Source: a virus. Taken from it: a stretch of 42,765 nt of DNA. The DNA lies in the IMG/VR virus record IMGVR_UViG_3300045988_173299, positions 1-42,765 of that record; one strand, 5' to 3'. A program made the translations under genes and the position numbers. Of the stretch, positions 1 to 42,765 are shown piece after piece (the stretch's first letter is position 1; the number at the start of each line of letters is the position of its first letter). The notes beneath the pieces are model-generated. The model saw nothing but the letters and a program-made list of their open reading frames with translations, made no database searches and was not told the DNA's origin.

Positions 1-55
1 AACCTTCCCGCGTGAAGCCTTTCAGCACGCGAGCCACAGCTGCGCGCCCTACCAA
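1..55. repeat. 55-bp exact terminal direct repeat, copy 1 (identical to 42711-42765); probable circular-contig k-mer overlap
   Basis: Bases 1-55 are identical to 42711-42765. Gene order is continuous across the junction (cro-like, then xis-like and early genes). 55 is a standard assembler k value. Confidence 0.8.
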
Positions 56-133
56 TGCATAAGAAAAGGCCTGCTCGTGTTGCTGCACGGGCAGGCCTGT
101 TAATTCCTACTGTCCCCAAGAAAGGAATCACTG

Positions 134-325
134 ATGACTATAGCACTCACGGTGAAGCAAGTCGCGGAGCGACTAGCCGCCACAGAAGCGAGCGTCTACG
201 GCTATGCGGACCGTAAACGCGACCCGTTACCGCTGTACCGGCTAGGGGAAACGCGCGGAGGTTTGCGGATTGATGAGCCGGATTTGGAGGCGTGGATTCA
301 GCGCCGGAAGGAGGAGAACCGATGA
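134..325 (+). CDS. excisionase-family HTH DNA-binding protein (Xis-like)
   Basis: 63 aa. The motif 'TVKQVAERLAATEASVY...YRLGETRGGLRIDEPDLEAWI' is a MerR/excisionase-type HTH. RBS aagaaaggaa precedes the ATG. It is the first gene of the early operon and lies adjacent to the cro/repressor switch. Confidence 0.6.
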   Translation: MTIALTVKQVAERLAATEASVYGYADRKRDPLPLYRLGETRGGLRIDEPDLEAWIQRRKEENR

Positions 326-540
326 GCCAGCATGATGACCTTTTCGACCTGGTGGACGCGTGCGACCTGCGAGTACCGGACAAGCACACGATTAATGAAC
401 GCCCTGACCTACTCGAGCTCTACACACGTCGTCCGCGTCGTATTGAGCCGCACGCTCCGAAAATGGACCGATGGTTCTTCTGGACCTCCATTATCACCTT
501 CGGCGTCTACGTATTCCTAGCGCTGGTGATGTGCCTATGA
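323..540 (+). CDS. hypothetical early protein with a C-terminal transmembrane helix
   Basis: The ATG at 323 overlaps the previous stop (translational coupling). The C-terminus 'WFFWTSIITFGVYVFLALVMCL' is hydrophobic. Confidence 0.45.
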
Positions 541-986
541 AAACCATGACACGGCAGAAAACCTGCGCCATCCCCGGCTGCCACCGACTACCCGCAGCAA
601 AAGGGAAATGCACCCACCACCTCGGACTCACCACCACACCCACCACCGACCAGAAAGGCCGACACGTGCCCCGCGTATTCGAACTGCTCGACAGCATCCC
701 CAGCGGCCAGCGCCAACTTAAGACCCTCACCGGCGACTTCAAACTGCTTGCCGACAAGCTCTGCGACAACCCAGGAATGTACATCCGCGTGCCACATGAC
801 CTCCTCGCCGACAAATTCGGCTTCCTGACCGACACGGAGAAACGCAAGGCGCTACACCGCCTGTACAACCAGGTGCGGACCGGAGCCGCATGGCGCCACC
901 CCGACGGAAAGTTCGACGCTGCTCTCCGAGTCGGCGACAACTACGGCATCTATGTCACCTTCATCCCAAACGGGGAGCGCAAATGA
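537..986 (+). CDS. hypothetical Cys/His-rich (zinc-ribbon-like) early protein
   Basis: ATGA start/stop overlap with the upstream ORF. The N-terminus carries 'CAIPGCHRLPAAKGKCTHH'. Confidence 0.5.
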   Translation: MKTMTRQKTCAIPGCHRLPAAKGKCTHHLGLTTTPTTDQKGRHVPRVFELLDSIPSGQRQLKTLTGDFKLLADKLCDNPGMYIRVPHDLLADKFGFLTDTEKRKALHRLYNQVRTGAAWRHPDGKFDAALRVGDNYGIYVTFIPNGERK

Positions 987-1216
987 GAACACCCGCTGAC
1001 ATGCCAACCATAATTCCGGCGACAACCGCGGCGGACCTCATGGAAGAACGAGACAACCACACGCCCGACCCGTGGGAGGTTGAGAAAGCACGCCTTGCAG
1101 CCCTGGCTGACCAGGTTGTTTTCGTATACCAGGAGATGCGTGACGTCAGCTCGGCTGACGCCATTGTCCTGACCGAGCTCGTCCTAAACCGCTTCGACGA
1201 CGGGGTGCGCCCGTGA
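983..1216 (+). CDS. hypothetical early protein
   Basis: ATG at 983 in frame with ORF 890..1216. Belongs to the chain of overlapping start/stop codons. Confidence 0.45.
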   Translation: MRTPADMPTIIPATTAADLMEERDNHTPDPWEVEKARLAALADQVVFVYQEMRDVSSADAIVLTELVLNRFDDGVRP

Positions 1217-1404
1217 CACTTCGTCGATTAGCCGATGCTGAGCGCGCGCAGATCCGCAGCGATTACCGGCAGCTTCGCCGCCAAAGACTCTCTTCGCACG
1301 GCACCGTGCGCCGCATTTCCGAGGCCCGCCGAGTACTACCCGAAGTTGTCGCACACATCTGCGGTGACCTCATCGACGCCGACCAGCCACGGGACAGCCA
1401 GTGA
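1213..1404 (+). CDS. hypothetical early protein (Arg-rich)
   Basis: GTG start overlaps the previous stop (GTGA). Confidence 0.4.
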   Translation: MTLRRLADAERAQIRSDYRQLRRQRLSSHGTVRRISEARRVLPEVVAHICGDLIDADQPRDSQ

Positions 1405-1634
1405 GCAAAGAAGCCTACATAGAGCACCTGGCGCACCGCGCGCTCTACACCGAGTACGCACGCCCAGGGGTCGGCTGCCACCCAGCACTCAAACGGTTGC
1501 TGTATGAGCGCGGCTGGGCAGACTCCGCAACCGGGCGCCTGACCGACGCAGGGCGCCGCCACATGACCTACCTCATCAACCAGCACATCATCAGCGGTAC
1601 CCCAATCCCAGGAGATCCATATGAATCCTGCTGA
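1401..1634 (+). CDS. hypothetical early protein
   Basis: GTG start overlaps the previous stop; 77 aa. Confidence 0.4.
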   Translation: MSKEAYIEHLAHRALYTEYARPGVGCHPALKRLLYERGWADSATGRLTDAGRRHMTYLINQHIISGTPIPGDPYESC

Positions 1635-1764
1635 ATTCCCAGATGTCCGGCCACCACAAGAGCGAGCCGATGACCGCATGGACGTTGTGTCTGCCGTCGG
1701 CTGCGCAGCCGGGCTCGTCCTCATCATCCTTTTACTCGCCGTCATTTGCATCACCACCTACTAA
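1621..1764 (+). CDS. small membrane protein (47 aa, below the ORF-track cutoff)
   Basis: Manual translation gives MNPAEFPDVRPPQERADDRMDVVSAVGCAAGLVLIILLLAVICITTY*. It has a strong TM helix, overlaps the previous gene end, and stops at 1762-1764. Confidence 0.4.
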   Translation: MNPAEFPDVRPPQERADDRMDVVSAVGCAAGLVLIILLLAVICITTY

Positions 1765-1776
1765 AAGGAGACCACC

Positions 1777-2214
1777 ATGACTGTCCCTGTTGACCACATC
1801 GAAAAGCTTCGTGCCACCGCCACGAAGGTCATTACCGGCCTGCATGAAATGCGGCAGGTGTTCCAAGAAATTGAGGGTTTTTGCCTCGACTGGGTAGACG
1901 AAGCCGGGGCGCTGGACGAACCGCATATCGCACGCGCTGAGGAATCAGCCGAGCAGTCTGCCGTCACTACGCCACAGCCAGCATCCGAACCGGCCCCGAA
2001 GCCAGCACCAGCGCCTACCTCCGAACCCGAGCCAGCACCAGAGCCGGAGCACCCAACCCTCGAAGAAGTCCGCGGCGTACTCGCAGCCCTCGCACAAGCC
2101 GGCAAAGCCGACCAAGTCCGCGAACTACTCCACACCCACGGCGCCGACAAGCTCTCCGACGTCGAACCGCAGCATCGCGCCGCCCTCATCACCGAAGCAA
2201 AGGCAATCCAATGA
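1777..2214 (+). CDS. hypothetical protein with a Pro/Ala-rich linker
   Basis: RBS aaaggag lies 8 nt before the ATG. 145 aa with a central 'PAPKPAPAPTSEPEPAPEPE' linker. Confidence 0.55.
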   Translation: MTVPVDHIEKLRATATKVITGLHEMRQVFQEIEGFCLDWVDEAGALDEPHIARAEESAEQSAVTTPQPASEPAPKPAPAPTSEPEPAPEPEHPTLEEVRGVLAALAQAGKADQVRELLHTHGADKLSDVEPQHRAALITEAKAIQ

Positions 2215-3638
2215 CCTACCAACCCCTGGCCACCGTCGACGACATCGACCTGACCGCCGACGACGCCTTCAACCAAATCTCACTGCGCATCGCAGAGCTC
2301 GGAGCTACTCACGTCCGAGACACCAGGCACAACGTGTGGAAAATGCGGGCATGGATGAACAAGAAATCCATACCGCTCGACCACTCGACAAACGCCCCAA
2401 CCCGACTACCTTTCAAACAAATCGAGTCCCTAGGCACCGTCGAGCCAGACCCCACACCACCGCCGGCCGGAGAACCTGAAGGGCAGCGACCGCACCACAC
2501 CGAACGCGCCCACGCCCTCCTATCCGCATCATCCTCACACCGGTGGCTGAACTGCCCACCATCAGCAGTCATCGCCGATAAGCAGCCGCAGCCTGCGGAC
2601 AGCCCCGCAGCCGCCGAAGGTACCGCAGCCCACGAACTGGCCGAGCACAAACTTCGCAAGGCCCTCAAGCTCCGCTCCGACTACCCGGCAAGCGACTTCA
2701 TCGACGAAGACATGCAGGAGCACACCGACACCTACGTCACCTTCGTCCTCGACCAGTACAAGGCCGCACGCGACCGCACACCAGACGCACAGATCCTCAT
2801 CGAGCAGCGCCTGGACTTCTCCGACATTGTCCCTGACGGATTCGGCACCGGCGACGCGCTCATCATCGACGACACCACCCTGCACATCATCGACCTGAAA
2901 TACGGCCAGGGTGTCCTCGTCGACGCGGAGAACAACCCACAGATGAAGCTCTACGCGCTAGGGGCGCTGAACCTCCTGGGTTACCTCTACGACGTAGACG
3001 AGGTCGCCATGACGATCTACCAGCCCCGCAGGGACAACATCAGCACCTGGCGGTGCAGCGTCGACGACCTACACACATGGGCTGCCGACACCGTTGCTCC
3101 CGTGGCGAAACTCGCCGCGGCAGGGGAGGGCGACTTCACCGCAGGCGACTGGTGCGGATTCTGCCCCATCAAAGCCACCTGCCGAGCCCGAGCCGACAAG
3201 AACCTGGAAATCGCACAGCACGAATTCCGCCGACCCGCCGAGCTCACCGACACCGAAATCGCCGACGTACTCACCCGGCTACCCGAGGTGAAAAAGTGGG
3301 CGACCGACGTGGAAAAGTACGCGAACACCGCGGCTATCGACCACGGCAAAAAGTTCCCAGGCTTCAAACTCGTTGAAGGCCGAAGCGTCCGCAAGTTCAC
3401 CGACCCCAATGCTGTGGCGACAGCAGCCATCGATGCGGGATACCCCGACGTGTACGAAAAGAAACTGCTCGGCATCACAGCAATGGAGAAGTACCTCACC
3501 AAGCCAGTATTCGCTGATGTCCTCGGCGGTCTGGTCATCAAACCAGCTGGCAAGCCAACACTGGTGCCGGTATCTGACAGGCGCCCAGAGATTCAGGGCA
3601 ACAGCGCCCAAGACGACTTCGGAGGAACCGCAGCATGA
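2211..3638 (+). CDS. PD-(D/E)XK exonuclease, Cas4/RecB-like (DUF2800-type), 4-Cys
   Basis: N-terminal Cys 'HRWLNCPP'. Motifs 'GDALIIDD...IIDLKYGQG' (D...D/ExK). C-terminal 'CGFCPIKATC' is the Cas4-type FeS cysteine triad. Its position upstream of the SSB-like and PolA genes is typical. Confidence 0.65.
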   Translation: MTYQPLATVDDIDLTADDAFNQISLRIAELGATHVRDTRHNVWKMRAWMNKKSIPLDHSTNAPTRLPFKQIESLGTVEPDPTPPPAGEPEGQRPHHTERAHALLSASSSHRWLNCPPSAVIADKQPQPADSPAAAEGTAAHELAEHKLRKALKLRSDYPASDFIDEDMQEHTDTYVTFVLDQYKAARDRTPDAQILIEQRLDFSDIVPDGFGTGDALIIDDTTLHIIDLKYGQGVLVDAENNPQMKLYALGALNLLGYLYDVDEVAMTIYQPRRDNISTWRCSVDDLHTWAADTVAPVAKLAAAGEGDFTAGDWCGFCPIKATCRARADKNLEIAQHEFRRPAELTDTEIADVLTRLPEVKKWATDVEKYANTAAIDHGKKFPGFKLVEGRSVRKFTDPNAVATAAIDAGYPDVYEKKLLGITAMEKYLTKPVFADVLGGLVIKPAGKPTLVPVSDRRPEIQGNSAQDDFGGTAA

Positions 3639-3739
3639 TTCTGCCACCAGCGGCGACCAGAGACCCGCCGGCAACCACCACCGCAGCAAAGCACCAACTA
3701 TCACCATTTTTCCTATCAGCCCCAAGGAGGCTACCCATC

Positions 3740-4282
3740 ATGACCACCCGCATTGTCACCGGAGAAGTCCGCTTGTCCTACGCCAACGTCTGGGAGCCGC
3801 GCTCCATTAACGGCAGCGACCCCAAGTACTCCGTTTCCATCCTCATCCCGAAGACCGACACCGCCACCATCAAGCAGGTCGAGGACGCCGTCGAGCACGC
3901 CATCCAGGACGGCATCGGAAAGTTCGGCGGAAAAATCCCGCCACGCGGCAGCCTGAAGCTCCCACTGCGAGACGGCGACCTCGAACGCGACAGCGAGGAA
4001 TACGCAGGGCACTACTTCATCAACGCCAATAGCAAGATGCAGCCGCAGATCGTTGACCAGAACGTCCAGCCCATCATCGATGAGTCGCAGGTGTACTCCG
4101 GCTGCTACGGGCGCGTCAGCGTCAACTTCTACGCCTTCAACACCAACGGAAACCGAGGTGTTGCAGCAGGGCTCGGCAACATCCAGAAGCTCCGCGACGG
4201 CGAAGCCCTCGGCGGGGGAGTCTCCGCAGTAGCCGACTTCGGCGCACCCACCGGAGGCGCTGCAGAGGATTTCCTCGCATAA
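3740..4282 (+). CDS. DUF2815-like phage protein (putative ssDNA-binding)
   Basis: RBS aaggagg precedes the ATG at 3740. The N-terminus 'MTTRIVTGEVRLSYANVWEP' matches the conserved DUF2815 start. Sits between the DUF2800 and PolA genes. Confidence 0.55.
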   Translation: MTTRIVTGEVRLSYANVWEPRSINGSDPKYSVSILIPKTDTATIKQVEDAVEHAIQDGIGKFGGKIPPRGSLKLPLRDGDLERDSEEYAGHYFINANSKMQPQIVDQNVQPIIDESQVYSGCYGRVSVNFYAFNTNGNRGVAAGLGNIQKLRDGEALGGGVSAVADFGAPTGGAAEDFLA

Positions 4283-4298
4283 CCCCACCTGTTAGTTA

Positions 4299-4328
4299 GC
4301 CACCACAGCGCCCCGGCAGTTGTATCCG
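4299..4328 (+). promoter_or_regulatory. perfect 10-bp stem-loop (gcgccccggc...gccggggcgc) between the SSB-like and polA genes, no U-tail
   Basis: Inverted repeat seen directly in the sequence. Not followed by a T-run, so it is not a canonical terminator. Possibly an attenuator or processing structure. Confidence 0.3.
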
Positions 4329-4363
4329 CCGGGGCGCACCACCACAACACACACACACGAAAA

Positions 4364-6331
4364 ATGCGCACCATCTCCATCGACATCGAAACCTACTCCC
4401 CAGAACCCCTAGCCTCCGCAGGCGTCTACAAATACGCCGAACACCCAGACTTCGACATCCTCCTGCTCGCCTACAGCATCGACGACCAACCCGTCCAAGT
4501 CATCGACCTCGCCCAAGGCGAAGCAATCCCCACCCACATCCTCGCAGCGCTCACCGACTGCACCATCACCAAATACGCCTACAACGCCAACTTCGAACGC
4601 GTCTGCCTTACCCACTACCTACGAAAAAGAAACCACCTACACCCCGACGCGTACCTCAACCCCCACGGCTGGCACTGCACCATGGTGTGGGCATCCGCAC
4701 TCGGACTACCACGAAGCCTCAAAGACGTCGGCACAGCACTCGGCCTTGAACAGCAAAAAATGCGAGAAGGCCAAGCCCTTATCCGCCTGTTCTGCACCCC
4801 ACAAAAACCCCGCGGCAAACAAGCAGAACTATTCGACACCACCCGCACCAGCCCACGCGACCAACCCGACAAATGGGCCACCTTCATCGAATACTGCCGC
4901 CGAGACGTCGAAGTCGAAACCCGCATCCGCCACAAACTCGACCAATTCCCACTACCAGACTGGGTATGGGGGCAGTACTGGGACGACCAGCGCATTAATG
5001 ACCGCGGCATCACCGTCGACCTGACCCTCGCCAAAGCAGCCATCGACGCCGACACCAACCACCGCAGCACCTGCATGGAACGCGCCCGCCGAATCACCGA
5101 GCTCGACAACCCCAACAGCCCAACCCAACTCCTCGGCTGGCTCAACAACCACGGCTGCCCCATCGACTCACTGGCCAAAGCACACGTCACCGACGCGCTG
5201 ACCACCGCCACCGGGCAAGTGAAAACAGTCCTCGAACTCCGCCAAGAACTATCCCGCTCCAGCGTCAAAAAATACCAAGCAATGCTCGACGCCACCTGCA
5301 CAGACGGGCGCGCACACGGACTCATCCAGTTCTACGGGGCAGGGCGCACAGGACGCTGGGCCGGCCGACTCATCCAGGTTCAAAACCTTCCCCGCAACTA
5401 CCTGCCAGATCTTGACACCGCCAGAGCACTGATCCGCGACGGCAACGCCGACACCGCCGAAATGCTCTACGACAGCCTGCCCGACACACTCTCACAACTG
5501 ATCCGCACCGCGTTCATACCCACACCCGGGACGCGCTTCATCGTCGCCGACTACTCCGCCATCGAAGCCCGCGTACTGGCATGGCTCGCAGGCCAAGACG
5601 ACACACTCCAAGCCTTCCGAGACGGAAAAGACCTCTACTGCGCCACCGCCACAGCAATGTTCGGCGTACCCGTCGACAAACACGGCCCTAACGCAGAGCT
5701 CCGACAAAAAGGAAAAATCGCAGTGCTGGCCTGCGGCTACCAAGGCGGGGTAGGGGCCATCCGCACCATGGGCGGAGAGCGCATGGGCATGACCGACACT
5801 GAAATGAAAAACACTGTCGACGCCTGGCGCAACGCCAACACCAACATCGTCACCTACTGGTGGGACATCGACACCGCCGCGAAAAACACCATCAAAACCG
5901 GCCAACCCCAGCAGGTACGAAACATCACACTGCACATGGACGCAGGCATTCTCTTCATCATCCTGCCCTCCGGACGCAAACTCGCATACCCCGGAGCAGG
6001 AATCGGAACCAACCGCTTCGGCGGAGAATCAATCATCTTCTACGGCCCCGGACTCGGCGGAAAATTCGCCCGCCAAGAAACCTACGGCGGCAAACTCGTC
6101 GAGAACATCACACAAGCAGTCGCCCGCGACCTACTAGCCCACGCCATCGGGCTCATCGAAAACGCCGGCCACCACATCGTCATGCACATCCACGACGAAG
6201 TCGTCATCGAAGCCCCACCGGCCACCACCATCGCCGAGATCTGTGACCTCATGGCCCGCAACCCCACGTGGGCACCAGACATACCACTCACAGCCGACGG
6301 CTACGAGTGCACAAGCTACCGAAAAGACTAG
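4364..6331 (+). CDS. DNA polymerase I family A with N-terminal 3'-5' exonuclease
   Basis: Exo I motif 'ISIDIETYS' and Exo II motif 'YCRRDVEVE'. Pol motif A 'DYSAIEARVLAWLAG', motif B 'RQKGKIAVLACGYQGG', motif C 'IHDEVV'. Confidence 0.9.
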   Translation: MRTISIDIETYSPEPLASAGVYKYAEHPDFDILLLAYSIDDQPVQVIDLAQGEAIPTHILAALTDCTITKYAYNANFERVCLTHYLRKRNHLHPDAYLNPHGWHCTMVWASALGLPRSLKDVGTALGLEQQKMREGQALIRLFCTPQKPRGKQAELFDTTRTSPRDQPDKWATFIEYCRRDVEVETRIRHKLDQFPLPDWVWGQYWDDQRINDRGITVDLTLAKAAIDADTNHRSTCMERARRITELDNPNSPTQLLGWLNNHGCPIDSLAKAHVTDALTTATGQVKTVLELRQELSRSSVKKYQAMLDATCTDGRAHGLIQFYGAGRTGRWAGRLIQVQNLPRNYLPDLDTARALIRDGNADTAEMLYDSLPDTLSQLIRTAFIPTPGTRFIVADYSAIEARVLAWLAGQDDTLQAFRDGKDLYCATATAMFGVPVDKHGPNAELRQKGKIAVLACGYQGGVGAIRTMGGERMGMTDTEMKNTVDAWRNANTNIVTYWWDIDTAAKNTIKTGQPQQVRNITLHMDAGILFIILPSGRKLAYPGAGIGTNRFGGESIIFYGPGLGGKFARQETYGGKLVENITQAVARDLLAHAIGLIENAGHHIVMHIHDEVVIEAPPATTIAEICDLMARNPTWAPDIPLTADGYECTSYRKD

Positions 6332-6344
6332 GAGACCAACCACC

Positions 6345-8771
6345 ATGACCACCACGAGCCGAGAGCTGAAAATAGCCGAGGCACCAACTCGGCTCGCCAC
6401 CCACTGGACAAACCACAAAATCACCTGGCAAGCACTCACCGCACGCCTCCAAGACGCCGCTATTAGCCCCAACACCATTGCCCAGTACCAGGCGCTACCC
6501 AAGGACAAGCAAGCCGACGCCAAGGACGTCGGAGGGTTCGTCGGAGGGCACCTCGCAGAAGGGCGACGCAAAAACGGCCATGTCCTCGCCCGCTCAATCA
6601 TCACCCTCGACATCGACTACCCGCCAGAGGACTTCCTCGACGATCTCGACATCTACGCGGCCGGCATCGCAGGGTGCCTATACTCCACCCACTCCCACGC
6701 CCCAGGGCATGAACGCTACCGGCTCGTCATCCCACTGTCCCGAGATGTCACCGCCGAAGAATACGAAGCCGCTGCACGCAAAATCGCCGAACACATCGGC
6801 ATCGACATCTTCGACGACACCACCTACGAGCCGCACAGGCTCATGTACTGGCCGAGCCGTCCCATCGACGCTGACTTCATCTACCGGCCTCTCGACACCA
6901 CCAACTGGGTCGACCCCGACGACGTGCTTGCCGAATATGACGACTGGCGTGACGTCACCACCTGGCCAGTATCCAGCCGCCAAAAAGACCGGCTCAACCG
7001 TACAGTAGGGCAGCAGGCCGACCCACTAACTAAACCGGGCATGGTCGGCGCGTTCTGCCGAGCCCACACCATCGACGACGCGATAGAAACTTTCCTATCC
7101 GACGTTTACCAGCCCACCAATAACGGCAGGTACACCTACCGGGCAGGTGAATCCACCAACGGCGTCGTCACCTACGGAGACAAGTTCGCGTACTCCCACC
7201 ACGGCACCGACCCGGCCGGCGGGCAGCTCTGCAACGCGTTCGACCTCGTCCGCATCCACCTATTCGGCACCGACGACGCGGACGTTAAACCGAGAACCCC
7301 GGCCCACAAACTGCCGTCATTCAAACGCATGGTGGAGCTCGCCAAAAACGACGAAGCCACCAACCGCCAATACGCCGACGAACTCCGCGAACAAGTCATC
7401 TCCGACTTCACCGACAACGACCAGCAACCCGACACCAGCTGGCTGGAAAAAATCGCCCGCAAAAACAACGGAGCCATCGAAGAATCCCTCGGCAACATCG
7501 CCCTGATCATCACCAACGACCCAGGACTACAGGAAATCAGGTACAACCAACTATCCGAAACCATCGATGTCCGCGACCCCCAAAAACTGCCCTGGCAGCA
7601 AGTCAAACCAGGCTGGTCAGACACCGACATCGCCCAGCTCAAGCTGTACCTAGAAAACCGATACCAGCTCTACAGCTCGACGAAAACCATGGAAGCTCTC
7701 GACATCGCGGCAGGCACCCGCGCATACCACCCAATCCGCGACTACCTCGACAACCTGCCCGCCTGGGACGGGGTACAGCGCATCGACACGCTCCTTGTCG
7801 ACTACCTCGGAGCAGACAACACCGACTACGTGCGCGCAGTCACCCGTAAAACCCTCATCGCCGCGGTAAGGCGCATCTACCGGCCAGGCACCAAGTTCGA
7901 TACCGTGCTGATTCTCTCCGGCCCCCAGGGCACCGGCAAATCCACCCTGTTCGCAAAACTCGCAGGCGACTGGTTCTCCGACGCACTGTCACTGACCGAC
8001 ATGAAGGACAAGACCGGCTCGGAAAAGCTGCAGGGCTACTGGATCCATGAGCTCGGCGAGCTGGCCGGCATGCGCAAGATGGAAGTCGAAGTCGTCAAGG
8101 GCTTCATCTCCCGCACAGACGATAAGTACCGCGCCTCATACGCGCGTGTTGTCGAGTCGCACCCGCGACAATGCATCATCGTCGGCTCCACCAACGCCGA
8201 AAACGGCTTCCTGCGGGACGTCACCGGAAACAGGCGGTTCTGGCCTGTGGCCATCACCGGCGAGTCAGAACGCAAAACCTGGGGGCTGGACGCAGAAACG
8301 GTGGGGCAGATCTGGGCGGAGGCATTGGCCGCGCACCGGGCGGGGGAGCCACTGCACCTGACCGGTGCGCTGGCGGAAGACGCGACTCGGGCGCAGGACG
8401 CGGCCATCGAAACCGATGACCGCGTCGGGGTTGTGCAGGAGTACCTGGACACTGACCTGCCGGCGGGGTGGCGAGAAATGACAGTGCCACAACGCCGCGC
8501 CTACCTAGCAGGCCACGCCCCGTCAGCGGAGTTCGGTGGCGCCCCAGAGACGCGGTTTCCCCGGATGGAAGTGTCGAACGCCGAGATCTGGTCGGAGTGC
8601 TTCGGCAACGAGCCGGGGGATATGCAGCCGAAGGACTCTTACGCGATCAGCGCGATTATGAAGAAACTCGACGGGTGGGAGAAGCCGGGAAACAGAGGAG
8701 GTTTCAAACGTGTGTTCCCATATGGAAAGCAGCGAATTTACCGCAGGAAAGTCGAGCAACCGCCGTTCTAA
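6345..8771 (+). CDS. bifunctional primase-polymerase (PrimPol) / SF3 helicase (VirE/D5-like)
   Basis: RBS aggag precedes the ATG at 6345. N-terminal archaeo-eukaryotic primase-like motifs ('ITLDIDYP', 'STHSH'). C-terminal Walker A 'LSGPQGTGKST' and Walker B region 'CIIVGSTN'. Confidence 0.75.
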   Translation: MTTTSRELKIAEAPTRLATHWTNHKITWQALTARLQDAAISPNTIAQYQALPKDKQADAKDVGGFVGGHLAEGRRKNGHVLARSIITLDIDYPPEDFLDDLDIYAAGIAGCLYSTHSHAPGHERYRLVIPLSRDVTAEEYEAAARKIAEHIGIDIFDDTTYEPHRLMYWPSRPIDADFIYRPLDTTNWVDPDDVLAEYDDWRDVTTWPVSSRQKDRLNRTVGQQADPLTKPGMVGAFCRAHTIDDAIETFLSDVYQPTNNGRYTYRAGESTNGVVTYGDKFAYSHHGTDPAGGQLCNAFDLVRIHLFGTDDADVKPRTPAHKLPSFKRMVELAKNDEATNRQYADELREQVISDFTDNDQQPDTSWLEKIARKNNGAIEESLGNIALIITNDPGLQEIRYNQLSETIDVRDPQKLPWQQVKPGWSDTDIAQLKLYLENRYQLYSSTKTMEALDIAAGTRAYHPIRDYLDNLPAWDGVQRIDTLLVDYLGADNTDYVRAVTRKTLIAAVRRIYRPGTKFDTVLILSGPQGTGKSTLFAKLAGDWFSDALSLTDMKDKTGSEKLQGYWIHELGELAGMRKMEVEVVKGFISRTDDKYRASYARVVESHPRQCIIVGSTNAENGFLRDVTGNRRFWPVAITGESERKTWGLDAETVGQIWAEALAAHRAGEPLHLTGALAEDATRAQDAAIETDDRVGVVQEYLDTDLPAGWREMTVPQRRAYLAGHAPSAEFGGAPETRFPRMEVSNAEIWSECFGNEPGDMQPKDSYAISAIMKKLDGWEKPGNRGGFKRVFPYGKQRIYRRKVEQPPF

Positions 8772-8774
8772 AAG

Positions 8775-9060
8775 GGTGGAACAACCTCGGGGAACAACTT
8801 GTTCCACCCCAGCGCGGGGCGCACGGTAGTGAACTGAATCACAAAATCAGTTGTTCCGCTTGTTCCGGTTGTTCCAAAAGTTGTTCCACCCTAAAAATAC
8901 CCTACTACCTCTATCTTTACCTCTACTGGAACAACTGGAACAAGAAATATAGAAGAAAAGAAAAACATAGGAATAAAGGGGCATACGCCCTATATGGCCC
9001 TTAAAACCCTTAAAACAGCGGAGCTATCTAAAGTTCGCTGTTCCTTGTTCCACCCCACCC
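8775..9060. promoter_or_regulatory. putative origin of replication: at least 10 TTGTTCC/GGAACAA iterons flanking an AT-rich core
   Basis: GGTGGAACAAC (8775), GGAACAAC (8791), TTGTTCCACC (8799, 8881, 9044), three spaced TTGTTCC (8851-8875), TGGAACAA x2 (8927-8944). AT-rich stretch 8891-9010. Immediately downstream of the primase-helicase gene. Confidence 0.55.
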
Positions 9061-9100
9061 AAAACAACACCCCACAACACCCGAACCGAGGCCGCAACCA

Positions 9101-9499
9101 ATGCGAGAAAAACAAGTCGAACAAAAGTTCGCATACGCCATAAAACAAGCGGGAGGCAAAGCACTAAAACTCACCAGCCCCAACCTCGCCGGAGTGCCCG
9201 ACAGACTCATCCTCATGCCAGGAGGACGAGCTGCATTCGCCGAAATCAAAGCCCCCGGCAAAAAACCCAGACCACTCCAAATCCACCGCATCAACCAACT
9301 CGCAGAGCTCGGATTCACCACCTACATCATCGACCACCCCAACCAAATCCCAGACGTGATCAATGCACTACACACCGCACCCATACCAAGCCTTCACCAC
9401 CAACTACATCGAGACCCACCCGCAAGCAGCCATCATTCTTGGAATGGGAATGGGCAAAACCATCATCACCCTGACCGCCATCAACAACCTGATCTATGA
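9101..9499 (+). CDS. VRR-NUC domain nuclease
   Basis: PD-(D/E)XK motifs 'GVPDRLIL...AEIKAPGKK...Q...L'. The His-rich tail overlaps the next gene by 137 nt, so the true 3' end is uncertain. Confidence 0.6.
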   Translation: MREKQVEQKFAYAIKQAGGKALKLTSPNLAGVPDRLILMPGGRAAFAEIKAPGKKPRPLQIHRINQLAELGFTTYIIDHPNQIPDVINALHTAPIPSLHHQLHRDPPASSHHSWNGNGQNHHHPDRHQQPDL

Positions 9500-10724
9500 C
9501 CGCTTCACCGTCCGCAAGGTCCTCATCATCGCTCCCTTGCGAGTCGCCCGCGACACCTGGCCCCAAGAAATAAACAAATGGGACCACCTCACCAACCTCC
9601 GAACCGCAGTCATGGTCGGCGACAAACACACCAGAGACCAAGCCCTCAGCACCGACGCTGACATCTACATCACGAACCGCGAGAACCTTCCCTGGCTCGT
9701 CGACCACGTTGGCCACGATTGGCCTTTCGACATGGTTGTCATCGACGAGCTGAGTTCTTTCAAGTCTCACCAGGCCAAGAGGTTCAAAGCCCTGCGGAAA
9801 ATGCGCCCCCACATCAACCGCATCATCGGACTGACCGGGACCCCAGCCCCCAACAGTCTGATGGATCTATGGGCACAGTTCGCCCTCATCGACGGAGGAG
9901 ACCGGCTCGGAAAATTCATTACCCGATACCGCAACCAGTACTTCCTGCCGGACAAACGCAACGGCGCACAAATCTACACCTACAAGCCCAGACCAGGAGC
10001 CGAACAAGAGATCTACGACGCCATCAGCGACATCACCGTGTCCATGCGTACCACCGACTACCTCGACCTACCCGCAGTCACCTACACCAACCACCCAGTA
10101 ACCCTCAGCGCCCCGGAGCGGGCAGCCTACGACCGACTTAAAAAAGACATGGTCCTCCAACTAGGTGACGACACCATCGATGCTGCAAACGCGGCCGCGC
10201 TATCCGGAAAGCTCCAACAACTCGCCTCCGGCGCCATCTATATCGACGACGAGCACAACACCACCACAGTGCACGCCCGCAAGCTCGACGCACTCGAAGA
10301 TCTCATCGAGCAGGCCAACGGCGCCACCGTCCTTGTTGCCTACTGGTTCAAGCATGAAGCCAGTCGCATCCTCGACCGGTTCCCGCAAGCCCGAGCTCTG
10401 GCCACAAGCCAGGACTTTGCCGACTGGAACCGCGGCAAGATACCCGTCGGGCTGATTCACCCGGCTAGTGCCGGTCACGGCCTGAACCTCCAGGCAGGCG
10501 GCCACATCCTCGTGTGGGTGACCACGCCCTGGTCGCTTGAGCTGTACGAGCAGACCAACGCCCGCCTGCACCGGCAAGGGCAAACTGAGCCGGTCAGCAT
10601 CATCCACCTTGTGGCCACGGACACCATCGACACGAGGGTAGGTGCCGCGCTGAGCGGAAAATCCGTGACGCAGGATGCCCTCGTAGAAGCTGTCGTAGCA
10701 GAACTGAGCAAGGAGAACCAGTAG
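9363..10724 (+). CDS. SNF2-family DEAD/DEAH helicase
   Basis: Q-motif 'PHPYQ', Walker A 'GMGMGKT', DEXH-like 'VVIDELSSFKS'. C-terminal helicase motifs 'GLNLQAGGHILVW' and 'HRQGQTEPVSIIHL'. Confidence 0.85.
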   Translation: MHYTPHPYQAFTTNYIETHPQAAIILGMGMGKTIITLTAINNLIYDRFTVRKVLIIAPLRVARDTWPQEINKWDHLTNLRTAVMVGDKHTRDQALSTDADIYITNRENLPWLVDHVGHDWPFDMVVIDELSSFKSHQAKRFKALRKMRPHINRIIGLTGTPAPNSLMDLWAQFALIDGGDRLGKFITRYRNQYFLPDKRNGAQIYTYKPRPGAEQEIYDAISDITVSMRTTDYLDLPAVTYTNHPVTLSAPERAAYDRLKKDMVLQLGDDTIDAANAAALSGKLQQLASGAIYIDDEHNTTTVHARKLDALEDLIEQANGATVLVAYWFKHEASRILDRFPQARALATSQDFADWNRGKIPVGLIHPASAGHGLNLQAGGHILVWVTTPWSLELYEQTNARLHRQGQTEPVSIIHLVATDTIDTRVGAALSGKSVTQDALVEAVVAELSKENQ

Positions 10725-11323
10725 TGCTAACAACAGAACAAGCACAGCAACTAATCCGTGCGTATACCAGCATCAACCACCTGTCTCAACGACTAGAGCA
10801 GATGAAACTCCCTACCAACGGCACCACAGCCGATGCTTACCGCCCCCCACGGACACCAGGGCCAACCCCGCCTTGCAACCTCACCTGGGTCGACTTCGAC
10901 TGGCAACTGACAGACATGCTCGCCCGAACCGCGGCACAAGCACGAACCGATATCGGCAACCTCTACGGCCTACCAGTACGGACGCTGTCTGGCTACTCAG
11001 GATGGCTCCACGGCATTAGAGACCACCTCATAAACAGCGAATGGATCAACAGTGAGACCTGGTTAGCGCACCAATACGAAACTGAACCCAACGAGCACAC
11101 CATGGCCAGCCTCACCATCAGTTATGCCAGCTATCTACAAGATGCCCTCGAACCACCACTCAACGGCCGGCCTGCGGGCACTGCACTCGAGGTCGCATGG
11201 GAGACCGGCATACCGGTCGAGACAATCCGCACCTGGGGCAAACGTGGACGAGTACCACGGTTCATGGGGCCGCACGGAGCCTGGCTCTATAGGGTTGCAG
11301 ATATTAAACAGATGCAAGCGTAA
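10724..11323 (+). CDS. hypothetical protein with C-terminal excisionase/MerR-type HTH (possible late-gene regulator)
   Basis: GTG start overlaps the SNF2 stop. C-terminal motif 'ALEVAWETGIPVETIRTWGKRGRVP...GAWLYRVADI'. It is the last gene before the low-GC island and the packaging genes. Confidence 0.5.
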   Translation: MLTTEQAQQLIRAYTSINHLSQRLEQMKLPTNGTTADAYRPPRTPGPTPPCNLTWVDFDWQLTDMLARTAAQARTDIGNLYGLPVRTLSGYSGWLHGIRDHLINSEWINSETWLAHQYETEPNEHTMASLTISYASYLQDALEPPLNGRPAGTALEVAWETGIPVETIRTWGKRGRVPRFMGPHGAWLYRVADIKQMQA

Positions 11324-11482
11324 GAATGCGCATGTACCAGTGCGTATGCGAAACTAGTGGGGAGCCACCGCAAGATTCATCTTGCGAATATTCATCATCT
11401 CCGCCTAGCATTGGTGTCGAAAGAAGCACTAACAACCCCGCCTCTTTCCGTTTGGACTTCACCAAACGCTCCGATCAAAAGA

Positions 11483-11521
11483 AAAGGAGCTACGCAGTAA
11501 CTGATGCCACGTAGCTCCTTT
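11483..11521 (-). terminator. perfect 12-bp hairpin (AAAGGAGCTACG...CGTAGCTCCTTT); U-tail on the minus strand
   Basis: Perfect inverted repeat. The minus-strand downstream sequence is TTTTCTTTTGATCGG. Sits directly 3' of the minus-strand small ORF. Confidence 0.55.
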
Positions 11522-11526
11522 AGGCC

Positions 11527-11679
11527 CTAGAGCATATCTAGCCAGTCGCTAAGACGTGCGCCCACACGTTCAACGACATCTATGGCTCGAATCGCTCGGT
11601 ATGCCCAGACGAAAACCCTCATCTTCGTCTGGGCATTCTTATTGCCCAGACCTGATTTGGATGTATCTTGGCGTTCCAT
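11527..11679 (-). CDS. small basic ORF (50 aa) in the low-GC island, below the ORF-track cutoff
   Basis: Minus strand: GAGGAGGTG RBS, 8 nt, then ATG. Translates to MERQDTSKSGLGNKNAQTKMRVFVWAYRAIRAIDVVERVGARLSDWLDML*, followed by the terminator above. Contains an internal 11-bp palindrome, so it could instead be a structured RNA. Confidence 0.3.
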   Translation of the reverse strand: MERQDTSKSGLGNKNAQTKMRVFVWAYRAIRAIDVVERVGARLSDWLDML

Positions 11680-12037
11680 AAGGCCATCACCTCCTCGAAG
11701 GTCTCATGCCCCACAACGGTGACCACGAGACCGCCACGTGAGCGGCCCGTGGGGCTCTCGCGTGAGGCGGTGATACTCCGAGCGACTGCCCGAAGCGTAA
11801 ATAAGTTTAGCTTGAGGTGGGGAAGGTCTGAAATAGCTACTACATTTAGCGGTGTTCCGATCTCTCGCCTTGGATTATGTAGCGCCAGACGCTAGATGTT
11901 GTACATGCTGCAGTGGAAGTGGAGCGGTGGTGGTAGGTCACCTTATGTGTGATATGTGTCTCATTTTTGTTTTCGCTTGCCTGCTGAACCACCCGTGTGG
12001 TTAGAATCAAGTCAGTACAAGTGTGAGCCCATAACCC

Positions 12038-12073
12038 TGACCACTACAGGGGTATGGGCTTTACTCGTATCGA
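12038..12073 (+). promoter_or_regulatory. 13-14 bp imperfect stem-loop (AGCCCATAACCCTG...CAGGGGTATGGGCT) in the low-GC island
   Basis: Inverted repeat seen in sequence, followed by TTTACTCG. Possible terminator or sRNA element. Confidence 0.35.
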
Positions 12074-12158
12074 CCCAAAAGCGTGTTCGAAACATTAAGC
12101 CCGAATAATCCGCAATGCCAGATAGCATCTCCCGCAAACAATGAAGGGAGGTGAAGGC

Positions 12159-12329
12159 ATGGAGTACATCGATAAGAACTTCGAGAAAAAGCTCGGTGGC
12201 GACGTCCCAATCGGAAAGACGCAACGCGAAACCGAGCGCAATCTTGAAAAGCACTTCAAGAAGGCAGGGCTCGAGACTAATAGCGCTGGCATCCGCAAGC
12301 TAGCTAAGGACCTGCATAAGAAGCGCTAA
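12159..12329 (+). CDS. small Lys-rich basic protein (56 aa), moron
   Basis: Strong RBS AAGGGAGGTG lies 7 nt before the ATG. Product is MEYIDKNFEKKLGGDVPIGKTQRETERNLEKHFKKAGLETNSAGIRKLAKDLHKKR. Local GC is about 47-50% against about 63% for the genome. Confidence 0.5.
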   Translation: MEYIDKNFEKKLGGDVPIGKTQRETERNLEKHFKKAGLETNSAGIRKLAKDLHKKR

Positions 12330-12358
12330 CGATGCTAGGTGGGAGTGGGTGATGAATC

Positions 12359-12721
12359 ATGGCGCGAGCCAAGCGCATCTGCTCCCACCCATCGTGCGGA
12401 CAAATAGCCGAGTCGGGCTCTGGGCTCTGCGCCGTCCACGTCGCTGAACGCGACGCCAAACAGTGGCGGACAACGCCAACCAAACGCACCCGCGATTGGA
12501 CCGAATATAACCGCCGCCGCCGAGTGGTAACGGAATGGCGAGCCAAGCACGGCGACCTGTGCCCTGGATATAAACGGCCGCCGCATCCCGCCAATGACCT
12601 TACTGCTGAGCATGTGCATGCGGTCGCGGAAACTGGTGACGGCCGTGGGCGGCTGACTGTTTTGTGTCGGGCGTGTAACTCGAGGCATGGGGCGGAGACC
12701 GCCCTCAAGTATCGAACCTGA
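12359..12721 (+). CDS. HNH endonuclease (packaging-associated)
   Basis: CxxC...C plus 'LTAEHVHAV' and 'LCRACNSRHG' HNH motifs. Lies immediately upstream of terS, as in cos-type HK97-like phages. Confidence 0.85.
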   Translation: MARAKRICSHPSCGQIAESGSGLCAVHVAERDAKQWRTTPTKRTRDWTEYNRRRRVVTEWRAKHGDLCPGYKRPPHPANDLTAEHVHAVAETGDGRGRLTVLCRACNSRHGAETALKYRT

Positions 12722-12865
12722 AGCCCATGTCTGTGACGCATCAGCAATCAGGCTTCATGTCTGCTACCCACGGGGGTGGGGCGACGCTCGACGCCCGCCT
12801 GCACCGCGCGTGAGGTGAAAAAAGGTCTGTACGAGTTCCCAACATGTGGGAAAGGAGGGGATTTT
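12722..12865. other. candidate cos/packaging-initiation region
   Basis: Lies between HNH and terS. Has the inverted repeat GAAGCC...GGCTTC with a duplicated CATGTCTG, then a GC-rich tract. Assigned by position only. Confidence 0.3.
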
Positions 12866-13310
12866 GATGCCGGGACCAGCGCCAAAACCAGACTCGGAAC
12901 GACGTCGCCGCAATGCTCCGATGGCCAACACCGTGCGCCTTCCGAGAGAAGGACGTAAGGGGAGGGCACCAAAGTGGCCGCTCGGAGGACGAGCCCCACG
13001 TGGATGGGCTGACCTCTGGAAGAAACCCCAGGCGGTGATGTGGGAGCGCTCTGGGGACGAGATAGTGGTCGCGCGGTACTTGATAATCAGGAACCTGATT
13101 CAACAGCCGGAAAATGCCGACCAGATTAACGCGACAGCACTGTCGGAGCTGCGGCAATTGGAAGACCGCCTAGGGCTGTCGCCTATGGCTCGCCACCGGC
13201 TGCGGTGGGAAATTGTCGAAGACGAAGTCGAAGAGCGGCGCCAAAGTAAGCGAGCTGCCAGTACGGCAAACCGGAGAGCACGGTTGAAGGTGGTCGCTGA
13301 CGAAGCCTGA
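12866..13310 (+). CDS. terS: terminase small subunit (P27-like)
   Basis: RBS aaggagggg lies 6 nt before the ATG. The N-terminus 'MPGPAPKPDSERRRRN' is the P27-family hallmark. Positioned before terL. Confidence 0.7.
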
Positions 13311-13333
13311 GCGTGAGGGGAGCGTGATGGGTA

Positions 13334-14902
13334 ATGCCGTGGCGCGGACCCGAATACGAAGGCGAGTTTCCGTCTTTGGGATGGTCGGTGGTCGATTGGA
13401 TTGAGTCGAACTGTGTCATACCTGACGGTGACCACAAGGGCGAGCCTTACATTTTGACTGATGAGATGGTGGCTTTTTTGGTTCATCATTATCGGTTGAA
13501 GCCGGAAGCGACGGAGGATAAGCCGCGCCGGGCTTGGAACTATCGTCGCTCCCAGTTGGTTCGTCCACAGAAGTGGGGCAAGGGGCCACTGACCGCGGCG
13601 ATGATTTGTGCTGAGTCTGTGGGACCTGTGGTGTTCGCAGGGTGGGATGCTTCCGGTGAGCCTGTTGGTAGGCCGTGGCCGACACCGCTGATTCAGGTGA
13701 CGGCGTCGTCAGAGGACCAGACAGCGAATGTTTATGCGGCGCTGCAGCCGATGATTGAGGAAGGGCCGCTGACTGAGGTCATCCCAGACACGGGCGATAC
13801 TCGAATCAATCTGCCTGGCGGTGGTCGCATCGACCCGGTGACTTCGAAGGCTCGTTCGCGGCTGGGGCAGCGCGTGACATTTGTGGTGCAGGATGAAACC
13901 CAGATGTGGACGCGGTCCAATGGTGGCGTGTTGTTGGCTACGACGCAGCGTCGCGGTCTGGCGGGCATGGGTGGTCGTTCTGTGGAGACGACGAATGCGT
14001 GGGATCCTGCTGAGAACTCGGTGGCGCAGCAGACGTTTGAGTCGAAGGCTCCGGATATTTATCGGGATTTTCGTCAGGCTCCGGCGTCTTTGTCGTACCG
14101 GAATAAGCGTGAGAGGGCGCGTATCCACCGGCATGTTTATGGCGATTCGTGGTGGGTCGATATGGAGAATATCGAGTCTGAGGCTGCGGAGCTTTTAGAG
14201 ACGGACCCTGCGGAGGCGGAGCGGTTTTTTGGGAACCGCATTGTGTATGGCCGTGGCGCGTGGATTCCTGCTGATACGTGGGAGTCTGGTGACCGTGTGG
14301 AGCAGCCTGCTGATGGTGCGCCGATTTGTTTGGGCTTCGATGGTTCGGAGAACAATGACTGGACTGCCATTACTGCTATTTCGATGGATGGGACGGTGTT
14401 CATTCCGACGTTTGGTCCTGATGAACAGCCGACGTATTGGAATCCTGATGAGCATGGCGGTCGTATTCCTCGTGATGAGGTTGATGCTGCGGTCGATGAG
14501 TTGTTCTCGCGCTATGACGTAGTTCGGATGTATTGCGACCCGCAGGATTGGCGTTCTGAGATTGGCGACTGGTCTGTGCGGCATGGTGATGAGCGTGTTT
14601 TTGAGTGGGCTACTAACCGTGTCAGCCAGATGTTTGAGGCTCTCAAGACGTTTGAAACGAACCTTGCTACGGGGCGTGTAGGCCATGACGGCACTAAAAC
14701 TCTTGGTATCGCGGTGGCGAATGCTAGGAAGGTGGCTCGACCTGGCCAGAAGTACATTCTCGGGAAAGCCACGGAAAGTCAGAAGATTGATATCGCGATG
14801 GCGATGGTGCTCGCGCACGAGGCGTGGGTGAATTCGATGGCGCTGGGGTGGGCACCGCGTGAGCAGAACAGGGTTCTGGTCTTTGGGCGTAGGAGGCGAT
14901 GA
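13334..14902 (+). CDS. terL: terminase large subunit
   Basis: 522 aa. ATPase region 'VTFVVQDETQMW'. RNaseH-like nuclease region 'ICLGFDGSENNDWTAI'. Located between terS and the portal gene. Confidence 0.85.
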   Translation: MPWRGPEYEGEFPSLGWSVVDWIESNCVIPDGDHKGEPYILTDEMVAFLVHHYRLKPEATEDKPRRAWNYRRSQLVRPQKWGKGPLTAAMICAESVGPVVFAGWDASGEPVGRPWPTPLIQVTASSEDQTANVYAALQPMIEEGPLTEVIPDTGDTRINLPGGGRIDPVTSKARSRLGQRVTFVVQDETQMWTRSNGGVLLATTQRRGLAGMGGRSVETTNAWDPAENSVAQQTFESKAPDIYRDFRQAPASLSYRNKRERARIHRHVYGDSWWVDMENIESEAAELLETDPAEAERFFGNRIVYGRGAWIPADTWESGDRVEQPADGAPICLGFDGSENNDWTAITAISMDGTVFIPTFGPDEQPTYWNPDEHGGRIPRDEVDAAVDELFSRYDVVRMYCDPQDWRSEIGDWSVRHGDERVFEWATNRVSQMFEALKTFETNLATGRVGHDGTKTLGIAVANARKVARPGQKYILGKATESQKIDIAMAMVLAHEAWVNSMALGWAPREQNRVLVFGRRRR

Positions 14903-16317
14903 TGACAGTAGCGATTAATAATGGTGGCTTGTCGCCGGATGAGCAGAATTTGCTCCAGGCGTTGCATCAGAAATGGATGCAGCAGCGTGGTCAGGACATC
15001 GCGAACGAGAAGCTTTTCGCTGGTCTGCAGAAGGTTGCTCAGTTGGGTATTGCGGTACCTCCTGAGGTTGAGCCGTTTGCATTTCCGATGAATTGGCCGC
15101 GGATGTATGTAGAAGTATTAGAGCAGCGCATGGATGTGCGACTGCTTTTGCGTTCCGGGGTAATTGAGGAAGACCAGGAGCTGCGCGCCGATTGGGAAGC
15201 TAATAGCCTCGAGCTGGAGCATCACTTGGCGCATACTGATTTGCTGGTTTATGGCCGGTGTGTGGCGTCGGTGTCGTGGCCGGACCGTGAATCGGGGCAG
15301 ACACGGCCTGTGATTCGTGTGGAGTCGCCGCGGGATATTGCGGTTATCGTGGATCCCTACACGCGGGCTACTCGCGGTGCTCTTCGAGTTTATGCGGACG
15401 AGATGGGCATTGAACAGCGCATGACGCTGTATTTACCGAATGAGACCGTGCATCTTGCGCGTGAGGCTGGCACAGACCAGGTTGTTTCTCGTGACCGGCA
15501 TGACTTGGGTCGGGTACCAGTGGTTTGCCAGTGGAATCGGCGTATGTCAGGGCGTTTCTCCGGTACCAGTCAGATGGAGGACATTAAGCACTGGGTGGGG
15601 CTTATGTCTCGGGTGGTGCTGAATCTGCAGTTGGCGATGGAGACAATCGCGACGCCGCAGAAGGTCGCTATTGGAGTGTCGCAGAAGGATTTTGTTGATC
15701 CGGATACTGGCGAGGATTTGGACCCGTGGGAGACCTACATGGGTGCGATCTGGGCTATTTCTCGGACAACGAAGGAGGGGGTTGATGTTAAGCAGCTTCC
15801 TGCGGGTGATTTGGCTGGGTTTATTTCGACGGTGGAGATGATTACGAAGCAGGTGGCCGGCCAGACGGGTTTGCCGTTACGCATGCTTGGTCATTCGACT
15901 GTGAATCCAGCTTCTGAAGGCGGTATTAAGGCCGACGAGGCGCGTCTGGTGAAGACGGTGGAGCGGTTGAATACGACGGCTGGGGTGTTCTGGTCGTGGG
16001 TTTTGGGTATTGCGGAGCGGGTCCGGACTGGTGTGTGGCCGGAGGGTGCGCCGATTCAGATTGAGTGGCGTAATCCGGCGACTCCGACGTTGGCGGAGAT
16101 GGCGGATGCGATGCAGAAGCAAACCGGTGGCGCCCCGACGTTGTCGGTGCGTGGTGCTTTGAATCAGATGGGGTACTCGCAGGCTCGTATCGATAAGGAA
16201 CTGCAGTGGCTGGAGGAAGAGGCTGCGGGGATGTATACGCCGGTGGATGTGAAGTTGGAGCGGCAGCCGCCGGAGATGTTGCTTGAGGAGCCTTCGCCTG
16301 ACGGTGGTGGTGCCTAG
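14902..16317 (+). CDS. portal protein
   Basis: About 470 aa, immediately after terL. Start overlaps the terL stop (ATGATG). Confidence 0.7.
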   Translation: MTVAINNGGLSPDEQNLLQALHQKWMQQRGQDIANEKLFAGLQKVAQLGIAVPPEVEPFAFPMNWPRMYVEVLEQRMDVRLLLRSGVIEEDQELRADWEANSLELEHHLAHTDLLVYGRCVASVSWPDRESGQTRPVIRVESPRDIAVIVDPYTRATRGALRVYADEMGIEQRMTLYLPNETVHLAREAGTDQVVSRDRHDLGRVPVVCQWNRRMSGRFSGTSQMEDIKHWVGLMSRVVLNLQLAMETIATPQKVAIGVSQKDFVDPDTGEDLDPWETYMGAIWAISRTTKEGVDVKQLPAGDLAGFISTVEMITKQVAGQTGLPLRMLGHSTVNPASEGGIKADEARLVKTVERLNTTAGVFWSWVLGIAERVRTGVWPEGAPIQIEWRNPATPTLAEMADAMQKQTGGAPTLSVRGALNQMGYSQARIDKELQWLEEEAAGMYTPVDVKLERQPPEMLLEEPSPDGGGA

Positions 16318-17867
16318 TGGCGGAAGTGTATTCGTTTCGCTCACTGCCTCCGGGGGTTCGTGAGGAAGCTGAGGCGCGTGGCGTAGTGGTGCGGCGCACG
16401 CTTACTGATATGCGGACGCGGGTGATGCCTAGGCATCGGCCGATGGATATTGACCATTGGGAGCGTACTCGTGGTCCGGAGGTTATCCGTTTGGTGACGC
16501 AGGCGCAGGCCGAGAATGCTGCGCTGGTTGACCGCACATTTAATTTGACGCTGTTGGCGCAGGGGTACATGACGGAGCCGATTGGGGAAATTCGGCCGAC
16601 GGCGTTTGCGGGCGTGATGCCTGATGGTGACCCGCTGGATCTGATTCCGCAGGCGGTGGCTAACCGTGTGCGGGAGCGACTAGCAACGGGCGCGGAACCG
16701 CTGCAGGCGTGGCAAGCAGGCGGGAAGCTTCTTGCGACGATTGTGCAGACCGCGTTATCGGATACGCAGCGTATGGCGAAGATGGTGGCGGGGTTTGCCC
16801 GGCCCCGGACGTTGTACGTGCGGATGTTGCGGCCACCGTCGTGTTCGCGGTGTACGGTTTTGGCTGGCAAACGCGGGTTCTGGGACAAGCCATTTCAGCG
16901 GCATCCGGGTTGTGATTGCACGCAGGTTCCGGTTCCGGATTGGTCTAAGGACACGTTCGAGGGGCCTGCTTTTGACCCGGTGGCGGCGTTTGAGGAGTTG
17001 CCGGTATCTGAGCAGGACCGGTTGTTTACGAAGGCTGGCGCGGAGGCGATTCGCTCGGGTGCGGATATTGCGCAGGTTGTGAACTCGCGGTCGGGGATGA
17101 GTCATGTTGGTGATTCGTATACGCGGGTGGGGTCAACTGCTCGGGGTAAGGCGGTGCAGTATTTCGTTGGGGAAGACGGGAAGCTGCGTAAGCAGGTGAA
17201 TTACCGGAGGCTGTCGGTTCCGAAGATTGTGGAGATGACTGAGGGTAACCCTGATGGTCGTATTGCTTTGTTGTACCGGCATGGGTATATACGTAGCGTT
17301 AAACCGGGCAGCGAGAAGGGAGTTGTGCTGCGGAGTACTGAGGCCCGTCGTGAGGCAGGTCAGTTGGCGCTGAAGAAACAGCTAGAAAGTGACTTGCCAA
17401 AGATTGATATGAGTGCGCCGGTACGCCACGTGGTCGATTCAAAAATTCGTATCCGAAGAGGTGCAATTTATAGTTCCGGTGGCCATTCTTATGAAGCCGG
17501 AGAATCTCTGCTTGCCGTAATTCGCGCGCATCCGGAGCTCTCTTTTCGAGGAGAGAAGACTTTCTTTCCTCCATACGAAGGCGGCAAGGAGGCTCTGGCA
17601 GCATGGCTCGAGGAGGATCCTTCACCGCTGAAAGCAGCGCTCGAAAACCCAAAGGAAGTGGTGGCCACTCGAACTGGGCGTAAGGTTAAGTCATTAGTTA
17701 GTGGGCCTGATGGGGAAACTATCGAGGTAGAGTTTGTACTTGAACCGGCGCGCAAGTCGTCAGAATATGATTTCAAAATTGCGACCCTGTACCCGATTTC
17801 TGGAAAAGGCGTATCGTCGATTAAGGACAGTGGAGGGGTTATCACCGGCCCGTTGATGGAGGCATGA
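16317..17867 (+). CDS. MuF-like head morphogenesis protein with a low-GC C-terminal extension (putative fused toxin domain)
   Basis: GTG start overlaps the portal stop. Position (portal, then MuF, then scaffold) is typical of SPP1 gp7/MuF-like proteins. GC drops from about 65% to about 50% from around nt 17270 (about aa 318) to the end. Confidence 0.55.
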   Translation: MAEVYSFRSLPPGVREEAEARGVVVRRTLTDMRTRVMPRHRPMDIDHWERTRGPEVIRLVTQAQAENAALVDRTFNLTLLAQGYMTEPIGEIRPTAFAGVMPDGDPLDLIPQAVANRVRERLATGAEPLQAWQAGGKLLATIVQTALSDTQRMAKMVAGFARPRTLYVRMLRPPSCSRCTVLAGKRGFWDKPFQRHPGCDCTQVPVPDWSKDTFEGPAFDPVAAFEELPVSEQDRLFTKAGAEAIRSGADIAQVVNSRSGMSHVGDSYTRVGSTARGKAVQYFVGEDGKLRKQVNYRRLSVPKIVEMTEGNPDGRIALLYRHGYIRSVKPGSEKGVVLRSTEARREAGQLALKKQLESDLPKIDMSAPVRHVVDSKIRIRRGAIYSSGGHSYEAGESLLAVIRAHPELSFRGEKTFFPPYEGGKEALAAWLEEDPSPLKAALENPKEVVATRTGRKVKSLVSGPDGETIEVEFVLEPARKSSEYDFKIATLYPISGKGVSSIKDSGGVITGPLMEA

Positions 17868-18166
17868 TGGATTTTTATGATGCGATTGCACGTATCGAAG
17901 CGTCACCATCGGTGTCTGTACGGTACGGCGATACAGGGGTACAGGATTTTGAGCTAGAAGAATTTCTTGCTGGGCTTGTACAGGATAAGGCAGTTGTCAC
18001 TGATATTGAGGCTAAGCGTGAGTTTCTGGCCTGGTTCGATGAAGATGAAGATTGGCTAGATCCGGATTGGGACGACCCCGTGGTTGAACAAGCAGTCAGG
18101 GATTTACACGCTTTCGCCAGTCTGGAACCAAAGATAGCAATCAAGGTTCCAAAGCCACCGGCTTAA
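17864..18166 (+). CDS. small highly acidic protein (candidate immunity protein or DNA mimic)
   Basis: 100 aa. 'DEDEDWLDPDWDDP' with acidic residues far outnumbering basic ones. Low-GC. Start overlaps the MuF stop (ATGATG). Followed by a terminator. Confidence 0.5.
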   Translation: MMDFYDAIARIEASPSVSVRYGDTGVQDFELEEFLAGLVQDKAVVTDIEAKREFLAWFDEDEDWLDPDWDDPVVEQAVRDLHAFASLEPKIAIKVPKPPA

Positions 18167-18181
18167 GACGCACGCCAACGC

Positions 18182-18217
18182 AACCCGTTCTGGTTTTCAC
18201 CAGAGCGGGTTTTTTCA
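18182..18217 (+). terminator. rho-independent terminator (AACCCGTTCTGG..CCAGAGCGGGTT plus T6)
   Basis: 12-bp stem with one G·U pair, then TTTTTT. Confidence 0.65.
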
Positions 18218-18253
18218 TGCCAAATTTTTCTTTTCCGAGATGGAGGAAAGCAC

Positions 18254-18859
18254 ATGTTTATGAATCGTCCACTGTGGATCCGTGCGATTGAGGGCACGGA
18301 CGGGAATGGAGCCGCCAGTGCCCCAGCCAGCGAGCAGCAGACCGGTGAGCCCACCGGCCAGGCTGACGAGGTGGGGCAGGGCAGCCAGGACGACGCCCCG
18401 CCCGCCGAGGGGGAAGAGAATCCCGACGGGCGAGGCTCGAAGAGCGCAGTGCTCGCGGACTTGGCGCGAGAGCGCGACAAGCGGCAGGCACTCGAAGCGA
18501 AACTTGCGGAGTTCGAGAAGGCAGAAGAAGAGCGCAAGCGGTCGGAGATGACCGAGATTGAACGTCTGCAGGCCGACCTTGAAGCCTCCCGTAAGGCTGA
18601 GGAAGACGCCCGCGCGGAGATCGCGAAGCGTGACCTTGACGCAGAGCGCGCGCGGATTGCCGCGGAGTTCAAGATCCCAGCCGCGATGGCTGGACGCATC
18701 ACCGGTGCGACGCCGGAAGAGATGCGCGACGACGCTAAGGCTTTGGCTGAAGCGATTGGCCCCTACACGGGGCCTGCGGATAAGTCGGCGGGTCGTGGCG
18801 GTGGCCAGGCGACGCCGACATCGTTGGAAGCCGCCATCGCGGCTAAGTACCAAAACTAA
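18254..18859 (+). CDS. scaffolding protein
   Basis: 201 aa. Predicted alpha-helical, charged and coiled-coil-like ('EAKLAEFEKAEEERKRSEM...'). Directly upstream of the major capsid gene. Confidence 0.65.
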   Translation: MFMNRPLWIRAIEGTDGNGAASAPASEQQTGEPTGQADEVGQGSQDDAPPAEGEENPDGRGSKSAVLADLARERDKRQALEAKLAEFEKAEEERKRSEMTEIERLQADLEASRKAEEDARAEIAKRDLDAERARIAAEFKIPAAMAGRITGATPEEMRDDAKALAEAIGPYTGPADKSAGRGGGQATPTSLEAAIAAKYQN

Positions 18860-18873
18860 GGAGGATGCCGAAT

Positions 18874-19866
18874 ATGGCACCGATTACTCTTGAGCAGGCA
18901 AAGCTCAACACCATGGAAGACTATGATCCGGCGATTATTGATGAGTTCCGTAAGAACTCGACGCTGCTGGACATGCTCACTTTTGACCGCGCAGTTTCCC
19001 CGGCAGGCGGAGGCGCGACTCTGGACTACGGATACCGTCGAGTCAAGACTGAGCGCGGCGCGGCGTTCCGTGCCCTGAACTCTGAGTACCAGACCGAAGC
19101 TGCGACGACTGAGAAGCACTCGGTTACTTTGGCCCCGCTGGGTGGCGCGTTCGAGATTGACCGTGTCATTGCGAAGCTTGGCCCGGCTGCGTCTGGTGAG
19201 ATTGTGTTCCAGATGCAGCAGCTCATTAAGGCCACCAATGCACGCTTCCTCGATGAGGTCATCAATGGTGATACCGCTGCAGGCGCAAGTGACTCCAGCG
19301 CTGGTTTCGATGGCCTTTCTAAGGCGCTGCTTGGCTCCGATACTGAAGTGACTGACACAGGCTATGACTGGTCGAAGTTCGCATCGGCTGAAGAGAGCCT
19401 TACTGTTTTGGATCACTTGGACGAGTTCACCAGTGTCCTTGATGGCCCGCCGACCGTGTTAATTGCGAACCGCCGAGTCCTTGCGAAGATTCGCGCTGCA
19501 GCTCGCCGCGCTAACCTGTACACCAAGTCCCCGGTCGATGGGCTGCAGGTTAATGGTGTGCCGTTGGAGCGTGAAACTATCGGCAATCTGGTGCTCATTG
19601 ATGCGGGCACGAAGGCAGGCACCAATGATCCGATTATCCCGGTGACGAAGGGTGCGACTGATATTTACGCGGTGCGCCTGGGGCTGGATGGCTTCCACGG
19701 TGTTACGACCACGGAAGGCAGCATGCTACAGACGTGGCTTCCAGACTTTACGACTGCTGGCGCGGTGAAGAAGGGCGAAGTCGAACTTGGCCCGGTGGGT
19801 GTCGCGCTCAAGCGCACCAAGGCTGCTGCGGTTCTCCGTGGCGTCAAGGTGTCTGCGGAGGTGTAG
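18874..19866 (+). CDS. major capsid protein
   Basis: About 330 aa, follows the scaffold gene. RBS aaggagga upstream. Confidence 0.7.
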   Translation: MAPITLEQAKLNTMEDYDPAIIDEFRKNSTLLDMLTFDRAVSPAGGGATLDYGYRRVKTERGAAFRALNSEYQTEAATTEKHSVTLAPLGGAFEIDRVIAKLGPAASGEIVFQMQQLIKATNARFLDEVINGDTAAGASDSSAGFDGLSKALLGSDTEVTDTGYDWSKFASAEESLTVLDHLDEFTSVLDGPPTVLIANRRVLAKIRAAARRANLYTKSPVDGLQVNGVPLERETIGNLVLIDAGTKAGTNDPIIPVTKGATDIYAVRLGLDGFHGVTTTEGSMLQTWLPDFTTAGAVKKGEVELGPVGVALKRTKAAAVLRGVKVSAEV

Positions 19867-19869
19867 CCA

Positions 19870-20160
19870 GTGCGGGTATTCGCACCGAATAAGTATTACT
19901 GCGGCCGTGTCGGCGCTGATGTTTTTATCAACGGTGTTTGCGAGCACGCATCTGAGGCACAGCGCTGGTACTACGTCGGGCGCGGCTACCGCATCGAGGA
20001 TGAAGGGGATTCTCCGGTGCGAGAAGTTCCTTCGAAGCGAGCGTCTGTCGGCAAGTGGCGTGACTTTCTGGAGTCTCGCGGGATTGCATACCCGGACGGA
20101 GCAGCGCGCAGCGACCTGATTCGACTGTGGGAGGAATCTAATGGCGAGGTTTCTAGCTAA
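19870..20160 (+). CDS. hypothetical head protein with a C-terminal HeH/SAP-like motif
   Basis: GTG start. C-terminal motif 'KWRDFLESRGIAYPDGAARSDLIRLWEE'. Confidence 0.4.
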   Translation: MRVFAPNKYYCGRVGADVFINGVCEHASEAQRWYYVGRGYRIEDEGDSPVREVPSKRASVGKWRDFLESRGIAYPDGAARSDLIRLWEESNGEVSS

Positions 20161-20530
20161 CCTGCAGATGGTGTGGCCTGACGCGGATAGGGAGAGGCAA
20201 GCGTATCTTTCCCGGCTTGTTGACCGCGCCGAGGCTCTGGTCGTGCAGCGGTTTCCAATGACACCGCGGCGTGTGGAGGAAGGTTCTCTGTCCAACACGG
20301 TGGTAGCTGGTGTTATCGAGGACATGGTCAACCGTGCTGTGGCGTCACAGGAGCGGGGCGGGGTCGACAAGCTCGCCTACCCTGAAATCACGATGGAGTG
20401 GGGTAACGGTGGGGCGGGTTCTGGGTCCCTTTTGTACCTCACGACAGATGAGCTGCTTGCGCTCACTCCGCCTGAGCCAGCAGCCGCGTTTAGTGTGTAC
20501 CGGAGAGCGAGGCCGTCATGGCCGGCGTGA
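20141..20530 (+). CDS. head-tail connector (gp6-like)
   Basis: 129 aa. Assigned by position after the capsid gene. Confidence 0.45.
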   Translation: MARFLANLQMVWPDADRERQAYLSRLVDRAEALVVQRFPMTPRRVEEGSLSNTVVAGVIEDMVNRAVASQERGGVDKLAYPEITMEWGNGGAGSGSLLYLTTDELLALTPPEPAAAFSVYRRARPSWPA

Positions 20531-20886
20531 CAGTACTTTTCCAGCCTGGATGGGTGCTTCGCGTGCGTGAAAGCGCCGGTATTGACCCGGTAACAGGCAA
20601 TGATGCCGGGGGCACTGTTCGTGAAGTTTCCGGCCGTGGTCTTGTTCAGGCACCGCTATGGACTGGGTTTTCTGAAGTCACAGATAAAGCTGTGGTTGAT
20701 GAACGTCTTGTCATGTGGTGCCCCCGTGATGGAGCCGCGGTGCCGGTGAATCCACAGGCAGAGTTCGTTAGCCCCTCTGGTGAAGTTTGGCAGGCCATCA
20801 CTTCCGGCATTTGGCGGGGTATTCCGGGCAGTAGCCCTGAGTATGTGGCGGTCCGTGTTCGTAGAGCGGAGGAAAAAGATGAGTGA
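20518..20886 (+). CDS. head closure / head-tail joining protein
   Basis: 122 aa. Assigned by position. Confidence 0.4.
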   Translation: MAGVTVLFQPGWVLRVRESAGIDPVTGNDAGGTVREVSGRGLVQAPLWTGFSEVTDKAVVDERLVMWCPRDGAAVPVNPQAEFVSPSGEVWQAITSGIWRGIPGSSPEYVAVRVRRAEEKDE

Positions 20887-21130
20887 TGTAGTCCGGTTCG
20901 TCAACGCCGACGGTGATGTGGTGATTACGGCACACGGTTCGGCCGCGCATCGTAATTATCTAGCGTCGCAGCCAGCTGAAACTGCCTCTGTTCGGCCTGT
21001 TTCACGGAAGGAGGGCTCGAGTGGCGAGGCTGACTCTGTACCGGCAGGCTCTGAGAGCGGAGGCGCGGCGGGAGTCGATGAGCCGGCGCAAGGAAATCGC
21101 CGGGGAAATCGCGGCCGACGCAAGGAATAG
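20878..21130 (+). CDS. hypothetical small protein
   Basis: RBS ggagga lies 5 nt before the ATG. Overlaps the next gene by 110 nt. The C-terminal half is low-complexity. Confidence 0.3.
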
Positions 21131-21323
21131 GGCACCAGTCGTGACGGGTGCCTACCGGGGCGGAATTGGGGTGGAGGCAAATTCTGATGAAGTGCGCGTC
21201 GTTGATAACGATGATGACGCAATTCACAAGGAGTACGGAACTTCTGATACCCCTGCGCATGCTGCGCTTACTAATGCGGCCATGCAATACGGCAGGTATT
21301 CCGGAACGATGCCAAGGAGGTAG
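21021..21323 (+). CDS. HK97 gp10-like tail completion protein
   Basis: Strong RBS ggaaggaggg lies 5 nt before the GTG start. Product begins 'MARLTLYRQALRAEARRE...VTGAYRGGIGV'. Confidence 0.5.
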   Translation: MARLTLYRQALRAEARRESMSRRKEIAGEIAADARNRAPVVTGAYRGGIGVEANSDEVRVVDNDDDAIHKEYGTSDTPAHAALTNAAMQYGRYSGTMPRR

Positions 21324-21326
21324 CTC

Positions 21327-21791
21327 ATGAGGCAACCAATGCCGTATGTTCCTGGTGCAGTTCGGGCATGGCTTCTAAAACAGCCTGAGTTCGTCAATCT
21401 TCTGCATGGCGGCCAGGTGTCAACCCGCGACCTGCCTGACCCACTTGTGCGCCCGCACGTCTTAGTCGCCACGGTGGGGCATGTCGGGCCTGACCCGATG
21501 CTTCGCCGACTAATGATTCAGGTGACTCCGTGGGCTCCGGGGCGAGATGTCTCGGGGCTTGAGGAAGACCCTGATGTGACGGTGTGGAACCTGGCCGCGA
21601 CGGCTGGGGAAATGCTGGGGCGTGCAAAGAACGTCGTGCTCGACGAACAGCATGCGTGGTCGGCTACGTGGGTTGACGGGCCGATTCAGCTTTATGACCG
21701 CAATCGTGGAGCTGACCGGACGTTGTATCAAGCACCGGTTAGGTTTCAGGTTCACCTGCGTCGCAGGCAACCGATAACAGTTAACAATTAG
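21327..21791 (+). CDS. tail terminator-like protein
   Basis: 154 aa. Located immediately before the major tail gene. Confidence 0.4.
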   Translation: MRQPMPYVPGAVRAWLLKQPEFVNLLHGGQVSTRDLPDPLVRPHVLVATVGHVGPDPMLRRLMIQVTPWAPGRDVSGLEEDPDVTVWNLAATAGEMLGRAKNVVLDEQHAWSATWVDGPIQLYDRNRGADRTLYQAPVRFQVHLRRRQPITVNN

Positions 21792-21815
21792 CGCCCCATT
21801 GAGGGCGCTTTCTTT
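21789..21815 (+). terminator. terminator hairpin AGCGCCC-attga-GGGCGCT plus TTCTTTAT
   Basis: 7-bp GC-rich stem followed by a T-rich tail. Upstream of the major tail gene. Confidence 0.45.
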
Positions 21816-21843
21816 ATGCCCCAATGGGGCGGGATGGAGACGA

Positions 21844-22410
21844 ATGTCTACTTTTGCAGATCCGAATAAGGCGTATCTGTGGCTTGATGGTGATGCTTTC
21901 CGAGGTAAGGCGGGCGCAGAGCTTCCTGCCGACCCGTTTGCGGAGAAGCTGGAGGGCTTTGACGCCTTCGGCGGCATCGAAGCCGGTTTTGAGCTGACGA
22001 GCGACCAGTCTGTTACCAAGAAGAAGGTTTTCAACTACCGCACGTCGGCTTACAAGGTTGCGCGTGATCCGCTGGATGAGGGCATGAAGTTCCGTGCGGT
22101 GGACAACACCAAGGCGACTGTGATGACCCGCATGCAGGGCGGCAAGGTCACGATGAAGGGCAAGCACGGTGTCCTCGAGAAGGGCATCGGTGAAGAGTTC
22201 GCACTGCTGGTTCGCCTCGATGATGGTGATGACCAGACGGCTTTCTTCTGCCCTCGTGCAACGCTGTCTGCGCCTGCTACACGTGCAGCAATGGATGGCC
22301 AGAACCTGGACGGGTGGGAGTTCACTGTGACTTTCCTCGAGCCGTGCCTGGAGATTCTTCCGGAGGTCCCGGAAGGCATGCAGGAAGCATCATCCGTCAG
22401 TGACTCTTAG
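21844..22410 (+). CDS. major tail protein
   Basis: 188 aa. Lies between the tail-terminator and chaperone genes and is followed by a strong terminator. The longer TTG start at 21799 sits inside the upstream hairpin. Confidence 0.6.
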   Translation: MSTFADPNKAYLWLDGDAFRGKAGAELPADPFAEKLEGFDAFGGIEAGFELTSDQSVTKKKVFNYRTSAYKVARDPLDEGMKFRAVDNTKATVMTRMQGGKVTMKGKHGVLEKGIGEEFALLVRLDDGDDQTAFFCPRATLSAPATRAAMDGQNLDGWEFTVTFLEPCLEILPEVPEGMQEASSVSDS

Positions 22411-22458
22411 GGCGCAGCCACGTTGAGGTGGCTCCCGGGTGTGCAGGGCGGGCACACC

Positions 22459-22500
22459 GTCACAGTCGTCCTGTGACTTTTCCCGCCCCCTCTTTTCTTT
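22459..22500 (+). terminator. rho-independent terminator (GTCACAG-tcgtc-CTGTGAC plus TTTTCC...TCTTTTCTTTTC)
   Basis: Preceded by two further hairpins (22424-22445 and 22443-22463). Confidence 0.6.
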
Positions 22501-22525
22501 TCTAGTGATTAGGAGTATTTCCGAG

Positions 22526-22897
22526 ATGGAAAAAACCACCGAAACTTCGTTGGAAGCCTTCGACCTGATGGATGCGCTGGCAGTGAACGCTGGAGAACCT
22601 GTGACAGCATCTCTGCTGGGTGTGGACGTGATTATTCGGCGCAACTTCACCGGAGACGAAGTGCGCGAGTTCATGGTGATGCACACAGTCGATGAAGCTG
22701 GCGACACCATTAAGGAGCAGCTGGAGAAGCTGGTTAGTGCTCTTTCAGCTTCTCCAGCTGGTGACCAGGGTGCATTGGTCGAAAAGATTCTGTCGTTGAC
22801 CGTTCCAGAGATTAATCGGGTGGCAGTACGGCTGGGTCAGATTGCTGGTTTGCGCGACGCGGCCGGAAATTTCCTGACTGGTGCGCCTGCCTTGTAA
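22526..22897 (+). CDS. tail assembly chaperone (gpG-like)
   Basis: 123 aa, acidic. Lies between the major tail and tape measure genes. Confidence 0.65.
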   Translation: MEKTTETSLEAFDLMDALAVNAGEPVTASLLGVDVIIRRNFTGDEVREFMVMHTVDEAGDTIKEQLEKLVSALSASPAGDQGALVEKILSLTVPEINRVAVRLGQIAGLRDAAGNFLTGAPAL

Positions 22898-23319
22898 ACC
22901 TGCAGGCGCACCGTGACGCGGTGGTCGGGTTCCGTCGTGAGTACGGGTTGGACTGGCGGGAAGCGCGCCGCTCAATGTGGCACGTTGACCTCGGAGTGCT
23001 AGTCGATGGTCTGCAAGCATGGTCGCTGACTGATGAAAACATTGCTCGTCTCGTTGACCGTGAGGACTATTGGCTGAACTCCGAATACGCGCAATGGACG
23101 ACAGACCCGAACGACCCCGAGGTAGTTGCGGATCGTGAGAGGCGTCGCCGTGCCGGTATCAAACCCCCGCCGGTTCCCCTGTTGCGGCCCGTGGCGCGTC
23201 GACCACGGCGCCAACAGGCCGAATTAGAAGAAGCATTTATCAAGCGTGTGACCTCCGCAGGGACTCAATTGTCGCGGAAGGCGACGCTGAATGAGTTGCG
23301 CGCTGCGCGCGGAAAGTAG
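22526..23319 (+). CDS. tail assembly chaperone G-T fusion via -1 programmed frameshift at 22866-22872
   Basis: The -1 frame is open from about 22738 to 23319. Slippery heptamer A_AAT_TTC in the gpG frame. Product continues '...GRKFPDWCACLVNLQAHRDAVVGFRREYG...'. Confidence 0.55.
22866..22911 (+). promoter_or_regulatory. -1 PRF signal: slippery heptamer AAATTTC, 6-nt spacer, perfect 11-bp stem-loop (GGTGCGCCTGC...GCAGGCGCACC)
   Basis: Seen directly in sequence. The loop contains the gpG stop codon. Confidence 0.6.
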
Positions 23320-26300
23320 GTTGGCGGTGGCTGGTGGCAAAATCGACATCCTTGTCGAGCCCGATTTAAAGGGTTTCGAGGGGAAGCTTGAGTCTGGGCT
23401 GAGTGGCGCTCTTGGAACGGCTGGCAAGATTGGTGCCGCCCTGGGGGTTGCTATCGGCGGGGCGGAGATTTCGCGTCAGATTATCCAGGTCGGCATGGAC
23501 TTCGAGTCGCAGATGAACACCATGTCTGCGGTGTCGCAAGCTACCGGCGCACAGTTGGACGCAGTGGCGGCGAAGGCTCGAGAGCTTGGCAATGACACAT
23601 CTCTGACAGCGACTAGCGCGTCGGATGCTGCTGCGGCGATGACTGAACTTGCTAAGGGCGGGTTCACTGTTGAGCAGTCGATGGAAGCTGCAAAGGGTAC
23701 TTTGCAGTTGGCTGCTGCTGCTCAGATTGATGCGGCTGAGGCGGCTACTATTCAGTCGCAGGCGCTTCAGTCTTTCAGCTTGGGTGCTGAGGATGCTGCC
23801 CGTGTGTCGGATATTTTGGCGGGTGCAGCTAATGCGTCGTCTGCGGAAATTGGTGGTATCGCCCAAGGTCTGCAGCAGGCTGGTGCTGTCGCCAACCAGT
23901 TCGGTGTTGATATTGACGACACGTCTACTGCGTTGGCGATGTTTGCGAACGCGGGTATTCAGGGGTCTGATGCTGGTACGTTGCTGAAGTCGGCGTTGCT
24001 GGCGTTGACTGACCAGGGTAAGCCAGCTCAAGCTGCGATGGAAGAACTCGGGCTGTCGGTGTACGACATGCAGGGTAATTTCGTTGGGTTGCCGTCATTG
24101 TTCGAGCAGTTGGCGGAGGCGCAGAAGTCGATGACGCCGGAGGCGTATCAGGCGGCGACTGCGACGCTTTTCGGTTCGGATGCGATGCGGCTGGCTGGTA
24201 TTGCGGCGGAGCAAGGCCGTGATGGTTTTGAGACGCTTCGGGATGCAGTGACTCGGTCTGGGCAGGCTGCGGAGGTCGCGGCGGCGCAGACGGAGGGGCT
24301 TCCTGGCGCGATGGAGCGGCTGCAGAACTCCGCGGAGGAAGTCGGGCTTGCAGTCTACGACGCTCTTTCCGACAAGCTTGTAGCTGGCGCTGACTTAGCA
24401 ACAACTGCGTTGGAAGCTATTGGTCCTGCTCTTGCTACAGGGCTTGGCGCTGCCTTGGATGTCGTCGGTGGTGCAGCATCAGCTCTTGACGGGCTGGAGG
24501 GTGCGGCGATTGGTGTCGCTGGTGCGTTGGCCTTGTCCTCTTTCACGGATTTTCCGGGGCGAATGAATGCTGGCACGGGAGCCTTACGTGGCTTCGGCGA
24601 GCAGATGAAGGTACAGAAGTCGCTTGCGAAGGCTGCTGGGGTTGAGCTCACTGGCGTCGGCGCGGCGATGGCGACCATGGAGGCCCGTGTCCCGACGATC
24701 CATCGTATGAGTGAGGCGTACCGGAAGACTGGTGCGCAAGCCCGCGCGATGGGAACACTGACTCTAGCGGCGTCGACGCAAGTCGATGGCATGCACCGTA
24801 ACTTGCTGCTGGCTAAAGGTTCCGCGCAGAAGTTCGGCGGAGTCCTCGGAGGTTCGGTCGCCGGTGGCCTGTCTCTAGCGAAATCCGGTGTAACAGGAAT
24901 AATCAATGCCTTGGGTGGCCCATGGGGGCTGGCTATTGCTGGCGCTGGTTTGGCAATCGGGCATCTGATTCAGAAGCACCAGGAAGCTAAGCAGGCTGAG
25001 GAAGAGCATAAGGCAGCGCAGGAAGCGCTACGTGAATCACTTGACCAAACTACGGGTGCGATTACAGCGCAGACCCGTGAACTTGTTCTGAAGGCGGCGC
25101 AGGAGTCGGGTGCCGCAGATACCGCGCGTGAACTTGGGATTTCTCAGGAGACCCTCGCGGATGCGATGACCGGTGTTGAAGGGGCGCAACAAAAGGTCAA
25201 TGCCGCGATTGATGTTGGTTCCCAGAAAGCCCTGGAGAGCTCGAAGGCGTGGGAAACATCCGGTCGGAATCTCCGCGGGATGGGCATTACCGCTGAAGAC
25301 GTGAGCGAAGCAATTTTCGGCACGGGGCAGGCGTCGCAGGATGCGATGGACAAAATTATGTCCAAGGGGCCGGCTGCCGTTGATGCGTTCAATAAAGTCG
25401 CCAGCGGGGTAAAAGACGCGGATGAAAAGTTCAAGGGCCTCCGTGACCAAGTCAACCGAACCTCGGATGATCTCGACAAGATTGAAGCAGAGGCGAAAAA
25501 AGACCGCTTGGCAGGGCTGCGGGATTCCACTGAGAAAACCAAGAAGGCGATGGAGCTTCTTGGTGACAGTGTTACCAGCATTCCGGATAATAAGACTCTG
25601 AAAGTCGAAGCTGATGCGGTAACTGAGGAAACCAGAGCCAAGCTGGAAGAGTTGGGTCTTAAGGTGTCGGAGCCAATGAATGGCGAAGTCACTGTCACTT
25701 TCCCGGATGGCGCAGAAATCGTCTCGACACTGGAATCAATTGGCATCCAAATCAGTGCCCTTCCAGATGGTTACATCGAAATTACAAATAACTCGCCAGA
25801 GGTTGAGGCGCAGCTTACTGAGCTCGGACTGAAGGTCGTTGACCACGAAGGCCACGTTGTCATTGACTCGAACGATGAAGAAGTTGCCCAACGAATGGTC
25901 GAGTTAGGGCTGCTGGTAGAAAGCCCCATTTCTGGTCAGCTAGAGATCGCGGACAACGTCGCCGAGGTGCTAGCGCGTAAAACCGAGCTTGAAGCCACAA
26001 CAGGGTCGGAGCACCATGTTTCTGACAACACTGATGAGGTCAAGAGCCGAAAAGACGAGCTGAAGTCTAAGACCGAATCTGACCACAAGGTCAGCGACAA
26101 CACCCAAGATGTCAAGAACCGTAAAGAAGAGCTCAAGAAAGACACGAGTTCTCACCACACCATTTATGTACGCCAGGTTGAGTACGCCAACTCCGCTGGC
26201 GGAACACGACCTCTGCCTCGTGCGATGCAGTGGCAGGGTGGACTGTGGCAAGGGCCAGCCTATGCTCTCGGGGACCGACATACTGGGTACAGGCTCCCAA

Positions 26301-28723
26301 CCATTGGGCCGGGAACTCAGATTCGGGATGGGTTCCTGGCGCTTGACATGCTCGGGATGCCGACTGCCCGCCTCGACGCCGGCGAGTGGATTATCAATGG
26401 CGCCTCGTCGGCTGCCTTCGATGAGCTGCTGTTCGCCATCAACAACAACACGCCCCGTGCGCAGGCAGCGCTAGCAGCCTTTGAAGAGCTTCCTGGTTAC
26501 GCAGAAGGCAGAGATCCAAAGAAGCGTAGTAAGCGCGCCGGGTCGGTTTCTGACCAAACATCGGATGAGGCAGACGATACGGACGACTCTGATAATGATG
26601 AGCAGTCCGGAGTAGACCGCGCATTCGAAGAGCTCAACCCGACCCAGGGTGGGCCATATGTTTGGGGCGGGACGCAGCCGACCGGCGCGGACTGCTCCGG
26701 TTATGTGGGGTTGTGGCAGTCGGCCCTCGAGGACCGAAATCCACGGACTACTCGCCTGGGTACGACCACGTCGCTACTGGCAGGGCAGTGGCCGAACCTG
26801 CAGCCGGGAACCGATGGTGTGTTTATCGTCGCAACGAACCCTGAGCACATGGTCGCCCAACTCGACGGCGTCAACATCGAGTCCGGCGGCTCCGGTATGC
26901 AGATCGGAGCTGGGGCGACCAGCCCGTTCAATCTGCCGAACGCCACCCTGTACTACTTGCCTGACGAGTACATTAAGGGCGGGACGGGCTCGGGTGATTC
27001 GAAACGCAGTCGTTCGTCGTCGAGTAAGCCGAAGAAAACGGATGCAGAGACTGAGCGCGAGAGGCTCGACAAGATGGCGGCAGAGTCGCAGCCGCGTCTT
27101 GCAAGGTCAAACGTGCAAATCCCACCGGACCCGATCGTAACCGCAGCAATGACACCTGCGAACGACCCGGACGGAGTTAAGGAACTAACTAAGGGCGGCG
27201 CGTGGACGGAACGTTTCGGTCTCGCCCATAATGCAACGGCGGAGGACCAGCTGGTCGAATATTTGCTGTGGGCTTACGGGCAAGATACTGAACCGGACTA
27301 CGAGTTAGCGCGGGCGTTCACTGAATCCAATGACCCGACTGGTGTCCGCTCCATGATTGAGGCTGGGGTATGGACTGGCCGATTCGGTGAGCATTATCGT
27401 GCTGGTAAAGACTCACAGCTGGTCAAGGCAGTGTTGGCTGCGCGCCGTAATGGTGGCTACTTCACAATCAAGCTGAACATGCTGGAGGACGAGCTGGGGG
27501 ATAACCCACGCTCGGCTTCTGAGCTAGCCGGCAAGGTTGCAAAGGTTGCAGCTGAGGGCGCAGTCAGCGACCTCATGGAAGTTCTTGGCCATGATGATGA
27601 GTTCGGACCTGTCGTAGAAATTGGTTTGTTAGCCGGCAAGCAGGCTTTCACTCAGTCTCAGGGCGTGGATGCGTCCGGAGGGATTGTTATCGAGGACACG
27701 ACGGCGACGTCGTCTCCGTCACGTCCGGGAGTATCCGAGGCGCAGGCCGAAGAGATTCAGCCAACCGGCGTGTCCGCATATGATCCTGGGCGTGGTACGG
27801 AGCAATGGTCGGGGCTAATCGACCGGGCTCTGTCGATTACCGGAAACCCATCGGGCTGGAAACAGCCCATGGTGGAGCAAGGTGATATTGAATCGCAGGG
27901 TGACCCCTCGGCGATTGGGCCGTCATCCCCTGAAGGGTCACCGGCTGGTGTGTGGCAGGTCAAGCCAGGCACTTTCGCTGCGTTTCGTGACCCAGGTCTG
28001 GTTGATGATGTACACGACGTCCTGGCAAACGGCGTTGCTGCCCTGAACTACGTCAATTCGCGGTATGCGACACTGCCGTGGCCGACAGCCGCCGGCTACC
28101 AGGCAGGTGGTCGAGTCACAGCTGGCCGCTCTGGAGGACGTGGCAGGGACGACGTTATTCCGGCGTGGCTAGCCGAGGGCGAGTACGTGGTGAGCGCCCC
28201 AGCAGCTCGCCAAAACGAAGCTGTCCTAGAACTCATCAACGGCGGCGCTGATATTGCTCACTTAGCTGCCGGAGCAGTGATTCAAAATGGCGAGCGCTTA
28301 GCGCAGCTCGGCGTTGATGCGCTGGCTGGTTCAGCTGCTGTCGGAGCGCTTGGCTCTGCTGGTTTTGGTGTTGGTGGCGATATCGCGTTGTCGGCTGAAT
28401 CAGTAATGGAAACGGGCGGCAAGGCAGTTAAGGCGATGTCGGAAATGGCGACCCAGATGTCGAACCATGTCATTGACACGGTCGCTAATAGTGCAACGGA
28501 GTTCCTGGTCGGTGATGCGCAGTCTCAGCGCCGTGAGTACCAGGCAAACATGGTGCGGGACGCGGCGCTTGAGGCTAGGTCGCAAGCGATGCGTGAGCAG
28601 ATGGAGCAATCTGTTGCTGCACAGCGACCAGTGAATGTGAACGCAAACGGTTATGACCGCCGTGACCTGGCTGCCGGTATCCGCCAGGCCCGATACGAAG
28701 AGCGATGGGAGAGTGGTTTCTAA
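23291..28723 (+). CDS. tape measure protein with embedded NlpC/P60 peptidase and lytic transglycosylase (SLT) domains
   Basis: 1810 aa. NlpC/P60 motif 'YVWGGTQPTGADCSGYVG'. SLT-like motif 'ESQGDPSAIG...AGVWQVKPGTF'. Internal tandem repeats ('ELGLKV..' three times; 21-aa 'HxVSDNTxxVKxRKxELKxxT' twice). Confidence 0.9.
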   Translation: MSCALRAESRLAVAGGKIDILVEPDLKGFEGKLESGLSGALGTAGKIGAALGVAIGGAEISRQIIQVGMDFESQMNTMSAVSQATGAQLDAVAAKARELGNDTSLTATSASDAAAAMTELAKGGFTVEQSMEAAKGTLQLAAAAQIDAAEAATIQSQALQSFSLGAEDAARVSDILAGAANASSAEIGGIAQGLQQAGAVANQFGVDIDDTSTALAMFANAGIQGSDAGTLLKSALLALTDQGKPAQAAMEELGLSVYDMQGNFVGLPSLFEQLAEAQKSMTPEAYQAATATLFGSDAMRLAGIAAEQGRDGFETLRDAVTRSGQAAEVAAAQTEGLPGAMERLQNSAEEVGLAVYDALSDKLVAGADLATTALEAIGPALATGLGAALDVVGGAASALDGLEGAAIGVAGALALSSFTDFPGRMNAGTGALRGFGEQMKVQKSLAKAAGVELTGVGAAMATMEARVPTIHRMSEAYRKTGAQARAMGTLTLAASTQVDGMHRNLLLAKGSAQKFGGVLGGSVAGGLSLAKSGVTGIINALGGPWGLAIAGAGLAIGHLIQKHQEAKQAEEEHKAAQEALRESLDQTTGAITAQTRELVLKAAQESGAADTARELGISQETLADAMTGVEGAQQKVNAAIDVGSQKALESSKAWETSGRNLRGMGITAEDVSEAIFGTGQASQDAMDKIMSKGPAAVDAFNKVASGVKDADEKFKGLRDQVNRTSDDLDKIEAEAKKDRLAGLRDSTEKTKKAMELLGDSVTSIPDNKTLKVEADAVTEETRAKLEELGLKVSEPMNGEVTVTFPDGAEIVSTLESIGIQISALPDGYIEITNNSPEVEAQLTELGLKVVDHEGHVVIDSNDEEVAQRMVELGLLVESPISGQLEIADNVAEVLARKTELEATTGSEHHVSDNTDEVKSRKDELKSKTESDHKVSDNTQDVKNRKEELKKDTSSHHTIYVRQVEYANSAGGTRPLPRAMQWQGGLWQGPAYALGDRHTGYRLPTIGPGTQIRDGFLALDMLGMPTARLDAGEWIINGASSAAFDELLFAINNNTPRAQAALAAFEELPGYAEGRDPKKRSKRAGSVSDQTSDEADDTDDSDNDEQSGVDRAFEELNPTQGGPYVWGGTQPTGADCSGYVGLWQSALEDRNPRTTRLGTTTSLLAGQWPNLQPGTDGVFIVATNPEHMVAQLDGVNIESGGSGMQIGAGATSPFNLPNATLYYLPDEYIKGGTGSGDSKRSRSSSSKPKKTDAETERERLDKMAAESQPRLARSNVQIPPDPIVTAAMTPANDPDGVKELTKGGAWTERFGLAHNATAEDQLVEYLLWAYGQDTEPDYELARAFTESNDPTGVRSMIEAGVWTGRFGEHYRAGKDSQLVKAVLAARRNGGYFTIKLNMLEDELGDNPRSASELAGKVAKVAAEGAVSDLMEVLGHDDEFGPVVEIGLLAGKQAFTQSQGVDASGGIVIEDTTATSSPSRPGVSEAQAEEIQPTGVSAYDPGRGTEQWSGLIDRALSITGNPSGWKQPMVEQGDIESQGDPSAIGPSSPEGSPAGVWQVKPGTFAAFRDPGLVDDVHDVLANGVAALNYVNSRYATLPWPTAAGYQAGGRVTAGRSGGRGRDDVIPAWLAEGEYVVSAPAARQNEAVLELINGGADIAHLAAGAVIQNGERLAQLGVDALAGSAAVGALGSAGFGVGGDIALSAESVMETGGKAVKAMSEMATQMSNHVIDTVANSATEFLVGDAQSQRREYQANMVRDAALEARSQAMREQMEQSVAAQRPVNVNANGYDRRDLAAGIRQARYEERWESGF

Positions 28724-29688
28724 TGCGAGGTCGCATGTTTCCAAATGGTGCCGCCAATGTAGTGTTGGCGGGGCCGGGTGCCGCGGCGGGGCTGCCAGAA
28801 CGGGCGTGGCACCTATCTGATTGGCCGTCAAAGATGGCTAATGAGCAAGGTGTCGCGATCTCGGAAGGTTGGGCTGACTTTCAGGAACCTACTGTGACGC
28901 ACCAGTGGTTTGCCCCGGCGCAGGCGCACGGAGCTATATGGCTCGGCGCGGTTGCTGACCCTCGCCGGTTTCAGCTTCCCATCACCATGCATGCGACCCG
29001 TCAGAAAGCATTCGAGATTGTGCGTGACGAGTTCTTCACGGACTTGAATTTCACGACTACTTCTCGTCTGTATGTGAATTCTCCGTCGGGCACGGTGTGG
29101 CTAGACATTCGTCTTGATGGGCCTCCGGTTGTTGGCGATGTGAGGCACGACGATGCGATTGTGCAGGAGCAGGATTATCTGTTGCCAATCGTGTCAGAAC
29201 AGGCGTTCTACCAAGCCCCGGAAGTGGCTCGTACGTGGGTGTTGGGTAAAGGCTGGTCGCCATCACCGGAGCTGTGGAACTTCGGTGACGTGCCCGAATG
29301 GCCGGTGTGGACTCTCCGTGGCCCGGGTGTGTTCACGATTCCTGATATCGCTCCGAAGGATTTCGGTGAGGTCGAGGGATGGCTACTGGATCTTGTTCCG
29401 TCGTGGATGAAGGACATGCTTCGCATGGGGCAAATCCTGGTGGACAAGCAGACGACAGTGATGTTGCTGCCCGGTGAGACCATGGTTCTGACCGGTGACC
29501 CCGCTCGTCGTCTAGCAGTGTCGGATAAACGCAAGGATGCGCACCGGTGGCTCGGCGGGCAGCGCCCTCTCTACCAAGTGATGCCGCATACCCGATGGGA
29601 TGTGTCGGGGCTGCGTGTCGTAGGCGGTAAACCAGGTGTGACATCGGCGGTCGTGCAGATTGAGCCTAGGAGGCGACGCCCGTGGTAG
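28723..29688 (+). CDS. distal tail protein (Dit-like)
   Basis: Position immediately after the tape measure gene. Start overlaps its stop (TAATG). Confidence 0.45.
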   Translation: MRGRMFPNGAANVVLAGPGAAAGLPERAWHLSDWPSKMANEQGVAISEGWADFQEPTVTHQWFAPAQAHGAIWLGAVADPRRFQLPITMHATRQKAFEIVRDEFFTDLNFTTTSRLYVNSPSGTVWLDIRLDGPPVVGDVRHDDAIVQEQDYLLPIVSEQAFYQAPEVARTWVLGKGWSPSPELWNFGDVPEWPVWTLRGPGVFTIPDIAPKDFGEVEGWLLDLVPSWMKDMLRMGQILVDKQTTVMLLPGETMVLTGDPARRLAVSDKRKDAHRWLGGQRPLYQVMPHTRWDVSGLRVVGGKPGVTSAVVQIEPRRRRPW

Positions 29689-31202
29689 AAGCATTGAATA
29701 TTGACCAGGCGACTGCAGCGATGGAGGCGGCGAACAGGCTCCGAGTGGACACTCCGACCCGGATTGACTTGTGGTCTCGCCACGGTTTTGAAGGAACTGT
29801 GGGTTTGTTCGAGTCGGTGCAGGTTCGTTGGTCATCGTCGGGGCAAGCGTCCTTCGTGATGAGGGGTGCGGACCCGCTAGCGGCGTTGGTTCGTTCGTGC
29901 CGAAAGAACTTAGTGCGTGTGCGCATCTGGTACGGCGACCAGCATTGGGATGGGCGAGTCTGGGTGTCCCGTGACTCTGGTGTTGGCGCCGAATGGAAGG
30001 TCACAGCAGAGTGCGTCGGTGTGGAGCGAATTCTCGATGGAATCCTGACGTACCCGGAGCCTCTTGCTGGTATCGAGTGGGCTCAGGTGCTCCGTAAATC
30101 GGTGTATACCGGCCCGGTTGCTACTGGTCTTTTAGCGTTGGTGGCGTTGAACGTTCAGCGGTTGCAACGGCCTCATCGCCAACTTGGGTTGCCTATCGAT
30201 GTGATTCCAAAGAATCCGTTGCTTGATGGGTCTCCTTGGAGAACCTGGGCTGTTGCAATGGAGCCTATTTCTCAGGTTGCGGATGAAATGTTGAAAGACG
30301 CGCAGGGCTACAGGCTGCGTGTTCGGCAGTGGTTGCCTGGCGACGAGAAGCCGCATCCATTGTGGATTCACACGACGCCACGAATTGTGGTCGATGTTGT
30401 GCAGGCGCCGTGGCTTTATGGCGTTGGCGGTGGGCTGACGGTTTTCTCATCCCTGGCGCGTGAGATGGCAACGTTTGTTGGTGATGCGGTCGGGTGGATT
30501 GCGCAGGGCGCCTCCCGGAACCTGTCGAAACGGTGGGGCGAGTTGGTCAACGGCAAACCCATTCCAGCCGTGATTTGGCAGGAAGGCTGCCCAGGTGTGC
30601 TTGACGCCAACGTCGATAACCAGCACCCTCAGGCTGCTGCCGCCGTCGTGGGCGGAGCCGCACCGGACTGGTTGAATACGCTAATCCAAGACGGTTCGGA
30701 ACTTGCCGTCACGTCACTACTCGCCAGCTTGGGCATAGTGATGCCCGGACTTGGCGGCATCGTAGGTAAAGCTCTCACGAACCGTGTTGCTACCTATCAG
30801 CGGACTGTGGACTGGTCGACTCTGCTGGAAGTTGGGCCAGAAGCAATCCCCGAGGTCTTCCAGTCAACCTCCGCAACTCTGACCTTGTCGGCGGCGCAGG
30901 CAGCCCGCTCAGCGCTCATGGAAGCCGCGCCGCAAACCTTCACCGAGCTAACTGTCATGGACGGCATGCCGTGGCGGTTCGGGGAAGATTTTCAGGTCGG
31001 CGACAGCCTCGGGTGGTGGCACATGGACGGTGACCTGTACGTCGGCCCCTGCACAGGAGTCGACATGAGTGTCACTCGTGAAGAAGGCGCAGTTATCAAA
31101 GCGAGCATCGGTACTCCACCGATTATTGCCCCCGGCGAGCAGGCAAAGCGTATTGCGTCTTCTGCGGTGACAATCGCGAATGCCTTAACTCTCAAGTACT
31201 AA
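29682..31202 (+). CDS. minor tail protein (Tal-like)
   Basis: 506 aa. Assigned by position after Dit. Confidence 0.45.
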   Translation: MVEALNIDQATAAMEAANRLRVDTPTRIDLWSRHGFEGTVGLFESVQVRWSSSGQASFVMRGADPLAALVRSCRKNLVRVRIWYGDQHWDGRVWVSRDSGVGAEWKVTAECVGVERILDGILTYPEPLAGIEWAQVLRKSVYTGPVATGLLALVALNVQRLQRPHRQLGLPIDVIPKNPLLDGSPWRTWAVAMEPISQVADEMLKDAQGYRLRVRQWLPGDEKPHPLWIHTTPRIVVDVVQAPWLYGVGGGLTVFSSLAREMATFVGDAVGWIAQGASRNLSKRWGELVNGKPIPAVIWQEGCPGVLDANVDNQHPQAAAAVVGGAAPDWLNTLIQDGSELAVTSLLASLGIVMPGLGGIVGKALTNRVATYQRTVDWSTLLEVGPEAIPEVFQSTSATLTLSAAQAARSALMEAAPQTFTELTVMDGMPWRFGEDFQVGDSLGWWHMDGDLYVGPCTGVDMSVTREEGAVIKASIGTPPIIAPGEQAKRIASSAVTIANALTLKY

Positions 31203-31215
31203 GGAGAACATCAAC

Positions 31216-32292
31216 ATGGTGTCATTTAAGATTCCTGCAGTCCTCGAGCTGCTGTTGAAAGACCAATGGGATATCCGCTCGACGCAGCGTGGTGTGCTGA
31301 CAATGGAGGGCGGTAACACGATTACGGCGGAGATTCCCGCCATCAAGGGGGATAAGGGTGACCCTGGCCGTGATGGGCTGCCACCTCGATTCCGGGAGCC
31401 TGTGCATGAGTCGCAACTCCCGCACCCGAAGTCACTAACAAAGCAAGATATTGGTTGGTTCTGGCCAATCATTGGCTCGACTACTGTGTACACCTACAAC
31501 GGCTTCGACCTGATTCCCATTGAGAATTACCTCGGAGTACGGGGTCCGGTGGGCCCTGCGCCCAGGATCCGTATTGGCGAAGTGCAGGAGGCAGACGCTG
31601 CCCGTGTTGTCGTCCGTGAGGACAGTGATGGCACGGCAGTGCTGGATATCGATGTGCCGAAGGGCAAGCAGGGCGAGCGAGGTATCAAGGGTGACACTGG
31701 AAACTCCGCATCCATCACCCAAGCCGATGACTACGATGACGGAGGCACTCCTGGCCAGCCCGGTGATGTACTGACCCTGCGCGGAGATGGAGACTGGGGC
31801 CCAGCACGGCCACAGCTTGGTGCGGGGGTGGTGAAGCGGTCCGGGTCGGATGAGAACTGGCGGGCTATCGATACTGGCGCGTTCTGGGGCGGGGACTACG
31901 TGGGTATTACTGAGTTAACGGTCCCGCCTCAGCCGTTTCCGTGGGAGCCAGAAGTCTACGGCATGGTCGATTTGAAGGTTGACGGAATCATGGTGCGGAT
32001 GGATGTCGAAGCGCGACTTGGTGCGGTCTCAGGCCCACTCCTTGCGCTGGGCCCTGGCCCATCGTCGAACAAAATGATTGGCGAATGGGTTACCCGCCAG
32101 ATTGTGCCCGCGGCTGATGAGACTGCAAGCTTTAACGCTTCGTCGACGGTCGTTCCCGCAGGGCAGTCGGCTGTTATTCACTTGATTGCGCGGCGCGTGG
32201 AATCGCTGTCAAAGATTACGTTGCAGACTCGAAAAGAGCGGGCGTACTTGAGGGTGAATGTGAATCCGGTGCGGGTGGAGTCCGATCTATGA
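31216..32292 (+). CDS. minor tail protein with collagen-like Gly-X-Y repeats
   Basis: 'GDKGDPGRDGLP' and 'GKQGERGIKGDTG' repeats. Confidence 0.55.
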   Translation: MVSFKIPAVLELLLKDQWDIRSTQRGVLTMEGGNTITAEIPAIKGDKGDPGRDGLPPRFREPVHESQLPHPKSLTKQDIGWFWPIIGSTTVYTYNGFDLIPIENYLGVRGPVGPAPRIRIGEVQEADAARVVVREDSDGTAVLDIDVPKGKQGERGIKGDTGNSASITQADDYDDGGTPGQPGDVLTLRGDGDWGPARPQLGAGVVKRSGSDENWRAIDTGAFWGGDYVGITELTVPPQPFPWEPEVYGMVDLKVDGIMVRMDVEARLGAVSGPLLALGPGPSSNKMIGEWVTRQIVPAADETASFNASSTVVPAGQSAVIHLIARRVESLSKITLQTRKERAYLRVNVNPVRVESDL

Positions 32293-32966
32293 GGCTTCTA
32301 GATTCGATGGGGCTTGGGCACGATTTACGTGACGAGGGAACTGTCGGTCAATTTGAAACGTCAGTCGGTGCGCCAGCGGTAGCGCAAGCTGCAGGGGACT
32401 GGGATAGGCAAATGCTGGGGCCGATGCGTGAGCAGCAGGACTACCTGGAGGGTGTGCGGGGCTACTGCGCGGCGTACATGTCGAAAAATATCAATGGCGA
32501 GTGGGGGAAAAATAACACCCGAAGACTGCCGTTCGACGCTCAGCATGGAGAGGCATCAAAGGGAGCGCATGTTGACCCGGATAAGGGCGGCATCGTTTTC
32601 GACGAAGTAGGCGTATGGCTGGTGTCGCTGTATGTGACAGCCCGTTGGACTGCGTACACCGCGTCGTGGACTGACACGGACTCTGTGCGAGTGTCCATGC
32701 GCGCTAAAGGCCCCGACGATGCTGTTTTTGACGAGAAGATTCTTCAGTACCTCTCCGGGAAATCAGCTGTGACGCCAACCATTACCGTGCCCATTGTGGT
32801 GAAGGAACCTGGCTCTTATATCGAGGTTGAGGGTTGGTCTTCACGATTTCGGTGGTGGGACGGAGGAACGAAGTTTTCAATGCTCACTGTCGTAAAACAA
32901 GATAATCGACCGGAAAAACCAGGTGTTCTGACTGTGCCTGATGAACGAGAGGAAACGTCACAGTGA
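32289..32966 (+). CDS. minor tail protein
   Basis: 225 aa. Overlapping start/stop within the tail operon. Confidence 0.4.
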   Translation: MRLLDSMGLGHDLRDEGTVGQFETSVGAPAVAQAAGDWDRQMLGPMREQQDYLEGVRGYCAAYMSKNINGEWGKNNTRRLPFDAQHGEASKGAHVDPDKGGIVFDEVGVWLVSLYVTARWTAYTASWTDTDSVRVSMRAKGPDDAVFDEKILQYLSGKSAVTPTITVPIVVKEPGSYIEVEGWSSRFRWWDGGTKFSMLTVVKQDNRPEKPGVLTVPDEREETSQ

Positions 32967-34186
32967 CATTTAAAACGTTCGTAATGACTGACGAATGGCG
33001 AGTAGCTCAACCCGGCGACGTCGACGATAAAGACACCCAGGTACTGCGCCGCGGCATCACTGGGCAAGCCACACTCACTCCGGTATTGCCGGAGGGACTG
33101 CGTGTTGATGATGACCCCCGAGCATGGATGCTTCTGAATCGGGAGCACAAGTGCGATTATCATCTCGGCCGACTTGTTGGCCCCGACGGGCTAGATGGTG
33201 TCCGGCTTGTTGGATGGGTGGATGACAAACCGGTGGCATGGCGGGTGAGCAGACGACTGCGTTTTGGTGGCGAGTGGGCAGCGCCACTGGAAGACATTGT
33301 GGTCGCCCCGGTCGACGGCACCGCGCACCTGCCAGATATTGTGCCCGTGGACGCGTCAGAGTTCGAGAAACTTCCACAGGTCGCGGTAGCCCTCGATGGG
33401 GTCATGCGCAGCGTGGAAGAGATGAAAGCTGGGTTTGCAGAAGCCCGAGACAACGTTTCACGCGCCATGCACAGTGCAGACCGGACGGAGAAAGCAGCTG
33501 CGCGAATCCCTGACTTTGAGCAGGCAGTCAGGACTACCGCTGAGGCGCGAGATCATGTTGTCACGCTTGTGCAACGAGCGGAAACTGCTGCTGGGGATTC
33601 GGAGCTGAGCGCAGAAGAAGCGTCAGCGTCGCAGGTAGCGTCGGAGTCTGCTCGTGATGAGTCCCGAAGTGCGCGTGATGTAGGCACGGCTGCTCGTGAT
33701 GAGGTCACAACCTTGGCGGCGTCGGTGAAGGCGGATCGCACCGCGGTAGAAGAAGCAGCGCGCAATGCTGAGGCCGCTGCGAAACGAGAAGCTGCAGCAG
33801 CTGTAGCGAAAATTGTTGATTCAGCGCCAGAGCATCTGGATACTCTGGCGGAAATCGCCACACTGCTAACGGAACAGGGTGATGCTGCTGCAGTCTTGAC
33901 TCACACGGTTGCAGGTAAGGCTGCTCTTAAGCACACGCACGAGGTGGGTGATGTGGCTGGGCTGGAAGCTGCACTTGATAGTAAGGCGTCGGCGTCGCAT
34001 CAGCATCAGATTTCGCAGGTTGAAAACCTGCAATCCACCCTTGATGGCATCAAGGATGCTTTATCGAATCGTGCGCGTGGGAATTTTGACTTCGTAGTTT
34101 CCACGAAGCCACCAGCGCCGGGAACCCCTTCGACGACCGTGACAGTGATTACGGAGGTGATGCCGGGTGATTTACCACGGGAATAA
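32963..34186 (+). CDS. tail fibre-like protein (Ala-rich coiled coil)
   Basis: Long 'AAARIPDFEQAVRTTAEARDHVVTLVQRAETAAGDSELSAEEASA...' helical segment. Confidence 0.45.
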   Translation: MTFKTFVMTDEWRVAQPGDVDDKDTQVLRRGITGQATLTPVLPEGLRVDDDPRAWMLLNREHKCDYHLGRLVGPDGLDGVRLVGWVDDKPVAWRVSRRLRFGGEWAAPLEDIVVAPVDGTAHLPDIVPVDASEFEKLPQVAVALDGVMRSVEEMKAGFAEARDNVSRAMHSADRTEKAAARIPDFEQAVRTTAEARDHVVTLVQRAETAAGDSELSAEEASASQVASESARDESRSARDVGTAARDEVTTLAASVKADRTAVEEAARNAEAAAKREAAAAVAKIVDSAPEHLDTLAEIATLLTEQGDAAAVLTHTVAGKAALKHTHEVGDVAGLEAALDSKASASHQHQISQVENLQSTLDGIKDALSNRARGNFDFVVSTKPPAPGTPSTTVTVITEVMPGDLPRE

Positions 34187-35572
34187 TTCGGTACAGCGTG
34201 TTTTCGTTGGTGAGCAGGAAGCGCCGGAGGTTTACCGTGGTCGTGATTTGATTTGGTCACGCAGGCTTGGTGGCATGTGGCGCTACGAGTTTGAGGGGCG
34301 CGGCGGTGTGTACGATGCCCACACCTACGCGGCGGAAAACGGGCGTGGCCGGCTTAGTGTCGAACACACGAGTTTCCCGTTTTCTGTCGCTAGCGGTTAC
34401 CCCGGCTTGGTGTTTATGACTGCTAACCCGGTTCAGGTCACCTCACACACGGTAATGGTGTTGCATTCGGGTCTTTTAGCCCCGCCTGTCGGTGACGATA
34501 TTCTCCTGGAAGTCGAGCTGTTTATGAACGGCAACGATGCCGGCGCGTGGGAATTCGGCTTGTTCGGGAACAGTATTGGCCTTGTTTTTGACCGCACTGG
34601 TCTAGAAATCAATATGGCGCCCCGCTTGTGGGCCGGGAGGAACGAGACGAAACTTCCGCTGCATGGCGCCGCCGACGATTCTGAAGTGGGAGGACGCACG
34701 GGTGGCCATGTTGGGCTATGGATCAGCCCAAAGAACGGGTGGGTGCGCGCCTATCTAGGAAAGCAGTTCATTAAGGAGCTGACCCTGGATAAGTCCACGT
34801 TGCGCGCGGATGTTCCCCTGGATTTCCGTTTCGCCAACCGTGCCGCGTTTTTCATCAGCCCGATTGGGCCATTTGTCCCGGTGCCAGTCCCAGTTTTCCC
34901 GCCTGGTATTCATGCCGTGCAGCAGTCCACGGGGGTTATGGCGTTCCGGCGAGCCCGCCAGCTCGGATGGACAGAGGGATACGTCGAACCACCACCGGAA
35001 CCAAAACCGGAAACCGACACCCCAATCGTCGAAGCGGATGATTCGCTATCGCTACAGGTCGAATACACGGTCAAGGGGCCGTGGCGTGTTGAAGTGCCAC
35101 AATGGGCGCGGTCAGTCGAGGTTGTCGCCCTCGGCGGTGGCGGCGGAGGTTCTGGTGGCGACATCATCGGAGCTAATGCGTGCAACGGTGGTGACGCGGG
35201 GCAATGGGCATCGGGAACGTTTACTAATTTGCCATCTACTCTGTCTATCTATGTCGGCGGAGGTGGTGATCCGGGAGCTAGCACTAAGGGCGGTTATGAA
35301 GGTGAAGCGTCCTGGGTGCGTACTGGTTCGGGGGAGATAAAGGCACAGCCGGGCGGTGGCGGTCAAGGCTATGGTGACCCAACCGGACAATCCCCAGGAA
35401 ACCGAGAGTTCTTCGGCAGACAGTTCATCGGCGGTAAGACTGTCGGGCAGACTGTGCGGGGTGATTCGCCTGGTGGCGGCGGTGGTGCTGCAAGCACTGG
35501 ACCCATCGGTCGTACGCCGGGGGTGCTGGTGGCGCTGGCAAGATTTGGCTGCGCTTTTCATCGAACCCGTAA
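34167..35572 (+). CDS. glycine-rich minor tail protein; the annotated frame-0 ORF (to 35723) probably needs a 1-nt correction at the G5 tract 35519-35523
   Basis: Poly-Gly blocks 'GGGGGGSGG', 'GGGGDPG', 'GGGGQG', 'GGGGGAAS'. Frame 2 after the G-run reads 'GGAGGAGKIWLRFSSNP*' and stops at 35570-35572, just before the lysin RBS. The frame-0 tail instead runs 130 nt into the lysin gene. Confidence 0.5.
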
Positions 35573-35593
35573 TTCGTTCAAGGAGGTAGAGCT

Positions 35594-36955
35594 ATGGTCA
35601 CAATGCCTGTTGAAAAGGGATTTTTCGTTACATCCGGGTTTGGTCCCAGATGGGGGACACAGCACTGGGGGACTGATTTCGGGCGGGGTGGCGGCTCCGG
35701 CGGTCACCCGGTGTATGCGGTGAAAGACGGCACAGTTGTGCGTGTGGGACCTGCCACGGGGTTCGGGCGATGGATTGGTGTCGACCATCCGGCCAGCAAC
35801 GGCGGTGGTGAAACCATCTATGGCCACGTCATCCCGGAAGTGAAGCTTGGGCAAAAGGTGCGGGAGGGGCAGCGCATCGGCCGCATTGACCCTAATTCGG
35901 CAACCAACGGCGGCGTAGCCCCGCACCTGCACTTGGAATGGCACCGCTACACATGGGTGCCTCCGGGACCGGACCGGCTGGACCCAATGACAAAGCTCGC
36001 TGGCGCTCGCTGGCCGGGCGAAGCGAAACACAAGGTAGAGGAGAAAACAGTGGCAATCTTCGGCGTTGACGTGTCAGAGCACCAAAACGGTATGAGTCTC
36101 AAGCGAGCGCGCGACGAGGGGATAAGCTTTGCCATATTGCGGCTGTGCGACGGCACCTACCGTGACAAAACATTCCGCTCGCACCTAGAAGACGCTGAGT
36201 CTGCAGGGCTGTTGGTGTCAACGTACTGGTACCTGCGCGCACCGTCAGAGGGAACGACGATTGCCCAGCAAGTTGATGTCATCGACCAGCAAATGGGCGG
36301 TCGACGTGACCTGCCGGTGTGGATTGACGTAGAGAGCGTCGCAGGAAATCGGAAACTGCTCACAAAAAATGATGTGTGGGCAGCCAAACGCGAGCTAGAA
36401 AAGCGCGGATACCATGTGCCGGGAATCTACTCGGGCGCCTGGTATTGGGAAAACATGCCTGGTGGTGAACCTTCGATGGAGGGGTTGGGCTACCTGTGGG
36501 TGTCTAATTACGGACGAAATCGTACTGCACCGTACCGTGACGCCTACATCGGTGACGGTGGCGACAATCATCCTGGGTGGTATTACCCATTGGGAGACCG
36601 CCGGCCGGACATTCTCCAGTACGGCTCGAATGGGCTCGTAGCGGGGTTCAAGGTCGACGTGAATGCCTACAAGGGCACCGTAGATCAGCTCAAGGCAGTG
36701 TTCTTCGGTGCAGGCAGAAAGGAGGAGAAACCAGTGACGCCACAGCCACAAGAACCATCACTGTCGCTCGATACTGTCGTTCCGACAGCTGTCGCAGGGA
36801 GTGATTTCAAGGCGCGACTCGGCGATTTCATTCGCTTCGCGGATGAAAATGCGTTTGTCGCGAAGAAAAACACCGAGCTGATTCTGAAAGCATTTGAGCG
36901 CCTGGATGGGCGTTTGGCTGCTGTTGAGAGACAGCTGAAGGAACAGAACAAGTAA
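35594..36955 (+). CDS. endolysin: N-terminal M23 peptidase, GH25 muramidase, C-terminal binding region
   Basis: RBS aaggagg precedes the ATG. M23 motifs 'HWGTDF...IYGH...HLHLE'. GH25 motif 'FGVDVSEHQNG...ILRLCDGTYRD...YWYL'. Confidence 0.85.
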   Translation: MVTMPVEKGFFVTSGFGPRWGTQHWGTDFGRGGGSGGHPVYAVKDGTVVRVGPATGFGRWIGVDHPASNGGGETIYGHVIPEVKLGQKVREGQRIGRIDPNSATNGGVAPHLHLEWHRYTWVPPGPDRLDPMTKLAGARWPGEAKHKVEEKTVAIFGVDVSEHQNGMSLKRARDEGISFAILRLCDGTYRDKTFRSHLEDAESAGLLVSTYWYLRAPSEGTTIAQQVDVIDQQMGGRRDLPVWIDVESVAGNRKLLTKNDVWAAKRELEKRGYHVPGIYSGAWYWENMPGGEPSMEGLGYLWVSNYGRNRTAPYRDAYIGDGGDNHPGWYYPLGDRRPDILQYGSNGLVAGFKVDVNAYKGTVDQLKAVFFGAGRKEEKPVTPQPQEPSLSLDTVVPTAVAGSDFKARLGDFIRFADENAFVAKKNTELILKAFERLDGRLAAVERQLKEQNK

Positions 36956-36981
36956 GCACCCCACCGGGGTGCTTCTTTTGT
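36955..36981 (+). terminator. terminator AGCACCCC-accg-GGGGTGCT plus TCTTTTG
   Basis: 8-bp GC stem followed by a T-run. Confidence 0.6.
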
Positions 36982-36992
36982 AGGAGGGATTT

Positions 36993-37922
36993 ATGACCAC
37001 TATTTTTGTTGACCTTGTGAATTTGGATGGTAGTCGTCCGGAAGGACGGCTCAGGTTTTCTCTGGAACAGCTTCGGGTCGGAGATCCAGACGTTGTTCCG
37101 TCCTCGGTGGAGGTAGTTATTCTCGACGGTAAGGCTCGGGTAGAGAATCTGCTTCCTGGAGAGATGAAGGTTCTGGTTAGCACCGGCCGGTGGTCGAAGG
37201 AGTGGCCGGTGGCTATCCCAGATGACGGCACTCACGACCTGTTCGATTTGCTAGGTACTTCTGCTCCAGAGTTTGAGCACGCTTTGTGGGCATCGTTGTT
37301 GGGGCGCGTGGAGGCGTTGGAGAACGCGCCTGTTGTTGACCTTGCCCCGTTGGAGGACGCAACCCGCAACCTCAGCGGTCGAATAGAGAAGGCTGAGAAA
37401 CGCATTGAGTCCGTGAATAGCTCTCTCATTTCACACCAGTTCAGCCTGTCCCAGAGGGAATTGCCAAAACTCAAAAACCAGCTTGCAGAGCTGCAAGCTC
37501 ACTTCGCACCTGTAGAACTGGTCTTAAATGGCGACATCGAAGAAGCCCTCACACCTATCTATGAAACCGGTACAACGATTGGGCTTGTGCAGCACGCAGG
37601 GCGCGTAAGTATCAGCTTCCGAGGGTTTGACATACCGGGGCTATTGCAAGCGCTGGGTGAGCTGAAAACCTCCCACTTCCCGAAAGCGGCAATGTTCGCA
37701 GACGGGGAAGACTCAAATTGTTCTGTTGAACTGTACCAGGGAGCGAAGTTCCTCACGAAGATTGAGCCTAGGAAGATCCTCCTGCACAACAGATCAGGCG
37801 AGTTGACGTTCCAAATGGCACTGAATGAGGTGCTGGCGGTGGTGCAGGAAACCGGGGCTACCAACATCTACCTGTCAACGTTCTACTACACCAACGATCT
37901 GCCCCCAGAAATCACCGAGTAG
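36993..37922 (+). CDS. hypothetical moron protein (309 aa) inserted between the endolysin and holin genes
   Basis: Flanked by two near-identical terminators. GC is about 52% against about 63% for the genome. No recognisable motifs. Confidence 0.55.
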   Translation: MTTIFVDLVNLDGSRPEGRLRFSLEQLRVGDPDVVPSSVEVVILDGKARVENLLPGEMKVLVSTGRWSKEWPVAIPDDGTHDLFDLLGTSAPEFEHALWASLLGRVEALENAPVVDLAPLEDATRNLSGRIEKAEKRIESVNSSLISHQFSLSQRELPKLKNQLAELQAHFAPVELVLNGDIEEALTPIYETGTTIGLVQHAGRVSISFRGFDIPGLLQALGELKTSHFPKAAMFADGEDSNCSVELYQGAKFLTKIEPRKILLHNRSGELTFQMALNEVLAVVQETGATNIYLSTFYYTNDLPPEITE

Positions 37923-37949
37923 GCACCCCGCCGGGGTGCTTTTCTTTTT
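37923..37949 (+). terminator. terminator GCACCCC-gccg-GGGGTGC plus TTTTCTTTTT (near-copy of 36955-36981)
   Basis: Seen in sequence. Confidence 0.6.
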
Positions 37950-38007
37950 GCCCGCGTGATGGTCACGTGGGCATTTTCCACATTCTCAGAGAAGGAGAAA
38001 ACACATC

Positions 38008-38373
38008 ATGGAAACCATTCGTAATCTTGTCCCTGCGTCTGCTCGTGCCAGCTGGTACGCCGTCGCCGGAGCCATCGTCGCAGCGCTCGTGTCCTGGGGC
38101 ATGCTCGACGATGCGGCGGCACCGGCAGTCACCGGTGTGGTCATCGCGGTCATCACTTTGATGTTCGCGCTGCTCCACTCCACTAGCCCCTGGCGTCAAG
38201 CGCTCTATGGCGTCGCGTCTGCAGTCTCCGTGCTTGGCGTCTACCTCGGCTGGGGGACAGAAGCACAGTTCGACTCCATTTTGATGATTATTGCCCCTGT
38301 GTTGGCTATCGGCACCGCCGCAGCGACCACCAATGCCGGCGAGTACGTCGGTGAGCACCGGCTGGGCGAGTAG
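38008..38373 (+). CDS. holin-like membrane protein
   Basis: RBS gaaggag. Three or four predicted TM helices. Located in the lysis cassette. Confidence 0.55.
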   Translation: METIRNLVPASARASWYAVAGAIVAALVSWGMLDDAAAPAVTGVVIAVITLMFALLHSTSPWRQALYGVASAVSVLGVYLGWGTEAQFDSILMIIAPVLAIGTAAATTNAGEYVGEHRLGE

Positions 38374-38384
38374 GAGCTGGCGCG

Positions 38385-38825
38385 GTGACGGAAAAACTGT
38401 TCAACCCGCGCATAATCGCCACAGTCTGGGCAATCTACGCTGCAGCCACCAGTTACGGCTACTACGGGCATTCGGTGACCGCGCTCACACCAGTTGAGGC
38501 AGCGCTGCCGGCCGGTAGTCCGGCGTTGGCATGGGCAGCCGCATCGCTGCTTCTGGCTATTGGTGCGGCCACCTCTCCGAGAGGGAAGTGGGCAGCCCTT
38601 GGCAGAGTCAGCCGAACCGCAGGCATTGCAATCTGCGGCGCGTTGCTGACAATGTGGGCGAGCTCGTATGCGATTGACGCGATCCACGACGGGTCACGCA
38701 TGTGGGTCAGCGCGAAGAACTATCTGCTGTTGGCTATTACTGCGGCCGCGTCTGCCACAGTGATGGGACGAAACCGCTCCCGTGGGGAGGTTGCGTATGG
38801 AAATCAACTGGGGAAGTCTCATTAA
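38385..38825 (+). CDS. membrane protein (4 TM; second holin or antiholin candidate)
   Basis: GTG start with RBS aggag. Hydrophobic segments. Confidence 0.45.
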   Translation: MTEKLFNPRIIATVWAIYAAATSYGYYGHSVTALTPVEAALPAGSPALAWAAASLLLAIGAATSPRGKWAALGRVSRTAGIAICGALLTMWASSYAIDAIHDGSRMWVSAKNYLLLAITAAASATVMGRNRSRGEVAYGNQLGKSH

Positions 38826-39201
38826 TTCGATTCCGGGCGCCGTGGTTGGCATTATCGTGGCGTGGATTGGCTGGAAGGGCCGTAAAGAGGAATCGTCGGT
38901 GACGTTCAACGGGACGCTGCTGCAGAGCCAGGACAATCGGATTAAGAAGCTTGAGGACCGGCTCGATAGCGTCGAGAGCCGCCTGCGGGACACGGAGGCG
39001 ATGCTTCGTGTGGAGGAGGACCGGACGCATTTGCTTCGCCGTGGTCTCACGGATGCGATTGGTTGGCTACGCGAGTTCATTGATTGGGCGCGTTGTGGTG
39101 CGGAGGGTGCCGCACCGCAGCCGGATCTGGCGAGACTGACTGGGATTGTTGGGGATTCGCAGGCGCTACCGACAGCCAGGAATCCACCGACCGAGACATA
39201 A
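38797..39201 (+). CDS. N-terminal TM plus coiled-coil protein (spanin or lysis-regulator-like)
   Basis: RBS ggggagg lies 6 nt before the ATG. 'INSIPGAVVGIIVAWIGW' TM helix, then 'NRIKKLEDRLDSVESRLRDTEAMLRVEE'. Confidence 0.45.
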   Translation: MEINWGSLINSIPGAVVGIIVAWIGWKGRKEESSVTFNGTLLQSQDNRIKKLEDRLDSVESRLRDTEAMLRVEEDRTHLLRRGLTDAIGWLREFIDWARCGAEGAAPQPDLARLTGIVGDSQALPTARNPPTET

Positions 39202-39224
39202 ATCAAGAATCTTTGCCCCGCTGG

Positions 39225-39283
39225 TTTGAGTTGTTCGGGATTTCCGAACAGTTCGCCAGCGGGGCACTTTTTTCATGCCTAAA
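39225..39283 (+). terminator. terminator: 10-bp stem GCCCCGCTGG...CCAGCGGGGC (with nested GTTCGG...CCGAAC) plus ACTTTTTT
   Basis: End of the late operon. Confidence 0.6.
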
Positions 39284-39300
39284 ATCGGTTCCCGTCCCGC

Positions 39301-39322
39301 ATCCGTCCCGCAAAAAACGCCC
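39301..39322. repeat. arm-type repeat CCCGTCCCGCA-TC-CGTCCCGCA (copy 1, left of the putative attP core)
   Basis: Near-identical copy at 39563-39584. Both are preceded by a TTTTTCATGCC-containing terminator tail. Confidence 0.45.
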
Positions 39323-39404
39323 GAGCCGCCAGATTCCACATAGCCACCAGACCCCACATAGCCCACCTACCAGCACAAACACAACCACCACCACAAACAA
39401 CCAA

Positions 39405-39488
39405 ATCACCCAGATCTACGAGGGCACCAACCAGATTTGCCGCATGGTCGCAGGTCGCCAGATCCTCGCAGACGCACAGAAGCGCTAA
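39405..39488 (+). other. 3'-terminal fragment of an acyl-CoA dehydrogenase gene (last about 27 codons plus stop); putative attP core / host-gene-reconstituting segment
   Basis: Translation 'ITQIYEGTNQICRMVAGRQILADAQKR*' matches the conserved ACAD C-terminus (...QIYEGT(S/N)xIQRxxIxR...). The preceding sequence is low-complexity with no upstream ACAD. Followed by its own terminator. Confidence 0.55.
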
Positions 39489-39506
39489 TTACCAGCGCAA
39501 ACGCTA

Positions 39507-39536
39507 AGCCCTCGCTACCAAGGCGGGGGCTTTTTC
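39507..39536 (+). terminator. terminator AGCCCTCGC-taccaag-GCGGGGGCT plus TTTTT directly after the acyl-CoA dehydrogenase fragment
   Basis: 9-bp stem with one G·U pair, then T5. Confidence 0.5.
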
Positions 39537-39547
39537 ATGCCGCCACA

Positions 39548-40678
39548 TCACCCAGATTTTTTGCCCGTCCCGCACTCGTCCCGCACCACACCATCTACCA
39601 GCTCCCCGGCGGCAGCTCGCACCAGCTCCACATCATCCGGCCAAAAGTGCGTATACACCGACAGTGTCACATCAGCGCTCGCGTGCCCCAGCATCGTCTG
39701 CACCGCCTTCACGTTCTGCCCAGACCGAATAAGGGCCGTGGCGTATAGGTGGCGTAGCGCATGAAAATTAAAGCCACACAGCACTTTCATTGAGTGGCTG
39801 ATGGACTGTGAGGTGACCATCAGCCCGGTTGGGGTGCGAAACACCGGCTCATCATCACCATCAGGGTGTGCCAGCAGATGCGCGGCCAGGCGGCGGGCAA
39901 CAGTAGCGGAAAACGGTATCGTCCGCATCGACGACTCCGTTTTCAACGGCGCGAAATGCGGAGCCATCACACCACCAGAACGCGGCCGTGTTTGCTGCAC
40001 CACGTGCAGCAGCTTGTTGCCCATGTCGATGTTGGCGCGGGTTAGGCCACCAACCTCACCGGCACGCATGCCTGTGCCGAGCGCGAGGATCATCATCGTC
40101 GCCAGGGTTTCCCGTCCGGTCTTATCTGCCAGTTTGATAGCAGCGCGCACATCATCCACCGAGGGCAGGTCGGCCACGGTCACAACAACTTTCCGGGGTG
40201 GTTTTTTCACCTTTGATACGGGGTTATTGCGGATGAGGCCGTCTTCAACGGCCATTGTGAAGCAGCCGGATAGTTGCGCAGCCCACGACGAAACAGTGTT
40301 CTGGGACAGTGCCTTGTTTTCCAGCCAGGGCCTGCCGTTGGTGAGGTGCCCGAGCCAGGCGCGGATGTGTGCGGGGCGGATGGAATCGATGGGCATGTCG
40401 GCCATGTCGCCGAGGTTGGCGTGAATGGTTTTTCGGACTTCTCGGGTGCCGGGGGATTGGGCGGCGGTTTTGTACGTTTTCCAGTACTCGGTGAGTGTAG
40501 TTTGGCCGTGGGTGGGGTTTATCCAGTCGCCTGCGCGTAGTTCTTGTTCGCGGTCGTTGAGCCATGCTTTGGCTTCGCGGTGGAGGTCGAATGTTTTTGA
40601 GTGCTCTTTGCCTGCGGGGTCGCGGTATCTCGCTACCCACCTCGTTCGACCGTTACGCAGGCGCTTCTGAACAGCCAT
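39548..40678 (-). CDS. int: tyrosine integrase
   Basis: 377 aa from 'MAVQKRLRNGRTRWVARYRDPAGKEHSKTF' (arm-binding plus SAM-like N-terminus). Catalytic region 'HALRHLYAT...LGHASADVTLSVYTHF' (R-H-R-Y). Confidence 0.9.
   Translation of the reverse strand: MAVQKRLRNGRTRWVARYRDPAGKEHSKTFDLHREAKAWLNDREQELRAGDWINPTHGQTTLTEYWKTYKTAAQSPGTREVRKTIHANLGDMADMPIDSIRPAHIRAWLGHLTNGRPWLENKALSQNTVSSWAAQLSGCFTMAVEDGLIRNNPVSKVKKPPRKVVVTVADLPSVDDVRAAIKLADKTGRETLATMMILALGTGMRAGEVGGLTRANIDMGNKLLHVVQQTRPRSGGVMAPHFAPLKTESSMRTIPFSATVARRLAAHLLAHPDGDDEPVFRTPTGLMVTSQSISHSMKVLCGFNFHALRHLYATALIRSGQNVKAVQTMLGHASADVTLSVYTHFWPDDVELVRAAAGELVDGVVRDECGTGKKSG
39563..39584. repeat. arm-type repeat CCCGTCCCGCA-CT-CGTCCCGCA (copy 2, overlaps the int 3' end)
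   Basis: Lies 262 bp from copy 1. Encodes the last residues of the integrase (...RDECGTGKKSG). Confidence 0.45.
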
Positions 40679-40801
40679 TGATATAATCCTTTTGTCGCTG
40701 GTTGGTTGAGCCACCCCCCCCGGTTCCCACGGCGGCATCCTGGGGGCGCTCCCTAATGTGGTGTTGGGTCGAGCGCCCCCCCATCGCGGTGTCTGCTCTT
40801 A

Positions 40802-41131
40802 TTACATGTCGACCGAGACCATCGCATCGGTCTCAGATGTCGGCCGCACGTTGCAGGAGTAGCTGGTGCGTATGACTGCCCCAAATGAGTTTTGTGAATC
40901 CACGTGCCCGAGAATTTTCCAAGAATCAGTGGTTTTCTCCGCAGTGAACTCGGTTAATCCTTCAAAATCAGCGCTATCTGGAGATTTCAATCGAGCTTTG
41001 ACTTGCTTGTGGCATAGAGAGCGTGCTTCTGTTTTGCTCCATCCGCCGACCTCTTCTTTGGGGGTCGATTCTGTGCTGCACCCGGTTAGTGCTAGGGCTG
41101 CAGCGGCTGCTGTGGCGATTGCGCGTTTCAT
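40802..41131 (-). CDS. secreted lipoprotein (moron; superinfection-exclusion or lysogenic-conversion candidate)
   Basis: Start 'MKRAIATAAAAALALTGCS' (lipobox LTGC), RBS aaagga. ATGA overlap with the upstream gene. Local GC is about 45-50%. Confidence 0.6.
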   Translation of the reverse strand: MKRAIATAAAAALALTGCSTESTPKEEVGGWSKTEARSLCHKQVKARLKSPDSADFEGLTEFTAEKTTDSWKILGHVDSQNSFGAVIRTSYSCNVRPTSETDAMVSVDM

Positions 41132-41535
41132 GTTCTTGTCCTTTCGAATGACTCCCGCCATACGGCGAGGAGGTGGGTAGTGACGCCGAGTTCGCGTGCT
41201 ATCGCTCCTGAGTGCGGGCCATAGATGGACTCAGCCGCTGCGTACTCGACATGCGAGATAAGCAGCTCGGCAGCAACCTGGTCGGCTGCGCGTTCAGCAC
41301 GGGCGTCGAAGTGGGGCGACCCGGTGGGCTCGTCTCCACGTAGCGCGTGAGCAATTTCGTGTGCGAGAGTGCATCGGCGATTTACAGGCCCGAGGGTGGG
41401 GGAAAGCAGGATTAGCCGATTGTGATGGATGTAGCCACCGAGGTCGCCGGGTTGCAGGATTCCGGCACGATCGTCCTCGACTGTGATGCCCATCGCTGCG
41501 GCAAGCTGCTCAAGCTCCGTCTCCGTAATCGTCAT
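41128..41535 (-). CDS. ImmA/IrrE-family zinc metallopeptidase (anti-repressor protease)
   Basis: 'LAHEIAHAL' HExxH motif and a COG2856-like C-terminus. Lies directly downstream of the XRE repressor, as in immR-immA-int operons. Confidence 0.65.
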   Translation of the reverse strand: MTITETELEQLAAAMGITVEDDRAGILQPGDLGGYIHHNRLILLSPTLGPVNRRCTLAHEIAHALRGDEPTGSPHFDARAERAADQVAAELLISHVEYAAAESIYGPHSGAIARELGVTTHLLAVWRESFERTRT

Positions 41536-41941
41536 CGCCCTCCTCTGGTTCCGGTTTGCCGCGCTTAGCGGCGTATCTGAGATGTGTATCAGGTTGGGCG
41601 GATTGGATATCAACGACATTGTCGGCATCAGAGGTGAGCTCGGCTGAGGTGACGCCAATGCGCCGGGCGAGTTCGTTGATGAGCTGCCGGTCGGTGAGTA
41701 GCTGGGCGATGTCGCCGTCAGAGTTAGCCGCTTCCTCTGGGGTGAGGTAGCCCGTGGCTGATAGCGCCGTCGCGGCGTTCTGCCCGTATGCGCGCGCGAC
41801 AAGAATGACATTTTCTGCCGCGAGGTGGCCTTTTGCGAGTTGGCGGTTGAGTGTGGATGTTGTGATGCCGGCTCGGGTCGCAACGGCGCGTTCTGTATCG
41901 CCGCCGGTGAGTAGCTGATACCAGGTTATGTGATCGCTCAT
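41510..41941 (-). CDS. XRE-family HTH transcriptional repressor (CI/ImmR-like)
   Basis: HTH 'TERAVATRAGITTSTLNRQL'. Divergent from the cro-like gene. Acidic C-terminus. Confidence 0.7.
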   Translation of the reverse strand: MSDHITWYQLLTGGDTERAVATRAGITTSTLNRQLAKGHLAAENVILVARAYGQNAATALSATGYLTPEEAANSDGDIAQLLTDRQLINELARRIGVTSAELTSDADNVVDIQSAQPDTHLRYAAKRGKPEPEEGDDDYGDGA

Positions 41942-41949
41942 GTGTCCCA

Positions 41950-42057
41950 TTATGCACAACAGGGGGCGTGTTGTGCAATGTGAAAAACAGGCTCCCACCT
42001 GCGCTTAACAAACATATATGTAATTCCAGTTGTGCAATCTGCGCTAGGTGTGCATAA
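41950..42057. promoter_or_regulatory. genetic-switch operator region: TTATGCACAA (41950), TTGTGCAAT (41971, 42030), TGTGCATAA (42049), symmetric about an AT-rich core
   Basis: Direct and inverted copies of the T(G/A)TGCA(A/T)(T/A)A motif in the divergent repressor/cro intergenic region. Confidence 0.5.
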
Positions 42058-42101
42058 TGGGTCATGTAAGCGATTAGCGACACCGGGAGGTGAGAAAGAA
42101 G

Positions 42102-42311
42102 TTGGCTTACCGAATTCGCCCAGAAGTGCTGGACAAGATTCGCGCAGTGCGTAGCTTGCCATCAGACGAAGCTCTTGCCCGCGAGCTGGGGTTATCTCTT
42201 GGCACTGTCCAGAATATCCGCAGCGGTAGACAGCCTCGCCTGGATGTGGCCATCCGCATTATGGATGCCGCCGACGTAGTGGATATTCGCGCCGCGACCG
42301 CCATCGCCTAG
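42102..42311 (+). CDS. Cro-like HTH regulator
   Basis: TTG start lies 11 nt after RBS gggagg. HTH 'DEALARELGLSLGTVQNIRSGRQP'. Divergent from the repressor. Confidence 0.55.
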   Translation: MAYRIRPEVLDKIRAVRSLPSDEALARELGLSLGTVQNIRSGRQPRLDVAIRIMDAADVVDIRAATAIA

Positions 42312-42335
42312 GGGTGCCGCAGATTTTCCACAAAA

Positions 42336-42399
42336 GAATAATAACCAAAAATTAGAACAAACGTTCTAATCATGTTGTGTGAATAACCAAATAGAGAAC
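42336..42399. promoter_or_regulatory. AT-rich element: 20-bp palindrome ATTAGAAC-aaac-GTTCTAAT flanked by direct repeats AATAACCAAA(N)AGAAC
   Basis: Seen in sequence. Located between the cro-like gene and the xis-like/early operon. Confidence 0.35.
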
Positions 42400-42532
42400 A
42401 GCGCTAGTGATACTTACTCACCTACAGCAGTCCGCAGATGTATGCACTGCCATGACCAGGTCGAGACGTTGGGACCGCTCTGTAAACGCAATCCGGAGCG
42501 TGGAAACGGCTAGCGCGGAAACAAATCACAAG

Positions 42533-42606
42533 GTCTTGAAGATGGTTGCCCTGTTTTGGCTCGACAACGGAAGCGGGGGCGCGGGTTCGATTCCCGCCAA
42601 GACCAC
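42533..42606 (+). other. tRNA-like element: perfect 7-bp acceptor stem (GGTCTTG/CAAGACC) and canonical T-arm (GCGGG-TTCGATT-CCCGC), no clean D or anticodon arms
   Basis: 74 nt, no encoded CCA. The internal region does not fold into a standard cloverleaf by eye. Confidence 0.35.
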
Positions 42607-42710
42607 TAGGGCGCGTCAACGTCACCACCAGGCAACCCCCTTTTTCCTTGCTTTCAAGGGGGAATGGGTTGAGGACCGTCATCCCCGCTTGCGTGGAGCG
42701 AAGCCGAGGC

Positions 42711-42765
42711 AACCTTCCCGCGTGAAGCCTTTCAGCACGCGAGCCACAGCTGCGCGCCCTACCAA
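42711..42765. repeat. 55-bp exact terminal direct repeat, copy 2
   Basis: Identical to 1-55. Confidence 0.8.

Follow-up and report, generated by a model that had tools for sequence, protein, structure and literature searches.

The DNA analysed here, a viral record of 42,765 nucleotides that we refer to as the window, contains an interval (11324-12340) between the early gene of a 199-aa protein and the HNH/terminase module. We found that this interval consists of two unrelated units: an optional cassette, which carries a minus-strand open reading frame (ORF) designated m50, and a conserved unit (11886-12329), which comprises the control region of the late operon and its first gene, p56 (Table 1). 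The first-pass annotation had described a single 1-kb island with two divergent small ORFs. The relatives did not bear this out, as the right half is kept together with the HNH/terminase module in loci L005, L006-10 and L012, and L010 carries the 56-aa gene without the cassette; m50 and p56 are therefore not a functional pair. When the relatives were aligned, the proposed island was variably present over 11360-11880 only, and 11886-12329 was conserved. Similarly, the label of a moron or ncRNA locus suited the left half, a presence/absence cassette with its own terminator and promoter-like sites, and did not suit the right half, where the stem-loop near 12040, the promoter-like hexamers and the 56-aa gene appear to be parts of the late operon.

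Table 1. Features of the interval, in window coordinates; promoter-like sites and RNAs are predictions.
Feature	Position	Strand	Description
3' flank of the 199-aa early gene (10724-11323)	11324-11359	+	Conserved; L010 alignment extends to ~11359; outside the cassette
Optional cassette (moron), ~520 bp	11360-11880		Absent from L010; other inserts elsewhere
Antisense promoter-like site facing the m50 3' end	11382-11411	+	-35 TTGCGA, 18 nt, -10 TAGCAT; predicted
Predicted cis-antisense RNA	11418-11644	+	Inferred from the antisense promoter-like site
Intrinsic terminator of m50	11474-11521	-	Perfect 12-bp stem, 15-nt loop, tail UCUUUUG
m50, 50-aa ORF	11527-11679	-	Basic non-hydrophobic protein, predicted single helix; homologue P0007
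Three-part inverted repeat in the m50 ORF	11601-11651		c 11601-11613, b 11624-11636, a 11643-11651
Conserved leader, three-way junction	11680-11774	-	Anti-SD/SD helix encloses two hairpins
5'-terminal hairpin of the predicted mRNA, 9 bp	11775-11796	-	Kept in L022
Promoter-like site for m50	11804-11832	-	-35 TTCAGA (11832-11827), 17 nt, -10 TAAACT (11809-11804); predicted
Tandem 9-bp repeat TATGTGTGA / TATGTGTCT	11944-11961	+	Upstream of the late -35; read from the sequence
Late-operon promoter-like element	11977-12007	+	-35 TTGCCT, 19-bp spacer, -10 TAGAAT; predicted
Late-leader hairpin, then box TTTACTCGTATC	12026-12071	+	14-nt arms, one mismatch
p56, 56-aa Lys-rich gene	12159-12329	+	First late-operon gene; ends 29 nt upstream of HNH (12359-12721)

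The base composition of the interval was lower in G+C than that of its surroundings (51.6% versus 58.5% for the whole window), and the interval ranked second-lowest among 1017-bp windows, at the 0.8th percentile. The dip reported previously is thus real; the range of 47-50% given for it does not describe the whole interval, within which 300-bp windows fall to 49-50%. The GC skew changes sign nearby. Perfect hairpins of 11 bp or more numbered five in the window, compared with 0.2 expected from shuffles, and two of them lie within the interval. A generic sigma-70 scan returned no promoters, and the terminator-like sites in the generic scan (3 versus 2.7 expected from shuffles) were at chance level; both long hairpins escaped it, having loops of more than 8 nt. 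Genes for tRNA or tmRNA were absent, an Rfam search of positions 10500-13500 gave only chance-level matches (E of 0.66 or higher, scores of 21 bits or lower), with none in L022 or L023, and DNA searches of phage and plasmid records revealed no match for the interval or for L022. The distance between the two small ORFs, put at about 480 bp in the first-pass annotation, was measured as 479 bp (11680-12158). Six further ORFs of the interval (62, 75, 46, 54, 50 and 53 aa) were rejected as genes on account of their negative codon-usage scores; they also lacked a Shine-Dalgarno sequence (SD) by eye, and the 62-aa ORF was not kept open in L010, nor the 75-aa ORF in L022.

The minus-strand 50-aa ORF with a strong ribosome-binding site was confirmed. 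Its SD, GAGGAGGTGAT (11696-11686), lies 6 nt before the ATG and matches the anti-SD complement at 10 of 11 positions. The core GGAGGTGA is present in only four copies in the 42.7-kb window, both strands counted, and two of these are the SDs of m50 and p56; a third, at 34153, is just upstream of a GTG ORF listed at 34167. The fourth copy is at 42086. Word-indexed protein searches with m50 recovered identical copies only, and an exhaustive HMMER search identified one homologue, P0007 (51 aa, 49% identity, E 4e-4), encoded at locus L022. We dismissed the other match in that search, P0006, a repetitive sequence of 1029 aa. In a set of 1.8 billion representative proteins, two sequence types of the m50 family were found.

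Upon comparison of m50 with P0007, we found pN of 0.28 and pS of 0.67 (dN/dS ~0.2), with 18, 12 and 26 differences at the first, second and third codon positions, respectively, which is a third-position excess. The start and stop codons align and the ORFs differ by a single in-frame indel of 3 nt, compared with indels of 1 nt in the leader. The ORF DNA is 63% identical, with synonymous sites saturated, and the codon-usage score of m50 is the best among ORFs of the interval except p56. From this comparison we conclude that the m50 ORF codes for a protein. Neither m50 nor P0007 is hydrophobic (highest Kyte-Doolittle 19-aa window 0.79 and 0.75, respectively) and both are basic (net charge +3 and +4). 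The AlphaFold2 (AF2) model of m50 is a helix over residues 7-49 with a pLDDT of 72. No match of m50 to any toxin, defence or other family was found in Pfam, PHROG, PADLOC, NCBIfam or PDB sequences. The earlier remark that nothing here belongs to a known family stands, as neither small protein nor the leader matched Pfam, Rfam, PADLOC or PDB.

The distribution of the cassette revealed that it is both dispensable and mobile. In L010, ~11359 is joined directly to ~11881 in a clean indel (blastn and alignment), so the cassette is not essential as a DNA site. The same slot is occupied by other accessory genes in L001, where it holds a defence-candidate gene (PADLOC PDC-S42), and in L006-9, where it holds a DUF4258/DUF2283 cassette; L002 and L003 have no slot, and their HTH gene is followed directly by HNH. 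A block of 1.4 kb that includes the cassette (11246-12657) differs between the window and L012 by 1 nt, with identity of 75-88% otherwise, which indicates transfer of the cassette between phages by recombination. The homologous unit in L022 has flanks unrelated to those of the window. When the alignment was read at the cassette borders, neither inverted nor direct terminal repeats were apparent, which gives no hint of a MITE or transposon origin. Scanning IMG/VR and JGI metagenomes with back-translated queries and DNA patterns did not turn up additional copies. Four metagenome matches to a 19-mer of the leader were discarded as chance, as they lay on unrelated contigs of 61-73% GC and the similarity ended at 19-21 nt. 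The cassette has a GC content of 53.2% (51% within the m50 ORF). Besides m50, the minus-strand genes are the integrase and an ImmA-like peptidase; because the cassette points in the same direction as these two and against the lytic genes, it is predicted to be expressed from the prophage.

The predicted minus-strand mRNA of the cassette, of ~325 nt, showed extensive structural conservation. In L022, the 5'-terminal hairpin carries two compensatory and three one-sided changes and no broken pairs. The SD is paired with the anti-SD ATCACCGCCTC (11774-11764) in the minimum free energy (MFE) and centroid folds of both the window and L022, as well as in the consensus fold, all computed in silico. 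The 5' hairpin and leader together are 82.5% identical to those of L022 (measured), and the leader alone is about 90% identical, as judged by eye from the alignment. In a single pairwise comparison, two independent cassette sequences being available in all, the consensus fold of the two mRNAs had an energy of -133 versus -61±5.6 in column shuffles (z -12.8), and 19 compensatory pairs were counted versus 7.0±2.2 in shuffles (maximum 14). The consensus of the sense strand contained 107 pairs versus 83 for the antisense strand, with 12 versus 2 one-sided G-U changes. These values argue that the structure of the cassette mRNA is conserved. The anti-SD/SD helix itself is invariant and is therefore backed by conservation, not by covariation; the folds suggest that the SD may be occluded in vivo.

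Within the m50 ORF, element b of the three-part repeat has two possible partners, a (9 bp) and c (a perfect 13 bp), and both pairings are kept in L022. The perfect 13-bp inverted repeat formed by c and b was absent from the first-pass annotation. As read from the alignment, the compensatory changes in the repeat alter amino acids in L022 (Q to R and W to R). On the plus strand, TCTTATTG follows the c:b hairpin. The perfect 12-bp hairpin with a U-tail noted earlier was recovered at 11483-11494 / 11510-11521, 5 nt past the minus-strand stop codon and followed by TCTTTTG. The terminator of L022 has a different stem sequence and TTTTTAATCG at the same position, after a conserved CTCTAGGGCCTA.

One promoter-like site per strand was found in identical alignment columns of the window and L022. 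The site for m50, with a predicted transcript start at ~11797, is the sole match on the minus strand within the cassette; the same column of L022 reads CTGACC-18-TACACT, in surroundings of only 36% identity. The antisense site of L022 (TTGACA-17-TAGCAT) matches at 10 of 12 positions and that of the window at 8 of 12. The predicted antisense RNA, which has a fold z of -8.3, would end either at a shared hairpin (~11524, ~105 nt) or at the 13-bp hairpin with its U-rich tail (~11644, ~225 nt). After the shared hairpin, the plus strand has a poor tail, UUUAGG in the window and AAUAGG in L022. The internal 13-bp hairpin is not established as the antisense terminator, as it folds about equally well on both strands and the energies give no strand preference. 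Beyond the mRNA, the conserved patches GAAAGAAGC and CTTTCCGTTTGG make up hairpin arms on the plus strand. In RNAduplex, the 5' portion of the predicted antisense RNA paired with the leader of the mRNA no better than shuffled RNAs did, and a par-like second contact is thus unsupported. From these sites we infer that the cassette is probably transcribed and that the antisense RNA probably exists.

On the other side of the cassette border, 11886-12158 has the features of a control region for the late operon, upstream of p56, HNH and terminase. The hexamers with the 19-bp spacer, TTGNNN-19-TANNNT, are common to the window, L010, L006 and L005, and L001 has TTGACA-19-TATAAT; the spacer length is conserved in five relatives. 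In the window, this spacer holds the dyad AACCAC-N4-GTGGTT (11987-12002), which is unique in the window, and the tandem repeat upstream is kept in L010 and not in L006 or L005. The 14-bp stem-loop placed at 12038-12073 by the first-pass annotation exists, and its arms lie at 12026-12039 / 12047-12060; they are 93% complementary, the mismatch being A.G. G+C-rich hairpins of different sequence occupy the same place in L005, L001, L002 and L003. The box TTTACNCGTAYC is kept in L010, L006, L002 and L003, and the promoter-like element, hairpin and box are conserved across seven relatives. The promoter-like hexamers noticed earlier in the noncoding DNA thus include a conserved late element, which is not island DNA. 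The 199-aa protein adjoining the late region has an HTH at its C-terminus, with MerR/HTH_17 matches of E ~1e-3 that fall below the Pfam cut-offs.

The plus-strand 56-aa ORF was likewise upheld, with its strong ribosome-binding site (GGGAGGTGA, 4 nt before the ATG). Homologues of p56 form four clusters with 82-100% identity, and p56 is directly upstream of HNH in all loci that carry it. Comparison with L005 gave dN/dS of 0.09 at dS of 1.3, which indicates strong purifying selection on p56, and its codon-usage score ranks within the top 0.6% among small ORFs. The AF2 model of p56 contains three helices (pLDDT 71). Fold and sequence searches of PDB and BFVD revealed nothing significant, the best match being an uncharacterised Gordonia phage protein (E 0.39), and p56 had no match in Pfam, PADLOC or PDB.

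The best explanation of these results, to which we assign a probability of about 55%, is that the cassette is an antisense-controlled, translationally locked small-protein module and that 11886-12329 is the late control region plus p56. The cassette would be a self-contained moron between the last early gene and the late control region of a temperate Corynebacterium siphophage, transcribed against all lytic genes and probably from the prophage. Its mRNA would begin with a protective 5' hairpin, after which the first 11 nt of the leader would pair with the SD and keep the m50 ORF translationally closed, and transcription would stop at the strong terminator; the opposite-strand site would direct a convergent antisense RNA over the 3' part of the m50 mRNA. 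The late unit would consist of a sigma-A-like promoter with its dyad spacer, the leader hairpin, the box and then p56, presumably a three-helix protein tied to HNH and terminase. The architecture fits the earlier suggestion of a toxin-antitoxin pair or sRNA, as the mRNA is predicted to sequester its SD and the convergent antisense promoter-like site is conserved; m50 may have toxic or protective activity. A bolder proposal, which we put forward tentatively, is that the cassette represents a new family of type I toxin-antitoxin-like or antisense-gated modules, the first in an actinobacterial phage, with a cytosolic arginine-rich helix as effector and a 97-nt leader that would be a new class of cis-regulatory RNA locking translation until infection, induction or RNA processing.

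A simpler reading is possible, and we consider it less probable: the cassette would be a plain moron, that is, an accessory small-protein gene (anti-defence, exclusion or host-modulating) without toxin-antitoxin logic, with an mRNA structure that serves stability only and a non-functional antisense site. The soluble, basic, helical character of m50 without a membrane segment agrees with this reading, as do the ordinary protein genes that relatives carry in the slot, the prediction of the antisense RNA from one conserved promoter-like motif and the negative trans-pairing test. However, stability alone is insufficient to account for a leader so well conserved beside saturated synonymous sites, for an SD that lies fully within a long-range helix in the predicted folds of both homologues, for compensatory changes that alter amino acids within the m50 ORF, and for conserved DNA past the terminator that forms opposite-strand hairpins. 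The strong conservation of structure over the whole transcript, the perfect 13-bp and 12-bp hairpins and the amino-acid-changing compensation, which suggests that pairing outranks protein sequence at some codons, could also be read as a structured RNA of ~325 nt, alone or with an antisense partner, in which m50 is untranslated. We consider such a non-coding locus very unlikely, in view of the dN/dS and third-position excess, the 3-nt indel in the ORF as opposed to 1-nt indels in the leader, the conservation of start, stop and length at 49% identity, the well-placed SD and the codon-usage score.

It is just as improbable that the interval is ordinary intergenic DNA, consisting of a terminator region of the early operon and a late promoter with small ORFs that arose by chance. 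This is partly true, as 11886-12158 resembles a late control region, and the hairpins at 11369-11386, 11483-11521 and 11601-11636 could stop plus-strand early transcripts; nevertheless, the comparative data refute it for the cassette and for p56, given that L010 does without the 520-bp cassette, that L012 and L022 show it to be mobile and that both small ORFs are under purifying selection. A DNA-level site, such as cos/pac or a replication origin, would explain the hairpins as DNA palindromes together with the nearby flip in GC skew, and we regard it as extremely improbable. The iteron cluster typical of an origin is at 8778-9051, and in the nearest isolated actinophages TerL begins no more than ~0.8 kb into the record. 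If actinophage records begin at the genome end, as we assume, cos would lie between HNH and terS (12722-12866), and part of that segment is conserved even in L002 and L003.

What had been a vague low-GC island is thereby resolved into a conserved late control region and a hotspot for accessory genes, situated where early and late genes meet in an uncultured Corynebacterium prophage group. The cassette offers a compact, experimentally tractable phage small protein with layered and partly predicted RNA control, namely the 5' hairpin, SD sequestration, an alternative pairing inside the ORF and, probably, an antisense RNA. If it is a type I toxin-antitoxin or abortive-infection module, this class would be extended to Actinomycetota and to non-membrane effectors. 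Because the m50 family is very rare, its general importance is limited unless a function is found.

The moron concept was defined for HK97 and lambdoid phages by Juhala, Hendrix and colleagues. As in a moron, the cassette is an extra transcription unit located between genes that are adjacent in a relative (L010; L002/L003), with lower GC than the window; it is oriented independently of the lytic operons, and its slot holds other cargo in further relatives. It has a clear, positionally conserved terminator of its own, and its promoter is a conserved motif for which the generic scan was blank. The differences are a cargo of 50 aa with an elaborate, conserved mRNA structure and the probable antisense partner.

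The layout of the cassette is also similar to that of Firmicutes type I loci, namely txpA/RatA and bsrG/SR4 of B. subtilis and par fst/RNA II of E. faecalis. 5' UTRs that sequester the ribosome-binding site have been described, as have convergent antitoxin RNAs on prophages that overlap at the 3' end (PMC8309996); ZorO and AapA1 are examples of the former (PMC8309996, PMC5416894). The cassette shares with type I loci a location on a prophage, a size of ~0.5 kb, an ORF of fewer than 60 aa that appears to be translated, a strong terminator, a structured mRNA with the SD occluded by the 5' UTR (in silico here) and a convergent antisense promoter-like site across the terminator. It differs in that the antisense RNA is predicted and in that m50 has neither similarity to a described toxin family nor a transmembrane helix, and m50 therefore departs from the usual hydrophobic product of type I toxin genes.

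For the late region, comparable systems are lambda Q-pR'-tR', the RinA/ArpU-type activators upstream of terS and the MerR-type promoters with a 19-bp spacer. The 199-aa protein differs from these regulators in that it shows no significant homology to Q, RinA, ArpU or MerR proteins. As in the late regions of temperate phages, however, its gene, which encodes an HTH protein, lies directly upstream of a promoter-like element, a hairpin and the packaging genes, and as in MerR-type promoters, the late promoter-like element has a 19-bp spacer with a dyad.

The window, 42.8 kb long, is the complete contig of a temperate Corynebacterium siphophage or prophage. Its closest relative with a name is a prophage of Corynebacterium sp. 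H113; among isolated phages, no TerL was more than 56% identical to its own. The plus strand carries nearly all of its genes, as listed in the table below. The GC skew changed sign at the early/late junction, from about -0.25 over the early genes (1-11 kb) to about +0.25 over the late genes (13-17 kb), although both groups share one strand, and the AT skew shifted there in the opposite sense.

Features in and around the early/late junction (window positions)
Feature	Position	Strand	Remark
PD-(D/E)XK/DUF2800 nuclease, PolA, VapE-like primase-helicase, VRR-NUC	early genes	+	
SNF2 helicase	9363-10724	+	
199-aa protein	10724-11323	+	weak C-terminal MerR/HTH_17-type motif
Antisense promoter-like site	11382-11411	+	TTGCGA-18-TAGCAT; L022 TTGACA-17-TAGCAT, same alignment column
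12-bp hairpin	11483-11494 / 11510-11521	-	perfect; U-rich tail
m50 gene	11527-11679	-	50 aa
13-bp inverted repeat	11601-11613 / 11624-11636		perfect; within m50 ORF
Sense promoter-like site	11832-11804	-	TTCAGA-17-TAAACT; L022 CTGACC-18-TACACT, same alignment column
p56 gene	12159-12329	+	56 aa
HNH	12359-12721	+	
TerS	about 12867-13310	+	
TerL	13334-14902	+	
Portal, then remaining late genes	after TerL	+	
Integrase, ImmA-like peptidase	right end of window	-	

The first-pass annotation had described 11324-12340 as a low-GC island with two small genes and several hairpins, and this observation proved real and mostly accurate. The interval has 51.6% GC against 58.5% overall (0.8th percentile of 1017-bp windows), with values of 49-50% confined to local 300-bp windows; the lowest-GC 1-kb stretch of the window (17251-18267, 50.3%) lies in the head-gene region. 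Both small ORFs and their ribosome-binding sites were as claimed: of the four copies of GGAGGTGA on the two strands of the window, two are the m50 and p56 sites and a third (34153) lies just 5' of a GTG ORF at 34167. The perfect 12-bp hairpin was confirmed, while the second stem-loop exists but sits at 12026-12060 rather than 12038-12073 and contains one mismatch; the perfect 13-bp inverted repeat within the 50-aa ORF had been overlooked. Perfect stems of at least 11 bp number five in the window, against 0.2 expected from shuffles, and two of the five lie in the interval.

To compare the junction among relatives, 14 loci were fetched via HNH and the small proteins and more via TerL, and were mapped onto the window. 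One of these, L018, has a TerL 77% identical to that of the window phage yet is labelled Staphylococcus chromogenes, which suggests assembly contamination or mislabelling. In L010, the 199-aa gene with 36 nt of 3' flank joins straight to about 11881, and some 520 bp (11360-11880, hereafter the cassette) are missing. In L006-L009, a 1-kb cassette for DUF6941, DUF4258 and DUF2283 proteins, a toxin-antitoxin-like pairing, stands in place of 11290-11983 (L006 870-1857). In L001, a single gene (L001 5002-5880) replaces 11296-12347, and its 292-aa product matches the PADLOC candidate PDC-S42 (E 1e-35) and NCBIfam 'LAPAL' (E 7e-50; DUF7946). In L002 and L003, HNH directly adjoins an unrelated HTH gene; a further slot of L002, located between HNH and terS, is taken by an AAA_33 kinase-like ORF (about 6370-6776). 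Because the left half is thus replaced or missing, whereas 11984-12929, with the promoter-like element, hairpin, p56 gene, HNH and terS start, is kept at 85-88% identity in L006-L010, the interval is a composite of an accessory-gene hotspot and part of the packaging module. An IS element (HTH_Tnp_1 and rve transposase genes) lies downstream of HNH in L006 (3384-4619) and L007 (3298-4089), and L006-L009 show a broken-up HNH match and look like decaying prophages. The flanks of another locus, L012, are 60-85% identical to the window, yet a 1.4-kb block (11246-12657) that runs from the C-terminal HTH of the 199-aa protein through the cassette, the late control region and p56 into HNH, most of which it includes, differs by one base (11898), which indicates recent recombination by mosaic exchange.

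Word-indexed searches with the 50-aa product m50 returned identical copies only. When HMMER was run exhaustively against 1.84 billion representatives, it revealed one homologue, P0007 (51 aa, 49% identical over the full length, E 4e-4), on two short contigs (L022 and L023) whose flanks are unrelated to the window phage. The start and stop codons of the two genes align, the one indel in the ORF is 3 nt while those in the leader are 1 nt, differences by codon position are 18/12/26, and pN of 0.28 and pS of 0.67 give a dN/dS of about 0.2; judged by these sequence comparisons, the coding of a real small protein is settled. The product is basic (net charge +3, and +4 in P0007), has no hydrophobic segment (highest KD window 0.79), was predicted by AF2 to form a single long helix (residues 7-49, pLDDT 72) and had no match in Pfam, PHROGs, PADLOC, NCBIfam or PDB.

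Of all the results, the strongest and the most original concerns the m50 mRNA structure, which is conserved and covarying and is predicted to sequester the Shine-Dalgarno (SD) sequence. Identity to L022 is uneven: 82.5% in the 5' hairpin and leader (about 90% in the leader without the hairpin, with the alignment read by eye), 63% in the ORF and 36% 5' of the predicted start. In both homologues the leader starts with ATCACCGCCTC, which in predicted folds pairs with the SD region GAGGAGGTGAT, 65-67 nt further downstream, and MFE, centroid and consensus folds all show this helix as the closing stem of a three-way junction. A 9-10-bp hairpin directly 5' of the leader and a terminator directly after the stop codon are kept in position in L022 with different sequences. 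A 9-13-nt element is present in triplicate within the ORF (a, b and c); its copies can pair either as a:b or as b:c, two hairpins that exclude each other, and L022 keeps both by compensatory substitutions that change amino acids. Folded as a consensus, the two full mRNAs reached -133.2 kcal/mol against -61.3±5.6 for column-shuffled alignments (z -12.8); compensatory pairs numbered 19, compared with 7.0±2.2 in 200 shuffles (maximum 14). The opposite strand scored lower (-95.6 kcal/mol, 14 compensatory pairs, one-sided changes 2 versus 12 on the mRNA strand). Since the fold beats the shuffles and the opposite strand scores lower, we infer that RNA structure is selected in the minus-strand RNA, i.e., the mRNA. 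The leader is predicted to keep translation of m50 locked.

When both strands of the two homologues were scanned for promoters with relaxed criteria, the few hits coincided in alignment column. Judged from the sense site, the predicted start falls at the foot of the 5' hairpin, and the antisense site is directed into the m50 gene at its 3' end. Conserved patches 3' of the terminator lie outside the mRNA and form hairpin arms on the opposite (plus) strand; because of these arms and the conserved promoter-like site, a convergent cis-antisense RNA is plausible, and m50 is probably under antisense control. Two ends are conceivable for the predicted RNA, the shared hairpin and the internal 13-bp hairpin. 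The latter folds equally well on either strand; the sequence after it is UCUUAUUG in the window and UUUCAUUA in L022. A test for extra trans pairing of this RNA with the leader was negative.

In the right half, TTGNNN-19 bp-TANNNT lies 5' of the p56 gene in the window, L010, L006 and L005, with TTGACA-19-TATAAT as the L001 equivalent. The spacer sequence TGAACCACCC is common to the compared loci and belongs in the window to the dyad AACCAC-N4-GTGGTT, the sole copy in the 42.7 kb. All those loci have a G+C-rich hairpin 15-45 nt further 3', as do L002 and L003; its sequence varies between lineages, and the box TTTACNCGTAYC directly 3' of it (12060-12071; also in L010, L006, L002 and L003) is kept even where the hairpin sequence is wholly different. 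These features would fit a late promoter under control of the neighbouring 199-aa HTH protein, whose HTH hits are below family cut-offs, and possible roles of the hairpin are attenuation, termination and mRNA stabilisation. The p56 gene has its SD 4 nt from the ATG, gave a dN/dS of 0.09 (dS 1.3) against L005 and lies directly upstream of HNH in every locus carrying it; the homologues and the SD are in line with this 56-aa form, and the database annotation has 62 aa from an upstream ATG. The predicted fold has three helices, and searches for relatives gave no significant structural or sequence match. A small local hairpin (12126-12154) is predicted in which the p56 SD (GGGAGGUG) pairs with CAUCUCCC, located 12 nt upstream of it; L010 and L006 could form this pairing too.

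Other explanations of the cassette were weighed. Ordinary intergenic DNA is refuted by the indel, and the codon-level evidence stands against an RNA-only gene; a plain moron with a stabilised mRNA is a further rival. As for a cos or ori site, the cassette is dispensable and the iteron cluster sits elsewhere. At 8778-9051, 11 copies (6 exact) of GTTGTTCC in both orientations, with an A/T-rich stretch, occupy the 329-bp gap just 3' of the VapE-like primase-helicase gene (6243-8771); the cluster includes a perfect 11-bp hairpin (8774-8809) and is likely an iteron-type replication origin. In the nearest isolated phages, TerL lies at most about 0.8 kb from the record start, which would place cos between HNH and terS if, as we assume, these records start at the genome end. 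The 145-bp gap there (12722-12866) has a G-rich tract, GGGGGTGGGGCGACG, and its right part with the terS start (12766-12886) is kept even in L002 and L003; this region is the probable cos region.

The earlier idea of a moron, toxin-antitoxin or sRNA locus was partly right, and for one half of the interval only, the cassette, the other half being packaging module. The cassette is a moron, apparently autonomous, in the same orientation as the lysogeny genes. Sequestration of the ribosome-binding site in the 5'-UTR and convergent, 3'-overlapping antitoxin RNAs have been described (PMC8309996, PMC5416894), and the cassette has a layout like that of prophage-borne type I toxin-antitoxin loci, with the antisense RNA predicted. 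The usual product of that class is a hydrophobic membrane peptide, which m50 is not; because of this, and with any toxicity hypothetical, we say that the cassette apparently works like a type I module but do not count it among them. It is a new, very rare phage moron with a predicted RNA architecture like that of type I toxin-antitoxin systems.

Follow-up and report, generated by a model that had tools for sequence, protein, structure and literature searches.

What does a phage gain from a head protein whose last third has a foreign composition and is followed by a small, strongly acidic ORF, and are the two a toxin and its immunity protein? We analyzed the whole 42,765-nt stretch of DNA (the window), which comes from a Corynebacterium phage, and found the gene order TerL, portal, 516-aa head protein, scaffold and major capsid protein. 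The portal gene (14899-16317; Pfam SPP1_portal, E 8e-15; phrog_104, E 2e-98) ends in a stop codon at which the head-protein gene (16317-17867) begins, the small acidic ORF follows at 17864-18166, and the scaffolding gene (Pfam DUF4355, E 7e-8; phrog scaffolding families) occupies 18254-18859, all on the + strand. The window also contains an integrase gene at 39548-40738 (E 1.5e-64); the phage is temperate. The cassette lies within the head module. The portal, 516-aa and 100-aa ORFs are as given in the preliminary description of this DNA, which proposed a MuF-like head protein with a toxic C-terminus and an immunity gene.

We found that the low-GC cassette (17400-18211, + strand) is made up of the C-terminal domain of the head protein (aa 362-516, 17400-17867), the small ORF and an intrinsic terminator (18182-18211) with a 13-bp stem and a T-run (dG -22.8 kcal/mol, z -4.7), as strong as had been described. 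The GC content of nt 17418-18166 is 0.505 relative to 0.595 for the N-terminal part of the gene and 0.585 for the whole window (sd 0.027 for 749-nt windows); hence the reported fall in GC is real, but the 65% given for the upstream sequence was slightly too high. Only 0.5% of the 749-nt windows have a lower GC content than the cassette, and the window-wide minimum (0.498) starts at 17541. GC3 is 0.47 in the C-terminal domain and 0.42 in the small ORF, compared with about 0.64 in the neighbors. The cassette is the lowest-GC patch of the 42.7-kb phage and has a foreign composition.

The N-terminal module (aa 1-361, 16317-17399, + strand) matches phrog_1522 over aa 42-336 of the head protein (E 1e-45), carries a CxxC...HPGCDC motif and is 35-38% identical to proteins of 373-404 aa from Arthrobacter, Gordonia and Brevibacterium phages, which their depositors annotated as MuF-like or as capsid maturation protease. 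The Pfam family VG15 (PF25310) scores 17.5 bits on the window protein, below its cutoff of 26, and passes that cutoff in homologues and in other proteins that bear the C-terminal domain. A Pfam scan gave no Phage_Mu_F (PF04233) match in this module, and an hhalign comparison of its profile with Mu gpF was negative. Judged by these profiles, the module is of the VG15 type and not canonical MuF; hence the 'MuF' label rests on synteny and on other annotators' labels. The proposed head protein and its position after the portal gene thus stand, but by profile it belongs with VG15, with no match to Phage_Mu_F.

As for where conservation ends, alignments of the head protein with 93 phage homologues cover only aa ~35-376, and homology with ordinary phage head proteins stops at about aa 367, with no full-length collinear homology. 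The low-GC domain had been placed from about aa 318; the swappable cassette instead begins at about aa 362 (nt ~17400), and homology continues to about aa 367. In the three homologues viewed in detail (373-404 aa), the scaffold gene follows directly, and both the C-terminal domain and the small ORF are missing. As in MuF toxins, the C-terminal extension is variable and absent in short family members.

Two sibling prophages, L022 and L023, differ at precisely this place. Their DNA identity is about 0.9 in the portal gene and N-terminal domain, drops to 0.47-0.56 where the C-terminal domain and small ORF are encoded, and returns to 0.8-0.97 beyond; the segment equivalent to the cassette is the only stretch of about 50% identity between them. 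The proteins behave likewise, with 98% identity for the portal, 88% for the N-terminal domain, 43% for the C-terminal domain, 42% for the small ORF and 97% for the major capsid protein. In both prophages the cassette is also low in GC (0.48-0.50 vs 0.59). Since the cassette doubles as the unit of recombination between sibling phages, we rejected codon bias alone as the cause of the GC drop. These alignments strongly support a hypervariable, horizontally exchanged unit.

The AF2 model of the C-terminal domain (pLDDT 90.9) begins with an alpha/beta lobe at the N-terminus, after which come a helix and a 4-strand meander. In the model, the N-module comprises helix 15-19, strands 21-25 and 29-34, helix 38-50 and strand 60-62, and the C-module comprises helices 69-77 and 83-89 and strands 93-96, 101-108, 114-123 and 132-142. 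EndoU-like members of the BECR fold have a variable N-terminal alpha/beta module and a conserved C-terminal core of a helix and four strands (10.64898/2026.08.28.747851), and the model has both modules. With Foldseek, the best PDB match is the Kp342 toxin. Among viral models, MuF-type minor capsid and polyvalent proteins match best, and the same-fold RNase toxins RelE, BrnT, MqsR and ParE also appear in the structural comparisons. The domain is probably an EndoU-like/BECR RNase, as far as the model can tell.

The residues agree with this fold. His371 (17427-17429), His390 (17484-17486) and Lys414 (17556-17558) are invariant in 11 sequences; in a 14-sequence alignment, His390 and Lys414 are invariant and position 490 (17784-17786) is Ser or Thr in all. 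Both His and the Lys414-(T/S/N) pair lie in the N-lobe, and Ser/Thr490-x-Tyr/Phe-Pro lies on the last core strand, so that the alignment contains the EndoU-like arrangement of His-His(-Lys) in the N-module and Ser/Thr on the terminal strand. His371, His390, Lys414 and Ser/Thr490 form an active-site-like set and are candidate catalytic residues.

Known families are approached only distantly. MuF_C gave weak matches in 2 of 11 members (best E 0.011; 12.9 and 14.1 bits vs a cutoff of 27.6) and PBECR2 in 1 of 11 (13.4 bits vs 27.1); no MuF_C/PBECR match (PF18810, PF18819) exceeded its gathering score, and the window protein itself had none. Neither the C-terminal domain nor the acidic ORF had a meaningful match in Pfam, NCBIfam, PADLOC or PDB sequences, an hhalign comparison of the domain profile with Mu gpF was negative, and tblastn with the Mu gpF C-terminus found close Mu relatives only. 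A word-indexed homology search with the domain and then its profile found only a C. pseudotuberculosis fragment and one short protein. Exhaustive HMMER searching with the domain over 1.84 billion representatives gave 13 matches: VG15/MuF-type proteins, one Rep_OBD fusion, short proteins and one 1801-aa protein matched weakly in multiple stretches. None of the ten HMMER matches scanned against Pfam has an LXG, Rhs, CdiA or other toxin-delivery N-terminus. Polymorphic toxins characteristically share a toxin domain among unrelated delivery scaffolds (Zhang et al. 2012, PMC3482391); in these searches, this domain occurred almost exclusively on VG15/MuF-type proteins. By these searches, the effector domain and the putative inhibitor are two protein families covered by no curated model.

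The small protein (99-100 aa) is strongly acidic, as described, with a pI of 4.08 and 24 D/E vs 9 K/R. Its gene begins with the reported ATGATG, which overlaps the head-protein stop; GGAGG lies at 17858-17862, and hence we favor the second ATG (17867) as the start. The only promoter-like site near the cassette overlaps this start. In MuF toxins, too, the candidate immunity gene is an ORF shorter than 150 aa directly behind the toxin gene. The AF2 model (pLDDT 90.1) is all-alpha, with four to five helices, as are several solved CDI immunity proteins (PMC9086364).

We found the C-terminal domain followed by a homologous acidic ORF (pI 4.1-4.3) in six phage lineages, one of which is distant and has a short VG15 N-domain, and in phages the acidic ORF occurs only directly after the domain. 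The identities of the domain and of the small ORF are correlated (r 0.89, 15 pairs), although adjacent genes partly co-diverge from common ancestry alone. A profile search with the acidic ORF found no IMG/VR locus and one species-representative genome only, and a scan of IMG/VR with P0014 gave no match.

Bacteria carry the small gene by itself. Stand-alone copies occur at two chromosomal loci and inside one C. pseudotuberculosis CRISPR array. One chromosomal locus is adjacent to tyrS in several Corynebacterium, and tblastn found no toxin remnant upstream of its copies; the other, at TetR/CopD, retains the last 9 codons of the toxin gene. The DNA homology of the orphan copies L024-26 extends to window position 18198. 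The CRISPR copy is a complete small gene in a 645-nt 'spacer' exactly between two repeats of a type I-E array; it retains the last 110 codons of the toxin gene, and window positions 17533-18170 (+ strand) are homologous to this insert (~78% DNA identity). The window has no CRISPR-repeat-like sequence, nor does the DNA near the other orphan copies, and none of the three ordinary C. pseudotuberculosis spacers had a match in the window at up to 6 mismatches. The small ORF has a dN/dS of 0.05-0.2, except that for the CRISPR-embedded copy dS is saturated and the ratio says nothing on selection after capture; the orphan genes thus appear to be under purifying selection. These alignments indicate that bacteria captured the putative inhibitor gene alone, once inside a CRISPR array.

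The array-borne copy is an unexplained extra. We know of no precedent for an orphan immunity gene exactly between two CRISPR repeats, and 645 nt of phage DNA with a complete gene in this position is an oddity for CRISPR biology itself.

We consider it likely, from sequence, structural models and analogy, that this locus encodes a virion-borne MuF-like head protein with a grafted EndoU-like RNase toxin and its cognate inhibitor. A VG15/'MuF-like' minor head protein would have received a horizontally exchanged cassette of a ~155-aa BECR-fold ribonuclease domain and a translationally coupled, small acidic helical protein, whose most likely task is to bind the RNase and keep it inactive in the cell that makes it. 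If SPP1 gp7, MuF toxins and PBECR fusions are a guide, the N-terminal module would bring the RNase into the capsid. The enzyme would then reach cells lacking the inhibitor, either injected with the DNA or freed at lysis, and would cut RNA there (tRNA, rRNA or mRNA), and cells that make the matching inhibitor would survive or resist, which would explain the stand-alone bacterial copies. Of the toxin and immunity cassette first proposed, modularity, hypervariability, pairing in six lineages and the orphan copies speak in its favor, but the ADP-ribosyltransferase assignment and the boundary at aa 318 do not hold, and by its profile matches the N-terminal module is of the VG15 type rather than canonical MuF.

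Could the domain instead be structural? A non-catalytic, MuF_C-type domain might bind RNA or DNA or aid head assembly or DNA ejection, with the acidic ORF as an assembly chaperone or nucleic-acid mimic that keeps the domain free until packaging. The weak Pfam matches do go to MuF_C, a domain that Iyer et al. (PMC5512222) considered inactive in Mu gpF, ordinary minor capsid proteins are the closest structural matches among viral models, and the gene lies in the middle of the head-assembly operon. However, the invariant His-His-Lys and Ser/Thr set is typical of active EndoU-like enzymes, close and distant head-protein homologues work without the domain and the small gene, and both the hypervariability of the cassette and the chromosomal copies away from any phage are hard to square with a housekeeping role in assembly. 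We therefore regard this explanation as unlikely.

It is quite improbable that the acidic ORF is an independent anti-defense gene (a DNA-mimic anti-restriction or anti-CRISPR protein) with no functional tie to the domain. Such a gene would fit a small protein of pI 4.1 and no known family, a variable low-GC slot of the kind frequent for anti-defense genes, and the copy within a CRISPR array; but in phages the ORF occurs only overlapping and directly behind the domain in six lineages, diverging in step with it, the ORF is likewise missing where homologous head proteins lack the domain, and keeping an anti-CRISPR or anti-restriction gene, whether at conserved loci or in its own array, would be of no use to a host.

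A toxin-antitoxin or abortive-infection module that works within the lysogen to maintain the prophage or exclude superinfection is very improbable. The two-gene layout of toxin and inhibitor, the temperate phage and the same-fold matches to RelE, BrnT, MqsR and ParE are all as expected of one, but the toxin would have no gene of its own, being the C-terminus of a 516-aa structural protein encoded in the late head operon, the toxin precedes the inhibitor, the sole nearby promoter-like site overlaps the start of the small ORF, and fusion to a capsid protein is how virion-delivered effectors are built (PMC5512222, PMC5576092).

We give only a slim chance to a more specific proposal, in which the injected RNase is a counter-defense enzyme that cuts pre-crRNA or crRNA and the array-borne inhibitor of C. 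pseudotuberculosis, transcribed from the leader with the crRNAs, protects CRISPR immunity. Cutting of host defense RNAs has been speculated for PBECR domains (Iyer et al. 2017, PMC5512222), and if the proposal were true, the inhibitor in the array would be an 'anti-anti-CRISPR' encoded by the host and gained by way of that same array.

Finally, the ADP-ribosyltransferase suggested from R...SxS...ExE residues is scarcely credible. ART domains are known on MuF proteins (PMC5576092), and the window sequence does have such residues, but they are variable or gapped in the family, unlike the conserved R-S-E (or H-Y-E) catalytic motif of ART toxins, and neither sequence nor structure comparison gave an ART match; the ART likeness was refuted at the level of both motif conservation and fold, which is BECR/EndoU-like.

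With the RNase toxin and inhibitor as the preferred explanation, the cassette offers a small and manageable case in Corynebacterium, which matters both on skin and in industry, for what the field has stated as its goal, the purpose and delivery of MuF-type toxins (PMC12226406). It comprises a predicted RNase of ~155 aa with four obvious candidate catalytic residues, and a predicted inhibitor of 100 aa, and it comes with natural 'experiments' in the form of sibling phages that differ almost only in the cassette and hosts with the inhibitor alone at three independent loci. The orphan genes imply that the enzyme acts on phage-free cells, which supports delivery from outside. The two new families would also better annotate the 'capsid maturation protease / MuF-like' genes of actinobacteriophages.

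Phage weapons of this kind are known, but the protein families of the predicted pair are new. MuF polymorphic toxins, all of those described coming from temperate phages and nucleases, including EndoU_bacteria, being their commonest toxin class (Jamet et al. 2017, PMC5576092), have been exemplified by Apk2/IapK, the toxin and immunity protein of a S. pneumoniae prophage (PMC12226406). Like them, the locus has a portal-adjacent head protein, a variable, predicted C-terminal toxin domain, a downstream ORF shorter than 150 aa and a temperate phage. Unlike them, it has a VG15 N-domain with no Phage_Mu_F match, a predicted toxin domain and immunity protein outside the described families, with the domain not found on other scaffolds, and a Corynebacterium (Actinobacteria) host, with orphan immunity genes in chromosomes and one in a CRISPR array.

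The PBECR/MuF_C domains (Iyer et al. 2017, PMC5512222; PF18810, PF18819) are similar in that there, too, a MuF-type head protein bears a predicted BECR RNase at its C-terminus, with packaging and injection presumed, and the weak matches to MuF_C and PBECR2 and the best viral structural matches, MuF-type and polyvalent proteins, point the same way. However, the matches are below Pfam thresholds, the extra N-lobe here has two invariant His and a Lys in the EndoU arrangement relative to a single His in the first helix of PBECR, and the putative dedicated inhibitor gene has no counterpart in the PBECR description of Iyer et al. 2017 (PMC5512222). Bacterial EndoU toxins such as CdiA-CT STECO31/CdiI (PDB 5HKQ; PMC9086364) have no detectable sequence similarity to the domain, their triad spacing is 17 and 57 residues in the STECO31 type vs 19 and 24 here, and CdiA EndoU toxins are delivered by a type V secretion filament, whereas delivery here would presumably be by a phage capsid protein. 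Like the orphan immunity genes of CDI, Rhs and T6SS systems (Zhang et al. 2012, PMC3482391; PMC12483513), those found here are in toxin-less genomes, in some cases still joined to a 3' piece of the toxin gene; unlike them, they derive from a phage structural gene, and one lies exactly between CRISPR repeats.

As a complete temperate siphophage, the window encodes an exonuclease, DNA polymerase, primase-helicase, structural module, endolysin, integrase (39548-40738) and ImmA-like protease. We found near-identical phages in at least four metagenome assemblies and no close relative in INPHARED, and every relative of the cassette that has a named organism comes from Corynebacterium. Family scans placed TerL at 13334-14902, the portal at 14899-16317, the scaffold at 18254-18859 and the major capsid protein at 18865-19866. 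Between portal and scaffold, the ORFs and terminator were found as the preliminary description had them: a 516-aa head protein (16317-17867), a 100-aa acidic ORF (17864-18166) whose ATGATG start overlaps the TGA of the upstream gene, and an intrinsic terminator (18182-18211; 13-bp stem plus T-run, dG -22.8 kcal/mol, z -4.7). This strong terminator sits midway through the late structural operon and separates the predicted inhibitor gene from the scaffold gene. Two further features of the window are recorded here. GC skew is -0.1 to -0.3 over most of the replication-gene arm (1-12000), except at about 8-9 kb, and positive over the structural arm (13000-39000), despite the identified genes of both arms being on the + strand; AT skew is strongly positive in the left arm. 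The portal also has a weak Pfam match to PT-TG ('pre-toxin TG') at aa 266-287 (E 0.03, 14.8 bits vs a cutoff of 23.5), which is most likely noise.

For the N-terminal part of the head protein, residues 42-336 match phrog_1522 (E 1e-45), and homologues with 35-38% identity occur in 93 phage records (Arthrobacter, Brevibacterium, Streptomyces, Gordonia, Rhodococcus). The alignment of these homologues covers only aa ~35-376; the three looked at in detail have 373-404 aa and the scaffold gene directly next. Depositors label the homologues 'MuF-like minor capsid protein' or 'capsid maturation protease', and Pfam family VG15 (PF25310) passes its threshold in the homologues but falls short of it in the window protein. 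Since Phage_Mu_F was not detected and a comparison with Mu gpF by hhalign was negative, the 'MuF-like' label proposed earlier rests on synteny after the portal and on the annotation of others. The multiple alignment ends common homology at ~aa 367, short of the full length. From the comparison of sibling prophages L022 and L023 (below), we place the recombination boundary at an 'IDxxxPVxH' motif at ~aa 362 (nt ~17400) instead of the previously suggested aa 318.

Downstream of this boundary, composition changes as first noted from the sequence: GC is 0.505 at 17418-18166 (GC3 0.47 and 0.42), compared to 0.595 for the N-terminal part and 0.585 for the window. This is the lowest-GC patch in the whole 42.7 kb, with only 0.5% of 749-nt windows lower and the minimum beginning at 17541.

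Two sibling prophages, L022 and L023, delimit the exchanged unit. Their DNA identity is about 0.9 across the portal gene and N-domain, falls to 0.47-0.56 at L022 5086-5828, a stretch that coincides exactly with the C-terminal domain and the small ORF, and returns to 0.8-0.97 downstream. At the protein level, identity is 98% for the portal, 88% for the N-domain, 43% for the C-terminal domain, 42% for the small ORF and 97% for the major capsid protein. Both cassettes are low in GC as well (0.48-0.50 vs 0.59). A homologous acidic ORF (pI 4.1-4.3) overlaps or abuts the stop of the domain in the window, L018, L022, L023, L028 and L029; in L028 and L029, the VG15 N-domain is short and the C-terminal domain has only ~30% identity. 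A further phage copy, L027, lies on a short contig that retains the small ORF but just the end of the domain. Across 15 pairs, domain identity and small-ORF identity correlate with r 0.89, a figure to which the shared ancestry of adjacent genes contributes. As judged from sequence comparison, the cassette behaves as a toxin-immunity unit, with toxicity and immunity predicted. One contig (IMGVR_UViG_2773857939_000001, 20,995 nt) holds two copies of the short VG15 plus C-terminal-domain gene, L028 and L030, with 64% identity, at opposite ends and in opposite orientation; it could be two prophages or an assembly joining related elements.

The small ORF probably starts at its second ATG, as favoured by GGAGG at 17858-17862, which yields 99 aa and is the choice of public gene callers. 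The protein is strongly acidic (pI 4.08; 24 D/E vs 9 K/R), its dN/dS is 0.05-0.2 with chromosomal copies included, and its model is confident (pLDDT 90.1), with four to five helices. The dN/dS and the model together argue that the ORF encodes a real protein.

The C-terminal domain had no match in Pfam, NCBIfam or PDB sequences, and HMMER, run exhaustively over 1.84 billion cluster representatives, found 13 proteins; by these searches, it forms a rare family without an existing model. Ten of the 13 were scanned against Pfam, leaving out a near-identical full-length protein, the C. pseudotuberculosis fragment and one weak multi-stretch match. Long or short VG15-type N-termini were found in four of these ten (P0014, P0016, P0017, P0022; two above the Pfam cutoff and two weak), and five are short proteins, possibly fragments. 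The tenth (P0019, 405 aa) carries the domain behind an N-terminal Rep_OBD, a plasmid replication origin-binding domain (E 1.5e-5), and could be either a plasmid-captured cassette or a chimeric ORF.

In the alignments, His371, His390, Lys414, Phe417, Pro418, Leu431, Pro445, Pro493 and Gly496 are invariant, and Ser/Thr490-x-Tyr/Phe492 is likewise conserved. The residues once read as an ADP-ribosyltransferase-like R...SxS...ExE motif (R380/R381, S386/S387, E467/E470/E472) are variable or gapped, and we rejected that assignment. AlphaFold2 run on a 12-sequence alignment modelled the domain with a pLDDT of 90.9 and a pTM of 0.84, as an N-terminal alpha/beta lobe (helix 15-19, hairpin 21-34, helix 38-50, strand 60-62; model positions) and a C-terminal core of two helices followed by a four-strand meander (93-142). 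Structure matches to this model are individually weak in score but converge on BECR RNases. Sub-threshold Pfam matches to MuF_C and PBECR2 also cover the core in two family members; both are phage BECR domains found fused to MuF and portal proteins (Iyer et al. 2017, PMC5512222). In the model, the N-lobe has His371 on its first helix and His390 just past its hairpin; Lys414-Thr415 falls in the strand after His390 and Ser/Thr490 in the last core strand. The invariant residues would be close in space. The layout agrees with the published EndoU arrangement, in which the terminal beta4 strand also bears a Ser/Thr (preprint 10.64898/2026.08.28.747851).

Homologues of the small ORF also occur in bacterial chromosomes without a toxin gene. 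In several Corynebacterium assemblies (L012-L017, L019, L020; e.g. L012 6001-6306), orphans with 55-58% identity lie between tyrS and a sigma-70-region-4/HTH gene. No toxin remnant was found upstream of them, the neighbouring 170-aa and 89-aa ORFs had no family match, and two of these orphans have a dN/dS of 0.17 against each other. A second orphan, with 89% amino acid identity (L024 2263-2624, also L025 and L026), is flanked by genes for a TetR regulator and CopD/CtaG. Its DNA homology corresponds to window 17837-18198, starting 27 nt before the ATG and entering the terminator stem; the toxin gene remains there as its final 9 codons. Part of the terminator travels with orphan copies of the cassette. 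Inhibitor genes that stand alone beside a 3' remnant of the toxin gene are the classic signature of immunity genes in polymorphic-toxin systems (PMC3482391). Such orphans imply that the enzyme reaches phage-free cells.

The only really surprising element of the whole case is a copy inside a CRISPR array. Outside phages, the C-terminal domain has a single database homologue, P0001 (147 aa, C. pseudotuberculosis), which is encoded directly downstream of type I-E cas1-cas2 and is an artefactual ORF reading through the repeats, its N-terminus being translated CRISPR repeats. In this array (L004 7909-8794, CP026501), 29-nt repeats begin at 7909, 7970, 8031 and 8092 with three normal 32-nt spacers between them, and the fifth begins at 8766 after a 645-nt gap, such that two repeats bound a 645-nt 'spacer' exactly. 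This 'spacer' is phage DNA homologous to window 17533-18170, from the first base past repeat 4 to about 11 nt beyond the stop codon. From the toxin domain it retains the last 110 codons (58% amino acid identity to the window), followed by a GGAGG-ATGATG junction with the ribosome-binding site and an intact 100-aa ORF (81% identity). The region is identical in four assemblies (L004-L007), three of them complete genomes, and the window has no CRISPR-repeat-like sequence. From these loci, chromosomes appear to have captured the inhibitor gene three independent times, once between CRISPR repeats.

The analysis shows the anatomy, modularity, linkage, orphan copies, fold class and conserved residue set; catalysis, binding, packaging, delivery and target belong to an inferred mechanism. 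On late transcription, the head protein would be made and the inhibitor with it, through translational coupling; the inhibitor would keep the RNase lobe neutralised inside the producing cell. By analogy with SPP1 gp7 (cited in PMC5512222 and PMC5576092), entry of the head protein into the procapsid would depend on the VG15/MuF-like module. The RNase would reach inhibitor-free cells with the ejected DNA or after lysis and then cleave RNA; protection would come from the same cassette in lysogens and from an orphan gene in hosts. Phages would exchange cassettes by recombination at the domain boundary.

The overall architecture is known, as it is that of MuF polymorphic toxins, of which Apk2/IapK is an experimentally validated example (PMC12226406), and of MuF-PBECR fusions (PMC5512222). 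In comparison, the N-domain here is VG15 rather than Phage_Mu_F, and, unlike in known MuF systems, both effector and inhibitor families are outside every curated model. Among the ten carriers scanned against Pfam, the effector is not shared with other delivery scaffolds. Also unlike the MuF systems described, the inhibitor gene is found captured in three independent chromosomal loci, one between CRISPR repeats.
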